Of a DNA stretch of 61,357 nucleotides, positions 1 through 61,357 are shown piece by piece (the first letter of the stretch is position 1; each line of letters opens with the position of its first letter). Origin of the DNA: a virus. Lineage: Duplodnaviria > Caudoviricetes. The position numbers and the translations under genes are program-made. The stretch is from positions 1 to 61,357 of IMG/VR virus record IMGVR_UViG_3300048584_000008; one strand, 5' to 3'. Below the pieces are notes generated by a model that was not told where the DNA came from, made no database searches, and saw only the letters and a list, made by a program, of their open reading frames with translations.

Positions 1-178
1 CTGATTCGCATTCAGGGGCCGGGCCTTGGCCTTAACATTTATTTAACATAGGGGGGGGGGTATCCCCTCGGCCGTCGCGCATGTGGGTGGGTAGGTCGGA
101 GTCCCGCCACAGTACTTCCGAACATTTCCTAGCATCTTCACATAATCTTAACAACTGAACTAATGACCGGCGGAGCGT
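1..178. repeat. Left direct terminal repeat
   Basis: 1-178 matches 61181-61357 except the G homopolymer (G10 left, G9 right). Confidence 0.9.
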
Positions 179-264
179 GTCTAAGCCGTTTATTAACTCA
201 ACTACTACTTCGCCGGAGTCTGCTCTGGCAGACGACTGCCCGTAAGGGCCTAGGAGACCGCCAA

Positions 265-741
265 ATGACCGACCCGCTACTACCCCTGCTCCCTAACCCA
301 GATGATCGCTTACAGGCGCTCCTAGAAGCTTCTAGAGGCATCCAGCTACGGGTACTACCCGGGGCCTCCGTCAGGCTATCTAGGTTCACCCAGAAGCAGG
401 TCAGCCGGGCGAACCCGCTGAAGAGGACCAAGGCTAAGCCGGGGAGGCCTAAGGACCACTACCAGACCCGCCGCAAGAAGAAGCGCACGCGGAACAGGAG
501 CAAGTGGGACCAGTACGCCAAATGGAAGCACAAGTTCGGAGCTAGGTGGCTCCTCACGAAGGAGGACTGGGATATGCTCTGGGAATATATAGGCGGGTAC
601 TCTCTCCGGTTGGGGACCTACGAGAGGGGGGAGCCTGTGACTCTGGAGAGTCTGTGGATAGAAACCGGCGATAGCGTGAAACCGGCTCGGCTCTGGGAAG
701 GAGCCGAAGAAAAGCTGAGGCGACTAGGCTATATTGGCTAG
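265..741 (+). CDS. Basic hypothetical protein; C-terminus resembles a degenerate phage HNH-like nuclease
   Basis: ATG 265 follows AGGAG (ORF track starts at 163, inside the DTR); Lys/Arg-rich middle; WLLTKEDWDMLW...EPVTLESLWI resembles the LTFEEW..W phage nuclease family (by eye). Confidence 0.55.
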   Translation: MTDPLLPLLPNPDDRLQALLEASRGIQLRVLPGASVRLSRFTQKQVSRANPLKRTKAKPGRPKDHYQTRRKKKRTRNRSKWDQYAKWKHKFGARWLLTKEDWDMLWEYIGGYSLRLGTYERGEPVTLESLWIETGDSVKPARLWEGAEEKLRRLGYIG

Positions 742-756
742 GCCTCGGCGGTAGCG

Positions 757-884
757 TATATATAATATATATATATATATATATAATAATATATAAAAGC
801 TCTTATAAGCTCTTAGGAGCTATTAAGAGCGACTAAGAGCTATATATAAAAGCTCTTATAGCTTTAGGCTTAAGGCCTAAGAGC
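757..884. other. AT-rich origin-like site 1 with GCTCTTA/TAAGAGC repeats
   Basis: Pure A/T 757-798; 19-bp direct repeat ATATATAAAAGCTCTTATA at 789 and 842; GCTCTTA/TAAGAGC six times in both orientations. Confidence 0.55.
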
Positions 885-1008
885 CGGCTTATCCAGTCCT
901 GAAAGGACGTGGAACCGGCACACCAAGTCGAAGACTACAAGCCAAGGTGGCCGGATTCAGCTCGCGTTTACGTTTAATTGAACTTAAGCCTTAGACGGGA
1001 GTCTAAGG
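883..1008 (+). other. Structured intergenic leader upstream of the late operon
   Basis: Hairpins GTCCT-GAA-AGGAC, AGTC-GAA-GACT and CCTTAGAC-GGGA-GTCTAAGG; alternative GCCGG/CCGGC pairings. Confidence 0.4.
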
Positions 1009-1036
1009 GTCCGATACGAGATTAGGAGATTAGGCT

Positions 1037-1282
1037 ATGGATGGCATACGAGCGTGGTTAAACCAGAGCGTATCTCCAGAGAACTTAGCCAAGTGGCTGG
1101 CACACCTAGGCGGACGCCGGTTCATTCTAACCCTAGGAGCGGGAGTGGTTACATCCATCCTCTGCTGGTACGGGAAGATTACCCCGGAGATATACCGGGA
1201 TGTTATTATCGGTACGGTAGGACTGTTCATTGCGGGCAACACGATACAGAAGAATACCCAGATTAAAGCCGCAGGGGAGTGA
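1037..1282 (+). CDS. Small membrane protein, holin-like
   Basis: AGGAG RBS; two hydrophobic segments after RRF; 81 aa. Confidence 0.6.
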   Translation: MDGIRAWLNQSVSPENLAKWLAHLGGRRFILTLGAGVVTSILCWYGKITPEIYRDVIIGTVGLFIAGNTIQKNTQIKAAGE

Positions 1283-1878
1283 CGGTGCCTAAGGTTGGGA
1301 TAGTCGTCCCCTCTGGGGATATGGTACACGCTAAGTTTGCGGTTTGCCTGACCGGCGTTGTACAGGCTACACAGCGGGCTGACATGGTGGTGATTAACCC
1401 CCAGTCCTCGCTAGTAGCCACAGGCAGGCAGATGGGAGTAGAAGCGGCGTTAGGCCGGGAGTGCTCCCACATTCTGTTTCTAGACTCGGATATGGTATTC
1501 CCGCCGGATACGCTGGAAATACTACTGTCCCACGACAAGCCAGTTGTAGGAGCCACATACGTCAGGCGGAAGCTACCGTCTGCGTTACTCCACAGGGAAC
1601 TGGTCGGGGAGGCGAGGGTAGGCCACGGGCTGCGGGAGGTAGCCCGCCTGCCGCTAGGGTGCACCCTGATACAGGCTGAAGTATTCGAGGAGCTAGCGGT
1701 ACCCTACTTCCGGTGTACCTACCCTAACGGGTTTGAGGCCGGAGAGGACTTCTGGTTCTGTGACCAAGCAAGAGAGAAATCATTCGGCATCTGGTTAGAT
1801 GCCAACCTGTCCAGACGGATAGGTCATCTAGGTATGTACACGCATACCGTAAACGATCTAGGAGAAAGCCTACAATGA
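1279..1878 (+). CDS. GT-A fold (family 2-like) glycosyltransferase
   Basis: HILFLDSDM DxD motif, GCTLI, GEDFWFC, GHLG; GTGA overlap with upstream stop. Confidence 0.8.
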   Translation: MTVPKVGIVVPSGDMVHAKFAVCLTGVVQATQRADMVVINPQSSLVATGRQMGVEAALGRECSHILFLDSDMVFPPDTLEILLSHDKPVVGATYVRRKLPSALLHRELVGEARVGHGLREVARLPLGCTLIQAEVFEELAVPYFRCTYPNGFEAGEDFWFCDQAREKSFGIWLDANLSRRIGHLGMYTHTVNDLGESLQ

Positions 1879-2123
1879 GCACTCTATTCAATCGCTTTTC
1901 CCATTTCCCCAAGCACCACGAGGTTATTACCCCCTCGGACTCGGTTAACCTAGCCAAGGGCGACCTGCTAATCTACTGTGGCTCTGCGGGTACCATCGCC
2001 GTACACGACACCTTTGACGTGCCAGTCACCTACACGGTAGCGGCTGGTGATGTCCTGCCGGTCCTAGTGAAGCGGGTGTTGTTTACTGGTACTACCGTAA
2101 CGCCTGTCATCGGGCTGTACTAA
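1875..2123 (+). CDS. Head spike base protein (RcGTA Rcc01079-like)
   Basis: ITPSD...IYCGSAGTIAV...AGDVLPVLVKRVLFTGTT pattern typical of this family. Confidence 0.75.
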   Translation: MSTLFNRFSHFPKHHEVITPSDSVNLAKGDLLIYCGSAGTIAVHDTFDVPVTYTVAAGDVLPVLVKRVLFTGTTVTPVIGLY

Positions 2124-2127
2124 CCCT

Positions 2128-2955
2128 ATGAAGTCTGCTTCTAACAGACTAGAGGTAGGCCTACGGCTGCCGTGGAGAGGCTCCGGGATAGTTGGCGGGG
2201 CTCCGCCGTTTACTCCGGCTAGCTTGTTTAGTTCTGGAGAAGTGGGAGCGTGGTACGACGCTAGTGATCTTTCAACCATGTTCCAGGACGAGGCAGGTAC
2301 CATACCAGTGACTGCTGCGGGGCAAGCCGTTGCGCGAATCAATGATAAGTCCGGTAGAGGCATCAACGCACTGCAGGCAACGCCTGCCTCTCGCCCCCTG
2401 TATCAGACCTCAGGAGGAAAGCACTGGCTAGAGTTTGACGGAGTAGATGACTCCATAAATAGTGGTACGGCTAACTTCTCGACTACGGCTCAGATATCCG
2501 CCTTTGCTGGCGTGCGGCGACTTACTGGGGGCTCTCCTCGTGGTATCGTACGCGCAGACGCCACTAACGGATTTTACCTAACTTTTGCATCTGCTCCGGC
2601 TAACGGCTCTTTGGCAAATGAACTCTACCAATCTGGGGCGTCTACCGTGGTCGCTTCCGACACAGCGCTTAGTGTGGGGGTAGATGCTGTAGTTGGTGCC
2701 CAAATGAATCGACTAGGTGCTGCGGCAACGAATGAAGTGGTACTCCGGCAAAATGGCGCTGGAATCGCGTCAACGGTAAATAGTGCTGGACCACAGGCGG
2801 ACACTAACTTTACGAGTGCGTTTAGTCTACAGATGCCGGGACCGTTTTCTGGCAATTATCGTATGTATCAGGTGGTAGTACTGGGACGAGCCCTTACTGG
2901 CGGAGAGCTAGCCAGTCTTGAGAGCTTTATTAATACTAAGACAGGGGCGTACTAA
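2128..2955 (+). CDS. Head spike fibre / lectin-like (ConA/LamG) protein (Rcc01080-like)
   Basis: FTPASLF..GEVGAWYDASDLSTMFQD...DKSGRG...RPLY...FDGVDD; follows the spike base gene. Confidence 0.7.
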   Translation: MKSASNRLEVGLRLPWRGSGIVGGAPPFTPASLFSSGEVGAWYDASDLSTMFQDEAGTIPVTAAGQAVARINDKSGRGINALQATPASRPLYQTSGGKHWLEFDGVDDSINSGTANFSTTAQISAFAGVRRLTGGSPRGIVRADATNGFYLTFASAPANGSLANELYQSGASTVVASDTALSVGVDAVVGAQMNRLGAAATNEVVLRQNGAGIASTVNSAGPQADTNFTSAFSLQMPGPFSGNYRMYQVVVLGRALTGGELASLESFINTKTGAY

Positions 2956-3526
2956 TGTTCCTAGTAGCCGACCTTTCTCGAACTATAGACTTCTCATAGT
3001 GGCCCTCATACTCCCAAATTCCATGCAAGAGCTAGTAGGCCAGCGGGTATCCCGCTTCGGTCTATCCCATAACTCTAACCGATTCTTCTTTGATGTACCG
3101 GCCAAGCGGATTAACTCCAGACGGTCTAGGTATGGATACGAGCTGGCGGATGGCCTACTGCTGGTAGGCTCCCACAACATAGCCCCCCTTCTAGGGGGCT
3201 TGGTACTTGCAGTGTATGCCACTGACTCGGTGCCGGGGAGCCTTAACCAACTAGTCTTTGAGACTAATCCTACTACTAATAAAGTAGAGCGCACTATATT
3301 TTATATCGAGCAAGCCCCTGTCACAGACAGTGACTTCCTAATTGTTGAGGACGATAGCTCTAGCGATCAGTTCCTTCTAACCGAGGGACTAGACTTCCTA
3401 ATCCTAGATGGGTCAGGGGACGGGGTATCAGACGCCACCATCCAAGACGCGTCGATCAATAAAAACATATTCAGTCCTACGGACTCCGAGACTAAGTTCT
3501 TCATCATTCAAGAGGACGACTTTTAA
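2918..3526 (+). CDS. Hypothetical virion protein (start uncertain)
   Basis: Fills the operon gap; acidic C-terminal FLLTEGLDFLILD-type motifs seen in fibre-associated proteins. Confidence 0.55.
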   Translation: MRALLILRQGRTNVPSSRPFSNYRLLIVALILPNSMQELVGQRVSRFGLSHNSNRFFFDVPAKRINSRRSRYGYELADGLLLVGSHNIAPLLGGLVLAVYATDSVPGSLNQLVFETNPTTNKVERTIFYIEQAPVTDSDFLIVEDDSSSDQFLLTEGLDFLILDGSGDGVSDATIQDASINKNIFSPTDSETKFFIIQEDDF

Positions 3527-3528
3527 TC

Positions 3529-4293
3529 ATGGCTAACTTTAAGTTCTCAGAACTGCCTGCGGGTACAGCAGTAGCTTTAACAGACCTACTAGCGCTATCT
3601 CAGGAAATGGCGGGAACGCCCGTTTCTAGAAAGCTCACTGTAGCCCAGCTAATAGCCCTACTGGCGGCTACTCCCGGCCTAGCAGACGTGTTCGTTAATG
3701 TAGCCGGCGACACCATGACTGGTGGGCTGACCATTTCTAGTGGTAACATAACACTAGGGGCTGGTAATGCGGACGTTACGGGCAGTGTGATAGTGCGGAA
3801 CGGGGCTAACACACTTACGGTATCTGTTGCCCCCGATGGTACTGTAAACATAGAGCCGGCCAATGGCAACGAAATTATGACAATTAACTCTGGTACGGCG
3901 GCTTCCGGGGCAACCGGCCAGCTGATTACTGGGCGCTTCCGGTCCAGCATGCCAGTAGAGATACGCAATACAGCCGCGACACTAGGCTCTGGCGCTACGG
4001 GCGTAGCCTCAGCCTTAGTAAGAGCCAGCAACGCTAGCAGCATAAACCACACTGTGCGTAAAAACACGGGCGCTCCCGGTCTAGATTTCCAAGTAGGTAA
4101 CTACTTCTCGGTCACCCAAGAGGGTGCGGGGCAGGTAGTTCTAGTGCCAGAGAATGGCAACGTAATATTCCATATCCCGTCTACCCATCTCCCGCGTACA
4201 CGCGTTCAGCACAGCACTATTACTGCTACGCTGAAAGAGGTCACCGGCTCTACAGAGACGTGGCTAATTTCTGGCGACATGGCGGCTGTCTGA
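3529..4293 (+). CDS. Fibre-like virion protein
   Basis: MANFKFSELP N-terminus, FVNVAGDTMTGGL motif, C-terminal TQEGAGQV...WLISGD domain. Confidence 0.7.
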   Translation: MANFKFSELPAGTAVALTDLLALSQEMAGTPVSRKLTVAQLIALLAATPGLADVFVNVAGDTMTGGLTISSGNITLGAGNADVTGSVIVRNGANTLTVSVAPDGTVNIEPANGNEIMTINSGTAASGATGQLITGRFRSSMPVEIRNTAATLGSGATGVASALVRASNASSINHTVRKNTGAPGLDFQVGNYFSVTQEGAGQVVLVPENGNVIFHIPSTHLPRTRVQHSTITATLKEVTGSTETWLISGDMAAV

Positions 4294-6065
4294 TGCACAC
4301 AGCTCTCTACGGGAGGCCGTTTAGCCTGTCCTTACCGCCGCTAGAGCCGGACTATAACGGTATGCTTGTGCTTAGCACTAGTAACGACCTGCGTACAATT
4401 TATACAGTACAGACGTCGGAGCTTGGTGGCGTACTAATGTCTAGAGGTCAGGGGCAAAACTTTCAGCTTCCTGCTGGAGTTGGCTGGGAGCTGCAAAATA
4501 TTGCTGCCCGTACAGCCGCTGGCCCAGGGCTCCTCGTAATTAATGTGGTTGACACTAACAATGATCTAGCCCAAGCCCACGTCTTCCGTACTAGTAGCGG
4601 TGGCATACAGGCAGTCTACCCAGAAGTAACCCACGACCCAGGATTCAACGCTATGTGGACAGCAGCCGACCCCTATAATGAGGTGTTCTACAAGCTGCTA
4701 CACGATGTTAATACAGATGACGAGTATCTTGTTGCGCGCTATCACATAGTAGACAACAAAGTAGCTCTGCACGGTACAGAGGCACGACTATCTGCTAATG
4801 GAGGAGCTGTAGGGCAGTTTGAGCCGACACCAGTATTTGGGGTTATTGATGGCAATTTCGTGTTTGCAGGTAGGCGCACGGACGACCCTTTCACGCAGAA
4901 GTTCCGGGCGTGGAGGTGGAACGGCACTACTATGGAGCTAGCGCACAGTCTAGACGTGGCCTCAATCTTCCCTAATAATCCCAATGTGTGTAGAAGCATG
5001 CACGGCGATAATTGGTTTGGCGTTGTGGATGCCCTAGACCCCGACTTCAGGCTTCAGGTCTATAGGTACACCAACGCGGCGGGCTTTGTCGCGGCGTTTA
5101 TCTACAATCCTGCGGCACTGTTTACCGGTACTAAAACAAATATTACGTACAGCTACGATCCAATAACCAAGCTTATACGCGTAGTCCCGGAGAGCAACAG
5201 CGTCAGAGCTGACGACTCCTACTTCTTCTCTATAGATGCCGGAGTTACAGCACTTACCGCTGCCGGTAGTGTTGTAAACCCATCTAATCTACGTGTAGCC
5301 GAGGGGTCTTTCCTAGATAACAGAGTGTACTATCGTACTACAGACGCTACTCAAGTGGCCCGCATCGCTAAACTAAATACACCAATAACTTCGGCAACAG
5401 ACGTGGGCACGCAGTATAGCTATACTGAAAACTCTGATGTATTCCCAGTAGTGTCAGGCCCTACTCCTGATCAAGCATTTAACCAGCTGTTTAAGAATCC
5501 TAACGCGACTCTTAACTTTACCTACGCGGCAGATGACACCCTTAACACTAGTATTAGTGCTGCTGGGCAGTACGGCTCGGCACGAGCTGTGAAGCCGGTA
5601 CTAGGAAAGTCATACTTTTCTATGGTAGTTAGGCACACAGACAGTGGTGCCGTGTGCGGGGTTGGCCTTGTAGATTCCGTGCACGATCTAGCAGGTAACT
5701 CTGATTGGCCGGGACAAGACACATTTGGCATATCCGTCGGCTCCCCTAATGGTACCATATACGTTAATGGTAGCAGCATAGGGAGCGTCGGTGCCCTCGC
5801 TGCTCCGAACGGTATTGAGTTCGCAGTTGACGCAGACCTACGTAGAATCTGGATCAGGAAGTCAGGCGGTGCTTGGATAGGAGGCGGTAATCCAGCAACA
5901 AACACCTCCCCTACACACACTTTAGCGGGCACTGGGCGTATTTTTCCGGCAGGCTGGGTAAGCACGGCCGGTACAATTGTAAACAGGTTTGTCGGGCTAG
6001 ATACTACTTTTGCCAACGGGGCAGTGCCCGCAGGATTCACAGAACGAAACTGGCACGAATACTAA
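4293..6065 (+). CDS. Receptor-binding/fibre protein with C-terminal SPRY/ConA-like domain
   Basis: ATG in TGATG overlap; beta-rich; GSARAVKPVLGKSYFSMVV...GVGLVD...FAVDADLRRIWIRKSGGAW. Confidence 0.65.
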   Translation: MHTALYGRPFSLSLPPLEPDYNGMLVLSTSNDLRTIYTVQTSELGGVLMSRGQGQNFQLPAGVGWELQNIAARTAAGPGLLVINVVDTNNDLAQAHVFRTSSGGIQAVYPEVTHDPGFNAMWTAADPYNEVFYKLLHDVNTDDEYLVARYHIVDNKVALHGTEARLSANGGAVGQFEPTPVFGVIDGNFVFAGRRTDDPFTQKFRAWRWNGTTMELAHSLDVASIFPNNPNVCRSMHGDNWFGVVDALDPDFRLQVYRYTNAAGFVAAFIYNPAALFTGTKTNITYSYDPITKLIRVVPESNSVRADDSYFFSIDAGVTALTAAGSVVNPSNLRVAEGSFLDNRVYYRTTDATQVARIAKLNTPITSATDVGTQYSYTENSDVFPVVSGPTPDQAFNQLFKNPNATLNFTYAADDTLNTSISAAGQYGSARAVKPVLGKSYFSMVVRHTDSGAVCGVGLVDSVHDLAGNSDWPGQDTFGISVGSPNGTIYVNGSSIGSVGALAAPNGIEFAVDADLRRIWIRKSGGAWIGGGNPATNTSPTHTLAGTGRIFPAGWVSTAGTIVNRFVGLDTTFANGAVPAGFTERNWHEY

Positions 6066-6077
6066 TAGAGGTCTCTC

Positions 6078-6605
6078 ATGAAGCTTTTAGAGCAGTACTT
6101 AAAAGACGCAAGAAAGCACGAAGGCTTTAGGGAGTACGCCTACCCAGACCCGCTATCGGTGCTGGCTAAGAAGTACAAGAACCTACGCTGGGGATTCCAG
6201 CCCGCCAGAGAACTATTGAACTTAATCGGCGAGCCGGAGTCAAAAGGAAATCCGTGGACTATTGGGTATGGCTACACCCACGGCGTCACGCCCGACCATA
6301 AGTTCTCTAGGGAGATGGCCGAGCACAAACTGAAGGAGGTGATTCTCTTATCTGTGCGAGATTCTCAGATTCTCGTATCTAACTTCGAGGACCAGCCGGA
6401 TGCTGTCAAGACTGTGCTGGTGAGTATGGCCTATAACATGGGACGTAAAAGACTAGGAGCATTTAAAAATACCCTAAGGTTCTGTAGAGAAAAGAATTAT
6501 CCTGCGATGGCGGATGGAATGGAAAAGTCGCTCTGGTACAAGCAGGTAGGTGCCAGAGCGAGAGAACTTGTACAACGAGTTCGTACCTTGAAGATTGAAT
6601 CGTAA
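6078..6605 (+). CDS. Endolysin, GH24 phage lysozyme
   Basis: HEGFREYAYPD...WTIGYG catalytic E/D/T; MAYNMG; SLWYKQVGARA. Confidence 0.9.
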   Translation: MKLLEQYLKDARKHEGFREYAYPDPLSVLAKKYKNLRWGFQPARELLNLIGEPESKGNPWTIGYGYTHGVTPDHKFSREMAEHKLKEVILLSVRDSQILVSNFEDQPDAVKTVLVSMAYNMGRKRLGAFKNTLRFCREKNYPAMADGMEKSLWYKQVGARARELVQRVRTLKIES

Positions 6606-6632
6606 TACCCCACTAAGTAAAGGAGAACTAAA

Positions 6633-6974
6633 ATGCCTAATGTAACTAAGCGTAACAAGCTGTTCAGCTTTGACCTACTAGAAAAGCGTGCTCTTGAGGT
6701 CTGGAATGGCTACATTGACGCCTTCAACACTGTCGATCCTGCCTCGCTTGCTGCGGGTGCTTCCGGCTCGCCGTCTACTTTCTCGGTTCCGGGCGCTCGC
6801 CTAGGTGACTTTGTGGTAGCTTCGTTTAGCCTGCCTACTACTGGCCTGCAGATTCTAGCCAGCGTGTCGGCTAACGATACTGTGGCTGTTGCCTTTGTTA
6901 ACCCCACAGCTGGTATTATTGACCTTGCTCCGGGTGTTGTGAACGTGCGTGTGTTTAAGCGAGTCCCCCTCTAA
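6633..6974 (+). CDS. Putative small virion structural protein
   Basis: AAGGAG RBS; VPGARLGDFVVAS...VSANDTV...IDLAPG pattern. Confidence 0.65.
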   Translation: MPNVTKRNKLFSFDLLEKRALEVWNGYIDAFNTVDPASLAAGASGSPSTFSVPGARLGDFVVASFSLPTTGLQILASVSANDTVAVAFVNPTAGIIDLAPGVVNVRVFKRVPL

Positions 6975-6988
6975 TCTAGGAGATACTT

Positions 6989-7357
6989 ATGTCGTCGGAT
7001 GAAATCCTGACCCCCGCTGAAGAAGATACTGGCCTGATTGCTTATATGTTTACTAACGATGCCAAGCAGAGCTACCTTCTACAGCAGCTACTTGATATGT
7101 ACTACAGAGGTGCTTACTCCAATACTATCGGCATCATGTCCGCTCTTAACACCGAGACGGAAGAGACTGAGCTGCTTATTGTTGGGGTGAGCCATGACGA
7201 GGACGGTCTAACTAACACCTTCCCACTGGCGCGTATTCTTACCCCACAGGAAGTGGGTAAGTATCGCGGCCCGGACGGTAAGGGCGGCTGGCTAGATGGC
7301 GAGACCAGCGCCGAAGGTATCTTCGGCGAGGCAGCTAATGACCAGCCAATCAACTGA
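6989..7357 (+). CDS. Acidic hypothetical protein
   Basis: AGGAG RBS; operon context. Confidence 0.7.
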   Translation: MSSDEILTPAEEDTGLIAYMFTNDAKQSYLLQQLLDMYYRGAYSNTIGIMSALNTETEETELLIVGVSHDEDGLTNTFPLARILTPQEVGKYRGPDGKGGWLDGETSAEGIFGEAANDQPIN

Positions 7358-7778
7358 TTGGGCCTCTATCCTCATCTCTGAGTACGAGAGCGGGGCAGAC
7401 GACGAAGAAGTGATGGCGGCTATACGGCTATCGCGGAAGGAGTTTGCCCAGCACTACGAGGAGAGTGTGCAGTTCCGGGAGCTAGTCGATATTGGTCGGC
7501 TAGCCTCCGCTGCTTGGTGGAAGAGGGTTGCCCGTACTAACTTGTTCAACAAGAATTTCAATTCCAGTATCTGGCTGCCGGTTATGCGTCACCGCTTTGG
7601 CTGGTCGGATAAGCAGGAACTTAGCATCACGGGTAGCCAGATGGCTAACAAGAGTGATGATGAACTGAGAGCAGACATCGCGGCTAGGATGCCGGGTCTA
7701 GCTAAGAAGCTAGGCGTCGTCAAGCGGGAAGCGGATAACGTGGTACTACCCTTCCCCTCGGAGAAGTCGGATGAGTGA
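7338..7778 (+). CDS. terS: Terminase small subunit
   Basis: Directly upstream of TerL; AWW...FNSSIWLPVMRHRFGWSDKQE pattern; ATG 7338 after GAGG (ORF track start 7296). Confidence 0.75.
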   Translation: MTSQSTDWASILISEYESGADDEEVMAAIRLSRKEFAQHYEESVQFRELVDIGRLASAAWWKRVARTNLFNKNFNSSIWLPVMRHRFGWSDKQELSITGSQMANKSDDELRADIAARMPGLAKKLGVVKREADNVVLPFPSEKSDE

Positions 7779-9381
7779 GCTAGACTTTAGCAACGCCGAG
7801 CAGGCTCTTAAGAGCCTACCTAAGTTTGACGTCAACGAGTTTAACCTAGCAGTACAGGCTATGGGCGAGGATATCGTGTCTGGTAAGGCAGATAATAGGT
7901 CGATGCAGACCTTTCTCGCCATGCTAGAGGAGCTAGAGAAGCGGGAGGCCGGAGCCGGTACGGGTAAGTGGTTTGTTCCCGGCACTCCCTACGGAATCGA
8001 GAACTGCCCTAAGCACCGGGCGTTCTTTGACGCCGGAGCCGAGTACAAGGAACGCATCTTTCTAGCGTCTAACCGTACTGGTAAGTCTATCGCGGGAGCT
8101 TTCGAGATGGCTTGCCACCTTACCGGGGAATACCCCGACTGGTGGAGAGGGGTTAAGTTCGATAGACCCATCTCGGCGTGGGCTACTGGCGCTACTGCCC
8201 GTACTACACGAGACGTTGTACAGCAGGAGCTTATTGGGCCTATGGGTAGCTGGGGTACCGGCATGATTCCCCTAGAGAAGATGGGCCGTTCTTGGGCGCT
8301 ACAGGGCACACCAGGCGGTCTAGACGTACTAGAAGTTAAGCACAAGTCCGGGGGCATGTCACGCCTAGGATTCAAGAATTATGAGCAGTCTATCGACACC
8401 TTCATGGGTGTCAAGCTAGACGTGGTTTGGCTGGACGAAGAGTGCCCACAGAACATTTACAACGAATGTTTGATGCGTACTATGACTACACACGGCATCG
8501 TTATGGTTACCTTCACCCCGCTTAAGGGCCTGACACCGTTTGTGGTTAGCTTCCTCAGCAAGGCAGAGTTTCTGGCAGGTGCTAGGCCGATTACGGTCCC
8601 CGCCAAGGACAAGCCGGAAGGCGACGATGAAGGAGAGGATGCCCGATTCAAGGACCTAGTTAGGTCTAAGGCCGTGATTCAGGCGGGCTGGGATGACGCT
8701 CCGTGGCTAGAAGAGAGCCAGAAGGCTAAGATGCTGGACGATACGGCCCCTCACCTACGAGCTGCTCGTTCTAAGGGTATCCCGGCTATGGGTTCTGGCA
8801 ACGTTTACCCGATTCCTTTCGAGGAAATCTCGTGTAATCCGTTCAAGATACCCGAGCACTACAAGAGAATGTACGCCCTAGACGTGGGCTGGAACAGAAC
8901 CGCCGCTCTCTGGGCCGCAATTGACCCAGATACGGACACAATCTATATCCATGACGAGCACTACATGGGAGAAGCTCCGCCAGCCGTACACACTGCCGCT
9001 ATCAGAGGGCGTGGAGACTGGATTCCGGGAGTAATCGACCCAGCCTCGCGTGGCCGTAGCCAGATTGACGGGCTTAATCTATTCCAAATCTACAAGGATA
9101 TGGGGCTTAAGCTTAATAAAGCGAATAACGAAGTAGAGAGCGGTATTGCCCTCGTGTGGGCGCTGATGTCTACTGGTAGACTCAAGATATTTTCTAACCT
9201 AACTCACTTTCCAAGTGAATATTTAATCTACCGCCGGGACGATAAGGGCCGCATAGTAAAGGAAAAAGACCATCTGATGGACTGCCTCCGATACATTGTC
9301 AATAACCAGATAAGAGCCATGTCGAAACGCGCGATATCAAACAGAGGAGTGGGGGATGGAAGCCGAAACTATGACATCTGA
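7771..9381 (+). CDS. terL: Terminase large subunit
   Basis: Walker A ASNRTGKS, Walker B VVWLDEE, TFTPLKG coupling motif, nuclease ALDVGW and DHLMDCLRY. Confidence 0.95.
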   Translation: MSELDFSNAEQALKSLPKFDVNEFNLAVQAMGEDIVSGKADNRSMQTFLAMLEELEKREAGAGTGKWFVPGTPYGIENCPKHRAFFDAGAEYKERIFLASNRTGKSIAGAFEMACHLTGEYPDWWRGVKFDRPISAWATGATARTTRDVVQQELIGPMGSWGTGMIPLEKMGRSWALQGTPGGLDVLEVKHKSGGMSRLGFKNYEQSIDTFMGVKLDVVWLDEECPQNIYNECLMRTMTTHGIVMVTFTPLKGLTPFVVSFLSKAEFLAGARPITVPAKDKPEGDDEGEDARFKDLVRSKAVIQAGWDDAPWLEESQKAKMLDDTAPHLRAARSKGIPAMGSGNVYPIPFEEISCNPFKIPEHYKRMYALDVGWNRTAALWAAIDPDTDTIYIHDEHYMGEAPPAVHTAAIRGRGDWIPGVIDPASRGRSQIDGLNLFQIYKDMGLKLNKANNEVESGIALVWALMSTGRLKIFSNLTHFPSEYLIYRRDDKGRIVKEKDHLMDCLRYIVNNQIRAMSKRAISNRGVGDGSRNYDI

Positions 9382-11566
9382 ACTGGACGGAGCGCCTCTA
9401 ACCGAGGAGCAGAAGCTGGAAGCCGAGCTAGCCCTAGTAGAAGAGGCTAAGGCAAACCTCGCCCGCGAGGCTGCGTTCGATAGCCTAGCCCGTTCTATTG
9501 AGTCGAGGTTCTACCAGAGAGCTTCTAGACGTAAGACTAAAGAGTCTGAGTGGATGAAGGCTATGGAATTGTACCTAGGTAATCTACTTACCTCAACAAG
9601 TACCTCCTCGGAGATGCCTTTTGCTGGTACTAACTCCAGCAGCCGCCCCTACTACAACATTATTGCCAGCAAGTGCGACATCGCAATCGCTCAGTCGGTG
9701 GATATGCAGTTTGCTGGCGGTGAAAAGAACTGGTCACTCACGGCCTCGCCCAATAACCGCGACCCGGCTAACGCAGAGCGTGCCCGTTTGATGGAAAAAG
9801 AGATTGAGACGCAGCTAGAGCGCTGTTCGTATGGTAAGAAGACTCGCCGGGCCATCGAGGATCGTGTAATTCTAGGTACTGGCGTGCTAAAAGGCCCCGT
9901 TAATACTGGCCGCGTGTATACCACGTACGCTCCCGTACCGGGAACTGACATTTGGGCACCCAAGCCGGGCGTAGATAAGTCGCCGGCCATTGAGTGGGTC
10001 AATCCTTGGTTCTTTTTCCCCGACGATAGCGTCAACGAGTTCTCTCAGGTTGGCGACACCATCGAAGTGCACCCCTCTTCTGCTATGGAACTGAAGAAGT
10101 GGCGCTTCCACCCCGGATTTATCCGAGATGCGGTGGACGAGGTACTGAAAACTAAGCCTGAAGAGTACATGATGCAGGTCTACACTGACTATAGCAGCAT
10201 AACGGACACTAATCCGTACCTCTTCAAAGAGAAGTACATGGTTCTGGAGTATCACGGCCCTATTTCGGCGGACGATTTAGCGCTTCTGTCTATTGAGGCT
10301 CCAGCTTACGACCCCATCAACGAAGAGTACTACGGTGAGGTGTGGGTTTGCGCCGGTAAGGTCATCCGTATAGAGCTAGAGAACATCGAGGCGTCCTTTG
10401 AGGTGCCTTATGCCGTGTCTACGTGGAAGAAGGACCCGGCCTCTGTGTTCGGTTTCGGTTCTCCGCTGCTTATGAAGGACTCTCAGCGTGTTGCTCGTGA
10501 GGTTTGGCGTATGGTGCTGGATAATGCCAGCCTGTCGTCCGGCCCGCAGCTAGCGATGCACCGTACTTACGTAGAGCCGCAGGATGGTAAGTGGGAACTG
10601 GCTCCTAACAAGGCTTGGAACCTACTAGACGCGTCTATTGACGTGCAGAAGGCTATCCAGTTCTTTAACGTGCCCAATATGACCACAGAGCTACTACCTA
10701 TCCTAGATGTTGCTAGGGGCATGGCCGAGGAAGAGTCCATGATGCCGATGATTTCGGCTGGCTTGGGCGGGGCTGACGTGCAGGAGTCTGCTTCTGGCAG
10801 CCTGATGATGCGGGAAGCGGCTACTACCATCGTAGACTTCCTATCTGAGGACTGGGACGATAACGTTACCGAGAAAATCATCCGCCGTACCTATGGCTGG
10901 AATATGCAGTACAATCCGTTAGCGGATATTAAGGGTGAGTACACAGTAGACGTGCGTACCGCCACCGAGTTTAAGAACAAGCAGATGTACCTACGCGACC
11001 TTGAGCGTCTAAGCATGGAAGTTACCCAGAACCCGGAAGCGGGTATGCTGGTCAACAAGGAAGAGTTGTTCCGCGCCCGCATGGCAGTTATGAAGATTCC
11101 CTACGGTGCTATTATCCGTAGCGATGAAGAGATTGCCCAGCTTAAGGCGGCGCAGGCAGCGCAGCCGTCCCCAGAAAGTATGGAGATGAAGCTTAAGCAG
11201 CAGGAGCTGGCTCTAGAGGAGCGCAGCATTGCCCTTAAGGAGAAGATGCTGGAGTTTGAGAAGGCGCAACAGCAGGCTCGTGAGGTCATGGATCATCAGG
11301 AGCGTATGTCGGCTAATAGGGCTAGAGAACTTGAAGCGATGGCTGCGGTTACCCGTACCCAGAACGAAAAGGATACTCAGTTCCTACAGCTGGCGCAGAA
11401 GATGGAGTCGGAGAAAGAGAAGAGAGCGTTGCTTGCTAGGATTGCGGTCACTAATAACGAGACCAAGAGATTCGCAGCGCAGCTGGACTCGAACGCTAAG
11501 GCTCGTCAACATATCCTTACAGCCGAAGAGATGAGGCTGAAGGCCACTACGGGGAGTGGTATCTAA
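9356..11566 (+). CDS. Portal protein
   Basis: 736 aa after TerL; GTGVLKGP, NPWFFFPD, FGFGSP..M, coiled-coil C-terminal barrel. Confidence 0.9.
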   Translation: MEAETMTSELDGAPLTEEQKLEAELALVEEAKANLAREAAFDSLARSIESRFYQRASRRKTKESEWMKAMELYLGNLLTSTSTSSEMPFAGTNSSSRPYYNIIASKCDIAIAQSVDMQFAGGEKNWSLTASPNNRDPANAERARLMEKEIETQLERCSYGKKTRRAIEDRVILGTGVLKGPVNTGRVYTTYAPVPGTDIWAPKPGVDKSPAIEWVNPWFFFPDDSVNEFSQVGDTIEVHPSSAMELKKWRFHPGFIRDAVDEVLKTKPEEYMMQVYTDYSSITDTNPYLFKEKYMVLEYHGPISADDLALLSIEAPAYDPINEEYYGEVWVCAGKVIRIELENIEASFEVPYAVSTWKKDPASVFGFGSPLLMKDSQRVAREVWRMVLDNASLSSGPQLAMHRTYVEPQDGKWELAPNKAWNLLDASIDVQKAIQFFNVPNMTTELLPILDVARGMAEEESMMPMISAGLGGADVQESASGSLMMREAATTIVDFLSEDWDDNVTEKIIRRTYGWNMQYNPLADIKGEYTVDVRTATEFKNKQMYLRDLERLSMEVTQNPEAGMLVNKEELFRARMAVMKIPYGAIIRSDEEIAQLKAAQAAQPSPESMEMKLKQQELALEERSIALKEKMLEFEKAQQQAREVMDHQERMSANRARELEAMAAVTRTQNEKDTQFLQLAQKMESEKEKRALLARIAVTNNETKRFAAQLDSNAKARQHILTAEEMRLKATTGSGI

Positions 11567-11812
11567 ATGCGTATACCCTTAGACTTTAACACCTCATCCC
11601 GGGAGTGGGATACTATACGCAGTTTAATGGAAGAAGAAAGAGAGTTACTCGTAGGGAAGCTCTGTGCTTTAGAGTGCTCCCCAACCCAGACAGACCAACT
11701 AAGGGGACGAATAGCTTTCATACGCGACTTCCTCGCCTCAGTTGAAGCAGCCGCCAAAGAGCGCCTGCAATTAGGAGGAATGAGAAATGTCCCAAGAGAA
11801 CAGAATAGATAA
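11567..11812 (+). CDS. Small conserved head-module protein
   Basis: Between portal and scaffold; W...L......TDQLRGRI pattern. Confidence 0.65.
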   Translation: MRIPLDFNTSSREWDTIRSLMEEERELLVGKLCALECSPTQTDQLRGRIAFIRDFLASVEAAAKERLQLGGMRNVPREQNR

Positions 11813-12794
11813 GACCCAAGAGGAATTGTTTGAAGAGATCAACGCAGCCCGTGCCGCTGGCACCGACTACGGTAAGGTCCTAAAGAATGTAAACGTGTCG
11901 GACTCGGAATCTAATGAAGATACCGTAGTACCTAAAGAAGAGGCCCCTCTGATCGAGGTGCCAGAAGTAACAGAGGAAGTAGACACGACAAAGGTTACCA
12001 CAGAAGTTACCCCCGCTCCCGTTGACTGGGAAGCCGGGCTAAGTCCTGAGGTACTTGCTGAAGTACAGAAGCTCAAGGATGAGCGAGCCCAGTTAGAACA
12101 TCGCGTGAAGTCTGAACTGGGTAGAGTGCCTTACCTACAGCGTAAGGTAGAAGAACTGTCACGCCAAACGTCCCAGCCGCCGACTCCTCCTGTGGGGAGT
12201 ACCGCCGCTACAAAGACAAGCGGAAAGTTTGCCGAAAGACTTGCCCGAGCACGAGAGGTTGATCCCGACCTAGCAGATTTGTTTGAAGCTGCGATTGAGG
12301 AAATCTCTGCACCCTTGCGCGAAGAACTGACAAACGAGGTACACCAGACCAAGCAGGCTATTGCAGACAAAGAGTACGAGGAACTATGGCAGAGAGAGAA
12401 AGCCAAACTCCTACAACAGGTCCCGCAGGCCGATGAAGTCTTTAAGCACCCGATGTACAAGCAGTGGAAGAGTGAGATACCGGAAAATCTACTTAGACTG
12501 TCTAGCTCCGTCTACGCCGATGAGGTTGTGATTGCACTAGAGCAGTTCGCTAAGTATGTTGCCCTACAGTCACCAGAGACTCCGGCCTCGCCGCAGGCTC
12601 CGGTTGCTCCGGCCCCGGTTGATACTACCGCTAGCGATAAGTTGGCCGCTGATAGAGCTAGGAAGCTTTCCAGCGGTGCACCGAGTACGTCGGCACCCGC
12701 GCCTAGGGGTGGGACTGGAATCCCAGAAGACCCCGATGCGCTGTTTAACTACATAACTGATAAGATTCGTAAGAACGAACCTTATAAACTTTAA
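11787..12794 (+). CDS. Capsid scaffolding protein
   Basis: Acidic, helical, directly upstream of the major capsid gene; AGGAGG RBS. Confidence 0.75.
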   Translation: MSQENRIDKTQEELFEEINAARAAGTDYGKVLKNVNVSDSESNEDTVVPKEEAPLIEVPEVTEEVDTTKVTTEVTPAPVDWEAGLSPEVLAEVQKLKDERAQLEHRVKSELGRVPYLQRKVEELSRQTSQPPTPPVGSTAATKTSGKFAERLARAREVDPDLADLFEAAIEEISAPLREELTNEVHQTKQAIADKEYEELWQREKAKLLQQVPQADEVFKHPMYKQWKSEIPENLLRLSSSVYADEVVIALEQFAKYVALQSPETPASPQAPVAPAPVDTTASDKLAADRARKLSSGAPSTSAPAPRGGTGIPEDPDALFNYITDKIRKNEPYKL

Positions 12795-12810
12795 CTAGGA
12801 GGATTAAATT

Positions 12811-13818
12811 ATGGCTTCTTTTTCCCCACAGACTTATGGTGATATCGGCACTCGCGTCGGTATTGTCCTCGTCTCGGAGATGCTTGAGCATGCCCGTCCC
12901 ATCGTGCAGCTCGAAAAGTTTGGCAAGAACCAGCCCGTGCCGGCTAACAAGGGCCTCGTGCTCAAGTGGCGTCGTCCCGTTCCGCTGGACGTTTCCCCGT
13001 TCGCTCTGACTGAAGGCGTTACGCCTGCTCCGTCGGCGCTCGACTACGATGACGTGACGGCTACCCTCAGCCAGTACGGCGGATTCATTCCGTTTACTGA
13101 CGTGATGGCCGACACCCACGAAGACCCGAACGTCAAGGTGATGGCTGAACTGGTGGGCGAGGCTGCGGCTACGACCAAAGAGATTCTGATTTGGAACACC
13201 CTGCGTGGTGGCACCAACGTTATCTTCTCGGGCGTTGCTACTACCCGCGCGCAGGTGACTGCTACTATCACGGAAGATGAACTCCGTCAGGCCCAGAAGG
13301 ACCTGAAGCAGGCCCACGGTAAGCACATTACCAAGATGCTCAATGCGTCGCAGAATGTGGCTACTGAGCCTGTTGCCCCGGCGTTTATCGGCTTCGGCGA
13401 AACCGCCCTTGAGGGTGACCTGCGCGATCTTGCCGGCTTCGTGCCGCGTGAGAAGTACGCCTCGGGCTCCCTGATTTCGGACTACGAGATCGGTAAGTTT
13501 GAAGATATCCGCTTCATCCTGACCCCGGTCCTCGGCCCGTTCGTGGGTGCCGGTTCGACCAGCATCACTGGTGTTGAGAACGACGGTGTGAACGTGAACG
13601 TGTACCCGCTCGTTATTCTGGCGCAGGATGCGTTCGCTGTTACTTCGCTACGTGGTATGTCTTCGGTCGAGATTAAGGTCAAGAACCCGGAGATGGGCAA
13701 GGACTACAACGACCCGCTGGGTCAGCGTGGCTTTGTGGCGTGGAAGATGTGGTTTGTCGTTACTCGTCTCAACGAGACTTGGATGATCCGCGTCGAAACC
13801 GCTGCTTCGTCCTACTAA
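12811..13818 (+). CDS. Major capsid protein (N4-gp56 family)
   Basis: LTEGVTP, QYG, THEDP, EIGK...RFI, DPLGQRGFVAWKMW; strong AGGAGG RBS. Confidence 0.92.
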   Translation: MASFSPQTYGDIGTRVGIVLVSEMLEHARPIVQLEKFGKNQPVPANKGLVLKWRRPVPLDVSPFALTEGVTPAPSALDYDDVTATLSQYGGFIPFTDVMADTHEDPNVKVMAELVGEAAATTKEILIWNTLRGGTNVIFSGVATTRAQVTATITEDELRQAQKDLKQAHGKHITKMLNASQNVATEPVAPAFIGFGETALEGDLRDLAGFVPREKYASGSLISDYEIGKFEDIRFILTPVLGPFVGAGSTSITGVENDGVNVNVYPLVILAQDAFAVTSLRGMSSVEIKVKNPEMGKDYNDPLGQRGFVAWKMWFVVTRLNETWMIRVETAASSY

Positions 13819-13833
13819 TAAAGGAGATTAAAT

Positions 13834-14361
13834 ATGGCTATCTATCAGTCCGCCGCCTACATGGGCGACGCTAACTTCCGCACTCTAGGCGACCAGCCTG
13901 CCGAAATCACTGCTACTATTGAGATTCCGGCTAACACTCGTCTGACTACTGCGGATAAGCTTCTCTTCCTCCATATCGGTGAGGCTCACTCGATTGACGA
14001 GGTTGTGGTTCGTTTTGAGGCTCTGGATAACGCCCAGACCCCGACTCTTACCCTAAACGTGGGTTACGAGACCGTCATTGCTGCTGACGATCCCGACGCC
14101 TTTCTGGCGGCTAGCACTCTTGGCCGTGCTGGCGGTCAGGCTCAGGTCGAGAACGGTGGCAACCCGGCCTTTGCCGTGGGTGCGCTCGCTCCGATCAATG
14201 AGATTCTTGACCTCGTGGCTATCCCGGCGGCTAACGCTGCTTCGGCTGCGGGTACTGGTACCCTAGGTACTGGTATCTCTGCTAAGTCTGTGACTCTGAC
14301 GGCTAAGATCAGCCGTAAGACCTCGGGCCTGCAGGGCACCCCGTACCGCTACGGCGCGTAA
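13834..14361 (+). CDS. Putative capsid decoration/cement protein
   Basis: Follows the capsid gene; strong RBS; TLNVG....DDPDAFLAA motif. Confidence 0.6.
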   Translation: MAIYQSAAYMGDANFRTLGDQPAEITATIEIPANTRLTTADKLLFLHIGEAHSIDEVVVRFEALDNAQTPTLTLNVGYETVIAADDPDAFLAASTLGRAGGQAQVENGGNPAFAVGALAPINEILDLVAIPAANAASAAGTGTLGTGISAKSVTLTAKISRKTSGLQGTPYRYGA

Positions 14362-14372
14362 CGTAACAACTT

Positions 14373-14396
14373 GTAAGGCCCCTTCGGGGGCCTTAC
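14373..14396 (+). terminator. Perfect 10-bp hairpin with UUCG loop after the capsid genes (no U-tract)
   Basis: GTAAGGCCCC-TTCG-GGGGCCTTAC. Confidence 0.55.
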
Positions 14397-14423
14397 CCCT
14401 AAGTGTGATTAAGGAGAAATACT

Positions 14424-15041
14424 ATGTCGGATGAAATTCTGGACCAAGAGAAGGATGCACTAGACGGACTAACTATCGCGCAGGCTCGCTCGTACGCTAA
14501 ACTGTACAACGTGGCGCTCAGCCGAGAGATGACCCTAGATGACATCAAGGCCGCTATTAAGGCCAAGCAAGCTAAGCACAAGATGGTTACGCACGCTGAT
14601 GAGAGCACCGGCCCAGCGCCGGGTAAATGGCGTATCAAGGTTCACAAGACTAATGAGCACGGAGCTAAGGCGGGCAGCCGTCCAGTCCCTGTTATGGTCA
14701 ACGGATATAAGTGTTCCATCCCGCGCAACGTCGTAGTTGACGTGCCGGAAAAGGTGGTTCGCGTACTAGAGAACTCGGTGCACTACGTGCCGATTGAGAA
14801 TGACAGTGGCTTGTGGTCGTTTGAGCCGCAGCTGACCTACCCGTTCCAAGTGATTGCCAGCACTCCCGGTGCTGACCCGTCGCCGGGCTACGAGGCTGGC
14901 CGTGCTCGCATGTACAAGCAGCGTCTTGCTTATCGTGACGAGTTTGGTTACTGGCCTAAGAATCAGGCGCAGCTACGAGAGGCTATCAGTAACGGCCTTA
15001 TCGGCAAGCCTAAGCTACCCAGCACTGAAGTCGAAGCCTAA
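14424..15041 (+). CDS. Hypothetical head-module protein
   Basis: AAGGAG RBS; VPVMVNGYKCSIPRNVVVDVPE..V.VLEN pattern common after N4-type capsid genes. Confidence 0.7.
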   Translation: MSDEILDQEKDALDGLTIAQARSYAKLYNVALSREMTLDDIKAAIKAKQAKHKMVTHADESTGPAPGKWRIKVHKTNEHGAKAGSRPVPVMVNGYKCSIPRNVVVDVPEKVVRVLENSVHYVPIENDSGLWSFEPQLTYPFQVIASTPGADPSPGYEAGRARMYKQRLAYRDEFGYWPKNQAQLREAISNGLIGKPKLPSTEVEA

Positions 15042-15059
15042 CTAGGAGAACGCTTAACA

Positions 15060-16025
15060 ATGAGTACATATCTGGAGTTAGTAAACCTAGCAATTGCCGA
15101 GGCGGGTAAGGACCAAGACGACCTTACTTCGGCTAACTTTGCTAGCCCGCCTGACATCCGTATGTACGGCAGGTTCAAGCGGTGGGTCAATGAGTCTTAT
15201 AAAGAGATTCAGATGGCCCGCAACGAGTGGGAATTTAAGACCGCCCGGGCCAGCGTATTTGCTGGTCCGGCTATTTACGTTGAGCAGGGTAGCCGTGCTA
15301 CTGCCCCCACTGTGGGGAGTCTCTACGTTGGTGCAGACAGCAACTACTCGCTAGAAGTAGAGCAGGTAATTCTGCACTCCGGCACGTGGCTTGCCGGTAC
15401 AGCTAAGGCCACAATCTATTTTACCGTGCCCGGCGATGTCGAGGCTTCGGACTTTAAGTTCAACGAAGTATTCACAGAAGACCTAGGTGTTGGTACCTTC
15501 CGCGTTAAGGGCTGGGGCCGCTACGACTTTAAGGTAGACGGTCAGGTCCCTGACATCATGGAAGTGCTAGTTGAGAGCTTCTCTTCTCAGAGTACTGGTG
15601 GCTCAGCTATTCAGGATAACGATCCCGACGTAGGCCTAAGCTCCCTCACTTACGTTCCTTGGAACGCATGGGAAGAAGTGTTTGATGGTATGGCCGGTAA
15701 CAGAGGCCGTCCTAGCTTTGTCACAACGGCACCAGATGGTACCCTAGAGTTCTGGCCGAGGCCGGACAAGCAGTACGTGATTCACTTTACGTACACCAAG
15801 GATGATGCTGCTAGTATGGTCCTCTTTGATGACACACCTTCCGCAATCCACCCGCGCTACCATGACATTATTGCGTGGATGGCTGTACACAAGTCGGGCA
15901 TGTATGACCGTGATCGGACTATTACTAGCCGGGCTGACAAGCGTATTACCTATTTCCGCAACGCAATGGAGCGCAACCTGATGCCAGCCGTTAGCTTCCA
16001 GCCGTCGAGGTTTAATCGTGAGTGA
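15060..16025 (+). CDS. Head-tail adaptor / tail tubular protein A-like
   Basis: MSTYLELVN..., EWEF, GRP, FWPRPDKQY, IHPRYHDIIAW. Confidence 0.75.
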   Translation: MSTYLELVNLAIAEAGKDQDDLTSANFASPPDIRMYGRFKRWVNESYKEIQMARNEWEFKTARASVFAGPAIYVEQGSRATAPTVGSLYVGADSNYSLEVEQVILHSGTWLAGTAKATIYFTVPGDVEASDFKFNEVFTEDLGVGTFRVKGWGRYDFKVDGQVPDIMEVLVESFSSQSTGGSAIQDNDPDVGLSSLTYVPWNAWEEVFDGMAGNRGRPSFVTTAPDGTLEFWPRPDKQYVIHFTYTKDDAASMVLFDDTPSAIHPRYHDIIAWMAVHKSGMYDRDRTITSRADKRITYFRNAMERNLMPAVSFQPSRFNRE

Positions 16026-18549
16026 TCTAGTACCGTCCATCATTCCGCTCACCAGCGGACTAGACCTATCTAGTCCTAAGATGCTGGCTGAGCCGGGGTC
16101 TATGATTGACTGCCTCAACTATGAGCTACTTGATTTCCTAGGTTATGCCCGCATAGGTGGCTATACGCGCTACGATGGTAGCGTCTATGCTACTGACATC
16201 CCTTCCTTGAAGGTCTACACGCACAGGTTCCTAATTACTGGAGGTAGCCCTCCGCTCCTTGAATCTAACGTCCTGTTCGAGGATGGTAACGGCACAGTAT
16301 CTGGGTTCCTGTTTTATGCCGATATAACTGTTGGGCCTGGGCCCGACTACGCGGATGCTACCTATATCTCCTTTACTGGTAGTAAGGTTATCTCCGCAGA
16401 CTTTGGCACGTGGACTATGAAGGCTAATCCTTCCGGGGATTTCACAGAGACTGCTATTACTCCCGCGCAGTTTAGTGCTCTAGACACTGCCCTAAGAGCA
16501 GCGGTAGGTGCCCTACCTGCTACGGCAGTTGGTCTGCAGTGGCACAGAAATAATCTGTTTGCTGTTGTTCCTCAGCTCATGATTCCTTATAGTGCGACCA
16601 ACGTTAACGAGGTTGTCGGCTACACCATTGGGGCTACTGTAACTACTACCCTAGGTAGTGGCACGGCTGTTCTTAGAGATAAGGTTGTTAGCGTAGCTGC
16701 CGGAGTGTCCACTGCTGAGAGCGGGTGGCTTGTAGTACAGGACCTAGGCTCTGGTAGCCTAGAGGCTCTTGTAGATAATACGCACACGCTAGGTGGGGCA
16801 GTCACAGTAGCAGCTGGTTCTGTATACCATCAGGCAGTTAACCTTAAAGGCATGACTTCTACGGCATGCAGCATCTACCGTGCTCAGCGCCCAGAGCTAT
16901 TTAACGTAAGCGACGCGGTTGTTGCCCCCGGCTGGATTGAGCAGGGGCTGTCCTATACTGCGCAAGTAACCCTATCTGGCGTGACTACTGAGCTGAGGGC
17001 ACTACGCCGGGGCAGCACTGCCGTCGAGTCTACATACTACTTTGACGACGGTACTGACACTAGAGAGATACAGCTACTAGACTGGTATGTTATATCTGGT
17101 TCCTACGCAGGCGGGGATGCCGTACTTGCCGTACAGTTTGCCTACCCGGGTGACGATATTACTACGGCGTTTGACCTATACTCTGATGCTGGTGCTACAA
17201 TAAAGCTAGGCGACGTCACCACTCGTATGTCCTTGAACTCCCTGCCGGGCTACCCTCAGCTGAAAGCGAAGAATAGTCGCTACCAATTCAAGAACGCTAA
17301 CTTCTACGCCTCTGATAATACGGACGCTATATATGGAGTTAGTGGTGCCAGTCGTGGGTTTGTTATGGGTGGCGCTACTGCAGCTATGTCGTTTATCTAT
17401 ACGCAGGCGGATGCCGCTTTAGATATTCCACGCCACGTAGAGTATCACGTCTATCACCTAGCTCTAGGCTTCCAGCCCGGCTCGGTGCAGCTATCAGTTG
17501 TAGGTCAGCCGACCAACTTTGATGGCGCACAAGGTGCCTCCGAGCACGGCGTAGGTGATATCCTCACCGGACTTATGTCTATGCCGGGGGTAACCTTAGC
17601 CATCTTTTGTGCGAGCAGTATCCATAGCCTAGTTGGTGCTGTTGTGGATAGCTTTAGCCTACAGGTGCTTGCTCCTAATACCGGCTGTGTTGAGTACACG
17701 CTAGTCGACATGGGCGAGCCTATGTACCTAGACAACCGAGGTGTCTGTGTCCTGTCTACCTCTGCTAACTATGGCGACTTCGTAGACGGCAGGCTATCGG
17801 AGAAGGTGTCCTCGTACCTACGGCGTAAGCTGCGTAAGGACCTTATTGGCAAGAGTACTTCGGCTGGTGTGGCGTGCGCTATTCCTGTGAGAGAGAAGAA
17901 CCAGTACCGCATATTCTTCAACGACGGCAGCATCGTTACCGTAACTATGAAAGGAAGTAAGAATGCTCCCGGCTTTACCTTCCAGAAGTACTTCCTAGAT
18001 GCCACATCTACGGAGGACTTTACTTCTACTATTGTCCCCATTGCGTGGACTTCTGAGGTAGACGACGGCGGTGTTGAGCGTATGTTCGTCAGTCACTACA
18101 ACGAGGATGCTGTCAATACCTCTAACTATGTGTACGCCCTAGACGCCGGGGACTCCTTTGACGGCAACTACATCCCGCACTACTTTACCACTAATTGGTA
18201 CCACACGGAGAACCCGGCACAGTTCCAGACCTTACAGGCAGTTAGGCTGCACGGCCTATCTAAGGGTAAGGCTGGGCTAAAGGTGCAGGCTGCGGGTGCC
18301 CAGAATGACATGGTGTTCAACGGAACAGCCCTTAGCACTACCACTACCCCAATTAACCTACCGCGTACCCCAGCTAACCTAGTCTCGGAATACCAGCCTG
18401 TCACTAACCGGGCAGACATAGCCGCCAGAGGATTAGCGGTTCAGCTTAAGTTTAGCGGGTCTAATACTGACCTAGCTGTAATTGAACCTTCGCACGTAGC
18501 GCAGGTCTTAATAACGTACTCTACCCCAGACGGAGCATTTGACCTATGA
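16018..18549 (+). CDS. Tail nozzle / tail tubular protein B-like
   Basis: 843 aa; GLDL...PG....CLNYE....GYARIGGY.RYDG N-terminus; follows the adaptor. Confidence 0.75.
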   Translation: MSDLVPSIIPLTSGLDLSSPKMLAEPGSMIDCLNYELLDFLGYARIGGYTRYDGSVYATDIPSLKVYTHRFLITGGSPPLLESNVLFEDGNGTVSGFLFYADITVGPGPDYADATYISFTGSKVISADFGTWTMKANPSGDFTETAITPAQFSALDTALRAAVGALPATAVGLQWHRNNLFAVVPQLMIPYSATNVNEVVGYTIGATVTTTLGSGTAVLRDKVVSVAAGVSTAESGWLVVQDLGSGSLEALVDNTHTLGGAVTVAAGSVYHQAVNLKGMTSTACSIYRAQRPELFNVSDAVVAPGWIEQGLSYTAQVTLSGVTTELRALRRGSTAVESTYYFDDGTDTREIQLLDWYVISGSYAGGDAVLAVQFAYPGDDITTAFDLYSDAGATIKLGDVTTRMSLNSLPGYPQLKAKNSRYQFKNANFYASDNTDAIYGVSGASRGFVMGGATAAMSFIYTQADAALDIPRHVEYHVYHLALGFQPGSVQLSVVGQPTNFDGAQGASEHGVGDILTGLMSMPGVTLAIFCASSIHSLVGAVVDSFSLQVLAPNTGCVEYTLVDMGEPMYLDNRGVCVLSTSANYGDFVDGRLSEKVSSYLRRKLRKDLIGKSTSAGVACAIPVREKNQYRIFFNDGSIVTVTMKGSKNAPGFTFQKYFLDATSTEDFTSTIVPIAWTSEVDDGGVERMFVSHYNEDAVNTSNYVYALDAGDSFDGNYIPHYFTTNWYHTENPAQFQTLQAVRLHGLSKGKAGLKVQAAGAQNDMVFNGTALSTTTTPINLPRTPANLVSEYQPVTNRADIAARGLAVQLKFSGSNTDLAVIEPSHVAQVLITYSTPDGAFDL

Positions 18550-19403
18550 GCCTTGATGATACCGAGTTCCTTACCCCAGTCCGTAGGTCTAAGTTCGGCG
18601 GTAAGCCTGCTATGGCTGATCCAACAGCTCCGGCTAGCCCCTCCCCTACCCCCGTCTGGACGCCGCCTAAGAGCCCTGCTCCCGTAGTAGACCCTATGGC
18701 TCCGGCTAGCCCGTCGCCTACTCCTGTGTGGACGCCGCCTAAGGGTCCCGCACCAGTGCCGACTCCGCCTATGAGTACTGGCTATCCGCCTGTTGCTACT
18801 CCTACAGCTCCAGTCCCGCAGCCGGTTACTACCGGTCCCCAGAGTCCTGTTCCTACCCAGCCTCTAGGGGCTAATGGGCTAGGCCTTGACTTTATGCGAC
18901 AGGTGACTCCTAACGAGCTGGTACAGAACCAGCTTAATGGCCTGTTAAGCAATGAGAATCCGTATATACGTAATGCAAGACAGCGTGGTGCAGAGTATGC
19001 GGCTAGCCGTGGCAGCATCAACAGCTCCATTGGTGCTGGTGCTTCCCAGAGAGCTGCCCTAGAGGCGGCGATGCCCATTGCTCAGGCTGATGCCGACGTG
19101 TATCGTCAGGCTAACCAAGGTAACTTCGAGTCCCTCAGCCAGCTACGCCAGATGCGTACAGCTGCTGACCTAGACAACTGGCTATCCAGCGAAAACTTTA
19201 CCCGGGACTTTAATGGTAGACTAGCTACTATGTCTATCCAGTCCTCTCAGGATATGCTGACGTACATAACCCAGCGCGCCTTGGAAGACCCAGCAGTCTA
19301 CACCCCAGACGTTATCTCGGGGTTCAACAACTTCTTTAATCTAAACATGAAGGATATGTTTAGTAACTTCTACGGGCCTACTAACCAAGGAGGGGGCGGC
19401 TAA
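18546..19403 (+). CDS. Internal virion (ejection) protein with Pro-rich N-terminal repeat
   Basis: 24-aa repeat DP.APASPSPTPVWTPPK twice; ASRGSINSSIGAGA...AAMPIAQADA motif. Confidence 0.65.
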   Translation: MSLDDTEFLTPVRRSKFGGKPAMADPTAPASPSPTPVWTPPKSPAPVVDPMAPASPSPTPVWTPPKGPAPVPTPPMSTGYPPVATPTAPVPQPVTTGPQSPVPTQPLGANGLGLDFMRQVTPNELVQNQLNGLLSNENPYIRNARQRGAEYAASRGSINSSIGAGASQRAALEAAMPIAQADADVYRQANQGNFESLSQLRQMRTAADLDNWLSSENFTRDFNGRLATMSIQSSQDMLTYITQRALEDPAVYTPDVISGFNNFFNLNMKDMFSNFYGPTNQGGGG

Positions 19404-19693
19404 TGAGTATCTTCTCAAAGATTTTTAGTGCCGTGCTCGGCGGCGTCAGTAGCTCTGCACAAAAGGACGCCCAGAAAGAGGACGTTAAGGGTAAGGGCCG
19501 GGAGGAGCGGGCTACGCTTTCCTTTGCCTCAGACCTTGAGTACTTCCGCAACCAGCAGCAGCGCAAGGAACGCTCCGGTGCCCTAGACTCTAACTACAAT
19601 CAGTTCTCTACAGTAAAGAATTTCGCCCCCTACTTCAAGCCGGGTAGCGGCCTAGACGCCGTACCCACCAAGCCTAAGCCGGGAGACTACTAA
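19403..19693 (+). CDS. Small internal virion protein
   Basis: TAATG coupling; amphipathic Gly-rich N-terminus. Confidence 0.6.
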   Translation: MSIFSKIFSAVLGGVSSSAQKDAQKEDVKGKGREERATLSFASDLEYFRNQQQRKERSGALDSNYNQFSTVKNFAPYFKPGSGLDAVPTKPKPGDY

Positions 19694-20106
19694 TGAAAAC
19701 TACTAATAAGAAAAGCGTGTCCGACAAGGAGCTGGTCTCCATGATGGGTATGGCTATGCTAGACAATGGTGGTCTCCAGACTATCCAGCAGGCGCTCCAG
19801 TCTTCGCAGGACCCCGGCCAAGTGGTCGGACAGTTCCTTGCGCAGATGGTGGGTCAGCTAGCCGAGAGCACTCAGCAAAACTTTGGGATTGATCCATCTG
19901 TGTACGGCGAAGAGGATGGTTTCATTGACCAGACTCTTAACTACATCGAGACTTCTCTTGGACTGCCCAAGGAGTTCTCTGATCAAGTGTATGGTGAGGT
20001 ACTAGAAATTATGAAGGCCGTCTCCATGAGTGGCGGAGAACAGCAGCAGCCTCAGCAGGCACCGGCACCCGCCGGTCCTCCGGGCCTAGACGTGGGAGGT
20101 ATGTAA
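19693..20106 (+). CDS. Hypothetical virion protein
   Basis: TAATG coupling; operon context. Confidence 0.65.
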   Translation: MKTTNKKSVSDKELVSMMGMAMLDNGGLQTIQQALQSSQDPGQVVGQFLAQMVGQLAESTQQNFGIDPSVYGEEDGFIDQTLNYIETSLGLPKEFSDQVYGEVLEIMKAVSMSGGEQQQPQQAPAPAGPPGLDVGGM

Positions 20107-20107
20107 C

Positions 20108-20845
20108 ATGGCATCTGCATTCTGGGGTGGCTTTGCCGATTCCCTCAAGGGGAGTATAGACAAGGACGAGGAAGAGAAGCGTGAAGAGAGGAAGCTCCGC
20201 CTAGCCGAGCAGCTTAAGCTAGAGTACATCGGCAAGCTTGTGGACTCTAGTCAGACTAGTATCGAAGGGGACTTTGAGGTTAAGCGTAACGCACAGGGCG
20301 AAGTGCTTTCTCGTACCCAGCTTTCCCCGGAAAGGCTTCAGGAGATTAAGAATGAACGAAAGAGGCAGGAAGCGGAGACGGAAGGTGCTATCGCTGATGC
20401 CGGTGTTAAGAAGAAAGGCCTTGAGTACTTCGATCAAGATAGACAGGCAGAGAGAGAAGACAAGGCTTTAGGCCGTAGGCTGCAGCAGGCGGGGGTGTCA
20501 ATAGCCCAAGCCCGCTTTGACTACGACAAGAGCCAAGACGAGCAAGAGCAGGCTATGGAAGATGAGCAGCTAATCAACGACGCACGCAAGATGCTGCGAG
20601 CGGTGGGAGACGTCCCAGCTGGCCTCGATAACTCGGTAGAGAGTCGTTCCGCCATTCTAGAGAACGCACTTGAGGAAGCTCTGGCGGCTGGTGACAAAGC
20701 AGGTGCTCGACGTATAGCAAACGAGATTCAAGGAGAGCTAGAGATGCCATATCTAAAGGCCAGGACACAGGCTACTAACGTCCCTAATACACCTTATCTA
20801 GAAACACCTGCCGGTCTCCGCGCAGTACCTAAGCCGGGAGGCTAA
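20108..20845 (+). CDS. Internal virion protein, coiled-coil
   Basis: GGAGG RBS; MASAFWGGFA N-terminus then charged helices. Confidence 0.65.
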   Translation: MASAFWGGFADSLKGSIDKDEEEKREERKLRLAEQLKLEYIGKLVDSSQTSIEGDFEVKRNAQGEVLSRTQLSPERLQEIKNERKRQEAETEGAIADAGVKKKGLEYFDQDRQAEREDKALGRRLQQAGVSIAQARFDYDKSQDEQEQAMEDEQLINDARKMLRAVGDVPAGLDNSVESRSAILENALEEALAAGDKAGARRIANEIQGELEMPYLKARTQATNVPNTPYLETPAGLRAVPKPGG

Positions 20846-20848
20846 GTA

Positions 20849-23800
20849 GTGGCATACATCACGCTAGACCAAAAGGCTAGTATATATAATTCCTTAGACG
20901 ATAATCTGCGAGCAAAGCTAGACGCCGGTAAAATTACTTGGGAAGAGGCCGCGAGCTATGTCGTCCCTATGGGTGACCTAGAGCTTGCGCGTGCCCGCGA
21001 ATTGCCGCAGGGTGTAGGGGCGGTCACGCCTGTAGCTCAGCCCAGCTTAGATGCCCAGCCAGCTGTAGACCCTAGCGTTGCCCGCAATAGCAGCCGCGAC
21101 GAAATCAAGAGAGGTATGATTGGCCTAGAGGGCTTCCTGCCTACTATACAGGAAGGCCTTGCTCTTTCTGAAATGGAAGCTGCTGATAGGGCTATGGCTA
21201 TTCGTGAGGGGCGAGCTGAGGCTTTTGATAGCCAGCCATACAAGGACGCCTTTGGTGACGCCCTAAATAACGCTGGCACTCGGGCCGGTGTTAACCCAGT
21301 GTCTGCTGGATACGCGGCTGTTGGTCTAGGACTAGACGCCCTAAACATCGGTACGTCCCAGATAAACGACAAACTCAATGCTACCTTCAGGTCGGATGCC
21401 GACATACAGGCTAAGCGTCAGAGAGCTGAGCAGGTAGCCTTTGAGCAGGTAGAGGCACTCACTCAAGTAAGTCGGGAGCTAGCTAAGCTACCCCCTAATC
21501 TTGCCTCTCAGGAATTTCAGGATGCCGTAGACTCTGGTAACTACTTCACTGCCGCTCAGCTAGCGCCCAGTGCTGCTTACTACGTCAGCCTACAGAATGC
21601 ACCCACGCTAGCAGCGCAGGCGGCTATCTCTGCTGCAACTGCCGCCATAACTAAGAACCCTACCGCCATCCGCACTGTCATGGGGGCTACTGGTGCTCTC
21701 GGTGAGTCTACCGAAATAAGCAATGACTACATGGATGTGCTGTCCCGCCTGTCTCCCGAGGAGCAGGCCGACCCGTCGGCTAGATTTGCCGCATTCAAGA
21801 CCGCAGCTGAGTCTACGCTAGCGCGTATGGCCGTGGGCGCTGTCGTGCCTGCTGGTCTAGCTAGTGGCACCGGCAACATAGCAAGAGATGTTGCTCAGGT
21901 AACGGCGCTGAACGTTGCTCAGGAGATGGGCGGCGAAGCTATTGCTTCCGACATCAGAGGCGCAGACTACACCGCCGGCAGCTTGCTACTAGAAGGCCTT
22001 GGTGGCCTTGGTGGTGGCGTAGCCGAGGGCGGTGGTATGGTGTGGAATGACTACCGTGAGAATAAGCTAGGCCGTAACCTAACCCGCTCCCTACAGGAGC
22101 AGGCGGATGAAGCTACGGCCAATCTAGTCAGAGACAACGAGCGCAGAGACGCCGAGCAGAGGCTAGCTGAGGCTAACCGTGAGGCGTTCGACGCCGAGGT
22201 GGAAGCTGATCGTGCGATACAGGAGATACTAGATAGGAAGGCTAGCGCCGACCAGCTGAACAACGCTACTCAGACCGAGATGCCGTTCGGCTCGGACCTC
22301 ACTCCCGGTGAGAATGACCGTACTCCTACCATTCAGGATATGTTTACTGGAGAGTCTGTTGCCGCTACTAAGGCGGAGCAGCAGCGTGAGGCTAATAAGG
22401 AGGAAGCTGGTAAGCTAGCTAAGGGCGAGCGCACTCTGACAGAGGACGAGTTTGAGCTGCAGTCTCAGCGCACTACTGCGGCTAAGGATTCTATTGATAA
22501 CCGCAAGCAGGCGGACTTCGAGACTGAAGAACAGTCTAAAGAGAAGCGTCGCACCCTTCTAGCCGAAGACCAGACCATACTTAAGAACGAGCGTCAGCTA
22601 CAGAGCACGGCGGATATTACCCGTGAGGCACAGCGCCGCCTAGAGATTGAGAAGGAAGAGATTCGCCGCAAGCCGGAGAATCGTAGAGGCGTTCGCAACG
22701 CCCGCCTAACTGAGACCCTAGATGCGTACGAGCGTAAGCGTAGGCCGGAGCTAGTTGCTCAGGTTAGAGCCGAGCGCCTCAAGCGTATCGTCGAGGCCCG
22801 TGATCGCACCATTGCAGAAGAGAACCGTAACGTCGCTCTAGATGACATCGCCGTGCAGGCGGACCTAGACGCACGTTCAGAGGCTAGGCTAGCTAAGGAG
22901 AGGGAAGATACTCTTGACCTTCCGACTGACCTATTCTCTACTCCCGAGGTAAAGGGGCAGCAGGAACTACTAAGTGGAGAAATCTCCCAGCAGCCTGCTC
23001 GCCCCACTTATACCGGCACTCTTACTGAGAAGCAAGCTCAGCAGGAAGCTGCCGCGCTTCTGCTTGCCCGCCAGAAGGCGAAAGAGGATACTCGGCCCAA
23101 GGCGCAGGCCAAGGCTACCGAGGAGGAGGTCGCTGCTGCCGAGCAGCTGGCCCGAGAGGTAGACGCCGAGCTTCCCACTATCGAAAAGATTCTGGCTAAG
23201 GCGCAGACTAAGGCCGCTAACCTAACGGTTAAGGCCTACGCTCAGAAAGAGGCTAAGGCTCAGGAAGATTTCATTAAGGAAGCTGCCGCTAAGGAAGGCG
23301 CTACTCTAGCCACCGTTAAGGTAGAGGCGGCTAGCCGTATGGCTGAGTGGCGTAAGGCTAATCCGAAACCAGCGGCTGCTCCTGAAGTAACCGCTGCCAC
23401 GGATAAGCTGGTCAAGCAGGCCGAGAAGATTCAGAAGGATAGGGAAAAGGCGGAGAAGGTTAAGGAAACTAAGAACCTTACTAAGGCTCTTAAACGTGAG
23501 ATGGCTACGGGCAAGACTCCAGCCGAGGCGGCTGAGGCTGTCAACAGGGAGCTGTCTAAGGAAGAGGATGCCGACGTACGGGCCGAGCTGGCAGGTGCCA
23601 CTACAGCTAACCCGACTGCTGCTACAGGAACCGCAACGCGCCGTCGCTATGGTGACGCTGTGCGGCAGACTACGCCTGATGGTAAGGGAGTATTCTTTGA
23701 GAGCACTGGTCTGCGGGCTGCCCTAGATAAGGTCATGGCTTCTGATTCTCGGACTAAGCCGGGAGACTTACTGCGTGCGATACTAGCCCATCCAGAAGCT

Positions 23801-26800
23801 TCGCGTGGAGAGAAGTGGCTTGCTAACAGACTAGTAGGTCTCATTGATAACCTTGACATCAAACTAATTGACGTACCCACAGAGCCTGAAACGGCTACTT
23901 GGGGCGGTGCGTTTATTCCCTCTAAGAATGCTACGTGGATTCGTGTAGCTACAGCAGAGGTAATTCTGCACGAGCTGCTGCACGCTGTCACGTCAAACGT
24001 CATAAGCTCGAAGGCTGTTAGAGCTAACCCCAAAATTGCGGCGGCTGTTCGCCAGCTCAACGACGTACTGGCAGCGGTACAGCTAGCGTACGGCGAGCAG
24101 CAGGGTAGTATCTCTGGCCGTCTAGCTACGATACTCAGCAACAAGCAAGGCCCCCTATCTAACACCACCGAGCTAGTAAGCTATGCGCTTACTGAGGATG
24201 TGTTCATGGAGTGGCTTGAGACTGTGCCCATGCCCGGCCCAAAGAAGACCGCGTGGCAGGGCTTTAAGGATGCTATCAAGTCTATCTTTACCCCACGCAA
24301 TGCGGAACAGAACACCGCCCTTGACGAGATACTCGACGCCACTTCGTCCCTGACTATGGTTCAGGAGCAGACTCCTGCGGTTAACGCATGGGCTTCTAGC
24401 GAAGCTAAGAGTAAGGCTACCAGAGTCAATCCCCAGTCTATCCCGGGGCTTCTGGGTAATGAGGAGTCTAGAAAGAATACTCTTAACAAGACGCTAGCCC
24501 AGCTATCTAGCATGTACAAGAATCTAGCTAAGGCTATAGCTGCCACCGCTAGAGACAGTACCTTAGGAGATTCCCTTGCCGAGTTTAGAGATTCGGCTTT
24601 CGAGACTCCTATCGAGGAGATGGCTAATCGTACCATTGAGAATGCCGACCTAACTACCTATCGCCAGAAGCTCGGCCAACTGCCGCGCAACCTAGCTAAG
24701 TGGGCTGGCCTAGAGAACAAGATGGTGACTGAGGATGGTGAGCTTATGCCCCTGTTTCATGGCAGCCGCGTTCAGACTGGGGCTAATGGCAAGAGCTTCT
24801 CTGCTTTTAGGATGCCAGTAGATAGCGGGCAGCTGGGTATACACGCCACTGTTGCTCCTCAGGTAGCTACCACCTTCAACAAGAAGGCCGGAGAGATGGG
24901 CCTTATGTCGCAAGCGGATGATGCCCTGTACGTCATGGCTGGTCGCATGAGTAACCCGCTACGCCTACGAGACTTCGGTCTCTGGGACGCCCGGGCTATT
25001 CTGGTCTCTCTACGCAAGAGTACTAATCCGCAAGAGATTCGTCTAGCAAAAGAGCTGAGAAGGCTGCAGGACGCGCTGGAAGAGGGTGGGGTGGTAGCCG
25101 ACGCCGACACTAGGGAGGCCATACTAAACGCCGGCTTTGACGGCATCGTTTACCTCAATCGTATGGAAATGGGCCTGACTGGTGTGGTAACAGATAAGGT
25201 TGCCGGTCCTCGTCTAGACAAGTTGGGCATACCCCTCTTGCCTCTAGACGGTGAGCAGCGTGGCTTCTACAATACTACTCAGGGCCAAAACGCGGCTCGC
25301 GTAACTATTACGCTTAACAGCCTATCCGATGAAGACTTCTCGAAGGTGTTCCCCGAAGCGGCAGAGTCCTACATCTTCCTCAAGCCACAGGATGTTAAGT
25401 CTGTTACTGACAACGACGGGGAGTTCTCCGAGTCGTCGGATATCTACGCCTCCGACGCGGGGGATGTAGAGATAACGGAAGACGAGGCCTTCACCAACCC
25501 TGTGTCCAAGAAGGTATTCTTCGGGCCTGGCGGGAAAATTCGTCCCGAGTGGGGCCACAAGGGCACCATCGTAGAGGCGGTCTTTGATTCCCTATCTGCT
25601 GGCGGCGGCAAGATTGATTACACCAAGGGTGTACGTTCTAGCATAGCCGAGATATTCGAGAGATCGGGCTCAGAGGCGGGAGCGTTAATTGCCGAGGCCG
25701 AAGGCTACTTCAAGGCAATGGACGGGGCGCTATATCGTCAGGCCCGCAAGGCTAAGCAGGACACAGATGCCTATCGTACCGGCTTCAGCTCGGCTGTGGC
25801 TGAGTTCGAGAAGTTAGGCGAGGGCCTGTCTAAGTCGCAGAAGGCTAAGGACCTTACCACTAAGTACGGCAACGCAGCTAAGGCTTACTTCCAGGCCCGT
25901 GCTAAGATTGATAGTATGTCTGCCGAGATTCTTCAGCAGCGGTTAGATGACCCGCGCCCCTTCACCGAGGCCGAGGCTAAAATCTATCGGTCCATCAAGG
26001 AAAATATGGGTCGGTACTATAGCCGTGTGTACGCTGCCAGCACCAAGGGCATCGGCACCAAGCGTGCCAAGAAGCTCTGGAAGGAGTTCGAGGAGTACGC
26101 TGCCGGCACACCTAATGCTGAGTTCAAGGATGGCTACGACATCATTCGTAACGCTATACAGTACGTGTCTAAGAACCATCTGATAGTCCCGGATGTAGAC
26201 ACCCTAGAAGAGATGTCCCTCACCGAGCTGCAGGATATGGCTACGGCGTGGGGTATTCGTACAGGTGGTCTAGCCGACATAGATAATCCGCTAACTGCGC
26301 CTGTTCGTAAGGAGCGCCTGATAGAGGAGCTGTCTAAGTTCGCAGATGCTACCCCGGCTGTGCGTCAGCAGCAGGCTCGTGTGCTGGTGGAGCAGCTCCT
26401 GTTCTCCCGCGCTCATGCCGCCCTGAATAAGTTTTATCGCGGCCAGTCGCAGGACTTGACTATTGTTAGTGAGAAGAAGGCTGTGCCGGAAGAGATTCGT
26501 AAGCTCCTAGGAGAGTACGAGGACCTACCGCTTAAGGCCATGACCACTATGATTCGTATGGCTACCTTCCGCTCTACTACTAAGGCGTTCTCGGAGCTAC
26601 TAGCTTCGCAGAAGGGTAAGACTATCCTAACCGCTGACCAAGTGCGTGAGCGCGACCTGTCTCCGCAGGAGTGGAGCCCGCTCTCTGGTGAAACCTATGG
26701 CCCCCTCAATGGGATGTACGTACGTAAGGACCTACTCGCCAACATCGAAAGCTCGATGGAGATTACCCGTACCTTCGACCAGCTCATCGGCATGGGTGAA

Positions 26801-28576
26801 CAGGGGTCGGCGGAGAGAATCAAGGCTGCAGCGTTCTGGGGTGTAGAGAAGTGGATAGGCTTTGCTGCTGGTGTGAAGATGCTGCAGTTAGTGGCTAACA
26901 TTTCTAACGCCGGTCTGAACTATGGTGGTGGTGTGGTGTCTACTATTGGTAACGGTAACCTGAACGCTAAGGCCATTGCCAAGGCTCACGGTATTGCTAC
27001 CTCGCTCATTGCTGCCCAGACTTCCTCTCACTCCACGCCGGAGATGTTGAAGGTTATCCGGGCCGGTATCACCGACAACGCCATGCTAGGTTCTATCCGT
27101 AAGGTAGAGGCCGAGAAGCTTAACGAAGTGCTATTCGCCCACCTTGAGTCTCCTATAGAGAAGAAGCGCAGTAAGGCCCAGCGTGGGCTGGCTGCCGGTG
27201 GCCGAGTCTGGAGAGAGACGTACGCTATGGCTGACGTCGTGTGGAAGATTGCTAACTTCCTAGAGGAAGAGCGCAAGCTTACCGCATTCTACAAGGCTGA
27301 GGGTATCGAGATATCTGCAGAGGAGATTGAGCGCCGGGCTGCGTGGAATACTAACCAGTCTAACTTCTCTTACAAGAGAGTGCCCAGCCTTATCAAGGAC
27401 ATCGAGAAGGGTGGTATCACGTACGTTATGCCGTACGTCTACGAGACTTTCCGTGCCCCTATCGGTAACATCTTTGTTGGACTATCCGACCTTAAGAAGG
27501 CTAGCGAAGCTAAGACTACCGAGGGCAAGAAGATTATGATGGCCTCCGGTGTACGCCGTGTGGTTGGTGGCGCTCTAGCTATGGGTGTTATGCAGATGGC
27601 TATGCACGCCACGGCCCAGATGATTGCCGAGAACTTCGGCGGAGAGGACGAAGAGTGGACCAATAAGCTTAGGGTCTTCATGCCTGACTACAAGAAGTTT
27701 GCTGACCTAATCTATCTGGGTGATAACTCAGAAGGTGAGGCGGTAATCCTAGAGTTCTCTAGACTTGATCCGTTCGGCCCGTCTACGGAGTTCTTCCGTA
27801 TGGCCGTGGCAGGTGCGGAGCCGGAAGAGTACCTGCAGGCGGCTAAGAACTTGTTGATTGTTAACCCGTACGGTAGGGGTATGGTTCAGGCCTTCTTCGG
27901 GCAGGGTGGTACCAACACTCGGATGCAGGAGATTACTCCTGAGTTCTACAGCAAACTAGTAAACGCCTTTGAGTGGGTAGGTATGGACGGTCTACGCGGG
28001 GCCAAGGCAATTGACCTGCTACTGCCCTCGGCTATAGTTCGCCCCTTCGACCCGGGCAACAAGCCGGTAGAGAATGAGATATTTACCAGTATGTTCACTG
28101 CTCTAGGCGGTCAGCTCCACAACATAGACCCGAACAAGTCTGTTAAGTTTGCGACGGATGACTTCTCTCGCGTGTCCAACGAGATACGTGGGGACTTCTA
28201 TACCCTACTCAAGACGGATACTGACCTAGATGATAACCAGCTTCTATCCAAGATGGTTGACCTCCGAGAGAGGGAGCGAGATAACTTTAAGAAGTTGCAG
28301 GCTCTACATGATGGTATGATTGACATAGGCTACACGCCACAGGAAGTCATGGCTGACCTAGCTTCGAGGAGAGTATCCCCTACCAATCTAGCCATGCTTA
28401 ACATGGGTGGCTACGTGCCTGAGGGTTCGGGCATAGTATCTGTCAGGGGTCTCAAGCAGTCTTGGTCGCAGGTTAACGCCAGCCCCATTGGCGATGACCG
28501 CAAGAATACCTACTACAACAACATCCTACGCACGCTGCAGCTCGCAGAGTCGGGGCAAATTCCGGTGAGGGAGTAA
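20849..28576 (+). CDS. Large polyvalent internal virion protein with zincin peptidase and ADP-ribosyltransferase-like domains
   Basis: 2575 aa; ILHELLHAVT (23969-23983) plus a downstream ELVSY; LFHGS...F..F...GIH.T...NPL...GFDGIVY...YIFLKPQDVKS..NDGEF (~24750-25450). Confidence 0.8.
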   Translation: MAYITLDQKASIYNSLDDNLRAKLDAGKITWEEAASYVVPMGDLELARARELPQGVGAVTPVAQPSLDAQPAVDPSVARNSSRDEIKRGMIGLEGFLPTIQEGLALSEMEAADRAMAIREGRAEAFDSQPYKDAFGDALNNAGTRAGVNPVSAGYAAVGLGLDALNIGTSQINDKLNATFRSDADIQAKRQRAEQVAFEQVEALTQVSRELAKLPPNLASQEFQDAVDSGNYFTAAQLAPSAAYYVSLQNAPTLAAQAAISAATAAITKNPTAIRTVMGATGALGESTEISNDYMDVLSRLSPEEQADPSARFAAFKTAAESTLARMAVGAVVPAGLASGTGNIARDVAQVTALNVAQEMGGEAIASDIRGADYTAGSLLLEGLGGLGGGVAEGGGMVWNDYRENKLGRNLTRSLQEQADEATANLVRDNERRDAEQRLAEANREAFDAEVEADRAIQEILDRKASADQLNNATQTEMPFGSDLTPGENDRTPTIQDMFTGESVAATKAEQQREANKEEAGKLAKGERTLTEDEFELQSQRTTAAKDSIDNRKQADFETEEQSKEKRRTLLAEDQTILKNERQLQSTADITREAQRRLEIEKEEIRRKPENRRGVRNARLTETLDAYERKRRPELVAQVRAERLKRIVEARDRTIAEENRNVALDDIAVQADLDARSEARLAKEREDTLDLPTDLFSTPEVKGQQELLSGEISQQPARPTYTGTLTEKQAQQEAAALLLARQKAKEDTRPKAQAKATEEEVAAAEQLAREVDAELPTIEKILAKAQTKAANLTVKAYAQKEAKAQEDFIKEAAAKEGATLATVKVEAASRMAEWRKANPKPAAAPEVTAATDKLVKQAEKIQKDREKAEKVKETKNLTKALKREMATGKTPAEAAEAVNRELSKEEDADVRAELAGATTANPTAATGTATRRRYGDAVRQTTPDGKGVFFESTGLRAALDKVMASDSRTKPGDLLRAILAHPEASRGEKWLANRLVGLIDNLDIKLIDVPTEPETATWGGAFIPSKNATWIRVATAEVILHELLHAVTSNVISSKAVRANPKIAAAVRQLNDVLAAVQLAYGEQQGSISGRLATILSNKQGPLSNTTELVSYALTEDVFMEWLETVPMPGPKKTAWQGFKDAIKSIFTPRNAEQNTALDEILDATSSLTMVQEQTPAVNAWASSEAKSKATRVNPQSIPGLLGNEESRKNTLNKTLAQLSSMYKNLAKAIAATARDSTLGDSLAEFRDSAFETPIEEMANRTIENADLTTYRQKLGQLPRNLAKWAGLENKMVTEDGELMPLFHGSRVQTGANGKSFSAFRMPVDSGQLGIHATVAPQVATTFNKKAGEMGLMSQADDALYVMAGRMSNPLRLRDFGLWDARAILVSLRKSTNPQEIRLAKELRRLQDALEEGGVVADADTREAILNAGFDGIVYLNRMEMGLTGVVTDKVAGPRLDKLGIPLLPLDGEQRGFYNTTQGQNAARVTITLNSLSDEDFSKVFPEAAESYIFLKPQDVKSVTDNDGEFSESSDIYASDAGDVEITEDEAFTNPVSKKVFFGPGGKIRPEWGHKGTIVEAVFDSLSAGGGKIDYTKGVRSSIAEIFERSGSEAGALIAEAEGYFKAMDGALYRQARKAKQDTDAYRTGFSSAVAEFEKLGEGLSKSQKAKDLTTKYGNAAKAYFQARAKIDSMSAEILQQRLDDPRPFTEAEAKIYRSIKENMGRYYSRVYAASTKGIGTKRAKKLWKEFEEYAAGTPNAEFKDGYDIIRNAIQYVSKNHLIVPDVDTLEEMSLTELQDMATAWGIRTGGLADIDNPLTAPVRKERLIEELSKFADATPAVRQQQARVLVEQLLFSRAHAALNKFYRGQSQDLTIVSEKKAVPEEIRKLLGEYEDLPLKAMTTMIRMATFRSTTKAFSELLASQKGKTILTADQVRERDLSPQEWSPLSGETYGPLNGMYVRKDLLANIESSMEITRTFDQLIGMGEQGSAERIKAAAFWGVEKWIGFAAGVKMLQLVANISNAGLNYGGGVVSTIGNGNLNAKAIAKAHGIATSLIAAQTSSHSTPEMLKVIRAGITDNAMLGSIRKVEAEKLNEVLFAHLESPIEKKRSKAQRGLAAGGRVWRETYAMADVVWKIANFLEEERKLTAFYKAEGIEISAEEIERRAAWNTNQSNFSYKRVPSLIKDIEKGGITYVMPYVYETFRAPIGNIFVGLSDLKKASEAKTTEGKKIMMASGVRRVVGGALAMGVMQMAMHATAQMIAENFGGEDEEWTNKLRVFMPDYKKFADLIYLGDNSEGEAVILEFSRLDPFGPSTEFFRMAVAGAEPEEYLQAAKNLLIVNPYGRGMVQAFFGQGGTNTRMQEITPEFYSKLVNAFEWVGMDGLRGAKAIDLLLPSAIVRPFDPGNKPVENEIFTSMFTALGGQLHNIDPNKSVKFATDDFSRVSNEIRGDFYTLLKTDTDLDDNQLLSKMVDLRERERDNFKKLQALHDGMIDIGYTPQEVMADLASRRVSPTNLAMLNMGGYVPEGSGIVSVRGLKQSWSQVNASPIGDDRKNTYYNNILRTLQLAESGQIPVRE

Positions 28577-28580
28577 CTAT

Positions 28581-29786
28581 ATGGTTGACCAGAGTGGGCT
28601 TCAGAGTTTCGTACAGCAGGTGCAGGGTACCCACACAGCGGGGCAGGCTAATGTCCCCTCATCTGTGAACAACGGCAATCCCAACACCGTGTACAATTGG
28701 TCTAGCTATAAGCCTACCGTCTCTCAAGGGACGGGGGGCTTACCAGCTGTTAACTTCGACTTGATTACCTCGCAGGCCCCGGCCTCTTCGCCGGGCTATA
28801 CTCCGCCCTTCACAGCGGACCCCTATGCGGCTATGCTGCTGGCGGGTATGCCCCGTGCCCAGTCTACTAATAGCGTCAACCAGATTCTGGGTGGCATGTT
28901 TGGCGGAGGCGGGGGTGGAGGCTTCAGTCCTAACCCCTCTAACCCCGGCCTAGGAGGCCCTCAGACGCCGCCTACGGGCATAACTCCTAACACCCCCTAC
29001 ACCCCCCCAGCTGGGCCTAGCCGAGGCGGTGGGCTGCCTGTTGGTCCCATATCGGGACCTATCAATAGTAACCCCCATAACTGGCAGGCTAACTTCAACA
29101 ACGCCAATAACAACTCCCTTAACCCACAGGGTAGACAGGGTGCCCTTCCTTGGGCGCAGACCCTAGGCTACCAGCTGGCAGCGTCTAAGCCATCCACTGG
29201 AGATGGGGCGCTAGATGGTCTCAGGAATGCGTGGGCTACCGTTAAAACTAGCCTAGGTGGGGCTGCAGAGGGCGTAGTGGACGAGGCCAACAGCGAGATT
29301 TCGGAACTACTCAGTACGCTCTCCGGTAAGAATGGGTGGCAGGGCTGGGCGAGAGCCGCTCTAGACGGTGTGTTCCCGGGGCTAGGAGACCTAGTACCGG
29401 AGAGTGACGCCCGCCTACAGACCATCTCTCAGGAGATGTCGGCTAAAGCGCAGGCCCAGCTACAGGCTATGCTGCAGAATGTGGTCGTTAAGAATGGCGG
29501 TAATGCCGCTGTACAGGACAAGCTCAACAATCAGCTGGCTTCTATCATGCAACGGTACACCCAGCAGGCGGGCAACAACGCAGCTAACTCTATTGGCAGC
29601 TCTAACTCTAACACCCCTCAGTGGACTAACGCAGAGTTTAGGCGTCTGCTCCAGAGGAATGCGGAAGATACTGCGTTCCGTAATATGTTTGAGGAGGGGC
29701 GTGCTGGTGACATTGGACAAGAGCTAGGGCGCAAGGCTGAGGAGAAGGTCAAGAAGACCCGCGATAAGTGGAAGAGAATTAAGTGA
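28581..29786 (+). CDS. Low-complexity Gly/Pro/Asn/Gln-rich virion protein
   Basis: GAGGGAG RBS; 401 aa; operon context. Confidence 0.65.
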   Translation: MVDQSGLQSFVQQVQGTHTAGQANVPSSVNNGNPNTVYNWSSYKPTVSQGTGGLPAVNFDLITSQAPASSPGYTPPFTADPYAAMLLAGMPRAQSTNSVNQILGGMFGGGGGGGFSPNPSNPGLGGPQTPPTGITPNTPYTPPAGPSRGGGLPVGPISGPINSNPHNWQANFNNANNNSLNPQGRQGALPWAQTLGYQLAASKPSTGDGALDGLRNAWATVKTSLGGAAEGVVDEANSEISELLSTLSGKNGWQGWARAALDGVFPGLGDLVPESDARLQTISQEMSAKAQAQLQAMLQNVVVKNGGNAAVQDKLNNQLASIMQRYTQQAGNNAANSIGSSNSNTPQWTNAEFRRLLQRNAEDTAFRNMFEEGRAGDIGQELGRKAEEKVKKTRDKWKRIK

Positions 29787-29965
29787 TTGAGTACAACGTA
29801 AAGAAGTCTAATCCAGATGGAGAAAGGGTACACCTTAATCGTATCTTAGCCGATATTCAGGCTAACATCGGTAGTGGTGGTAGCTCTGCCGGTCTACTAG
29901 ACCTAGGCTCGCCGTCTACTGCTAGCAGCTCTGACCCCGTGTTTGACTTTGGGAGCCCATCATAA
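29783..29965 (+). CDS. Small fibre-associated protein
   Basis: GTGA overlap; LDLGSPS/FDFGSPS internal repeat; precedes the tail fibre. Confidence 0.6.
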   Translation: MIEYNVKKSNPDGERVHLNRILADIQANIGSGGSSAGLLDLGSPSTASSSDPVFDFGSPS

Positions 29966-32605
29966 ATGAGTAGTACACTACAACTAAAGAGAGACACTGC
30001 CGCTACTTGGACTGGGCTGAACTATGTTCTAGCTGAGGGTGAGCTAGGAGTAGAGACTGACACGCTACAGATGAAGGTCGGCGATGGTGTAACTGGATGG
30101 AACTCTCTGGCCTATATAGGCGCGGCGGGTGCTGCTGTGTGGGGAGGTATCACCGGCACGCTAGCATCTCAGACTGACTTGCAGACTGCTCTGAATGGCA
30201 AGGTCGGCACTGGCCGTACTATAAGCACTACCTCCCCCTTAACTGGTGGCGGTGACCTTACAGCTAACCGCACTATATCTATACCGGCAGCTACGGCTGG
30301 TGCTCCAGGCCACATGACTGCAGCGGCTATGACTAAGCTAGATGGTATAGCGGCAGGGGCCACCGTTAACTCCCCTGATGCCACGCTACTCGCCCGTGCT
30401 AACCATACCGGCACCCAGCTTGCCAGCACTATATCGGACTTCTCTGCAGCTGTGGCTGCTACTGCTGCCGTTACGGCTAACACTGCTAAAGTTACAAACG
30501 CTACACATACCGGCGATGTGACTGGTGCCACTACTTTGACGATTGCTAACGACGTGGTGACTAACGCTAAGCTAGCTAATGCCCCCGCTAATACGGTGAA
30601 AGGTAACAACACTGGCTCTGCTGCCGATCCTATAGACCTTACTGCAGCGCAGGTACGCACGCTGCTTAACGTAGCAGACGGAGCTACCGCTAACTCGTCT
30701 GATGCTGTTCTACTAGCTAGAGCTAACCACACTGGTACGCAGCTGGCTTCTACTATTTCAGACTTTGCTACTGCGGTTGCCGCCACTGCGGCGGTCACAG
30801 CCAATACCGCTAAGGTCACTAACGCTACCCATACGGGAGATGTTACGGGAGCCACAGCCCTAACTATTGCCAATGATGTTGTTACTAACGCCAAGGCTGC
30901 GAACATGCCGGCGAATACAATTAAGGGTAATAACACCGGCTCTACGGCCGACCCTCTGGACCTGACTGCAGCGCAGACTCGTACGCTACTAAATGTAGCG
31001 GATGGAGCTACGGCTAATTCATCGGACGCTACGTTGCTTGCTCGTGCTAATCACACCGGAACTCAGCTAGCTTCTACGATATCTGACTTTGCGACAGCAG
31101 TAGCGGCGACCGCTGCTGTTACGGCCAATACTGCTAAGGTAACCAACGCGACGCACACAGGCGATGTTACTGGCGCAACGGCCCTGACTATCGCTAACGA
31201 CGTAGTAACCAACACCAAGCTAGCTAACATGGCTACCTCTACCATCAAGGGCCGTGTCACAGCAGCGACTGGTGACCCAGAGGACCTGAGTGCTACGCAG
31301 GTGCGTACACTTATTAACGTGGCTAATGGTGCTACAGCTAACGCCTCCGATGCCTCGCTACGAGACAGAGCTACGCATACTGGTACCCAGACAGCTAGCA
31401 CTATCAGCGACTTTGATGCCTCGTCGAGAGCGCAGACGGAAGCAGCACTTATAGCCGGTACTAATGTCACTATTACGCCCGCAGGCAGCGGGGCTACTCG
31501 TACTCTAACCATAGCGGCGGCTGGTGGTGGCGGAGCAGTGCCTGTACAGGAAGAGGGTTCTACTGTAACTGCCTCTCCTACGGCCATCAACTTTGTGGGT
31601 GCCGGGGTTACAGCTACTGACGTAGGCGGTGTAGCTACAGTCACTATACCCGGAGGCGGTGGTGGTTCTCCCGGAGGCTCTTCTGGGCAAGTGCAGTACA
31701 ATAATGCTGGTGTACTTGGCGGTGCTGCCCTTACGACCATTGGCGCTGGTGGACGCGTTGTTCACGGAAGCTATTACGATGTAACCGGAATCACTATACC
31801 CGCTGCTCCGGGAGCTGGGGTACTACGCATGTTTGCCCGCCCGCAGGCTGGCCGCATGCTGCCAGCTATTATAGGACCGGCAGGTGTTGACACTAACTTA
31901 CAGCCGGCGCTATTCCGTAATTCGGTATACATGTGGCTACCAGGCACTGGTACTACGGCAGCCATTAACTTTGGTGTAAGCTGGACCGCTCGTAACGCCG
32001 GAACAGGGGCAGTGCAGGCCCACCCCACTAAGGCTAGTACCAACGACCTTACTTCCATGAATCGCGCTACATTCGGCACTGGTACTACGGCAACAGGGTC
32101 GAGTGGTATACAGTCTTCTGCTACTGTGGCATGGAGGGGTAACGCGGCTGGGCGTGGCGGGTTCTTCTACTTTTCACGCTTCGGTGTGGAGACATTCCGC
32201 TCCGATATTCAAATACTTAATGGCCTATCAGCACTTAACGCCGCACTGGCCGGAGAGCCGAGTGTGCAGAACAATAGTATTGGTGTGTGTAAGGACGCTG
32301 CCGACGTTAACTGGCAGGTGTTCACACGTTCTGGTACTACAACTACTAAGACGGACACAGGTGTGGCTGTAGCTGCTGGAACTATCCTAGACCTGATGAT
32401 GTTCGCACCGCCTAACGCAAGCAATGTAACTGTACGCCTAGTGGACGCAATGACGGGAGCTGTGTTGGTGGACGACCTAGTAATTTCTACTAACCTACCT
32501 ACGAATACTACGTTCCTTTTTGCGCACAGCCAGATTCGTAGTACCACAGGAATCACAGCTGCTCTTCTTGCGCTCAACCGCATCTACGTGGAAACGGACC
32601 TTTAA
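29966..32605 (+). CDS. Tail fibre (Mtd/hyaluronidase-type N-terminus, 108-aa tandem repeats)
   Basis: [10 protein letters not shown]...[18 protein letters not shown]...WNSLAY; three full repeats. Confidence 0.85.
30359..31415 (+). repeat. About 3.3 tandem 324-bp (108-aa) repeats in the tail fibre
   Basis: (N/T)HTGTQ codons start at 30401, 30725, 31049 and 31373. Confidence 0.9.
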
Positions 32606-32625
32606 TTTAATGGAGACTTACTGTT

Positions 32626-32910
32626 ATGGATGATAAGTACACGGAGATGGCTGAGCGTATCGCCGTCCTAGAGGAGAAGGCTCACCGAGACGAGCGTGAC
32701 CGCGACGAAATTAAGCTGGCGCTGCAGCAGATACGCACCTCGCTATCTAACGAGGCGGCTATTATGCATAACCTTCTGAACAAGGTGTCTAAGTGGGAAG
32801 GTAGCTTTGGTGCGGTAGTGTTTGTGACAGGCTGCGTGTGGATGTTCTTCTCAGGTGTTGGCAAGGCAATAATAAACTACGTGAGTCTTACCGGGAGCAT
32901 AGGTAAATGA
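32626..32910 (+). CDS. Holin-like protein (coiled coil plus one TM)
   Basis: ERIAVLE coiled coil then one hydrophobic segment; directly upstream of the spanins. Confidence 0.55.
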   Translation: MDDKYTEMAERIAVLEEKAHRDERDRDEIKLALQQIRTSLSNEAAIMHNLLNKVSKWEGSFGAVVFVTGCVWMFFSGVGKAIINYVSLTGSIGK

Positions 32911-33278
32911 TAGGCACGCTAGATGTGCAGATGTGGGTAGCAAAGAACACAGCCAAGCTGCTGCTAGCTGGGTTGCTGGCGCTAGGGCTGGTAGGATCGC
33001 ATACTGGTGTGTACTTCTATGGCAAGTCGGTACAGCGTACTAGCTTTGCTGCTCAGGAAAACAAGCTGCTAGCTAAGGAACTGGAACTAAAGGATAAGGA
33101 GTTGCTGCTCAACGCCCGTGAGGCGGAGACGGCGGCTGCTGTTACTGCCGCAAAGAATGCCCGCATAGAGAGGGGCCTAGGAGAACTACGTGATGCTGTT
33201 AAAGAAGCTGGTGTTAACCCTAATTGTGACCTTAGCCCTGACGAGCTGCAGTCACTTAAAGATATCGCGGGCCAGTGA
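32907..33278 (+). CDS. i-spanin (Rz-like)
   Basis: N-terminal TM, helical periplasmic domain, C-terminal Cys (PNCDLS). Confidence 0.7.
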   Translation: MIGTLDVQMWVAKNTAKLLLAGLLALGLVGSHTGVYFYGKSVQRTSFAAQENKLLAKELELKDKELLLNAREAETAAAVTAAKNARIERGLGELRDAVKEAGVNPNCDLSPDELQSLKDIAGQ

Positions 33279-33471
33279 GTCCCCGCTGTGGTGCCCCACC
33301 GAAGGAACTTCGGCGAGGCCAGCTAGCCCTGACCCCGAGAGTATCCCCTCGGAGTTCTCAGCGTTTAAGCTATGGACTGGAGAGCTACTCGCTAACTACA
33401 GGCGACTAGAGAATCAAGACTCTATCCTACGCCAGTGCTGGGAACGAGAGCAAGAAAAGAGAAGCAAATAA
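33190..33471 (+). CDS. o-spanin (Rz1-like lipoprotein)
   Basis: Overlaps the i-spanin 3' end; lipobox LALTSC; Pro-rich. Confidence 0.75.
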   Translation: MMLLKKLVLTLIVTLALTSCSHLKISRASESPLWCPTEGTSARPASPDPESIPSEFSAFKLWTGELLANYRRLENQDSILRQCWEREQEKRSK

Positions 33472-33510
33472 AAATAAAAAAAGCCCGGCTTTCGCCGGGC
33501 TTTCGCTTTT
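33468..33510. terminator. Bidirectional intrinsic terminator between the convergent arms
   Basis: A-run, AAAGCCCGGC-TTTC-GCCGGGCTTT, then CGCTTTT. Confidence 0.9.
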
Positions 33511-33895
33511 ACGCCTTAGTAGACTGTGGTTCTCGGATCAGTTCCCAAGAAACAACCCACGCACGCCTATAGTCTAGAAGGAAGTCATCATACGGGTGTA
33601 CGTCGTCGATGCGGGGAATCCAGCTAAACAGTTTCTCGTACCAAGTCGAGGCCTTACGCGGAGGGGTGTAGATAAGGGCTGGGATACTATCGGGCACTAC
33701 CGAGTACCCGGCCTTCTTCAGGGCTAGTACCACATAGTCATCAATCTCATCGTAGCCCACTGAGTAGTACCGCGTCCCAAACTCACCAACAGCCACAGTG
33801 GTAGTGATACTATCGGCTACGCTCTGTAGGGCTAGCTCTCTCTTGTCTACGGACTTAGCCTTAGCATTTGCAGTCTTAGCTTTCATAAGTGCCAT
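33509..33895 (-). CDS. Hypothetical protein
   Basis: AGGAG RBS; LKKAGYSV...VVSW. Confidence 0.7.
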   Translation of the reverse strand: MALMKAKTANAKAKSVDKRELALQSVADSITTTVAVGEFGTRYYSVGYDEIDDYVVLALKKAGYSVVPDSIPALIYTPPRKASTWYEKLFSWIPRIDDVHPYDDFLLDYRRAWVVSWELIREPQSTKA

Positions 33896-33896
33896 G

Positions 33897-34178
33897 TTAT
33901 TCTCCTCTCTTCTTGAAGGGACTCACTACGGAAACGGGCTTCTCATCATCCTCGTTAGCTGGTGGTAGACCCACCCACTCTCGGGTAGTAGGATTGTAGC
34001 CCAGCATGTCACCGTCAGTGTCTATCTCTAGTACTTCTACCCCCATCTTAGCAGCAAAGTCCACTACTCCCTTAGGGAAGACTAGAATCTTATCTTCTAA
34101 GGAGAAGATAGTGGGGCCATCTGATTGCGTTGTTACGGTCAGGCTAGTCGAAGCTACTGTGTCATCCAAGTCGCTCAT
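33897..34178 (-). CDS. Acidic hypothetical protein
   Basis: AAGGAG RBS; operon packing. Confidence 0.7.
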   Translation of the reverse strand: MSDLDDTVASTSLTVTTQSDGPTIFSLEDKILVFPKGVVDFAAKMGVEVLEIDTDGDMLGYNPTTREWVGLPPANEDDEKPVSVVSPFKKRGE

Positions 34179-34344
34179 CGCGGCGTCTCTCCTTTAGCTC
34201 AGCTATTAGTTCCGACCTAAATGATGTAGGTAGAGAGGCACATCGCTTCTCTACTTCTGACTTACCGTAGATAGCACTAACCATCTCGCAGGTACTTGCC
34301 CATTTCTCTACAAAGGCGTGGCTTATAATCACTTGTCCTGACAT
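34162..34344 (-). CDS. Hypothetical protein
   Basis: AGGAG RBS; operon packing. Confidence 0.6.
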   Translation of the reverse strand: MSGQVIISHAFVEKWASTCEMVSAIYGKSEVEKRCASLPTSFRSELIAELKERRRDERLG

Positions 34345-34346
34345 GT

Positions 34347-35087
34347 CTAGACTCCTAGCGAAGTAAACTTAGACTTGTCTGCTACGTTGGCTACGTCTCG
34401 GAACCAAGTTCGGCAGGCAAGGCACTGGAAACGCTGGTACTTACCCGCTGTAGTAAAGGCAAAGCCTCGCTTCTGGAAGTGGTTACCACCACAAGTGGGG
34501 CAAACCTTCTCACCCTGGAACACGGAGCGATTGGGGTGGCCCTTAATCCACGGGAGCAGGGTGTTGTACAAGTCCTCCAGTAGCTGTACGTCGTTGCAGT
34601 TGTACTCCTCCATTATATTCCAAGCCTCGTCATCCCCGTTCATACACTTGAGCCACATCTCGTGGCCTAGGTGACTAGTCTTAGAGCCGAGGCCTAGCTG
34701 CTGAGCAACATAGTCTAGCTTGTTAGACGGGAAGCGGAACTGATTGCGGGCAGTACGGAGCAGGTCAATCTGCTTGTACGGGATAGGCGGAGGTAGGCCA
34801 TGTAGCAGGAACTCTTTGTTAAGAGTGGGCATGTCGAAGCGAGTACCGTTATAGTGGATAACAGCGTCAGCCTCGTCAAGCATAGCGTGTATTCGCTTTA
34901 TCATCTGCTTGGGATTGGAGCGGTGAACAGAGTCGAAGTAAATCCAGTCCTCTCCCAACCACTTAGCTGCCCAGCAGAGGGTGTAGCTGGACTCAATCAT
35001 CTGATTGATACCGATGTTCTGCTTGAACAGACCCCACACTGTGGCGAGGTTAGGTGCCGTCTCAATATCCAGAAGTAAGATTTTCAA
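34347..35087 (-). CDS. RNase H-fold/DEDD exonuclease with C-terminal Zn ribbon
   Basis: LLLDIET, HYNGTRFD, NKLDYV, YNCNDV; CPTCGG...CLAC; TTG start after AAGGGGG. Confidence 0.85.
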   Translation of the reverse strand: MKILLLDIETAPNLATVWGLFKQNIGINQMIESSYTLCWAAKWLGEDWIYFDSVHRSNPKQMIKRIHAMLDEADAVIHYNGTRFDMPTLNKEFLLHGLPPPIPYKQIDLLRTARNQFRFPSNKLDYVAQQLGLGSKTSHLGHEMWLKCMNGDDEAWNIMEEYNCNDVQLLEDLYNTLLPWIKGHPNRSVFQGEKVCPTCGGNHFQKRGFAFTTAGKYQRFQCLACRTWFRDVANVADKSKFTSLGV

Positions 35088-35097
35088 AGCTGCCCCC

Positions 35098-35370
35098 TTA
35101 GTGGCTACGCTGTGCCTCGCGGGCGATGCGGGCGGTAGATACCTCATCCTTCGACGACTTGTTAGGGTCACCAAAGGAGAGCGAGGGACTGAGCACCTTA
35201 CCTACAATAAGCAGCATCATCTTATGGGATGGGGGTAGCTTGTCTTCATCGCCACCAACCGCCTCAAGGGCTGCGGCAAGGGACGGCTCCCACTCAACGT
35301 TAAGCATGAAGTCCGGCTCGCCGTCAACGGCGGTGAATGTAAGAGTAGTAGAGTTAACTTTATTAGTCAT
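35098..35370 (-). CDS. Hypothetical protein
   Basis: AAGGA RBS; operon packing. Confidence 0.65.
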   Translation of the reverse strand: MTNKVNSTTLTFTAVDGEPDFMLNVEWEPSLAAALEAVGGDEDKLPPSHKMMLLIVGKVLSPSLSFGDPNKSSKDEVSTARIAREAQRSH

Positions 35371-35569
35371 TATTATTTTTTCCTTCAGTTAGATTGATGA
35401 GTAGAATCACTAGCTCGATAGCAGGCCACAGCCCGGCAAATACGAAGAGAGACTTCTTATCCATATTAGACAGCTCTCCCTTGTTTTCTACAAGGATGTA
35501 CTCATAGCTTTCATACATAGTAGGTAGGGCCACGGCCCACAGAGACAGGGCTGCGTACCAGCCACTCAT
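35363..35569 (-). CDS. Small membrane protein
   Basis: ATGA overlap; two hydrophobic segments. Confidence 0.55.
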   Translation of the reverse strand: MSGWYAALSLWAVALPTMYESYEYILVENKGELSNMDKKSLFVFAGLWPAIELVILLINLTEGKNNND

Positions 35570-35817
35570 TCTAGTGGACCTATAGTAGTAGTTACCGTGC
35601 AGACAGACCCGGGGTGGGCGTGATAGTGAATCCACACGCCGTCGAACCGCGCCCTAAACCCATAGGAAGTAAGCTCGTAGAAGTCATCACTCCGAACCTC
35701 TATCGCCATCAAGGGCTGGCCCACTGCGGCGCACTCTATCATCACAGGGGTAGACTCGGATGGATGGACTCTGCAGCTCGTCAAGCCCAGCAGTACTGCC
35801 ACTCCTAGTAGCGTCAC
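35566..35817 (-). CDS. Predicted lipoprotein overlapping the endonuclease 3' end
   Basis: GTG after GAGGAG; LLGVAVLLGLTSC lipobox; two further Cys. Confidence 0.6.
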   Translation of the reverse strand: MTLLGVAVLLGLTSCRVHPSESTPVMIECAAVGQPLMAIEVRSDDFYELTSYGFRARFDGVWIHYHAHPGSVCTVTTTIGPLE

Positions 35818-36214
35818 TAAGCCACTCCTCAGGAACGTGGCCTTGTTCGGAAACCGCATAAGTTATACCTCGCTTTTCACACCAGTCAGAGTACCTAGTC
35901 TTACTATTCTTGGCAATCTTATTGTTGCGCATGAATAGTATTCTGATATCTAACGTGGGATTCTGTTCTAGGACTAGCGCCATCTTCTCCCGTACATCTC
36001 TATCTAACTTGCCCTTCGCCTCAATGATAACGCCATTGGGCAGCATGAAGTCGGGATTGTAGGTACGCTTCTTGGCTGGAACCGTGAAGGGTACGCGTAG
36101 CGTCTCGTATTCAAATGGTACCTTATTAGAACTCAGGTAAGCAGCTACCTTCTTCTCGAAACCGCTCTTCAGTTGCTTCGGTTTCGTCGGGGCCTTCACC
36201 TTCTTCGTAGTCAT
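35687..36214 (-). CDS. Endonuclease I (T7 gp3-like Holliday junction resolvase)
   Basis: KSGFEKKVA, YNPDFMLPNGVIIEAKG, YSDWCEKRG. Confidence 0.9.
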   Translation of the reverse strand: MTTKKVKAPTKPKQLKSGFEKKVAAYLSSNKVPFEYETLRVPFTVPAKKRTYNPDFMLPNGVIIEAKGKLDRDVREKMALVLEQNPTLDIRILFMRNNKIAKNSKTRYSDWCEKRGITYAVSEQGHVPEEWLSDATRSGSTAGLDELQSPSIRVYPCDDRVRRSGPALDGDRGSE

Positions 36215-36225
36215 CTGGTAGCTCC

Positions 36226-36987
36226 TTATACATCTGGTTTATCTCCTTCCTTGCGTTGCATCCATAGTAACGTGGCTACTTCCTGCATGGCTTCGTGCCA
36301 CGAAGGTCCGTACTGCTCTTGATACATCTGGGTCACAGCGGCCCTTACTTGCTCAAGGTCCTCGTCTACCGAGGCTATAAGCTTGTCAGCTTTCTTGGGG
36401 CCTATACCGTTGACGCCTCGGATGTTATCCGTTGCGTCGCCAACCATCATCTGCCACCAGAAGAACTTGTCTGCCTCGTGCAAGGACTGATACCAGAACA
36501 CCTTAGTCCGGGGATTGTAGTGATAGCCCGGAATCATGTTGAGGTCTTTGTCAATGGTGACTATGCAAGTACTCTTGTCCGGCTTAGCGAACTGCTGGAT
36601 AGAGATAGCATCATCAGCCTCTATGCCCTCTACTACTTCCACATCGTAGTTGTTAACTAGATACTCGCGTATTTCCTTGTAGTACTTGGGCTTATGAGAA
36701 GGATCGCGGTTACCCTTGTAGGGTAGGATGGTAGCCACATCGTAGCGGAAGTTACCCTTGCCTGTGAGATACCCCTTGTAGTATTCCCTATCGGAGAAGG
36801 TCTCTAGTACGTGGTTGACTGCCGTCTTCGCATTGCTAAGAGCAAAGGGTAGATAGTCTACCTCTAGATAGTCACCGGCATCCTCACCGTTCTCCATCAA
36901 TGCCCGTCTAATCTCCGCATCTGCGGCGAACCCCGAGGCGTAGACCGTGGGGTCTAGGTCTAGAAGGGGGTTTAGGGAAGGTATCAT
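36226..36987 (-). CDS. 5'-3' exonuclease (T7 gp6-like)
   Basis: NFRYDVA...YKGNR, EADD, DKDL, GDATDNIRGVNGIGPKKA. Confidence 0.92.
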   Translation of the reverse strand: MIPSLNPLLDLDPTVYASGFAADAEIRRALMENGEDAGDYLEVDYLPFALSNAKTAVNHVLETFSDREYYKGYLTGKGNFRYDVATILPYKGNRDPSHKPKYYKEIREYLVNNYDVEVVEGIEADDAISIQQFAKPDKSTCIVTIDKDLNMIPGYHYNPRTKVFWYQSLHEADKFFWWQMMVGDATDNIRGVNGIGPKKADKLIASVDEDLEQVRAAVTQMYQEQYGPSWHEAMQEVATLLWMQRKEGDKPDV

Positions 36988-37142
36988 CGAACCAGTACCT
37001 GTAACTCGTTAGCCTGATTCTGTACCCGGATAGCCAGCTCACGGATGAGCTTTATCTTATCGCCTTGGTCAAGCTGGGCCACCTGCTTATTGTCAAAGGC
37101 TAGGTTTAGCAGCTGGTCGTTGTTCATCCAACTAAAATCCAT
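36984..37142 (-). CDS. Hypothetical protein (52 aa, MDFSWMNNDQLL)
   Basis: AAGGA RBS before ATG 37142; ATGA overlap downstream. Confidence 0.6.
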   Translation of the reverse strand: MDFSWMNNDQLLNLAFDNKQVAQLDQGDKIKLIRELAIRVQNQANELQVLVR

Positions 37143-37173
37143 GTCGAAATCCTTAGTAGCAAAGCGTGTGAAC

Positions 37174-37344
37174 TTACTCTTCGTCGAGCTGATTAACCCA
37201 GTTCTTGCTTCTCTTATACGGCTCCATACGCGGGACGGTCTCATCGGTGCTAGCCTTCTCGTCTGCTGTAAGGCGGCGCTTCTTGGTACGATCACGGTGC
37301 TTTCTATCCTTCTCAAGGAAACTCTCTGGCTCTTTCTCTTTCAT
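37174..37344 (-). CDS. Highly charged 56-aa protein (not in ORF track)
   Basis: TGATG coupling; MKEKEPESFLEKDRKHRDRTKKRRL...NQLDEE. Confidence 0.6.
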   Translation of the reverse strand: MKEKEPESFLEKDRKHRDRTKKRRLTADEKASTDETVPRMEPYKRSKNWVNQLDEE

Positions 37345-37688
37345 CAGTACTCCAGTACTCTGACACTAGCGTTGTCCAAACGTCTACGCATGTCCGCCGT
37401 ACCACTACCTCCGGGGAACTGAACTGCTAAATCAATTCCTGTATCTAGCATCTGCTGGTTGCGTATAGAGCCAGCACTTTTGCCGTGCCTTGCCCAGTCG
37501 GCAGCGTATCCCTCAAAGCCATGGCCGCGTTCGTCGGCCCATTCCTCTGCAATAGTATCGGCACCACGAGCCTTGCCACTCACTATCATCAGGGTACCCT
37601 GAGGCTCTTCGTCAAATGCCCCATCTAGAAAAGCAAAGGCACCTTGTCTGTTGGTGAAGTCACGCCCACCATAAATCAACACTCTCAT
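37344..37688 (-). CDS. SLOG-family protein (DUF2493/YspA-like)
   Basis: VLIYGGRDF, IVSGKARGAD, AG.IRNQQML, FPGGSGT. Confidence 0.85.
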   Translation of the reverse strand: MRVLIYGGRDFTNRQGAFAFLDGAFDEEPQGTLMIVSGKARGADTIAEEWADERGHGFEGYAADWARHGKSAGSIRNQQMLDTGIDLAVQFPGGSGTADMRRRLDNASVRVLEY

Positions 37689-37702
37689 TGCTTTTTCCTA
37701 TC

Positions 37703-37778
37703 TGGTGCCAGCACTAGGGCTCGAACCTAGGACCTAGCGGTTATCGACCGCTTGCTCTACCAACTGAGCTATGCTGGC
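37703..37778 (-). tRNA. tRNA-Ile(GAT)
   Basis: 76-nt cloverleaf with CCA; anticodon arm AGCGG-TCGATAA-CCGCT. Confidence 0.9.
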
Positions 37779-37782
37779 TATC

Positions 37783-37866
37783 TGGTGCACCCGGAGGGAT
37801 TCGCACCCCCACTCCTTGCGGAACTGGATCCTAAGTCCAGCGCGTCTACTGTTCCACCACGGGTGC
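37783..37866 (-). tRNA. tRNA-Leu(TAG)
   Basis: CTGGA-CTTAGGA-TCCAG, long variable arm, CCA; T-loop TGCGAAT. Confidence 0.9.
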
Positions 37867-37874
37867 GTGATTAA

Positions 37875-38042
37875 TTACCGTACTGCAATAAGGTTACGGG
37901 TATCGTAGATAAACTGAGAGGAGGTCTTGCGGACGCGGGCAGCAGCTCGGGTGGCATAGCCGTGGCCGGACTTAAGTGTGTTCTTGTTGACCAGAACCCA
38001 GCGCTTACCATTGATAGCTTCATATTCATACTTGGTCTTCAT
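37875..38042 (-). CDS. Basic 55-aa protein inside the tRNA cluster (not in ORF track)
   Basis: AGGAG RBS; MKTKYEYEAINGKRWVLVNK...LIAVR. Confidence 0.6.
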   Translation of the reverse strand: MKTKYEYEAINGKRWVLVNKNTLKSGHGYATRAAARVRKTSSQFIYDTRNLIAVR

Positions 38043-38094
38043 GTGTCTCTCCTACTGGGGGTCAGAGGAAATCCCGCCTCGACTTCGGGTAAAG

Positions 38095-38170
38095 TGGTGC
38101 CGCCTGCACGAATCGAACGCGCGACATCCTGATTACAAAACAGGTGCTCTGCCTACTGAGCTAAGGCGGC
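38095..38170 (-). tRNA. tRNA-Thr(TGT)
   Basis: 76 nt with CCA; CCTGT-TTTGTAA-TCAGG. Confidence 0.9.
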
Positions 38171-38175
38171 TAGGG

Positions 38176-38254
38176 TGGAGCGAGACTGGAGAGTCGAACT
38201 CCGCGTTCTTCAGCTTGGAAGGCTGCTGCCCGCCCCTTGGGCTAGTAATCTCGC
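38176..38254 (-). tRNA. Atypical tRNA-Gly(TCC)
   Basis: CAGC-CTTCCAA-GCTG, TTCGACT loop, GCG start, discriminator T + CCA; 79 nt with non-canonical stems. Confidence 0.75.
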
Positions 38255-38343
38255 AAAGGTGCCGGTACGTGGACGCTCCGGCTGCGCGTTTGGTATCGGC
38301 GGCTAGCGCCACCCACCACCCACGCTTGGTTACCAAAGAAGTT

Positions 38344-38372
38344 ACTATACTGACCTAGGCCCCTCTTGTCAA
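38344..38372 (-). promoter_or_regulatory. Sigma70 promoter for the tRNA cluster
   Basis: TTGACA-N17-TATAGT. Confidence 0.85.
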
Positions 38373-38407
38373 GGGGCTAGGCGTATACCATTCAGACTCG
38401 GTTAATC

Positions 38408-38638
38408 TTACCAGCTAATCTCTAGCTGCACAGACTTCGGCTCTTCCTGCACTACCCGCGTCTGAAAGCCGGCCGCGTCCAGGACGCCGTTAGCCTCGGT
38501 AAGGTTGTGGCGCTTAAGCCAAATCTTAGTGGAGCTGAAGTTATTGCTCACTGCGTTATTGACCCGCTGCTGGATGTAGTCCGAGACGGACAGGGCAGCG
38601 GCAACCTTCGGGGCGGAACTGGTAGGCTTAGTAAGCAT
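38408..38638 (-). CDS. Hypothetical protein
   Basis: AAGGAG RBS before ATG 38638; LDAAGF...EISW. Confidence 0.65.
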   Translation of the reverse strand: MLTKPTSSAPKVAAALSVSDYIQQRVNNAVSNNFSSTKIWLKRHNLTEANGVLDAAGFQTRVVQEEPKSVQLEISW

Positions 38639-38651
38639 GTTGTGGTTCTCC

Positions 38652-40664
38652 TTATTTAACGGGGCACACACCACCAGCACACTCATCATCTGAGTCGAAC
38701 GTGGCGGTAGCAACGGAAGTAATCATAGTGGAACGGGAAAGCATATCGAGGTACGTGGCCTTATCAATCTCCTCAAGAGGGGCTTGGTCGAAGCCGTGAC
38801 CAGAATGGAGCAGGAAGCTCAAGCTCTTAAAGTTATGGGTGAAGTTCTCCTTAAGGTACTCTTGAATCAGGGGCAACTCTTCCATCCGGTAGTACACAGT
38901 GCAGCTAACAGAGTTGTCAGACCACTCAGCCTGCAGACGCCGGACTACCTCAAGTTGGTCGATGGCAGTCATATCTGCTGCTAGCTTAGTCCCTTCGGGG
39001 TAGCTAAAGGGGAAGCTCACCACCACCGTCGAAGTGTCATTCGTGCCATCGAAGTTACGCTGGAACTCAACGTCATAACCATGTGCACGGCAAACATCAA
39101 CGAGAGGACTATCACTGGCAACACGAATGCGCCTAATAAGATAGTTGCTAAAAGCAGGGTGACATCCCGGAGTAACGCCGGGAAGCAGAGATAGAGTACC
39201 ACTAGGCTTAACAGTAGTGAGTTTAATAGATTCGGGGAAATCGTGTATGTAAGAATACGCCCTATCGTACAGACGCAGGCTGTCATACGTTTCACTCAAC
39301 CAGCTCCGCTGCTCTTCGGTCGCTTGTAGGTAACCTGTAATGCCAATTCCCATCCGCATATTCTTATGAACAACTTGCTCCGTCTCCGGGAGATGGCATG
39401 GTAGGGCAAGACTATGCTTACAAACCCTATACAGTAGAGTTGCAACATCCAGAAGTTCGGCTCTCGAATCAATGTTGGGTAGAAAGATTTCAGCAAGGCA
39501 GCAAGTTTCATAGTCTTCTAAGCTCTGCTCGGCACAGGGGTTGTATCCTCGCACGCTGGCATCTGGGTAACTAGTGTCGCCAGTCCGTCCAACAGCTCTT
39601 GATAGGTCAAGGTTAATGATTCCGTACGGCTCCCCGTTCCCTTTGTACCCTTCCCAGAAACTGTCAGGCAACAGACGAATGTCCGAGCAGACAACGGAGT
39701 TGTTGGATTTACTTCTCCACGAAGGGATAGCTCCCAAGTCCCAGCGCTTGGCTTGCATGTACTCTTCGTCATCGTAATCTCCAATAGCCAGCTGGGCTGA
39801 GCGTCGCACGTTACCAGCTACAACCACCGCCCCGATTATGTTCATGATATCTAGACAGTCGATAGGCCTCAGCTTTTGTCCGGCTCGCCTCTCAAGGATA
39901 CCAGCGATCTCTCCAATTCCCCACACAAGGTCTTCAGGTCCACTAGCAACGCCTCCGAATCCTCTAATAGGCGCACCCTTGCTTCTAACCAGCTGACAGG
40001 AGTATCGGAGTACCTTCCCGCTGGCCTCACGCGATTCAAATGCGGATGCCAGTACACGTTCAAGAAGTTGTACCCAACCCTCTCTTGTATCTGGAACAAT
40101 AAAGTCTGCACTTGAAGTGTCATCTCGTACTGGTGGTGCAAATGAGGCTCTAACTGGGGGAAGTTCATTTACGTACTCCCGTTGAATGTTATACCCTACG
40201 CCGCTTCCGAGCATAAGGAGGTCGAAGGCCCAAGTGAATGCTCTTGGGGAGTCCACTGTAACGAAGGCACAGTTCTGAAGGGACGCGAGTCCAAGCTTGC
40301 CAACAGTAGCAGTTCCCAGTTGCCAGAGGAATCTGCCCGCAACTGAACCTTTAAGTCCTTCGAGATATGATCCCAGCCTCCGCTGTTCGTCTCCTGTAAA
40401 TCCGCAATGCAGTTGGTCATTAGCTGCGTCAAGGACTCGTTGAACTGTGTCACTCCATTCTTCTGTTGGGCCAGTAGTATCATCTTCGTGTAGTCTCCGT
40501 GAGTAGGTTCGCTTGTAGGTCAGGTAGCCAACACTAGACCACGGCGTGCTAGCTGCAGTTAGTGGGGTGCGGGATTCCTCCTCGGTTAAAGTCCTGTGCT
40601 CGCTGGACTGTGGGGCAAGTGGCGAGGGTAACCTGTAGTTCTCTGAGTCGGGCGGTAGCTTCAA
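38652..40664 (-). CDS. nrdJ: Class II (adenosylcobalamin-dependent) ribonucleotide reductase
   Basis: YKRTYSR, LQNCAF, GSGVG, NVRRSA, NPCAEQ...CCLAE, TTVKPSGT, C-terminal CAGGVCPVK; TTG start 7 nt after AAGGAG. Confidence 0.93.
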   Translation of the reverse strand: MKLPPDSENYRLPSPLAPQSSEHRTLTEEESRTPLTAASTPWSSVGYLTYKRTYSRRLHEDDTTGPTEEWSDTVQRVLDAANDQLHCGFTGDEQRRLGSYLEGLKGSVAGRFLWQLGTATVGKLGLASLQNCAFVTVDSPRAFTWAFDLLMLGSGVGYNIQREYVNELPPVRASFAPPVRDDTSSADFIVPDTREGWVQLLERVLASAFESREASGKVLRYSCQLVRSKGAPIRGFGGVASGPEDLVWGIGEIAGILERRAGQKLRPIDCLDIMNIIGAVVVAGNVRRSAQLAIGDYDDEEYMQAKRWDLGAIPSWRSKSNNSVVCSDIRLLPDSFWEGYKGNGEPYGIINLDLSRAVGRTGDTSYPDASVRGYNPCAEQSLEDYETCCLAEIFLPNIDSRAELLDVATLLYRVCKHSLALPCHLPETEQVVHKNMRMGIGITGYLQATEEQRSWLSETYDSLRLYDRAYSYIHDFPESIKLTTVKPSGTLSLLPGVTPGCHPAFSNYLIRRIRVASDSPLVDVCRAHGYDVEFQRNFDGTNDTSTVVVSFPFSYPEGTKLAADMTAIDQLEVVRRLQAEWSDNSVSCTVYYRMEELPLIQEYLKENFTHNFKSLSFLLHSGHGFDQAPLEEIDKATYLDMLSRSTMITSVATATFDSDDECAGGVCPVK

Positions 40665-41043
40665 TCTTTTTCTCCTTGTCTTTGTTAGCGTACTCAGCCT
40701 GTAGCCGAGACGCGGCACCCTTCTCTGGGCGGTCATCTACTAGAACACCCACACTTAAAGCATCCAGCACTAGTGCTGCACAGGCCATAGCATGGGCAAG
40801 GTGGTGTACTTGTGAATCTTGAGCCAAGTCTTCCCCATCCCAGAAGGCATCCCAATGTCGCTGGGCTGCAGCCTTGTAGGTAGAGATAGAGATGGGGGAA
40901 GTACGCCAATTGTACGGGCCGTACTTACTAGCACCATCCGCCAGTGCCAGTGCTAGGTAGTGCACGGCAGACGGCGGTACTAGGTGAAGCGGTACTTTGG
41001 TGGCACCTACTAAAGTCTTCGGGTTGTTATCAGGATAGTTCAT
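40549..41043 (-). CDS. dATP/dGTP diphosphohydrolase-like (DUF5664) protein
   Basis: NPK...K.PL.LVPP, GASKYGPYNW, RH....DGED.A.DS.VHHLAHA. Confidence 0.85.
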   Translation of the reverse strand: MNYPDNNPKTLVGATKVPLHLVPPSAVHYLALALADGASKYGPYNWRTSPISISTYKAAAQRHWDAFWDGEDLAQDSQVHHLAHAMACAALVLDALSVGVLVDDRPEKGAASRLQAEYANKDKEKKIEATARLRELQVTLATCPTVQRAQDFNRGGIPHPTNCS

Positions 41044-41627
41044 AGGTCGCTCCATTGTGCAGCCATAGCGGCTGCGAATCCGGGAAAGGTTGTGCTTCTA
41101 ATGCCCGCTCTCTCGGCGCTAGGTGGAAGGTTATACCATTTAGGTAAGCTACGTCCAGACTTAGTTACGTGCCTCTCCCCCTTACCTACGATGTTAGTAG
41201 GCACGAGCTTAGGCAGGTTCTTCAGCCATAGGCAAGTAGTCTTTGTTGCTTCGTCGCCAAACATCCACGGCTGTACTATCTGGTCAGGCTTACGGATGTA
41301 GCTAGAGATTACACTTACTGGATTTTCGATAGCTATCTTAGGAATAGGTGCGTCCATCAGTAGCTGCACAAATCGTAAGGCTTCTTTCTGTTCTTTCTGC
41401 TTATCCTTAAACCATCTAGCGCCGGACACTGCGAGGTGGGTACACGGCGGATGGGCAATCATCAAGTCCCACTTACCGTTGTATGCAGTCAGTAACACAT
41501 CTGCTTGAATGTGATACGGGCTGTCGTCGGGGCTGGGGAGCAAGTCAAAGCTCCAAGCATCATGGCCTAGCGCACGAAACGCATCCCGGACCCTACCTGA
41601 AAACTCACACGCTACCAGTACTTGCAT
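41040..41627 (-). CDS. Short phage-type DNA cytosine-C5 methyltransferase
   Basis: LVACEFSG, DLMIAHPPCT (catalytic PC), IAIENP, QPWMFG...K.TCLW. Confidence 0.8.
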   Translation of the reverse strand: MQVLVACEFSGRVRDAFRALGHDAWSFDLLPSPDDSPYHIQADVLLTAYNGKWDLMIAHPPCTHLAVSGARWFKDKQKEQKEALRFVQLLMDAPIPKIAIENPVSVISSYIRKPDQIVQPWMFGDEATKTTCLWLKNLPKLVPTNIVGKGERHVTKSGRSLPKWYNLPPSAERAGIRSTTFPGFAAAMAAQWSDL

Positions 41628-41847
41628 TGTTCCACCTTGCTTTGTAGTTGTTCATCACTCGTCGCAGCACGTAGCTGCGTACCACAGAAATTACAGTGAA
41701 GATTACCCCTATCCACAGCGCGTCGCTGTAGCTTACGTTAAATCCAAACAGGGGTAGGATGAAGATGTTACCGGCGTAGTTGATGCCGAAGCCTACGGCT
41801 ACGTTGAACCACGCCTCGGCGAATGAGCCGAGCTTTGTCTGAGACAT
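41605..41847 (-). CDS. Small two-TM conserved phage protein
   Basis: QTKLGSFAEAWFNVAVGF...FTVISVVRSYVLRR pattern. Confidence 0.75.
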   Translation of the reverse strand: MSQTKLGSFAEAWFNVAVGFGINYAGNIFILPLFGFNVSYSDALWIGVIFTVISVVRSYVLRRVMNNYKARWNNASTGSV

Positions 41848-41868
41848 GGCTGCCCTCTAGGAACAAAG

Positions 41869-41939
41869 GCCCCGGCCTACTAAGGACAGCTAGCAACAGC
41901 CCGCTTGGTCGGGTACTTGCTAGGCCTGTAGGCCGGGGC
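41869..41939. other. Long interrupted hairpin (candidate ncRNA or processing site)
   Basis: 12-bp, 7-bp and 4-bp nested stems. Confidence 0.6.
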
Positions 41940-41954
41940 ACAACTTAGAACACT

Positions 41955-42050
41955 TTAGCGGCTAGAAGTTCTCGCTTTCCTGACTGCCACTATAACGAAG
42001 CCTATCAGTATTACAATGGGCAGTATTAACGAGGCCTGAATGAACCTCAC
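41955..42050 (-). CDS. 31-aa single-TM peptide (not in ORF track)
   Basis: GTGA overlap, GAGGAG RBS; MRFIQASLILPIVILIGFVIVAVRKARTSSR. Confidence 0.6.
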   Translation of the reverse strand: MRFIQASLILPIVILIGFVIVAVRKARTSSR

Positions 42051-42598
42051 TCCCACTCCTCAGCAACGCCCGAGGCAGGGACGCCAGCCCCAGCCTCCGG
42101 GGTGGTAGCCCGAACAGCACGCGGCTTGAACGTGGTCTTACCCTCGGTATTGACAAGGAGGAACTCAGCCGCCTTCTCATCTACAAGCGCCTCTAAGAGG
42201 GCGAACTTCTCGGCGGGGGTAGACTTAGCCGTAGTCCCGGGAATGGCACCAGCGGCCACCACGGCGGCTACAAAGGCTACTGCCGTGTTGTAGGCCGACT
42301 GCCTAGAGATGACGTCCTGCTTGTAGTCACCGCCTGCAGTAGCTGGCGGCTTAGCCAGCCCACCCGTCTGCTGGACAGCGGCAGCTGCGTTAGCCACCAC
42401 GCTCAGGGTGCGGGTATCGGCGTTAAGGAAGTTACCATTCTGGGTAGCCGTGAAGCTAACAGTATCGCCGGCCTTGGCAGCTGGCGGCTTGTTGCCACAG
42501 CCATAACGGTTACCGTCTACGATCATGGTGTACATCATAGCGCCCGTCTTGGTGGGGAACGCCTTAATCTCACTGACCATGCCTTGAATCTGAGCCAT
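42047..42598 (-). CDS. Putative ssDNA-binding/replication accessory protein
   Basis: Follows the polymerase; beta-rich N-terminus; acidic-aromatic tail AEEWE. Confidence 0.5.
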   Translation of the reverse strand: MAQIQGMVSEIKAFPTKTGAMMYTMIVDGNRYGCGNKPPAAKAGDTVSFTATQNGNFLNADTRTLSVVANAAAAVQQTGGLAKPPATAGGDYKQDVISRQSAYNTAVAFVAAVVAAGAIPGTTAKSTPAEKFALLEALVDEKAAEFLLVNTEGKTTFKPRAVRATTPEAGAGVPASGVAEEWE

Positions 42599-42601
42599 GT
42601 T

Positions 42602-44497
42602 TTACTTCTCCTTAAAGGTAAAGGTACCATCGGGAAACACATTCCAAATGGATTCACTAGAGGCGGTGCCCCAGTTGCGTGAAGCCTTGACGCCCACGCC
42701 TAGCGGTGTAACAAACTCATAGTCATAAATCTCCCGCAGGTAGCGGTATACATCATCCGTCAGCGACTGCTTAAGTAGCTGCTTACAAATCTCTACTGCA
42801 TCCTTGTGAACTATTGCTCCAATAGAATCGTGGATCGTGGTGAAGATTCGGATTGCAGCACCAGCACTCCTGTGCCAGAAGTGTACCAAGGCTATCGGGA
42901 TAATCTCTCCAGTAGCAAACCCCTGTACAGGGTAGTTATAAATCTGAGTGGTGTTGGTTATGTATCCACCCCTATTCATCTTGGTGCCCGGCCAGTAGAA
43001 TGTCATGCCGTATGGTGTACGCTGCTGCTTAGTGTCTATGGCCCTTAGTGCCCACGAGTACTGCTCGTTGGCTATGTAGGTGTACTTGGCCTTGAAGAAC
43101 TCGCAGTATTCTACTACAGCATCTGAGCCTGACGCACCGCCATACAGCGGCTTGAAGGTAAACGCCTTACTATCTTGTCGCCTCTCCTTAGCAGTCATTG
43201 TATCAAAGCCTGGGTGTCCGTGCTCGAACAAGAAGTTAGCAGTAATCGTATGAACATCTACATCTTCCGCAATCTCCTTGATAGCTACTGGGTCACGGCA
43301 AAGGTCTGCAGCTACACGGAACTCTAGTTGTGCGCCGTCGCCCTCTACTACTACCCAATCTTCATGACCTGACCAGAACAATCTCTTGTACTCACGTGGG
43401 ACATTCTGTAACTGGATGCCTCGCGGCTTCTTCTCACCAGCAAATAATAGCGGCTTGCCCGACGAGGTTAGCCGGTGTGTACCGGCTCGGCCTAGGTTGA
43501 ACGAGCCGAAGAACTTACCACCATACTCGTCACACACTCCCTTGAAGAACACAAGGTTCTTAGTAAGCAGGCTGTCAAGCCTGTTGAAGCGGCGGTACAG
43601 GTCGAGGAAAGCTTCCTGCTTAGGGGTCTTAGCTACTAGCCTAGACAAAGCATCTGTGCTAGTAGATGGGGCACCCTTGCCGGTAAGCATCTCCTTACCA
43701 CGGTGGTCGGTAGGTACCCTGAACTTAAGCACGCTGAATAGGAACTCACCTACCTGTTTAGGGCTAGCTAGATTGATGCCGCCTGTCTGCTCGTACAACT
43801 CTGTGTTAGCTGCCTGCCACTCAGTCTGCGTCTTGCGGTACTCCTCTGCTACAGCTACAGGGTCTAGGGTCAAGCCCTCAAACTCTATATCGGCTAGCAC
43901 CGCAGCTGTCAGGTTGCGGGTGTGTACTAGGTGCATCTGCTCCATGTACGTGAGCTTAGCTATCTGATCTACAAAGACTCGGTGCGTAATGTCTACGTCC
44001 TGCTTGCAGTACTTGAGTAGCCAGTCCTGCTTAATAGTGGAGGGGCACATGCCCATCCGCATCAGCGTAGCTACAAGGTTACCCTTGCCCGCTATACCTA
44101 TACGTGCAGCTAGTGCATCTAAGTTGCGCTCCAGCTGGCGGTTACCGTCGAGTACCCAAGCACCTAGCATAGTATCGTAAAAGAGTACGGTGCGTAGGTC
44201 GAGGCCACATCGCTTGAGCCATTGCATCTCGAACTTGGAGTTCTGTGCAACAACAAACTTAACGCGGCGTATGTCTTCTAGCAGTTCCTCTAGTTCGTAC
44301 TCATCACCGAACTTATACTTCTCCTCTAACAGCACGCCCTTCTTGTACCTAGACCAGCAGGCTAACACTATCCTGTTGTCAGGGCACAGGGCAGAGCCCT
44401 TGTCCTTGTTCGTGGTCTCGAAGTCTAGTACTAGATACTCCGCGTCGCTGGTGTATACGTACTGGCTATCCTTCTGCAAGAACCACGGAAGGCTCAT
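42602..44497 (-). CDS. Family A DNA polymerase with 3'-5' exonuclease
   Basis: VLDFET, YCKQDV; motif A DGAQLEFR, motif B RQDSKAFTFKPLYGG, motif C IHDS. Confidence 0.95.
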   Translation of the reverse strand: MSLPWFLQKDSQYVYTSDAEYLVLDFETTNKDKGSALCPDNRIVLACWSRYKKGVLLEEKYKFGDEYELEELLEDIRRVKFVVAQNSKFEMQWLKRCGLDLRTVLFYDTMLGAWVLDGNRQLERNLDALAARIGIAGKGNLVATLMRMGMCPSTIKQDWLLKYCKQDVDITHRVFVDQIAKLTYMEQMHLVHTRNLTAAVLADIEFEGLTLDPVAVAEEYRKTQTEWQAANTELYEQTGGINLASPKQVGEFLFSVLKFRVPTDHRGKEMLTGKGAPSTSTDALSRLVAKTPKQEAFLDLYRRFNRLDSLLTKNLVFFKGVCDEYGGKFFGSFNLGRAGTHRLTSSGKPLLFAGEKKPRGIQLQNVPREYKRLFWSGHEDWVVVEGDGAQLEFRVAADLCRDPVAIKEIAEDVDVHTITANFLFEHGHPGFDTMTAKERRQDSKAFTFKPLYGGASGSDAVVEYCEFFKAKYTYIANEQYSWALRAIDTKQQRTPYGMTFYWPGTKMNRGGYITNTTQIYNYPVQGFATGEIIPIALVHFWHRSAGAAIRIFTTIHDSIGAIVHKDAVEICKQLLKQSLTDDVYRYLREIYDYEFVTPLGVGVKASRNWGTASSESIWNVFPDGTFTFKEK

Positions 44498-44724
44498 CCA
44501 AAGACCTCCGTGAATTGTTCGCGTGTCATAGTGTGGCTAGGTGCCAGTCCACCAGACGGTAGTCTTTTGTGGAAGATTAGGAAGCCACCTAAGGCTTCCG
44601 GTAATACGGCCCACTCAGTCCCTGACAGGTCGTACCCCCACAGGGTACCATGTAGTTCGTGTGTGAATCCCTTGTGGTACAACAACACAAGGTCTGTGTA
44701 GTCTAGATAGTCTTCTTGCTCCAT
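44494..44724 (-). CDS. Hypothetical protein
   Basis: AGGAG RBS; ATGA overlap with the polymerase. Confidence 0.6.
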   Translation of the reverse strand: MEQEDYLDYTDLVLLYHKGFTHELHGTLWGYDLSGTEWAVLPEALGGFLIFHKRLPSGGLAPSHTMTREQFTEVFG

Positions 44725-44725
44725 A

Positions 44726-44792
44726 TGCTCCTATAATGCTCTATATAATATATGCTCTTATATATTTATATATATTTATATATTATATATAT
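44726..44792. other. AT-rich origin-like site 2
   Basis: Pure A/T 44758-44792; TGCTC(C/T)..TA repeats including GCTCTTATA shared with site 1. Confidence 0.55.
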
Positions 44793-44814
44793 CTCTTCGC
44801 TGACCTAGGTCCAG

Positions 44815-44843
44815 ATTATAAAGACCTAAGCCACTCGTGTCAA
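44815..44843 (-). promoter_or_regulatory. Consensus sigma70 promoter for the polymerase operon
   Basis: TTGACA-N17-TATAAT. Confidence 0.9.
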
Positions 44844-44881
44844 TAGTTTATCATCTGTTCATTCACTCAAGGTACATCTAG

Positions 44882-46087
44882 TTAAACAGATGTATAACGA
44901 GAGATGCTTGGACTCAGCCTTACAGGGAAGCTAGCGTGGTCACCAGACAACTTATTCTTGGGAAGACTAATCATTCTCAGCCCCTGATTCTCTAGTGCCG
45001 GGGTCACACCGATACCAATCATCACGTCCGCTTGCGACGGAATGCCTACGTTAGAGAAGTCAACGTCACCTTGGTCAAGTACTTCCTTGTTGCGAGCAGA
45101 CTCACCTGCCTGCGTCACAGAAAACACAGCGATGCCCATCTTCTTAGCTAGGTTACGCATGGCAGTAGCCGCTGCTTCCAGCTGAAGTACCCTACTCTCA
45201 GACTTCATAGCCACGTTACGCAGCTGGTCAACGACAATCCACTTAGCATTGTACCTATCTGCGTAGTCCTCAATCTGCCGGGGAGTACCCGGTGCCACGC
45301 TAAGGAACTGAACGTTAGCTAAACCTTGGTCCGTTGCTTGCTGAAGTGCGGCCTCCGGGTTAGCCAGTATCTCGTGCTTAGTCATGCCGGTGAGGCATGA
45401 TATCAGCCGAACTAACATGTCCTGCGGCCTATCCTCGTTGCCGAAGTACACACCCATCAGTCCCTGCCTAGCGAATCCAGCAGCGATGGTCAGCATCAGC
45501 GCAGTCTTACCTGCCTCTGACATACCGTACACTACTACGTGGTGGCCCCCTCTCACGCCACCGTCTATGTGATTAGAGATAGCCATAGGGTATACAGCCA
45601 TCTTAGTACTATCATCTGCCTCGCCAGTAAGGATGGATAAGAAGTTAGTACTATCTACTACCTCAACCCCTTCCTCTGTTAGGTCCTCTAGCTCGGTCAA
45701 CCTACATACTGTTTGATACTCTTCTAGTAACCCCTCGTGGTCTCTATCCTCAACAATTGCTTGCGCTAGAGATAACCCTAGCTCCGTTTTCCTAGCCCCC
45801 AATACTACCTGCCGCACGTTAACCTCTGATATATCCAGAGATACTGCACTGTCTACTAGGGTACTAAACTCTAGTAAGTGCTTGTCGTTACGCGTAGTAT
45901 CTTCGAGTAATCCCTTAAGGGTATTACCGTCTACTTTAGTAGCCGTAGTATCTCGGCCATAGTAACTAGATACTTGGTCGAATACTATCTGAAAGGCTCG
46001 TGAGTATTTCCTTAAGTCAATGTGCCCAGAGATAAGGTCGAAGCTTTCTCTTGAGCGCAGACTCGCCGCTAATAGTGTGGTCTCCAT
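44882..46087 (-). CDS. DnaB-like replicative helicase
   Basis: GMSEAGKT, IVVDQL, VTQA, ADVMIG, KNKLSG. Confidence 0.92.
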   Translation of the reverse strand: METTLLAASLRSRESFDLISGHIDLRKYSRAFQIVFDQVSSYYGRDTTATKVDGNTLKGLLEDTTRNDKHLLEFSTLVDSAVSLDISEVNVRQVVLGARKTELGLSLAQAIVEDRDHEGLLEEYQTVCRLTELEDLTEEGVEVVDSTNFLSILTGEADDSTKMAVYPMAISNHIDGGVRGGHHVVVYGMSEAGKTALMLTIAAGFARQGLMGVYFGNEDRPQDMLVRLISCLTGMTKHEILANPEAALQQATDQGLANVQFLSVAPGTPRQIEDYADRYNAKWIVVDQLRNVAMKSESRVLQLEAAATAMRNLAKKMGIAVFSVTQAGESARNKEVLDQGDVDFSNVGIPSQADVMIGIGVTPALENQGLRMISLPKNKLSGDHASFPVRLSPSISRYTSV

Positions 46088-46455
46088 TAGATAACATCAT
46101 ACTGTTCAACAATCTGCGAGACTAGCTCGGGGTCGTCGTATTGAAACCTATCAGGCAGGTTAAGCGTACGTATCTGTTTGTCCTCCATCTTACCAAAGTG
46201 GGCAGACAGCTGATGGAACACCTCAGGGTTAGCACACACAATCTCGTCAGCCCACTCAATCAGTACCTCGTCCACAGGTATGAGAGCGTAGTCAGTATAC
46301 ACACCCGCCGCTCTGGTGTTGAAGTTGTACGGCGGATTGGCAAGCACCTTAGCCATAGTGGGGCTACGCAGAAGTCCAGCCGAGCAAAGGCACAAGACCT
46401 TATAGGCCGGGCCTTGGTTAGGATTCTTTACATTGTACATGCGGTTGTGCGACAT
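46087..46455 (-). CDS. Low-molecular-weight protein tyrosine phosphatase-like protein
   Basis: CSAGLLRS P-loop (CX5R), TRAAG, WAD, LPD. Confidence 0.85.
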   Translation of the reverse strand: MSHNRMYNVKNPNQGPAYKVLCLCSAGLLRSPTMAKVLANPPYNFNTRAAGVYTDYALIPVDEVLIEWADEIVCANPEVFHQLSAHFGKMEDKQIRTLNLPDRFQYDDPELVSQIVEQYDVI

Positions 46456-46464
46456 GCTTTCTCC

Positions 46465-47127
46465 TTATACGTCAATCACCATCGGTGGGTTAGTCTGGTC
46501 ATAGTTCCTATCACACATGGCTACGTTGTAGAACTCGCAGCCTTCGTGTGTATCACGGCCATAGCTCTCGTGTATGTGCCCGTTAATCCAGTGCTTAGGC
46601 TTGACACTCAGTGACTGGAACCACTGTGCGTACGCCCACGTACCTACTGGCTGGCGGTTATAGTCCACAGCGTCGGGCTTCAGAGCATCTAGCCTCTGCC
46701 ACATGGGGGCGTGAGATACCACAATGTCCGGCGTCTCATCTCCTAGCATGTGTAGCTTACGCATGAGGTCTGCATCCTCTACATTCCACGCCCAGCCACG
46801 TAGCCCGGTAACAAACTGTAGACCGAGCAAGGTCATGCGGTTAGGCAGGATAGTTATACCATCCTCAAAGACTACTAGCTTTACGCCTGACTCTCTTCGT
46901 AGCTGGGCACCGGCTAGGCCCTCGTAGTCTCGGATGTAGTAGTCGTGGTTGCCGGGGATAAGCAGCTTAGTCTTGTGAGGTAGGGCACCCAGCCAGTCTA
47001 GCTTATCCTGCCACTCACTTACCTGCCCACTGTACATCAGGTCGCCAGCGTGGATGAACACATCTCCATCCGGTATCTTAGCTGGGTCAGTCTTGAAGTG
47101 GGTGTCACTCGTTGCTACGATTCTCAT
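46465..47127 (-). CDS. Calcineurin-like metallophosphoesterase
   Basis: SDTH, HAGD, PGNHD, VSHAP, GHIHE. Confidence 0.92.
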   Translation of the reverse strand: MRIVATSDTHFKTDPAKIPDGDVFIHAGDLMYSGQVSEWQDKLDWLGALPHKTKLLIPGNHDYYIRDYEGLAGAQLRRESGVKLVVFEDGITILPNRMTLLGLQFVTGLRGWAWNVEDADLMRKLHMLGDETPDIVVSHAPMWQRLDALKPDAVDYNRQPVGTWAYAQWFQSLSVKPKHWINGHIHESYGRDTHEGCEFYNVAMCDRNYDQTNPPMVIDV

Positions 47128-47657
47128 ACTCTACTCCCCCTCGCCGCGCTGAGTGCTGCTTCAAGTACGGCCAGTTCATCAACATACTTCGGCCCGGTGT
47201 ATTGTCCATGATGGTTTTGGTGCAATGTCCAAACGCTGAGGTAACGAGAATCTGCGTGGATTTCTCGCAGCTTCGCGCATAGCGCGTTGGCCGCCTCCGT
47301 CACCCCGGCGCTGGCGGTGGGCGGGGCGGCGAAGTAGTACGGGATGGCCTCTATGGGTTTGTTGCCGTTGCGCTCTTGCCCTCCGCTGAACTCAATTACG
47401 GTTCGGCCCGAACCCCATGCGTCGGAATAGCGGTAGGCGTAGCCATCAGGCTTTCGCTCCCCGGCCAGATCAGAAAGGCGGGCGGCGATGCCATCCAGCG
47501 CGGCGTATGCCGCCTCTTTTGCGGAGTCGAGGCCGCAGCCACAGGTCTGCACGGCTTCGTTGTTGTACGCGTCCAGGTCGCCACAGGAATCATCGTGCTT
47601 GGCGTAGGGAAAGATCGCCTCCAACACCGCCAGCGCCTGTTTATGGGTCATGGTCAC
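47124..47657 (-). CDS. Hypothetical protein (mosaic island)
   Basis: GTGA overlap, AGGAG RBS; HDDSC...CGCGL. Confidence 0.65.
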   Translation of the reverse strand: MTMTHKQALAVLEAIFPYAKHDDSCGDLDAYNNEAVQTCGCGLDSAKEAAYAALDGIAARLSDLAGERKPDGYAYRYSDAWGSGRTVIEFSGGQERNGNKPIEAIPYYFAAPPTASAGVTEAANALCAKLREIHADSRYLSVWTLHQNHHGQYTGPKYVDELAVLEAALSAARGSRV

Positions 47658-48094
47658 GGTGCGTTCTCCTGGAGGGCGGCGGCTATCCATTCGGCGTCAT
47701 TGCTTCGGGCGCGGGCTTGAGAAGCGGCGTTGCGCCAAACGTCACGGCGCTCAAACTCATCATCTTCGCGGGCCGCTTGCGCCATTTCATCAAACTGCTC
47801 GGCAATAGCCTTTAGAATTAGGCGGGGCGCTTTCTCGGAAACGATGCGGAACTCCGCCCGATCAACCGCCAGCATTGCCGCCGAGCGCGTCAGGTCATTC
47901 ACCTCCCCGCCCCCGGCCTGCTCGACGGCTGCGCGGGTGTTCTCGTCAGAAAGTTCATCACGCAAGACTATGGCCGCTTGTCCCAGCTTCTTGACTATGA
48001 CTTCTTCGATTAGCGGAGTTATAGCGCTATGAACGAAGGCTTGGATTGCGCGGCGCTGTTCTTCTGTCACGTTGCTCGGCAGTTCGTTAGTCAC
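47654..48094 (-). CDS. Hypothetical protein (mosaic island)
   Basis: GTGA overlap; helical. Confidence 0.6.
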   Translation of the reverse strand: MTNELPSNVTEEQRRAIQAFVHSAITPLIEEVIVKKLGQAAIVLRDELSDENTRAAVEQAGGGEVNDLTRSAAMLAVDRAEFRIVSEKAPRLILKAIAEQFDEMAQAAREDDEFERRDVWRNAASQARARSNDAEWIAAALQENAP

Positions 48095-48285
48095 GGCTTG
48101 CTTTCCTTGTTCAGTTCCCTGGCGGCGTACACCACAGCCATGCTCAGCTTCTTGACCAAAACTTGCCTGATGCAGTCCATCAGCATGGTGTCCACCAGAG
48201 CCTCAACCTGTTTGCGAATTTCCGGCGTCACGACAATTGGCTCGTCGTCCGCCACCAGCGCCTCGCATTGTGAGCGTAGGGTCAT
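48091..48285 (-). CDS. Hypothetical protein
   Basis: GGAG RBS; ATGA overlap. Confidence 0.6.
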   Translation of the reverse strand: MTLRSQCEALVADDEPIVVTPEIRKQVEALVDTMLMDCIRQVLVKKLSMAVVYAARELNKESKP

Positions 48286-48413
48286 TTCTTTCTCCAGTAT
48301 AGAAAGTCGAGAAATCCAAGGAACAACACAAGCAGCAGCACTAAGCCGACTACCATGCCCAGCTCAAACAGGGCCTTTGCCGCCCAGAACTGTATGGATT
48401 CAATGAACGTCAT
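48282..48413 (-). CDS. 43-aa membrane peptide (not in ORF track)
   Basis: ATGA overlaps at both ends; MTFIESIQFWAAKALFELGMVVGLVLLLVLFLGFLDFLYWRKK. Confidence 0.65.
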   Translation of the reverse strand: MTFIESIQFWAAKALFELGMVVGLVLLLVLFLGFLDFLYWRKK

Positions 48414-49288
48414 TTGCTAACCTCCTTAATATCCTGCGGTATATGCAGCACGCTTTCCTTAATCAACCAGTCAACCAGCTGCTCTTCGCTCAGGTCCTTT
48501 ATGTCCTTGTCCAGTCTAGGTACGTACACCTTAAGCTTGTTACGTATACGCAGGGCGGTCTTAACTGCCTTATCGTAGGCGTCCTTATCCAGAGCAAGGT
48601 GTACACTATCATACCCTTGCTGAACTAGAGCTGAAAGGAGTTCGTCTGACAGGTTTGTACCGAGCAGGGCCACGGCATGTAGATACCTCGACGCCCGTAT
48701 AGCGGATAGCTGGTCCTCTACTATGATGACTTCCTTAGCACCGGCACACGGGTACCATGCCCCCCTGTTACCGTCGAGGAACGACAGGGTTTTAGGGCCG
48801 TCGTTAGTACCTAGGCTACGGGCAACAAAGCCATACAGCTTACCGTATGTATCTCGTACGGGCATGAGCAGCCTCCCCTCCCCTTCCCGGGCGTACTCTC
48901 TTGTCCAGCTCAGCTCGCCCCGAGCGAAATCCTGTTGCCGTAGGAAGTACCTGTCCGCAAGGTATCCCGATACTCCTTTAGGGAGCGGACCTTTTCCAGT
49001 AAGGCGATAACGTTCGACACCACTGAGTCGCTTGGGTCTCCCTGCCTCAAAGCCTTCGTATACATCTCCGTTGCCGAGTACCGTAACTCCTCCTCTAAGA
49101 GAGCAAGCCGCACGATGGCAGATGAAGAGTAAGGAATGGTTAACTCTGGAAACTGAGAAAGTACGCTCACCTGTTCGACCGCCTTCGCAGGCGGGGCAGA
49201 GTCTTCCACTAACTGAAACCCCATCGGCAAGCGTTCCGTATTCAAGTCGTACGGCGTCGGCGTATTGATGTTTTGCATTTGTATTCAC
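48410..49288 (-). CDS. DNA primase (Zn finger plus Toprim)
   Basis: CPAC...CHRAAC; IIVEDQLSA, ALLGT, LALDKDA, KDIKD. Confidence 0.9.
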   Translation of the reverse strand: MNTNAKHQYADAVRLEYGTLADGVSVSGRLCPACEGGRTGERTFSVSRVNHSLLFICHRAACSLRGGVTVLGNGDVYEGFEAGRPKRLSGVERYRLTGKGPLPKGVSGYLADRYFLRQQDFARGELSWTREYAREGEGRLLMPVRDTYGKLYGFVARSLGTNDGPKTLSFLDGNRGAWYPCAGAKEVIIVEDQLSAIRASRYLHAVALLGTNLSDELLSALVQQGYDSVHLALDKDAYDKAVKTALRIRNKLKVYVPRLDKDIKDLSEEQLVDWLIKESVLHIPQDIKEVSK

Positions 49289-49297
49289 TTCCCTTCC

Positions 49298-50572
49298 TTA
49301 ATGTAAGACCGCGTTATTGCGGAGCTTATCAATCTCTTGTGATACAGCGTCGGCAATACTATCGGCATCCTTGCTTGAGTTATTACGACGGACAACGAAC
49401 GACATCTCTCTTGCCCCACTTACGTTATCAACTACGGGGAAGGCACCAACAATTACCACAGGTACCACCGCCTCCTTGCGTATGAACTCATAGGCACCGG
49501 GAGATACGTGGCGCATCACAGCCCGTGTGCTGTCTCCATCCAGCTCGGCCTCACCATACAGGGTGTAGGAATCGGAGTCGTATACGTCACCCATAAAGCT
49601 GCATTCCACGCCCGCTACAGCAGCTACCTTGGCAAGACGCATTTCCTCTTCGTTGGCGTGTACCTTGAACTTCATTCGTACCTTAGCCCCAGTAGGGGCG
49701 GGAGTAACAACAGCGGGAGTTACCTCTGCCGGCTTTAGCAGCGCCAGCATACTATTGACCATCTGCTCTTGCGTGTTAACCACCGAGTAGCCACGCGACC
49801 TACCCCGTCTGGACCAGCCGGGCTGCCACTCCCCCTCGTTGTACACTGCAGCCGGGGTCACGGCCTGCGGAAGAGGAGAAGAGCTGAACTGGCGGGGGTT
49901 CGTGACATCGAACGTGTACTTACGCTCGGGCTTGAGATCAAGTACCTCAGGCTCAAGGGACAGACCGTTGCGACGGCAGAGCCACGCCATCATCTCTGGC
50001 TCGGACGCCAGCAGCATGCGGTTAGTGTCCTTGATGTAGCCTGCAAACATCGGGCGATCTGCGTTACGAGCGATGAACAGCTTATCCTTCTCATCCTGAT
50101 CGTACCACACGAAGGCGAACGCACCCTTGAACAGAGCGAACGCCTCGTCACCCTGCTCGGCGATCATGTTCATCGCCCACTCTGAGTCCACGTCATACTT
50201 GACAGAGTTCCAGCCCTGAAGCGTGCCGTTGTGCACGCCTATAAGCAGAGACTTATTAGCCTTCTCTGCCGTGAACGGATGGGCCGTGGCGTCGAGGATA
50301 TCTCCCGTAGTAGCCGCCCGATTGTGTCCGATAGTAATCCGGCTGCTGTCTGTGTCCCTAAGAAAGCCGCTAGCCTTAGGGTCATTAACGAAATCCCAGC
50401 CTGCCTTAGCAGCCTTATAGGAGTACAGCTTCTTAGCGTCTAGCTGAAAGAGCCCAGTAGAATCATCCCCTCGCAGGGAGTTACACACCAGAGCCTGCTC
50501 GAACAGCTTTGTGATAGACAGGTCAGCACTACGACTACCTTCCCCATTAACTATACCTACGATACCACACAT
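49298..50572 (-). CDS. Class II (Ntn) glutamine amidotransferase
   Basis: MCGIVG, RGDDSTG, GHNRAAT, AHPF, HNGTL, DSE. Confidence 0.92.
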   Translation of the reverse strand: MCGIVGIVNGEGSRSADLSITKLFEQALVCNSLRGDDSTGLFQLDAKKLYSYKAAKAGWDFVNDPKASGFLRDTDSSRITIGHNRAATTGDILDATAHPFTAEKANKSLLIGVHNGTLQGWNSVKYDVDSEWAMNMIAEQGDEAFALFKGAFAFVWYDQDEKDKLFIARNADRPMFAGYIKDTNRMLLASEPEMMAWLCRRNGLSLEPEVLDLKPERKYTFDVTNPRQFSSSPLPQAVTPAAVYNEGEWQPGWSRRGRSRGYSVVNTQEQMVNSMLALLKPAEVTPAVVTPAPTGAKVRMKFKVHANEEEMRLAKVAAVAGVECSFMGDVYDSDSYTLYGEAELDGDSTRAVMRHVSPGAYEFIRKEAVVPVVIVGAFPVVDNVSGAREMSFVVRRNNSSKDADSIADAVSQEIDKLRNNAVLH

Positions 50573-51768
50573 TAGAACTGCTCCTCATTGATACCCTCGG
50601 GCTGATCAGGTAGTCCTACCTCAACGGGCGGCTGCTCGCCAAAGGGCGACGGGTCGTACCCCCCGGAAGTGAGATAGGGCGGCGGAGTAGTTGGTCTAGA
50701 CCTCGCTCTAGAAGACTCCTGCATCCGCGCGAGTTCGCTGATAGTAAATGTCGCACCCGATGTAATTACCTCTGGCCGTGGGATAGCCGAGGCACGCACG
50801 GTGGTTGTCTTAGGACGGGCAACCTTAGGTGCCGGAGGCTTGACTTCTGGGCGCTTAGCTCGGGCCTTACCGATAAACGTAGCGAGGAGATTGTTGGTCT
50901 CCCACCCACGCAGCGCATCCGAGTCAGCCCCACCGTAGCACGCGATCATACCAAGGCGACGATACGCCTGTCTGTCAGGCACGATGCTACGCAGCTGGCT
51001 GCCGAAGGTAGGCATCAAGGACTCGATGACGGCCATGTCTTCGGGGCTGTTGTACATACTGAGCACGGATACATCGCGCTCGGCCAGTTCGGTTGCTGCC
51101 TTCTTAAGCTCCATCAACAAATGAATCCAGCGGATAAGCCGGCCCATGTCCGAAAGCCCGGGCATGTGGCGGAACTCGATAGTACCATAGCGCATCAGCG
51201 CATACAGGTTCAGACCATAGTACCTGCTGGCGTTGCTGCTCGTGTCATTCAGCAGACGGGAAACGGTCTCGATGCTTTCACTACGCAGCACAGCAACGAG
51301 CGGCTCAGGCGGAGAGTCCTCGAAGGGGTGGCAGTACGAGCACCACTTGCGCTGCGGATCAGACAGACGGAAGAACGCATCCTCGTAGATGTAGTAGAGG
51401 GCGCAGAGATTGTGCAACGACTCCATCGTGTCCGTGTCTTGCCGCATGTTCATGTGGATATGCACCGACGTGCGCGGTCCAGTCGTGTAGCTGGTGACGA
51501 AGCGGAAGAAGTCGTTGATCGCCTGCGTTAGGTGGGTGCCCATGAGTGGCTCGGCCAGTACCAGCTCGGTACCACTACGAAGGCTGTGATCTTCCTTGTT
51601 CTCCCAGAAAGGGGACTCCGCCAGCAGACGACGCACCTGCCCATTGCTGTAGTTCTCAATCTCTATCTCCACTCCGATGTACTGGCCGGCGAGGGGCCAC
51701 TCCGCACCCGGCTGAGGGATGAGCATCGGGCGGCGCTGGGTAAGACGGAACAACTTAGTGTTAGCCAC
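50572..51768 (-). CDS. Amidoligase (COOH-NH2 ligase, glutamine synthetase-like)
   Basis: IGVEIEIE, DHSLR.G.E, RTSVHIH, RYYGLNL, GTIEFRH. Confidence 0.88.
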   Translation of the reverse strand: MANTKLFRLTQRRPMLIPQPGAEWPLAGQYIGVEIEIENYSNGQVRRLLAESPFWENKEDHSLRSGTELVLAEPLMGTHLTQAINDFFRFVTSYTTGPRTSVHIHMNMRQDTDTMESLHNLCALYYIYEDAFFRLSDPQRKWCSYCHPFEDSPPEPLVAVLRSESIETVSRLLNDTSSNASRYYGLNLYALMRYGTIEFRHMPGLSDMGRLIRWIHLLMELKKAATELAERDVSVLSMYNSPEDMAVIESLMPTFGSQLRSIVPDRQAYRRLGMIACYGGADSDALRGWETNNLLATFIGKARAKRPEVKPPAPKVARPKTTTVRASAIPRPEVITSGATFTISELARMQESSRARSRPTTPPPYLTSGGYDPSPFGEQPPVEVGLPDQPEGINEEQF

Positions 51769-52417
51769 GGGTGGTCTCCTCTTCCCAAAGACTATTAACG
51801 GTGGGGTTACTTATGGACATTGTTACTGCTCCGCTCGGAGTGATGTAGCCTATTTTACGGCGGCGGTACAGGATATCAAGCTCTTCCGAACGGGGGCTAG
51901 GTGCTATCGCAAACTCCGCAGATGAGCAGAAGAACGGAATCTCCCCGGCCAGTACCTTAGGCAGGCCTACGGCAAACGGGGTGTACTTAGGCATCATCAC
52001 TGCCTCCATCTTCCTCTCTACCAGTACCGAGTGGTGGCGAGATGTAATACCGGGCTCGCCTAAGTAACCGAGGTTACTCTCGATAGCCTCACATGCGAAG
52101 TGAGGAACCACCAGCACGTCCTGCATGTGCAAGCCTCTACGAGTAGATGGGCGGCGAAAGTAATAGCCGAGGAAGTTGCCTGCCTCATCTTGGCGATAGC
52201 CCAGAGTGGGGTAGGAAAACTTATCCCACGTGTCGAAGTACTCCGCGTCGATGATCACGTCGTGCTCCTCTATCTCGCAGTTGGCATAGCGTACGGCTAA
52301 CGCCCGGCCTGAATCAGTTACACCCTGTAGTACGTGAGGCTTCCCCTTGTAGAGGAAGCTAGCTCCGTTAAACATATCGTTCGCGTAGCCGAAGCCAAGC
52401 TCCGAGAATAGGCTCAT
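51761..52417 (-). CDS. Conserved hypothetical protein of amidoligase clusters
   Basis: AAGGAG RBS before ATG 52417; PTLGY...RRPSTRRGL. Confidence 0.7.
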   Translation of the reverse strand: MSLFSELGFGYANDMFNGASFLYKGKPHVLQGVTDSGRALAVRYANCEIEEHDVIIDAEYFDTWDKFSYPTLGYRQDEAGNFLGYYFRRPSTRRGLHMQDVLVVPHFACEAIESNLGYLGEPGITSRHHSVLVERKMEAVMMPKYTPFAVGLPKVLAGEIPFFCSSAEFAIAPSPRSEELDILYRRRKIGYITPSGAVTMSISNPTVNSLWEEETTRG

Positions 52418-52418
52418 C

Positions 52419-53087
52419 TTAACTGCTCTCCTTTTGCACACGGGTGAGGGGGATCATAAACTTTGTGTTCTCTGTCGCAAGCAAGGCTCGGAAATTACGT
52501 ATCATCATCTCCTTCTCCGTCACCTTTGGGGCTGGTGTCTCAGGTGCTACAACAGCTATCCCCTTGCCGGGCATCTTGCCCTTGCTCATCACAGTATGGA
52601 AGCTACCATCCTGCATGTAGCGTTGCACCAAGAAGTTACCAGACTTACTGATGCTGTCCACCTTGTACAACTTAAGCACAGCAGTAAGGGCCTCCTCTCC
52701 GCTGCGTGCCTGCATGTCGTGCATCACGACGTAGGCAGCTAGCGCCGTAGGATAAGCTGAGACACGGTACTTCTGGAAAGGAAGTTCTACACTCTCTGCA
52801 GCTGGGGCTTCGGAGGCCACAGTTCTGCGTAGCCCTGCCCCATATACAATCTTGGCGGCCCCGGACTTATCTAGGGCCAGCACTACGCCCTTAACTCCAA
52901 CCTCGTTCGGACCACCTATACCGATAGCCCGGCACACTTTACTCAAGGCCTCAATCTTGCTAGCCCCACTACCTGTTACAACGGATACCTCCTTTACTTC
53001 GCCGCTGTCGTAGTGTACATGACCTATCCACGAGGCTAGACCTGTATCTTGTGGATCGTACGGCCAGTGATCATCGTGCTCCTGCAT
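52419..53087 (-). CDS. Hypothetical protein
   Basis: GAGGAG RBS before ATG 53087 (MQEHDD). Confidence 0.7.
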   Translation of the reverse strand: MQEHDDHWPYDPQDTGLASWIGHVHYDSGEVKEVSVVTGSGASKIEALSKVCRAIGIGGPNEVGVKGVVLALDKSGAAKIVYGAGLRRTVASEAPAAESVELPFQKYRVSAYPTALAAYVVMHDMQARSGEEALTAVLKLYKVDSISKSGNFLVQRYMQDGSFHTVMSKGKMPGKGIAVVAPETPAPKVTEKEMMIRNFRALLATENTKFMIPLTRVQKESS

Positions 53088-53841
53088 CTCTGACTCCTCT
53101 GATGTACTCGACGTAAGCAGCCAAGACCGTAGGGCTTTCGATACCCGGTGCCGTGTTGACTTCCAGGACATAGGCCTCTGTTCCCTTCTTGTTCACGATG
53201 ATATCAACTGCTCCGAAGTCAAGCCCTAACGCCTTGACTGCGGCAACAGAATACGAACGTACCTTCTCCTCTATTTCCGGTGAAGTAAAGCGAACATCGT
53301 TAACCGCAAAGACCCAGCCGTTAGCGGCGTTGCGGATGAGCGCGGCATCTCCTGTTAGCGCATCACCATTGCGTCGTCGCTTCTGCTGCACTACGGCAGC
53401 CCGATCACCCAGTACATGGACGCGATACTCCGCTGACTTGCGGATGTACTCAACGTACAGTGGGGCAGGCGGAATCACCGTGTCCTCTGGTCGTATGACT
53501 ATGATACCCCGCCCACCCGAGGCACGCAACAAAGTGCGGGCCAGATAAATCTTATCTCGGGGGGACGTTGTTGACAAATCGTCACCCGCCGATGGGACCG
53601 GGAGCCCCGCTGAGGACAGAATCGAAATGGACGTGGACTTGTTCACGGCTTGGGCTACTGCGGCGGGGCTGTTGAGCACGCGGTCGTGCGGAAGAGGCGA
53701 GCTGCTGCCCCAGTTCACGATCAAGGACGAGAGTATCCGCGTGTTCAATGCCCGTCCAGGGCGCAGACGACGAAAGTTCCCCGCCCTCTGCAATAAGAGT
53801 GCAGATGCGGATGGCCTGCTCCGGTAAACGTACACTGGCAT
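53071..53841 (-). CDS. ATP-grasp ligase (RimK/phiEco32-like)
   Basis: VNWG, NK, SGGRGI, EYRVHV, LGLDFGAVD, VLEVNTAPG. Confidence 0.92.
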   Translation of the reverse strand: MPVYVYRSRPSASALLLQRAGNFRRLRPGRALNTRILSSLIVNWGSSSPLPHDRVLNSPAAVAQAVNKSTSISILSSAGLPVPSAGDDLSTTSPRDKIYLARTLLRASGGRGIIVIRPEDTVIPPAPLYVEYIRKSAEYRVHVLGDRAAVVQQKRRRNGDALTGDAALIRNAANGWVFAVNDVRFTSPEIEEKVRSYSVAAVKALGLDFGAVDIIVNKKGTEAYVLEVNTAPGIESPTVLAAYVEYIRGVRDAGAR

Positions 53842-54715
53842 AGACTATATCTCCTATTACGAAGTCGTTGCGTGAAGACATGCGTATCGTATCAGACACG
53901 GTAATGCTATTGATGAACTGCTGCAGCTCCTCAGAGGTAGCATTAAGGGGGGGAAGAACCGGAGTAAGCATGCGCTCCACCAGCACACGTGAGTAGCTAC
54001 TAGCCTGAGTCATCACTGAGTGTGCAAAGCAGGCCGCAAGCCACAGGTCTACTCTGCTCTCGACCCGCTCGGCCACATCGTACACGAACTCAACGCACCG
54101 CCGCAGGTTGCTGGGGTCTAGCGTACTTGCCGGAGCGCGGAACTCTAGCACCCACGTCGGACTGCTCGGGTCTACCTGCCTCATCCGTGCGGGCTGGTAC
54201 TTCGTGGGGCTGGTATACACGGTACGGCTACCGTTTCCACCAAAGGCACCAAGACGCATACTTGGCACGCCTGCTGTGGCTCTGGTTGCTACTCTCCCTG
54301 CTACTCGTGCTACCTCGGGAGTCATCCAGCCCAGCAGGTATGCCACTACCTGCCGCTGTCTGTACGACCAGTCGCTGACGTTGAAGTTGACGTGCATGCC
54401 GTACCCGGAGCGAGTCTCTTCCGTACCGGCAGCACGCAACCGCTCCATCATACGGGTTATGTACCCGTTGTCAGCCAGCACTTCCTCCACTGGTAGTGGC
54501 GGGCACACAATCTCTACTCCGTTGCGGTTGTCGAGAGACCCGTCAAGTTCGAGGATAGGCGCAGGCCATTGCCCATACTCAACCTGATCCATCGCTTGGG
54601 CAACTACATCGGAGCCGCTGTTGTGGTGTACCTCAAGCTCAAGGCCGATCCACTTACCTGACAGGGCACTCTCTCGCCAGTCAGGCTGCTGCGAGTGGTA
54701 TGAAGTAATACGCAT
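53582..54715 (-). CDS. Second amidoligase
   Basis: SYHS, IGLELEV, DGSL...GVEIVCPP, GYGMHVN, KY, LEFRAPAST. Confidence 0.85.
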   Translation of the reverse strand: MRITSYHSQQPDWRESALSGKWIGLELEVHHNSGSDVVAQAMDQVEYGQWPAPILELDGSLDNRNGVEIVCPPLPVEEVLADNGYITRMMERLRAAGTEETRSGYGMHVNFNVSDWSYRQRQVVAYLLGWMTPEVARVAGRVATRATAGVPSMRLGAFGGNGSRTVYTSPTKYQPARMRQVDPSSPTWVLEFRAPASTLDPSNLRRCVEFVYDVAERVESRVDLWLAACFAHSVMTQASSYSRVLVERMLTPVLPPLNATSEELQQFINSITVSDTIRMSSRNDFVIGDIVYASVRLPEQAIRICTLIAEGGELSSSAPWTGIEHADTLVLDRELGQQLASSARPRAQQPRRSSPSREQVHVHFDSVLSGAPGPIGG

Positions 54716-54718
54716 GGG

Positions 54719-55339
54719 TTACACCTCTCTGCCGTAGGAGGACGCTCCACTCGTGGGAACCGAGCACACACCGGGGCCGCCGATGACAGCCGGAGTGTTG
54801 TGGCTGCGGTAAGGGCGGAAGCCACTGTGAGAATACCAGATGCCGTTATCCCACGTACCCTGTGCAGCGTTGGCAATCAGGTACGTGTTGTCGCTGAACA
54901 AGAATGCCATCTTGTTGTAGTAACCAACCAGCTCTCCTATCTTGGTGAGCTGCTCTCCTACCTTGCCGGGAGTAGCGTACTCCAAGATAGCCGAGGCAAG
55001 GATGTTGGTATCCGAGGGACCAGTCTGTCCCGGGTAGAAGAAGCTGCCGTTGTGGATGATAGCAGTCTTGCCGTTGCTGAACGGGTGGGTGTTATCCGCC
55101 GACCTGTCACCACCCGTAGAGATGCGGAAGTGGATGAGGAAGTTGGAGTCAGGGTTATCCCGCTCGTCTGCCCGGTAGCTGGCAATGAAATCACCTATCT
55201 CGAAGAAGCCCTTGCGTACCTCGACCTTATCCTCCTTGACGAAGGCATAGCCGCCGCCGTCGCGGTTCTGCGAGGCACAGTGGCGCAGGATTTCGTCGGT
55301 GATAACAGTACGGCGGGGCCGAACAATTGCGATGCACAT
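54719..55339 (-). CDS. Short class II glutamine amidotransferase
   Basis: MCIAI, NRDGGG, HFRIST.G, NTHPF, HNG, SDT, WYS. Confidence 0.9.
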   Translation of the reverse strand: MCIAIVRPRRTVITDEILRHCASQNRDGGGYAFVKEDKVEVRKGFFEIGDFIASYRADERDNPDSNFLIHFRISTGGDRSADNTHPFSNGKTAIIHNGSFFYPGQTGPSDTNILASAILEYATPGKVGEQLTKIGELVGYYNKMAFLFSDNTYLIANAAQGTWDNGIWYSHSGFRPYRSHNTPAVIGGPGVCSVPTSGASSYGREV

Positions 55340-55355
55340 CTTTACACCTTCCTTT

Positions 55356-55371
55356 TATATACCGGGATATT
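55356..55371 (-). repeat. GGTATAT hairpin motif copy
   Basis: + strand TATATACCGGGATATT, directly upstream of the GATase RBS. Confidence 0.7.
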
Positions 55372-55467
55372 AAAACTCAGTACTTGAAGCCGGGATTGCG
55401 GGGCCAGCGTGGGCGAGACCTCATCCTAAGATGGATGAGGACTGCCACAACAGCGACGGCACCGATG

Positions 55468-56487
55468 CTAGCGAGCACCAGCACGGCGCGCTTCCTGCAC
55501 GACAGGCATGTCCCCGGTAGCAGTCAGCGGGCTACGCTGCTCCAGCTGTGCGAACACGGCTTCGATACCGCCATAACCACCATCTCGGATGTACGTAGCA
55601 ATGGCGACAGTAACCTCCTTGTACCAGCGCAGCTTGAGGATATCCGTGGTGGAGTTGAACAGCTTCATCTCGATCCACCTACGAGGCTGGCCGTTGACGG
55701 TAGTACTCTGCGGGTAGAGGTAGCCGTAAGGCCTGCGCCCGAAGAGTTTGTACACGCAGTTGTCGGGCTCACCAGACCTATCACGCTCAGCCCAATCGTC
55801 GTAGTCTCCGTCGCAATCCTCACAACAGTAGCTGTCTGCGCTACCGCGCATATCCTCGATAGCTCTCGTCACTTCATTCACACGTGCCGCCACGACCACG
55901 CTGCCCCGATGGAGGGCCGGCCACGACACATTGAAGTGGGTACCAATCATGTCGCTGTTGTCCCAAAGCTCCGGCTGCTTGCCCATCACATTGTCGTAGT
56001 ACCCCAGCAGCTGGCACCCCGGCTCAAGCAGCTGGTCTGCCGGGATCGGCGGGAACGTAGCCTCAAGGGGGAACTCGTCGTAACCCTCCATGTCGGCGGT
56101 ACAGTACTCGCACTCGTCCATCAAGTAGGAGTAGGCCTTGCCGTGCTGGGTGGTGTTCTTAAACCCGGCCTCCACTTCCACGCCGATGAGCAGCGGGGCT
56201 TCCGGGTAACGGGCCACGAAGTCAACGTGACTCCACGGACGCACGCCCTTGAAGATACTACGCGTCAAGTTACCCTCTCGATACGCGGCGAAAAGCTGGT
56301 CAGCGGTAGCGCTGCTGAAGCTGACGTCGCGCCAGCGAGATGCCCACTCTGCAACGCTGCCCTTAGGCGTCTTGCCCTCACGGTACCGCAGATCATCCAG
56401 CCCACTGCTCATGAGCCCACTCAGTACGCCACTCATCTCAGTACGGAGACGGGAGTTCCCTTCGATATCCTCTTTGGTGACGATCAT
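55468..56487 (-). CDS. Third, divergent amidoligase-like protein
   Basis: LIGVEVEAG, LEATFPP, GTHFNVS, WIEMKLFNST. Confidence 0.7.
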   Translation of the reverse strand: MIVTKEDIEGNSRLRTEMSGVLSGLMSSGLDDLRYREGKTPKGSVAEWASRWRDVSFSSATADQLFAAYREGNLTRSIFKGVRPWSHVDFVARYPEAPLLIGVEVEAGFKNTTQHGKAYSYLMDECEYCTADMEGYDEFPLEATFPPIPADQLLEPGCQLLGYYDNVMGKQPELWDNSDMIGTHFNVSWPALHRGSVVVAARVNEVTRAIEDMRGSADSYCCEDCDGDYDDWAERDRSGEPDNCVYKLFGRRPYGYLYPQSTTVNGQPRRWIEMKLFNSTTDILKLRWYKEVTVAIATYIRDGGYGGIEAVFAQLEQRSPLTATGDMPVVQEARRAGAR

Positions 56488-56488
56488 G

Positions 56489-56692
56489 TTACGTGTCCTT
56501 CTTCAAAAGGGCGGTAAAGCCGGTGATGAGGCTGTCTCTCTGCTCCTGTTCGCTTGCTTCAAAGTCTACCCACTTGAAGAAGTTGCGAACAGCGCGGCGC
56601 TTGCGGGGGGCGGGGCCTACCGTGTCGAGGTCATAGCCCTCTTTGCGCCAGTACTCCTCCCACTCCTTGTCAATATCTCTGGACTGATTCAA
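56489..56692 (-). CDS. Hypothetical protein
   Basis: TTG start; operon packing. Confidence 0.55.
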   Translation of the reverse strand: MNQSRDIDKEWEEYWRKEGYDLDTVGPAPRKRRAVRNFFKWVDFEASEQEQRDSLITGFTALLKKDT

Positions 56693-56696
56693 GTTG

Positions 56697-56795
56697 CTAC
56701 TCTCTCTGGTTGTAGTTGCCGGGAAGTAGGTAGCTAAGGGCGCAAGCCCCAGCCAGTAAAAATATACCGATCAGGAAGAAGTATATTACCTCCAT
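56697..56795 (-). CDS. 32-aa membrane peptide (not in ORF track)
   Basis: GAGGA RBS; MEVIYFFLIGIFLLAGACALSYLLPGNYNQRE. Confidence 0.55.
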   Translation of the reverse strand: MEVIYFFLIGIFLLAGACALSYLLPGNYNQRE

Positions 56796-56796
56796 C

Positions 56797-56919
56797 TTAG
56801 TTCCTCGTGAGAAGTATCCACGCACCAACGATTACCGCCACCGCCACTAGCGGAGAGCTAGGCGGCAGTAGCAGTAGGAACACCAGCAGTAACGCCGCTG
56901 TGCCTATGCTTCCTCTCAT
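56797..56919 (-). CDS. 40-aa membrane peptide (not in ORF track)
   Basis: ATGA overlap; MRGSIGTAALLLVFLLLLPPSSPLVAVAVIVGAWILLTRN. Confidence 0.55.
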   Translation of the reverse strand: MRGSIGTAALLLVFLLLLPPSSPLVAVAVIVGAWILLTRN

Positions 56920-57155
56920 GCCTTGGCCTTGGGGGAAGGATTCCCAGTCGTCCGGGCGGTGGACTTCGGGAAGTGGATGACCCGCACCACGTCGTAAAGA
57001 CCGAGGATGATTTCCTTTGACGCCGAGTACGCGTGAGAGTGGGAGTTACCCATCTTCACGAACACACCTTCACGCGGCTTGTCGAATCCCTTCTCCTTGA
57101 GGATGCGGAACACGGCGCGGTTCGGCACATCTTTGAACTCCATGACGGTACGCAT
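56916..57155 (-). CDS. Basic hypothetical protein
   Basis: AAGGAG RBS. Confidence 0.7.
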   Translation of the reverse strand: MRTVMEFKDVPNRAVFRILKEKGFDKPREGVFVKMGNSHSHAYSASKEIILGLYDVVRVIHFPKSTARTTGNPSPKAKA

Positions 57156-57167
57156 TGCGGTATCTCC

Positions 57168-57521
57168 TTAGCCGATGAAAAGGTGAGAGTCGTTCGCATC
57201 TTCGTCCAGCCCAGACTGGTAAAAACGCCAGCTTGCGAACACGGTGGGGAAGTCGTCGCCGGCTACTGCAACCCTGTTGCCAGCGAACCACTTGCGGCGG
57301 GCCACGGTGCGCCCCACCTTGCGATTGAACTGGTCACGGCTGTCGCACTCGGCAAAGCTGGCGTACAACTGGCCGCTCTTGTCCGGGCGGATGAACGCCG
57401 TGGCATTGTCGACCACTCGCGTATCTCCCGGCTTATCGCCAAACACGAGCACGCTGACGTTACGCGCATGGTGGTACGTTTCCTTGACTTTCGTGGAACG
57501 GTGTGGGTGTTTGGTACTCAT
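57168..57521 (-). CDS. Hypothetical protein
   Basis: GAGGAG RBS; AEC..RDQFNRKVGR..A pattern common in phages. Confidence 0.75.
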   Translation of the reverse strand: MSTKHPHRSTKVKETYHHARNVSVLVFGDKPGDTRVVDNATAFIRPDKSGQLYASFAECDSRDQFNRKVGRTVARRKWFAGNRVAVAGDDFPTVFASWRFYQSGLDEDANDSHLFIG

Positions 57522-57553
57522 CGCACTTGCTCCTCTCTTGTTGTGAAACGAGG

Positions 57554-57639
57554 TGGTGCCAACGGCGGGACTCGAACCCGCACGGCATTTAGCCAGCGGT
57601 TTTTAAGACCGCTACGCCTACCAGTTACGTCACGTTGGC
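57554..57639 (-). tRNA. tRNA-Leu(TAA)
   Basis: GCGGT-CTTAAAA-ACCGC, variable arm, GGTTCGAGTCC, CCA. Confidence 0.92.
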
Positions 57640-57828
57640 TTTGGGTTCAAACAGATGGCCCTCCGGGCCGCAGATTCCAATAGTCCGCTCCTCCTCGCAG
57701 TCTCTTACCTGAACGTGCTCCGCTCCCGTCACAGGAGAGGTTTGCACGTCTGCGTAGCAACGGTGCTGCATGCCTCTCAGTGGCGCGTAGTACTGGAAGT
57801 GGTGCTTACAGTTTACGCAGAGCTTCAT
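57625..57828 (-). CDS. Small Cys-rich (Zn-binding) protein; stop codon lies inside tRNA-Leu
   Basis: GGAGG RBS; CVNCKH...C...SPVTG...C...CGPEG..FE. Confidence 0.7.
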   Translation of the reverse strand: MKLCVNCKHHFQYYAPLRGMQHRCYADVQTSPVTGAEHVQVRDCEEERTIGICGPEGHLFEPKANVT

Positions 57829-57866
57829 CTTGTAGCCTCCATTTATATACCAGTATATCTTTACTT

Positions 57867-57943
57867 TGGTGGGCCTGCTCGGGCTTGAACCGAGAACCAA
57901 ACGATTATGAGTCGTACGCTCTAACCAATTGAGCTACAGGCCC
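57867..57943 (-). tRNA. tRNA(CAT), most likely lysidine tRNA-Ile2
   Basis: ACGA-CTCATAA-TCGT arm and GGGCC acceptor resemble E. coli ileX; paired 1-72, so not an initiator. Confidence 0.8.
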
Positions 57944-57950
57944 GGCGATT

Positions 57951-58027
57951 TGGCGCGCCGAGAGGGACTCGAACCCCCGACCACAAGCTTAGAAGGCTCG
58001 TGCTCTATCCAGCTGAGCTATCGGCGC
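57951..58027 (-). tRNA. tRNA-Arg(TCT)
   Basis: CGAGC-CTTCTAA-GCTTG, A20-type D-loop CTGGATAG, CCA. Confidence 0.93.
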
Positions 58028-58037
58028 AAGCGTAGGG

Positions 58038-58292
58038 TCATGGCGAACATCCGTCCCCGGAGCCGTAGCCGTCGCCGCAGCCGTAGCCGTTGCCGGAGCC
58101 GTAGCCGTAGCCGGTGCCGGAGCCGTCGCCGGATTCGGAGCCGTGGCCGGAGCCGTAGCCGTAGCCGGTGCTGTAGCCGTAGCCGGCTCCCGAGCTGTAG
58201 CCGTGGCCGTAGCCGGTGCCGGTGCCGGAGCCGTAGCCGTAGCCGTAGCCGTCGCCGAAGCCGTAGCCGACAAGCCTCAGCGTGCGTGCCAC
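58038..58292 (-). CDS. Gly-X (Gly-Tyr/Ser/Asp) repeat protein
   Basis: GGC-NNC hexamer repeats over ~58050-58268; Gly at almost every second residue. Confidence 0.65.
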   Translation of the reverse strand: MARTLRLVGYGFGDGYGYGYGSGTGTGYGHGYSSGAGYGYSTGYGYGSGHGSESGDGSGTGYGYGSGNGYGCGDGYGSGDGCSP

Positions 58293-58594
58293 TTCGCACC
58301 GTCCGCGTCAATCAACGCAATGAGCGCCCGCAGAGGGGCGCGAACCGTTCCGGTGGCATCCAGCACGGTCTTGGGAAGCGGGCCATTGACCAGCTCGCCC
58401 AGCCCTTTCGTCGTTCCCCACACGCGGATATTCATCGCATGGTGGATGGTCACGAAATCGTTGGCGACCTGCACCGTCCCGGCGTACACGAAGCCTCGGT
58501 CAAGCACGACGATCTTAAAGTCACCCTCCGGCTTCGGCAGAGTGTCTGCGCGGACGTACTCGGTGTTGTCGATTTTGATGGTTGTGGGTGTCAT
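58277..58594 (-). CDS. Small beta-rich protein (DUF6948-like)
   Basis: AAGGAG RBS before ATG 58594; IVVLDRGFVYAG...A.NIRVWGTTKGLGEL. Confidence 0.7.
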   Translation of the reverse strand: MTPTTIKIDNTEYVRADTLPKPEGDFKIVVLDRGFVYAGTVQVANDFVTIHHAMNIRVWGTTKGLGELVNGPLPKTVLDATGTVRAPLRALIALIDADGAKWHAR

Positions 58595-58604
58595 GTAAAG
58601 CTCC

Positions 58605-58856
58605 TTAGTCGAACTCGTGGGAAATAAAGCAGAAGCCAGCGTAGCCACGGCCACGCAGCACTTCCCTGATGCGCGGGAACTCCGAGTAAACCTCGGGGAT
58701 TTTCTGGAGAGCGGCGTACAGCGGATAGCCGCCGGTCCCGGATGTCATGCCGAACATCACGCACAGGACGCGGGCCTCTTCGAGCGTCAACTCGACGATG
58801 ATCTTTTCGATCTTCGGCGGCGGCGCAGGTTCGCGGATTACGACTGCCTTGTTCAT
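58605..58856 (-). CDS. Hypothetical early protein
   Basis: AAGGGG RBS; ELTLEEA. Confidence 0.65.
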   Translation of the reverse strand: MNKAVVIREPAPPPKIEKIIVELTLEEARVLCVMFGMTSGTGGYPLYAALQKIPEVYSEFPRIREVLRGRGYAGFCFISHEFD

Positions 58857-58868
58857 GTTTACTGCCCC

Positions 58869-59159
58869 TTAGTAGGTGGTGGCGGCGGCGGATTCGACCA
58901 GCAGGCGCTCGACCCGCAGGTACGGGCGGGAGTTGGCCGGGCGATTCAGCTTCAGGATACCGGGCCGGCGAATATACCGAGTATATTCGGCAACCGCCTT
59001 GAAGCCCCGGAGTACCGGCTTGTACGACACCACCACCACGCGACGGGCGGTGTTGGAGCGCCGGACAACCAAGAGGTCGTCGGGCGACCGACTCGGCGGC
59101 TCGGGCCGGCGAGTGCGGGCGGCGACGATGGTGTGGAAATTGCGGGCAAAGTTACGCAT
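58869..59159 (-). CDS. Arg-rich hypothetical early protein
   Basis: AAGGGAG RBS; first gene after the promoter at 59281. Confidence 0.6.
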   Translation of the reverse strand: MRNFARNFHTIVAARTRRPEPPSRSPDDLLVVRRSNTARRVVVVSYKPVLRGFKAVAEYTRYIRRPGILKLNRPANSRPYLRVERLLVESAAATTY

Positions 59160-59228
59160 AGCAGGTGACTCCCTTAATCGAGCCGGCTGGCTCGGCCTAG
59201 GCAGCTAAGCATCTAACTGACTAGACCA

Positions 59229-59244
59229 AATATACCGGGATATT
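59229..59244 (-). repeat. GGTATAT hairpin motif copy
   Basis: AATATACCGGGATATT, identical to 60949-60964. Confidence 0.75.
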
Positions 59245-59280
59245 CGGTGAACGTCGGCTAACAGTTCCCATCTAGGAACC

Positions 59281-59309
59281 ATTATACTCCTATTCAGCTT
59301 GCTTGTCAA
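59281..59309 (-). promoter_or_regulatory. Consensus sigma70 early promoter
   Basis: TTGACA-N17-TATAAT. Confidence 0.92.
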
Positions 59310-59316
59310 GTGGCCT

Positions 59317-59526
59317 TCAGCCCAAATCGTCCTCCTCGCCAGCGAGGTACTCTACCAGCACCACGCCCAGCCACCCCAGCCCGAACGCCAGCGCGAAGCA
59401 TCCGGCCAGCCCCAACCAGCGTAAGGCGTCGGGCGCGTAGGTGACCACGAAGCCGACCGCCAAAATCAGGTTCATCAGAACCACCCCGGCCAGCACCACA
59501 CCGCCAGCATCATCAGGCTGCTGCAT
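59317..59526 (-). CDS. Two-TM early membrane protein
   Basis: Two hydrophobic helices, acidic tail. Confidence 0.65.
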   Translation of the reverse strand: MQQPDDAGGVVLAGVVLMNLILAVGFVVTYAPDALRWLGLAGCFALAFGLGWLGVVLVEYLAGEEDDLG

Positions 59527-59701
59527 TTTCTATCTCCTCGATGCGCTCCTCGAATCCGGCAATCTGCGCGGCAACTTCCGGCGAACGCCGGTACGGCTGT
59601 CCCCGAACCCCACACTCCAAAAGCCGGGCCAACTCCTCATCCCGCAACTCGGCCACGCGGGCCTTCATCGCGGCCAACAACTCCCGATGATGAGCGTTCA
59701 T
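59513..59701 (-). CDS. Hypothetical early protein
   Basis: TGATG coupling. Confidence 0.65.
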   Translation of the reverse strand: MNAHHRELLAAMKARVAELRDEELARLLECGVRGQPYRRSPEVAAQIAGFEERIEEIENAAA

Positions 59702-59889
59702 CAGGTCACCTTGGCAATCTTGCCGGCAACCATCGTGACCTCCGCGAACCAGTTACGCTTCGGCGGGCATCCCAGCACCTTACCATCCCGCCGGTACTCC
59801 GGGCCAAACACAGACGTTTCGCGGAACGCCAGCGGCTGCCCAACTGCCGCCTTCAGGTCTGCCTTTTTCTTGTAGTTAAAAATGACCAT
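59701..59889 (-). CDS. Small conserved phage protein
   Basis: GAGGAG RBS; Y..K..LKAAVGQPL...ETSVFGPEY...WFAEVTM..G.I.KV pattern. Confidence 0.75.
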   Translation of the reverse strand: MVIFNYKKKADLKAAVGQPLAFRETSVFGPEYRRDGKVLGCPPKRNWFAEVTMVAGKIAKVT

Positions 59890-60018
59890 CTAACTATCTC
59901 CTCGACCCTAGCCCGAACGGCTAGCGAATATACCAATATATTCGATAGGCGTCCAACTAACTACTAACCTCCGAGTCGCTATCTACTACTAACTAGATAG
60001 CTCTACCAACTAACAACT

Positions 60019-60047
60019 ATTATACGCCCATTCAGCTTCCAAGTCAA
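60019..60047 (-). promoter_or_regulatory. Sigma70 early promoter
   Basis: TTGACT-N17-TATAAT. Confidence 0.88.
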
Positions 60048-60099
60048 TAGGGGCTTAGGCGGATTCCAGGCGGTTGCTCCAGGCCCAGGATTTTAGGCC

Positions 60100-60129
60100 A
60101 AAAAAAACCCCCGCCGGTTAAGGCGGGGG
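60100..60129 (-). terminator. Intrinsic terminator after the first early gene
   Basis: CCCCCGCC-TTAACC-GGCGGGGG then T8 on the - strand. Confidence 0.9.
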
Positions 60130-60140
60130 CTTGGGGCTTG

Positions 60141-60827
60141 TTACGCGGCCTTACGCTTGCGCGGGGCTTCGGGCTTGGCTTCGGTCTTGGCTTCCACGTG
60201 GGAAGCCGCATCACCCGAACCCGTCGCGGCCTTCTGTTTCGCGAGGATGGAAACGGCGAGCGTTTCGGCTTCCCGCATGAATTCCGCGCGGAACGGGCCT
60301 CTAAGCTGCCCGACAACCTGCATGAGCGAGGACAGCGGCGCATCCTTCGCCAGCTCTGCGACGCTCTCGCCTTCGCCTTCGGTCTTGGCTTCGCCTTCGG
60401 GCTTAGCAGCGGCAGGACGGCCGGATGCAGCCTTCAGCTTGTGTTCATCCCAAAAGACATGGGCCGTCCAATCACCCCGGCTTGCGGTCACCAGCTCCGG
60501 CGGCAGGGCCAGCCCTTTCTTAGCGGCCTTGTACGCTCTCTTGAGGTCGCTGGCGTACTGTATGCCCCGCTGCATCGTTTCCTGTCCGGCGTCCTTCGCT
60601 TCCTTGCATTGCAGCTTCAAGGCTTCCAAGACCGCCAGCCCTTCCTCCTTATCCTTCGCAAGCACGGGGAGGAACGTATCACGGCACGCGTTCCAGGCGG
60701 TCGCTGTCGCGGCCTTGAGGGCGATTACGGATGCGTCACGCGTATCAGCTTCCAACTTGACGGCTGCGAACATGGCGGCAACGGCTGCGGACAGGGTGTC
60801 GCTCAAAACTTTGGTTTCGATGGTCAT
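60141..60827 (-). CDS. Ala/Lys/Glu-rich monocistronic first early protein
   Basis: AGGA RBS; 228 aa; own terminator. Confidence 0.75.
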   Translation of the reverse strand: MTIETKVLSDTLSAAVAAMFAAVKLEADTRDASVIALKAATATAWNACRDTFLPVLAKDKEEGLAVLEALKLQCKEAKDAGQETMQRGIQYASDLKRAYKAAKKGLALPPELVTASRGDWTAHVFWDEHKLKAASGRPAAAKPEGEAKTEGEGESVAELAKDAPLSSLMQVVGQLRGPFRAEFMREAETLAVSILAKQKAATGSGDAASHVEAKTEAKPEAPRKRKAA

Positions 60828-60909
60828 AAATAGTCCTAGTTTTAAAAGATATAGAACGGTAGCCCGAACGCATCCGGGCGCAAGGTAGGCGTTTCACCTA
60901 CCAGAAGCG

Positions 60910-60939
60910 ATTTTCTCACGGTTTCAGCTTGGAACGCAA
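60910..60939 (-). promoter_or_regulatory. Possible promoter for the first early gene
   Basis: TTGCGT-N18-GAAAAT with TG extension; AAGCTGAA sits 3 nt after the -35, as in the other early promoters. Confidence 0.45.
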
Positions 60940-60948
60940 GGGCTGGCG

Positions 60949-60964
60949 AATATACCGGGATATT
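60949..60964 (-). repeat. GGTATAT hairpin motif copy
   Basis: AATATACCGGGATATT. Confidence 0.75.
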
Positions 60965-61180
60965 CCCCGGTTACCCGGCGTTAAGCTTGGCGCTAGCACG
61001 GCAAGCCCCAACGGATGCTGAACAGCCGTAAGGCGATTTAACATTTATCCGGGGATATTGTGTTAGGGCCTGGGGATAGCCAATCAGCCCTTGCCTGTCC
61101 CCTTCCCATGTGATAGGCACGCTATGCTGCACCGCACCATGCGAACGCAAGCCGAAGCGCAAGCGGTAGTGCAAACGAAT

Positions 61181-61357
61181 CTGATTCGCATTCAGGGGCC
61201 GGGCCTTGGCCTTAACATTTATTTAACATAGGGGGGGGGTATCCCCTCGGCCGTCGCGCATGTGGGTGGGTAGGTCGGAGTCCCGCCACAGTACTTCCGA
61301 ACATTTCCTAGCATCTTCACATAATCTTAACAACTGAACTAATGACCGGCGGAGCGT
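61181..61357. repeat. Right direct terminal repeat
   Basis: Copy of 1-178 with G9. Confidence 0.9.

Follow-up and report, generated by a model that had tools for sequence, protein, structure and literature searches.

A strand-specific inverted repeat in the early region of a Caudoviricetes genome, a candidate early-class cis-element

We identified a short inverted repeat in the early region of the genome of an uncultured tailed phage (Duplodnaviria; Caudoviricetes; IMG/VR record IMGVR_UViG_3300048584_000008), all 61,357 nucleotides of which make up the window analysed here. The motif is real, strand-specific and confined to the early region, a 5.9-kb stretch whose sense strand is the minus strand. 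It has an invariant 3' half, GGTATAT, and its flanks are complementary. The reading that we favour, while giving it somewhat less than an even chance, is that of an early-class cis-element that would be carried on the sense transcript and read by a sequence-specific factor. The initial annotation had proposed an undescribed, phage-specific cis-element of the early region, and this agrees with the non-random, strand-specific occurrence of the motif and with the outcome of an Rfam search of positions 54500-61357 (both strands, E<=1), in which three tRNAs exceeded the threshold and no family covered the motif.

All eight sites listed in that annotation were located on the minus strand by sequence search, its coordinates being 1-2 nt out at most. 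Six are strict copies: H1 (60948-60965), GAATAT-CCCGGT-ATATTC; H2 (59925-59944), CGAATAT-ATTGGT-ATATTCG; H3 (59225-59248), ACCGAATAT-CCCGGT-ATATTTGGT; H4 (58969-58989), CGAATAT-ACTCGGT-ATATTCG; H5 (57845-57858), ATAT-ACTGGT-ATAT; and H7 (55353-55375), TTTTAATAT-CCCGGT-ATATAAAA. Their spacers are 6 nt long except in H4, where the spacer has 7 nt. A covariance model of these six scored them at 35.5, 33.0, 34.2, 32.5, 30.0 and 33.0 bits, respectively, and found nothing else in a genome-wide scan, with no copy in the middle or late genes. The two other listed sites, H6 and the variant Hv, were not recognised by this model. H6 (56761-56787; AATATAC-13 nt-GTATATT), which lies inside a 32-codon ORF and gave no match at E<=10, is probably a degenerate member of the family; the 9-mer CGGTATATT is common to it and to H1, H3 and H4. 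Hv (61043-61059; AATATCCCCGGATAAAT) is degenerate, with a ATGTTAAAT motif in place of, or fused to, its 3' arm. That motif also occurs twice in the terminal repeat (61229 and 61218). Likewise unmatched by the model was a plus-strand outlier at 48429-48444 (ATAT-CCTGCGGT-ATAT), which is oriented opposite to the local genes and occupies the last codons of a primase-like ORF, directly 5' of the ribosome-binding site AAGGAGG and the ATG at 48413. A further GGTATAT, at 1190 and within a plus-strand ORF, lacks a partner arm.

Clustering in the early region far exceeds chance. GGTATAT occurs there 7 times (0.15 expected) and ATAT.{2,5}GGTATAT 6 times (0.0005 expected), and none of 2000 dinucleotide shuffles reached either count. 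A mere coincidence of AT-rich words might be suggested by the count for the whole window, where GGTATAT is found 9 times with 5.66 expected, an unremarkable number that 14 of 100 shuffles reached. It is the clustering that is remarkable, with seven of the nine on one strand inside 5.6 kb, and we regard coincidence, already refuted by the regional shuffles, as having a negligible probability. The single orientation first reported applies to every early-region GGTATAT (seven sense, none antisense) and breaks down at the outlier at 48429.

The window contains four consensus sigma-70 promoters, which shows that the host polymerase is used. Two of these, P2 (60019-60047, minus strand; TTGACT-17-TATAAT) and P3 (59281-59309, minus strand; TTGACA-17-TATAAT), are early promoters with the same spacer word, AAGCTGAAT. 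The first early gene is followed by an intrinsic terminator (60105-60132, minus strand; 11 pairs and a T-run), the sole strong one, located upstream of both P2 and P3; other terminators occur at the level seen in shuffles (9 found, 5.6 expected). The initial annotation had described copies in promoter leaders and beside ribosome-binding sites, which is borne out for four of them. H2 lies in a leader about 70 nt downstream of P2, with a GC-rich hairpin after it and 39 nt separating it from the ATG at 59889, while H3 lies about 25-30 nt downstream of P3 and 71 nt before the ATG at 59159. H5 is found 8 nt after a tRNA-Met gene, abutting the ribosome-binding site GGAGG 17 nt before the ATG at 57828. 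H7 abuts GGAAGG 18 nt before the ATG at 55339, the start of the first gene in common with the amidotransferase/amidoligase module of the relatives.

H1 and H4 have a different setting. H1 is 123 nt 5' of the ATG of the first early gene (60827) and 8 nt 5' of a weak promoter-like module, TTGCGT ... AAGCTGAA ... GAAAAT (60910-60939). Our promoter scan gave no sigma-70-like site upstream of this module and, H1 being upstream of the only promoter-like module of the first gene, sense transcription of H1 may not occur. H4 lies within the coding ORF 58869-59159 and has AAGCTGAAT 17 nt later, as at H1; AAGCTGAA, the spacer word of P2 and P3, stands exactly 17 nt downstream of both copies. Both promoter hexamers are lost after H4, so that only H1 precedes a (weak) promoter-like module. 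The H4 ORF has a GC3 of 0.81, and despite this the 6 codons of H4 include 5 of the ORF's 18 A/T-ending codons, a pattern indicative of selection on the nucleotide sequence. The core thus appears to be under selection even within a coding gene.

The fixed 17-nt interval could also be the trace of duplication. The copies might be relics of duplicated promoter, leader and ribosome-binding-site cassettes, similar to the PeSLs of T4-type phages and with no dedicated trans-acting factor, so that the motif would mark recombination or duplication joints in an ORFan-rich early region. Extended similarity within sub-families fits this explanation (ATATTCGCYRGCC in H1, H2 and H4; GGTATATAAAWGGARG in H5 and H7), as does the lack of any homologue in DES1 or StenR_269 for the region upstream of 56487. 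In PMC2839356 and PMC4122927, PeSLs are described as repeated composites of a stem-loop and a sigma-70 promoter flanking ORFans, and the window resembles them in that composite motifs (stem-loop, sigma-70 promoter, ribosome-binding site) punctuate an ORFan-rich early or hyperplastic region, with H1 and H4 preceding a promoter-type module at a fixed distance. The PeSL stem-loop, however, is a stable, GC-rich terminator joined to a strong promoter (PMC2839356), whereas the motif studied here is AT-rich and weak and is often downstream of the promoter. In addition, ATAT...GGTATAT is invariant although its flanks have diverged, and is kept at H4 against the codon bias, which argues for selection on the core itself. 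We therefore consider relic cassettes improbable.

The initial annotation further held that the flanks change while remaining paired. In our alignment 81.7% of 60 cells are paired, compared with 69.4% in shuffles and 28-62% in slid controls. The covariation score was 0.36 (0.14 in shuffles), a value reached by 1 of 500 shuffles. Covarying columns lie outside the invariant core, where one pair occurs as AU, GC and UG twice each and its neighbour shows four pair types. The claim therefore stands in a modest form, since most of the stem CGAATAT/ATATTCG shared by H1, H2 and H4 reflects conserved sequence rather than covariation. A strand-specific G-U pair had also been offered as evidence of an RNA-level function. 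The G.T pair in H3 is present as described, but mid-stem G.U is a single case, and the overall excess is thin, with four G.U cells and one A.C cell among the 60.

Predicted folding makes an RNA-level function weaker than had been claimed. Pair probabilities were computed for the six strict copies in a context of ±100 nt, and only H2 (0.98-1.00 in the core) and H4 (0.90-0.91) are predicted to fold with high probability. The core pairs of H3 have a probability of 0.16-0.18 and those of H1 0.01, an alternative ACCGGG/CCCGGU pairing being preferred at H1. The hairpins of H5 (-1.1 kcal/mol, pair probability 0.00) and H7 (-2.2 kcal/mol, 0.00-0.01) are predicted to be unstable. Antisense probabilities are similar to the sense values or higher. 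Overall, hairpin energies range from -1.1 to -15.6 kcal/mol, the AT-rich stems have 4-9 contiguous pairs, and a T-run is present at H6 alone. The invariant GGU would be in the loop at H1, H3 and H7 and partly in the stem at H2, H4 and H5, so that a structure-specific reader would meet it in different contexts. Because the "loop" is partly self-complementary, the core is equally good as a 14-bp DNA palindrome, ATATNCC|GGTATAT, which is nearly perfect.

This symmetry underlies the main alternative, that the motif is a double-stranded DNA operator at which a dimeric phage or host protein binds two abutting 7-bp half-sites, either to shut off or block early transcription by the host polymerase or, from H1, to activate the weak first promoter. 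In each of the six copies, 5-6 of the 7 positions of the left half agree with the invariant right half, and the lack of predicted RNA folding at H1, H5 and H7 would be irrelevant to such a site. H1, 8 nt 5' of a -35-like hexamer, is at a typical activator or UP-element position, the two half-sites of H6 are perfect and separated by an additional 11 bp (about one helical turn), and a symmetric site would accommodate the inverted copy at 48429. The motif is absent from the two closest relatives in culture (about 50% identity in the polymerase), and over-represented AT-rich 12-mers of the relatives' own also fit an operator: StenR_269 has a perfect palindrome, TTTAACGTTAAA, 10 times (0.001 expected), and DES1 has TTTAATGTTAAA 13 times. 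Yet the seven early-region copies share one orientation, and the alignment shows 7 departures from a perfect ATATACC|GGTATAT palindrome, every one of them upstream of the centre, so the element is directional. The spacer variation, including the 1-nt difference at H4 and the 13 nt of H6, would be better tolerated by a loop than by a dimer site, and covarying complementarity of flanks outside the core is not needed by a protein that binds double-stranded DNA. Despite the dyad symmetry expected of a dimeric-repressor operator, no site overlaps the -35 or -10 of the consensus promoters, and none of the 10 early ORFs scanned, nor the other scanned ORFs of unknown function, matched a helix-turn-helix or other DNA-binding family. 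ORFan proteins could bind DNA all the same. On balance we regard an operator as unlikely, though far from negligible.

For the early-class element that we favour, the following scheme can be proposed. The phage would be a lytic podophage dependent on host RNA polymerase, and the element would mark its early transcription unit. It would act on the sense strand, most likely within early mRNA, as a short site prone to form a hairpin, with GGUAUAU, the invariant 3' half, recognised by a sequence-specific phage or host factor. The active form would be RNA and not DNA, and a protein is the presumed reader, although the early ORFs scanned gave no recognisable RNA-binding protein or nuclease. Copies would punctuate the early transcripts, with two in promoter leaders, one after a tRNA, two directly 5' of a Shine-Dalgarno sequence and one in an ORF, and the most likely effect of recognition would be a coordinated control of early messages through their processing, stability or translation. 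Poor RNA folding in half of the copies, the opposite orientation of the outlier at 48429 and the G.U to A.C ratio of 4 to 1 count against this scheme. The injection signal raised in the initial annotation is unsupported, since the copies are spread over 5.6 kb and not gathered together.

A promoter function was considered as well, in which GG-TATATT would be a -10-like element for a phage-redirected host polymerase, or the hairpin a single-stranded DNA promoter of the N4 type, for a polymerase that the virion delivers. In favour of this, the motif has a direction and is found upstream of genes, at the end of the genome adjoining a 178-bp terminal repeat, and H2 also scores as TGGACG-17-TATATT with an extended TG. 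PMC4496689 describes the promoters of the N4 virion RNA polymerase as three hairpins, each with a 5-7 bp stem, a 3-nt loop and a GC-rich heptamer centred at -11, in which some stem positions are conserved and others are free provided that they pair. The window has a comparable set of 6-7 co-oriented copies on the minus strand of the early end, within 5.6 kb and next to the terminal repeat. In contrast to the N4 geometry in that source, however, its stems are AT-rich, with 6-7 nt between the ATAT arms, and transcription starting about 7 nt after TATATA would, at H5 and H7, cut into the Shine-Dalgarno sequence. StenR_269 has a large virion protein annotated as a "putative virion-associated RNA polymerase", but this annotation is based on size, absence of cysteine and helical content alone. 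Sequence searches of Pfam, PHROG and PDB gave no match for the 2575-aa homologue in the window (ORF 20849-28576), which also lacks T7-type motifs and DxDGD. Among homologues of this protein, P0031 carries ART-PolyVal and P0045 and P0046 have weak SprT-like matches that narrowly miss Pfam's cutoff, and the nearest Atlas clusters carry LPD38/LPD39. An AF2 model of its C-terminal 1126 residues (aa 1450-2575; pLDDT 69.4) is almost all-alpha, and a Foldseek search of the PDB with this model returned 0 matches at E<=0.001, with no polymerase in the top rows. Because consensus sigma-70 promoters are used and no RNA polymerase fold is seen in the modelled part of the giant virion protein, an N4-type promoter is unlikely, and we give a promoter function of either kind very little probability.

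The early region of T7 contains RNase III sites, long and irregular hairpins that extend over about 20 bp or more. The motif is similar to these in punctuating, between cistrons, a long early transcript made by the host polymerase, but its longest stem has 9 contiguous pairs, short of the duplex of about two helical turns that RNase III uses. A lambda-type nut site consists of boxA and a boxB hairpin that is bound by N. H2 and H3, two of the seven copies, are likewise small hairpins in leaders just downstream of early promoters, and the first gene after P3 and H3 encodes a 96-aa arginine-rich protein. The window differs in having six or seven copies rather than two and another type of loop, the alignment has no conserved, boxA-like column 5' of the stem, and no strong terminators were found downstream of H2 or H3. 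Antitermination, suggested in the initial annotation, accordingly finds poor support, the sole strong terminator being upstream of P2 and P3. RegB of T4 targets GGAG, a linear tetranucleotide, in the ribosome-binding regions of early genes. The element described here is instead an inverted repeat of 14-24 nt, and no early ORF scanned matched a RegB-like family. The two systems are alike in having a short sense-strand motif that is limited to early messages and often located at translation initiation regions, by which one factor could address a whole class of transcripts, and the favoured element may follow a related logic, that of a RegB-like or operator-like "early tag".

The window, which IMG/VR rates as 97% complete at 61,357 bp, is bounded by a terminal direct repeat (1-178 and 61181-61357; 178 and 177 bp) that is 99.4% identical, with one gap caused by a single C in a C-run. 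It is therefore a complete genome despite its IMG/VR class of "linear". Late and structural genes occupy the plus strand from about 1 to 33 kb. The minus strand from about 33 to 61 kb holds the replication, nucleotide-metabolism and early genes, with 55.3-61.2 kb as the promoter-proximal end. The early region has three tRNAs and small ORFs whose third codon positions are strongly GC-rich (0.61-0.91), and its overall GC of 0.58-0.61 is the maximum of the genome (0.49-0.57 elsewhere), which lowers the expectation for an AT-rich motif still further. Three minus-strand stretches (40549-41055, 41040-41627 and 49298-55339) encode a MazZ-like dATP/dGTP diphosphohydrolase domain (PF18909), a PHROG "DNA methyltransferase", two amidoligases, two glutamine amidotransferase-like proteins and an ATP-grasp homologue. 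These genes are probably a DNA-modification set, and the genome may contain hypermodified bases.

All eight sites that the initial annotation had listed for an inverted repeat of the form ATAT...GGTATAT are present on the minus strand. We refer to seven of them as H1 to H7 (60965 to 55353); H1 to H5 and H7 are strict copies, H6 is probably a degenerate member, and a degenerate variant, Hv, lies at 61043-61059. The word ATGTTAA occurs three times in the window, twice within the terminal repeat (61229 and 61218, spaced 11 nt) and once, at 61044, merged with Hv. Taken alone, GGTATAT is unremarkable in the whole window, where 9 copies compare with 5.66 expected and 14 of 100 shuffles contain at least 9; seven of the nine are minus-strand copies within 55357-60956. 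Relative to the 5880-nt early region shuffled 2000 times with dinucleotides preserved, the motif is enriched, with 7 copies of GGTATAT (shuffle mean 0.15, maximum 3) and 6 of ATAT.{2,5}GGTATAT (mean 0.0005, maximum 1). The antisense strand of the same region has neither. Chance recurrence of an AT-rich word is the last-ranked explanation and, given these counts, an extremely improbable one. A tandem repeat that encodes Gly-Tyr aside, no 7-mer of the early region is more over-represented than GGTATAT. An 84-codon minus-strand ORF (58038-58292) directly upstream of two tRNAs consists almost entirely of Gly-Tyr/Gly-Ser repeats (tandem CGGCTACGG, 12 copies). A covariance model built from the six strict copies and searched against the genome at E<=10, with E-values that are rough for so small a model, recovered only those six (30.0-35.5 bits) and their reverse complements (13.6-24.9 bits); H6, the 61043 variant and any copies in middle or late genes were not found in this search.

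The invariant columns are ATAT, six nucleotides (seven in H4) ending in GGT, and a second ATAT. H1, H2 and H4 form a sub-family with a common CGAATAT...ATATTCGCYRGCC; H5 and H7 share GGTATATAAAWGGARG, in which the motif is fused to a Shine-Dalgarno sequence, and H3 is intermediate. Counted from the last T of GGTATAT, the next start codon is 123, 39, 71, 116, 17, 70 and 18 nt away in H1 to H7, respectively. H5 follows tRNA-Met by 8 nt. The early promoters P2 (60047-60019) and P3 (59309-59281) have predicted starts about 70 nt upstream of H2 and about 25-30 nt upstream of H3, respectively. Ahead of H2, the P2 leader (59945-60018, minus strand) is made up of GTTAGT-like repeats that flank an 8-bp hairpin (GCTATCTA...TAGATAGC), and in the P3 leader a GGTTCC...GGGAAC hairpin precedes H3. 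A further sequence, AAGCTGAA, occurs exactly 17 nt after both H1 and H4 and also fills the spacers of P2 (TTGACT-17-TATAAT) and P3 (TTGACA-17-TATAAT). The module after H1 resembles a weak promoter (TTGCGT-18-GAAAAT), and after H4 both hexamers are lost. The copies could be relics of a duplicated cassette, a reading that ranks third and that we consider improbable. In the gene that bears H4, which has a GC3 of 0.81, 5 of the 18 A/T-ending codons sit in the six H4 codons, which indicates that the nucleotide sequence of H4 is kept against the codon habit of the gene.

The initial annotation had stated that the flanks change but stay paired, and a covariation test on the six paralogous copies gives this modest support. 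With ten candidate pairs in each copy, 81.7% of the 60 cells are paired, compared with 69.4% ± 3.6 in 500 shuffles, only one of which was as high. The covariation score of 0.36 (0.14 in shuffles) was likewise reached by one of the 500, and slid-register controls were 28-62% paired. The outer pairs vary among the copies, one column pair being AU, GC and UG twice each and the adjacent one having four pair types. The accompanying suggestion of RNA-level function stands in part: it draws support from the covarying flanks, but predicted folding of the antisense strand is equal to or better than that of the sense strand, and G.U pairs favor the sense strand by only 4 to 1. Short-segment fold energies are -9.7, -11.1, -15.6, -1.1 and -2.2 kcal/mol for H2, H3, H4, H5 and H7, and the minimum-energy fold of H1 is a competing ACCGGG/CCCGGU helix. 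When H1 to H5 and H7 were folded with 100 nt of context on either side, the probabilities of the four core pairs were 0.98-1.00 in H2, 0.90-0.91 in H4, 0.16-0.18 in H3, 0.01 in H1, 0.00 in H5 and 0.00-0.01 in H7.

The "loop" is itself partly self-complementary, and the 14-nt core can be written as two abutting 7-nt half-sites, ATATNCC and GGTATAT. The right half-site is invariant and the left agrees with it at five or six of seven positions; the copies hold seven mismatches to the palindrome, all in the upstream half. Because all seven copies have the same orientation and every mismatch is upstream, the element is directional. A double-stranded DNA operator, which is the second-ranked reading and which we regard as unlikely but deserving of weight, would account for the palindromic half-sites, for the three or four copies with weak predicted folding, for the position of H1 upstream of the first promoter-like module and for an inverted outlier (48429-48444, plus strand); the loop-less palindromes of related phages, described below, also speak for it. 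A simple symmetric operator, however, does not predict the directionality. The shared orientation, the mismatch asymmetry, the covarying flanks, the variable spacer and the presence exclusively in transcribed early sequence favor a single-strand signal read in one direction, most simply RNA. A sense-strand RNA element is our leading reading, put forward tentatively; as its role, antitermination is placed below processing, stability or translational control.

Several other candidates were set aside by reading alone. A Chi-like site would need no partner arm, the copies are not clustered as iterons or an origin would be, and there is no GG-N10-GC fit to a sigma-54 promoter. The spacing seems unsuitable for the consensus boxes of the host regulators ArgR, NrdR and LacI-type proteins. 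The nick-consensus sites of T5 and LUZ24 are distributed across the genome, and a nick consensus of that kind was therefore also rejected.

Promoter readings, including one of the N4 type, rank fourth, and we think them very improbable. The phage clearly uses the host polymerase, and the minus strand has four near-perfect sigma-70 promoters, two early (60019-60047 and 59281-59309) and two middle (44815-44843 and 38344-38372). The classes differ in their conserved spacers (AAGCTGAAT in the early pair; the middle promoters as a whole read TTGACA-nGAGnGGCYTAGGTC-TATART), which suggests class-specific regulation or recent duplication. Two AT-rich stretches, one preceding the late operon (741-1040) and one shortly after the middle promoter at 44843 (44730-44800), have (TA)n runs with repeated AAGAGC/GCTCTT words and are candidate origin or late-control regions.

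The idea of an N4-type hairpin promoter can be traced to the giant protein of Stenotrophomonas phage StenR_269, labeled a "putative virion-associated RNA polymerase". The paper on that phage derives the label only from how large the protein is, from its lack of cysteine and from its helical content (PMC10747016). The corresponding protein in the window (20849-28576, plus strand; 2575 aa) is cysteine-free and has a HELLH motif; its sequence matched nothing in Pfam, PHROG or the PDB, and T7-type B/C motifs and DxDGD were not found in it. Besides this protein, four of 25 homologues were scanned with Pfam: P0031 matched ART-PolyVal, P0045 and P0046 had weak SprT-like matches just below the cutoff, and P0035 had no match. 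The nearest ESM-Atlas clusters contain LPD38 or LPD39. An AF2 model of residues 1450-2575 (the C-terminal 1126 aa) from 25 sequences was almost entirely helical (pLDDT 69.4), and a Foldseek search of it against the PDB had no matches at E<=0.001, the weak rows being alpha-solenoids. No polymerase was seen in the sequence or in this model, which makes a virion-polymerase promoter unlikely. A polyvalent ejected protein is the best reading, and a misleading lead, the unsupported "virion RNA polymerase" label given to giant proteins in this group, is thereby removed.

No trans-acting factor was identified among the early ORFs, none of which (0 of 10) had an informative family match. The product gp10 (57168-57521, minus strand) belongs to a conserved phage-only family of 20 sequences with an invariant AECDxRDxF...GRxxARRKWF and gave a weak ESM-Atlas lead to a dsRBD-like cluster (0.86). 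It was dropped as a candidate reader, its AF2 model from 20 homologues (pLDDT 67.5) having no PDB fold match at E<=0.001.

Close relatives exist at the protein level: gp10 shares 87% identity with P0003, encoded on a 46-kb metagenome contig, and the giant protein shares 64-67% with P0023-P0025. No motif-bearing relative was found among viral contigs, genome contigs or phage-database DNA. Single-protein queries of the viral contigs (gp15, amidoligase, polymerase, P0012 and a gp10 alignment) returned nothing usable, and P0003 returned one 36% relative (L250) without the motif. A polymerase alignment matched 61 loci, the best of which (54% identity; 41% GC; a 49%-complete contig) lacked both a repeated hairpin motif and an obvious early region in the stretch upstream of the polymerase. 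GAATATNNNGGTATATTC occurred in at least 116 viral-contig loci, once in each; among the 116 foreign loci listed, the looser ATATNNNGGTATAT matched twice in five (L018, L055, L063, L071 and L120) and in none more often. The 55 single matches of GAATATNNNGGTATATTCGC in genome contigs are of the order of magnitude that we would estimate by chance given how large the collection is.

By tblastn, the closest cultured phages are Xanthomonas phage DES1 and StenR_269, with DNA polymerases about 50% identical. The early ORFs upstream of 56487 had no tblastn match in either phage, and DNA comparison with cultured phages gave tRNA matches only. For this recently proposed group, kin of the Zobellviridae, no regulatory signals have been described; neither "promoter" nor "hairpin" occurs as a word in the StenR_269 paper (PMC10747016). 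An early-class-specific motif would give a handle on early-gene timing in a phage without its own polymerase and, paired with a cognate factor should there be one, would form a compact, orthogonal site-and-reader system.

GGTATAT hairpins were not found in StenR_269 or DES1, each of which has its own over-represented AT-rich 12-mer. In DES1, TTTAATGTTAAA occurs 13 times (10 minus, 3 plus; 0.01 expected per strand), several times within genes. By our own arithmetic from the annotated CDS positions, the six minus-strand copies in early/middle genes are all in the frame TTT-AAT-GTT-AAA (one starts with ATT); stop codons would arise in one of the other two frames. Neither 12-mer is capable of a useful hairpin, and should they be functional counterparts of the window motif, they favor a DNA-level or linear-sequence reading. 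We also entertain, as a speculation that is probably wrong as a whole, that the hairpin is a lineage-specific "early-class tag" co-evolving with a putative phage factor, which the virion may deliver along with the giant polyvalent protein. Such a factor would mark the first-entering 6 kb, in the form of extruded DNA hairpins or nascent RNA, and so commit it to a dedicated transcription or mRNA-fate program, and the 12-mers of StenR_269 and DES1 would be the same system with changed specificity. A literature search found no analogous element. The 12-mer of StenR_269, the perfect palindrome TTTAACGTTAAA, occurs in 10 copies (0.001 expected), mostly intergenic and confined to the first 24.6 kb (159-24567), which holds early/middle genes. 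As judged by reading, six run into a Shine-Dalgarno sequence, one lies before a tRNA, and two have a stop codon on one side and a hairpin on the other. The sequence may resemble the "epsilon" region of the T7 gene-10 leader.
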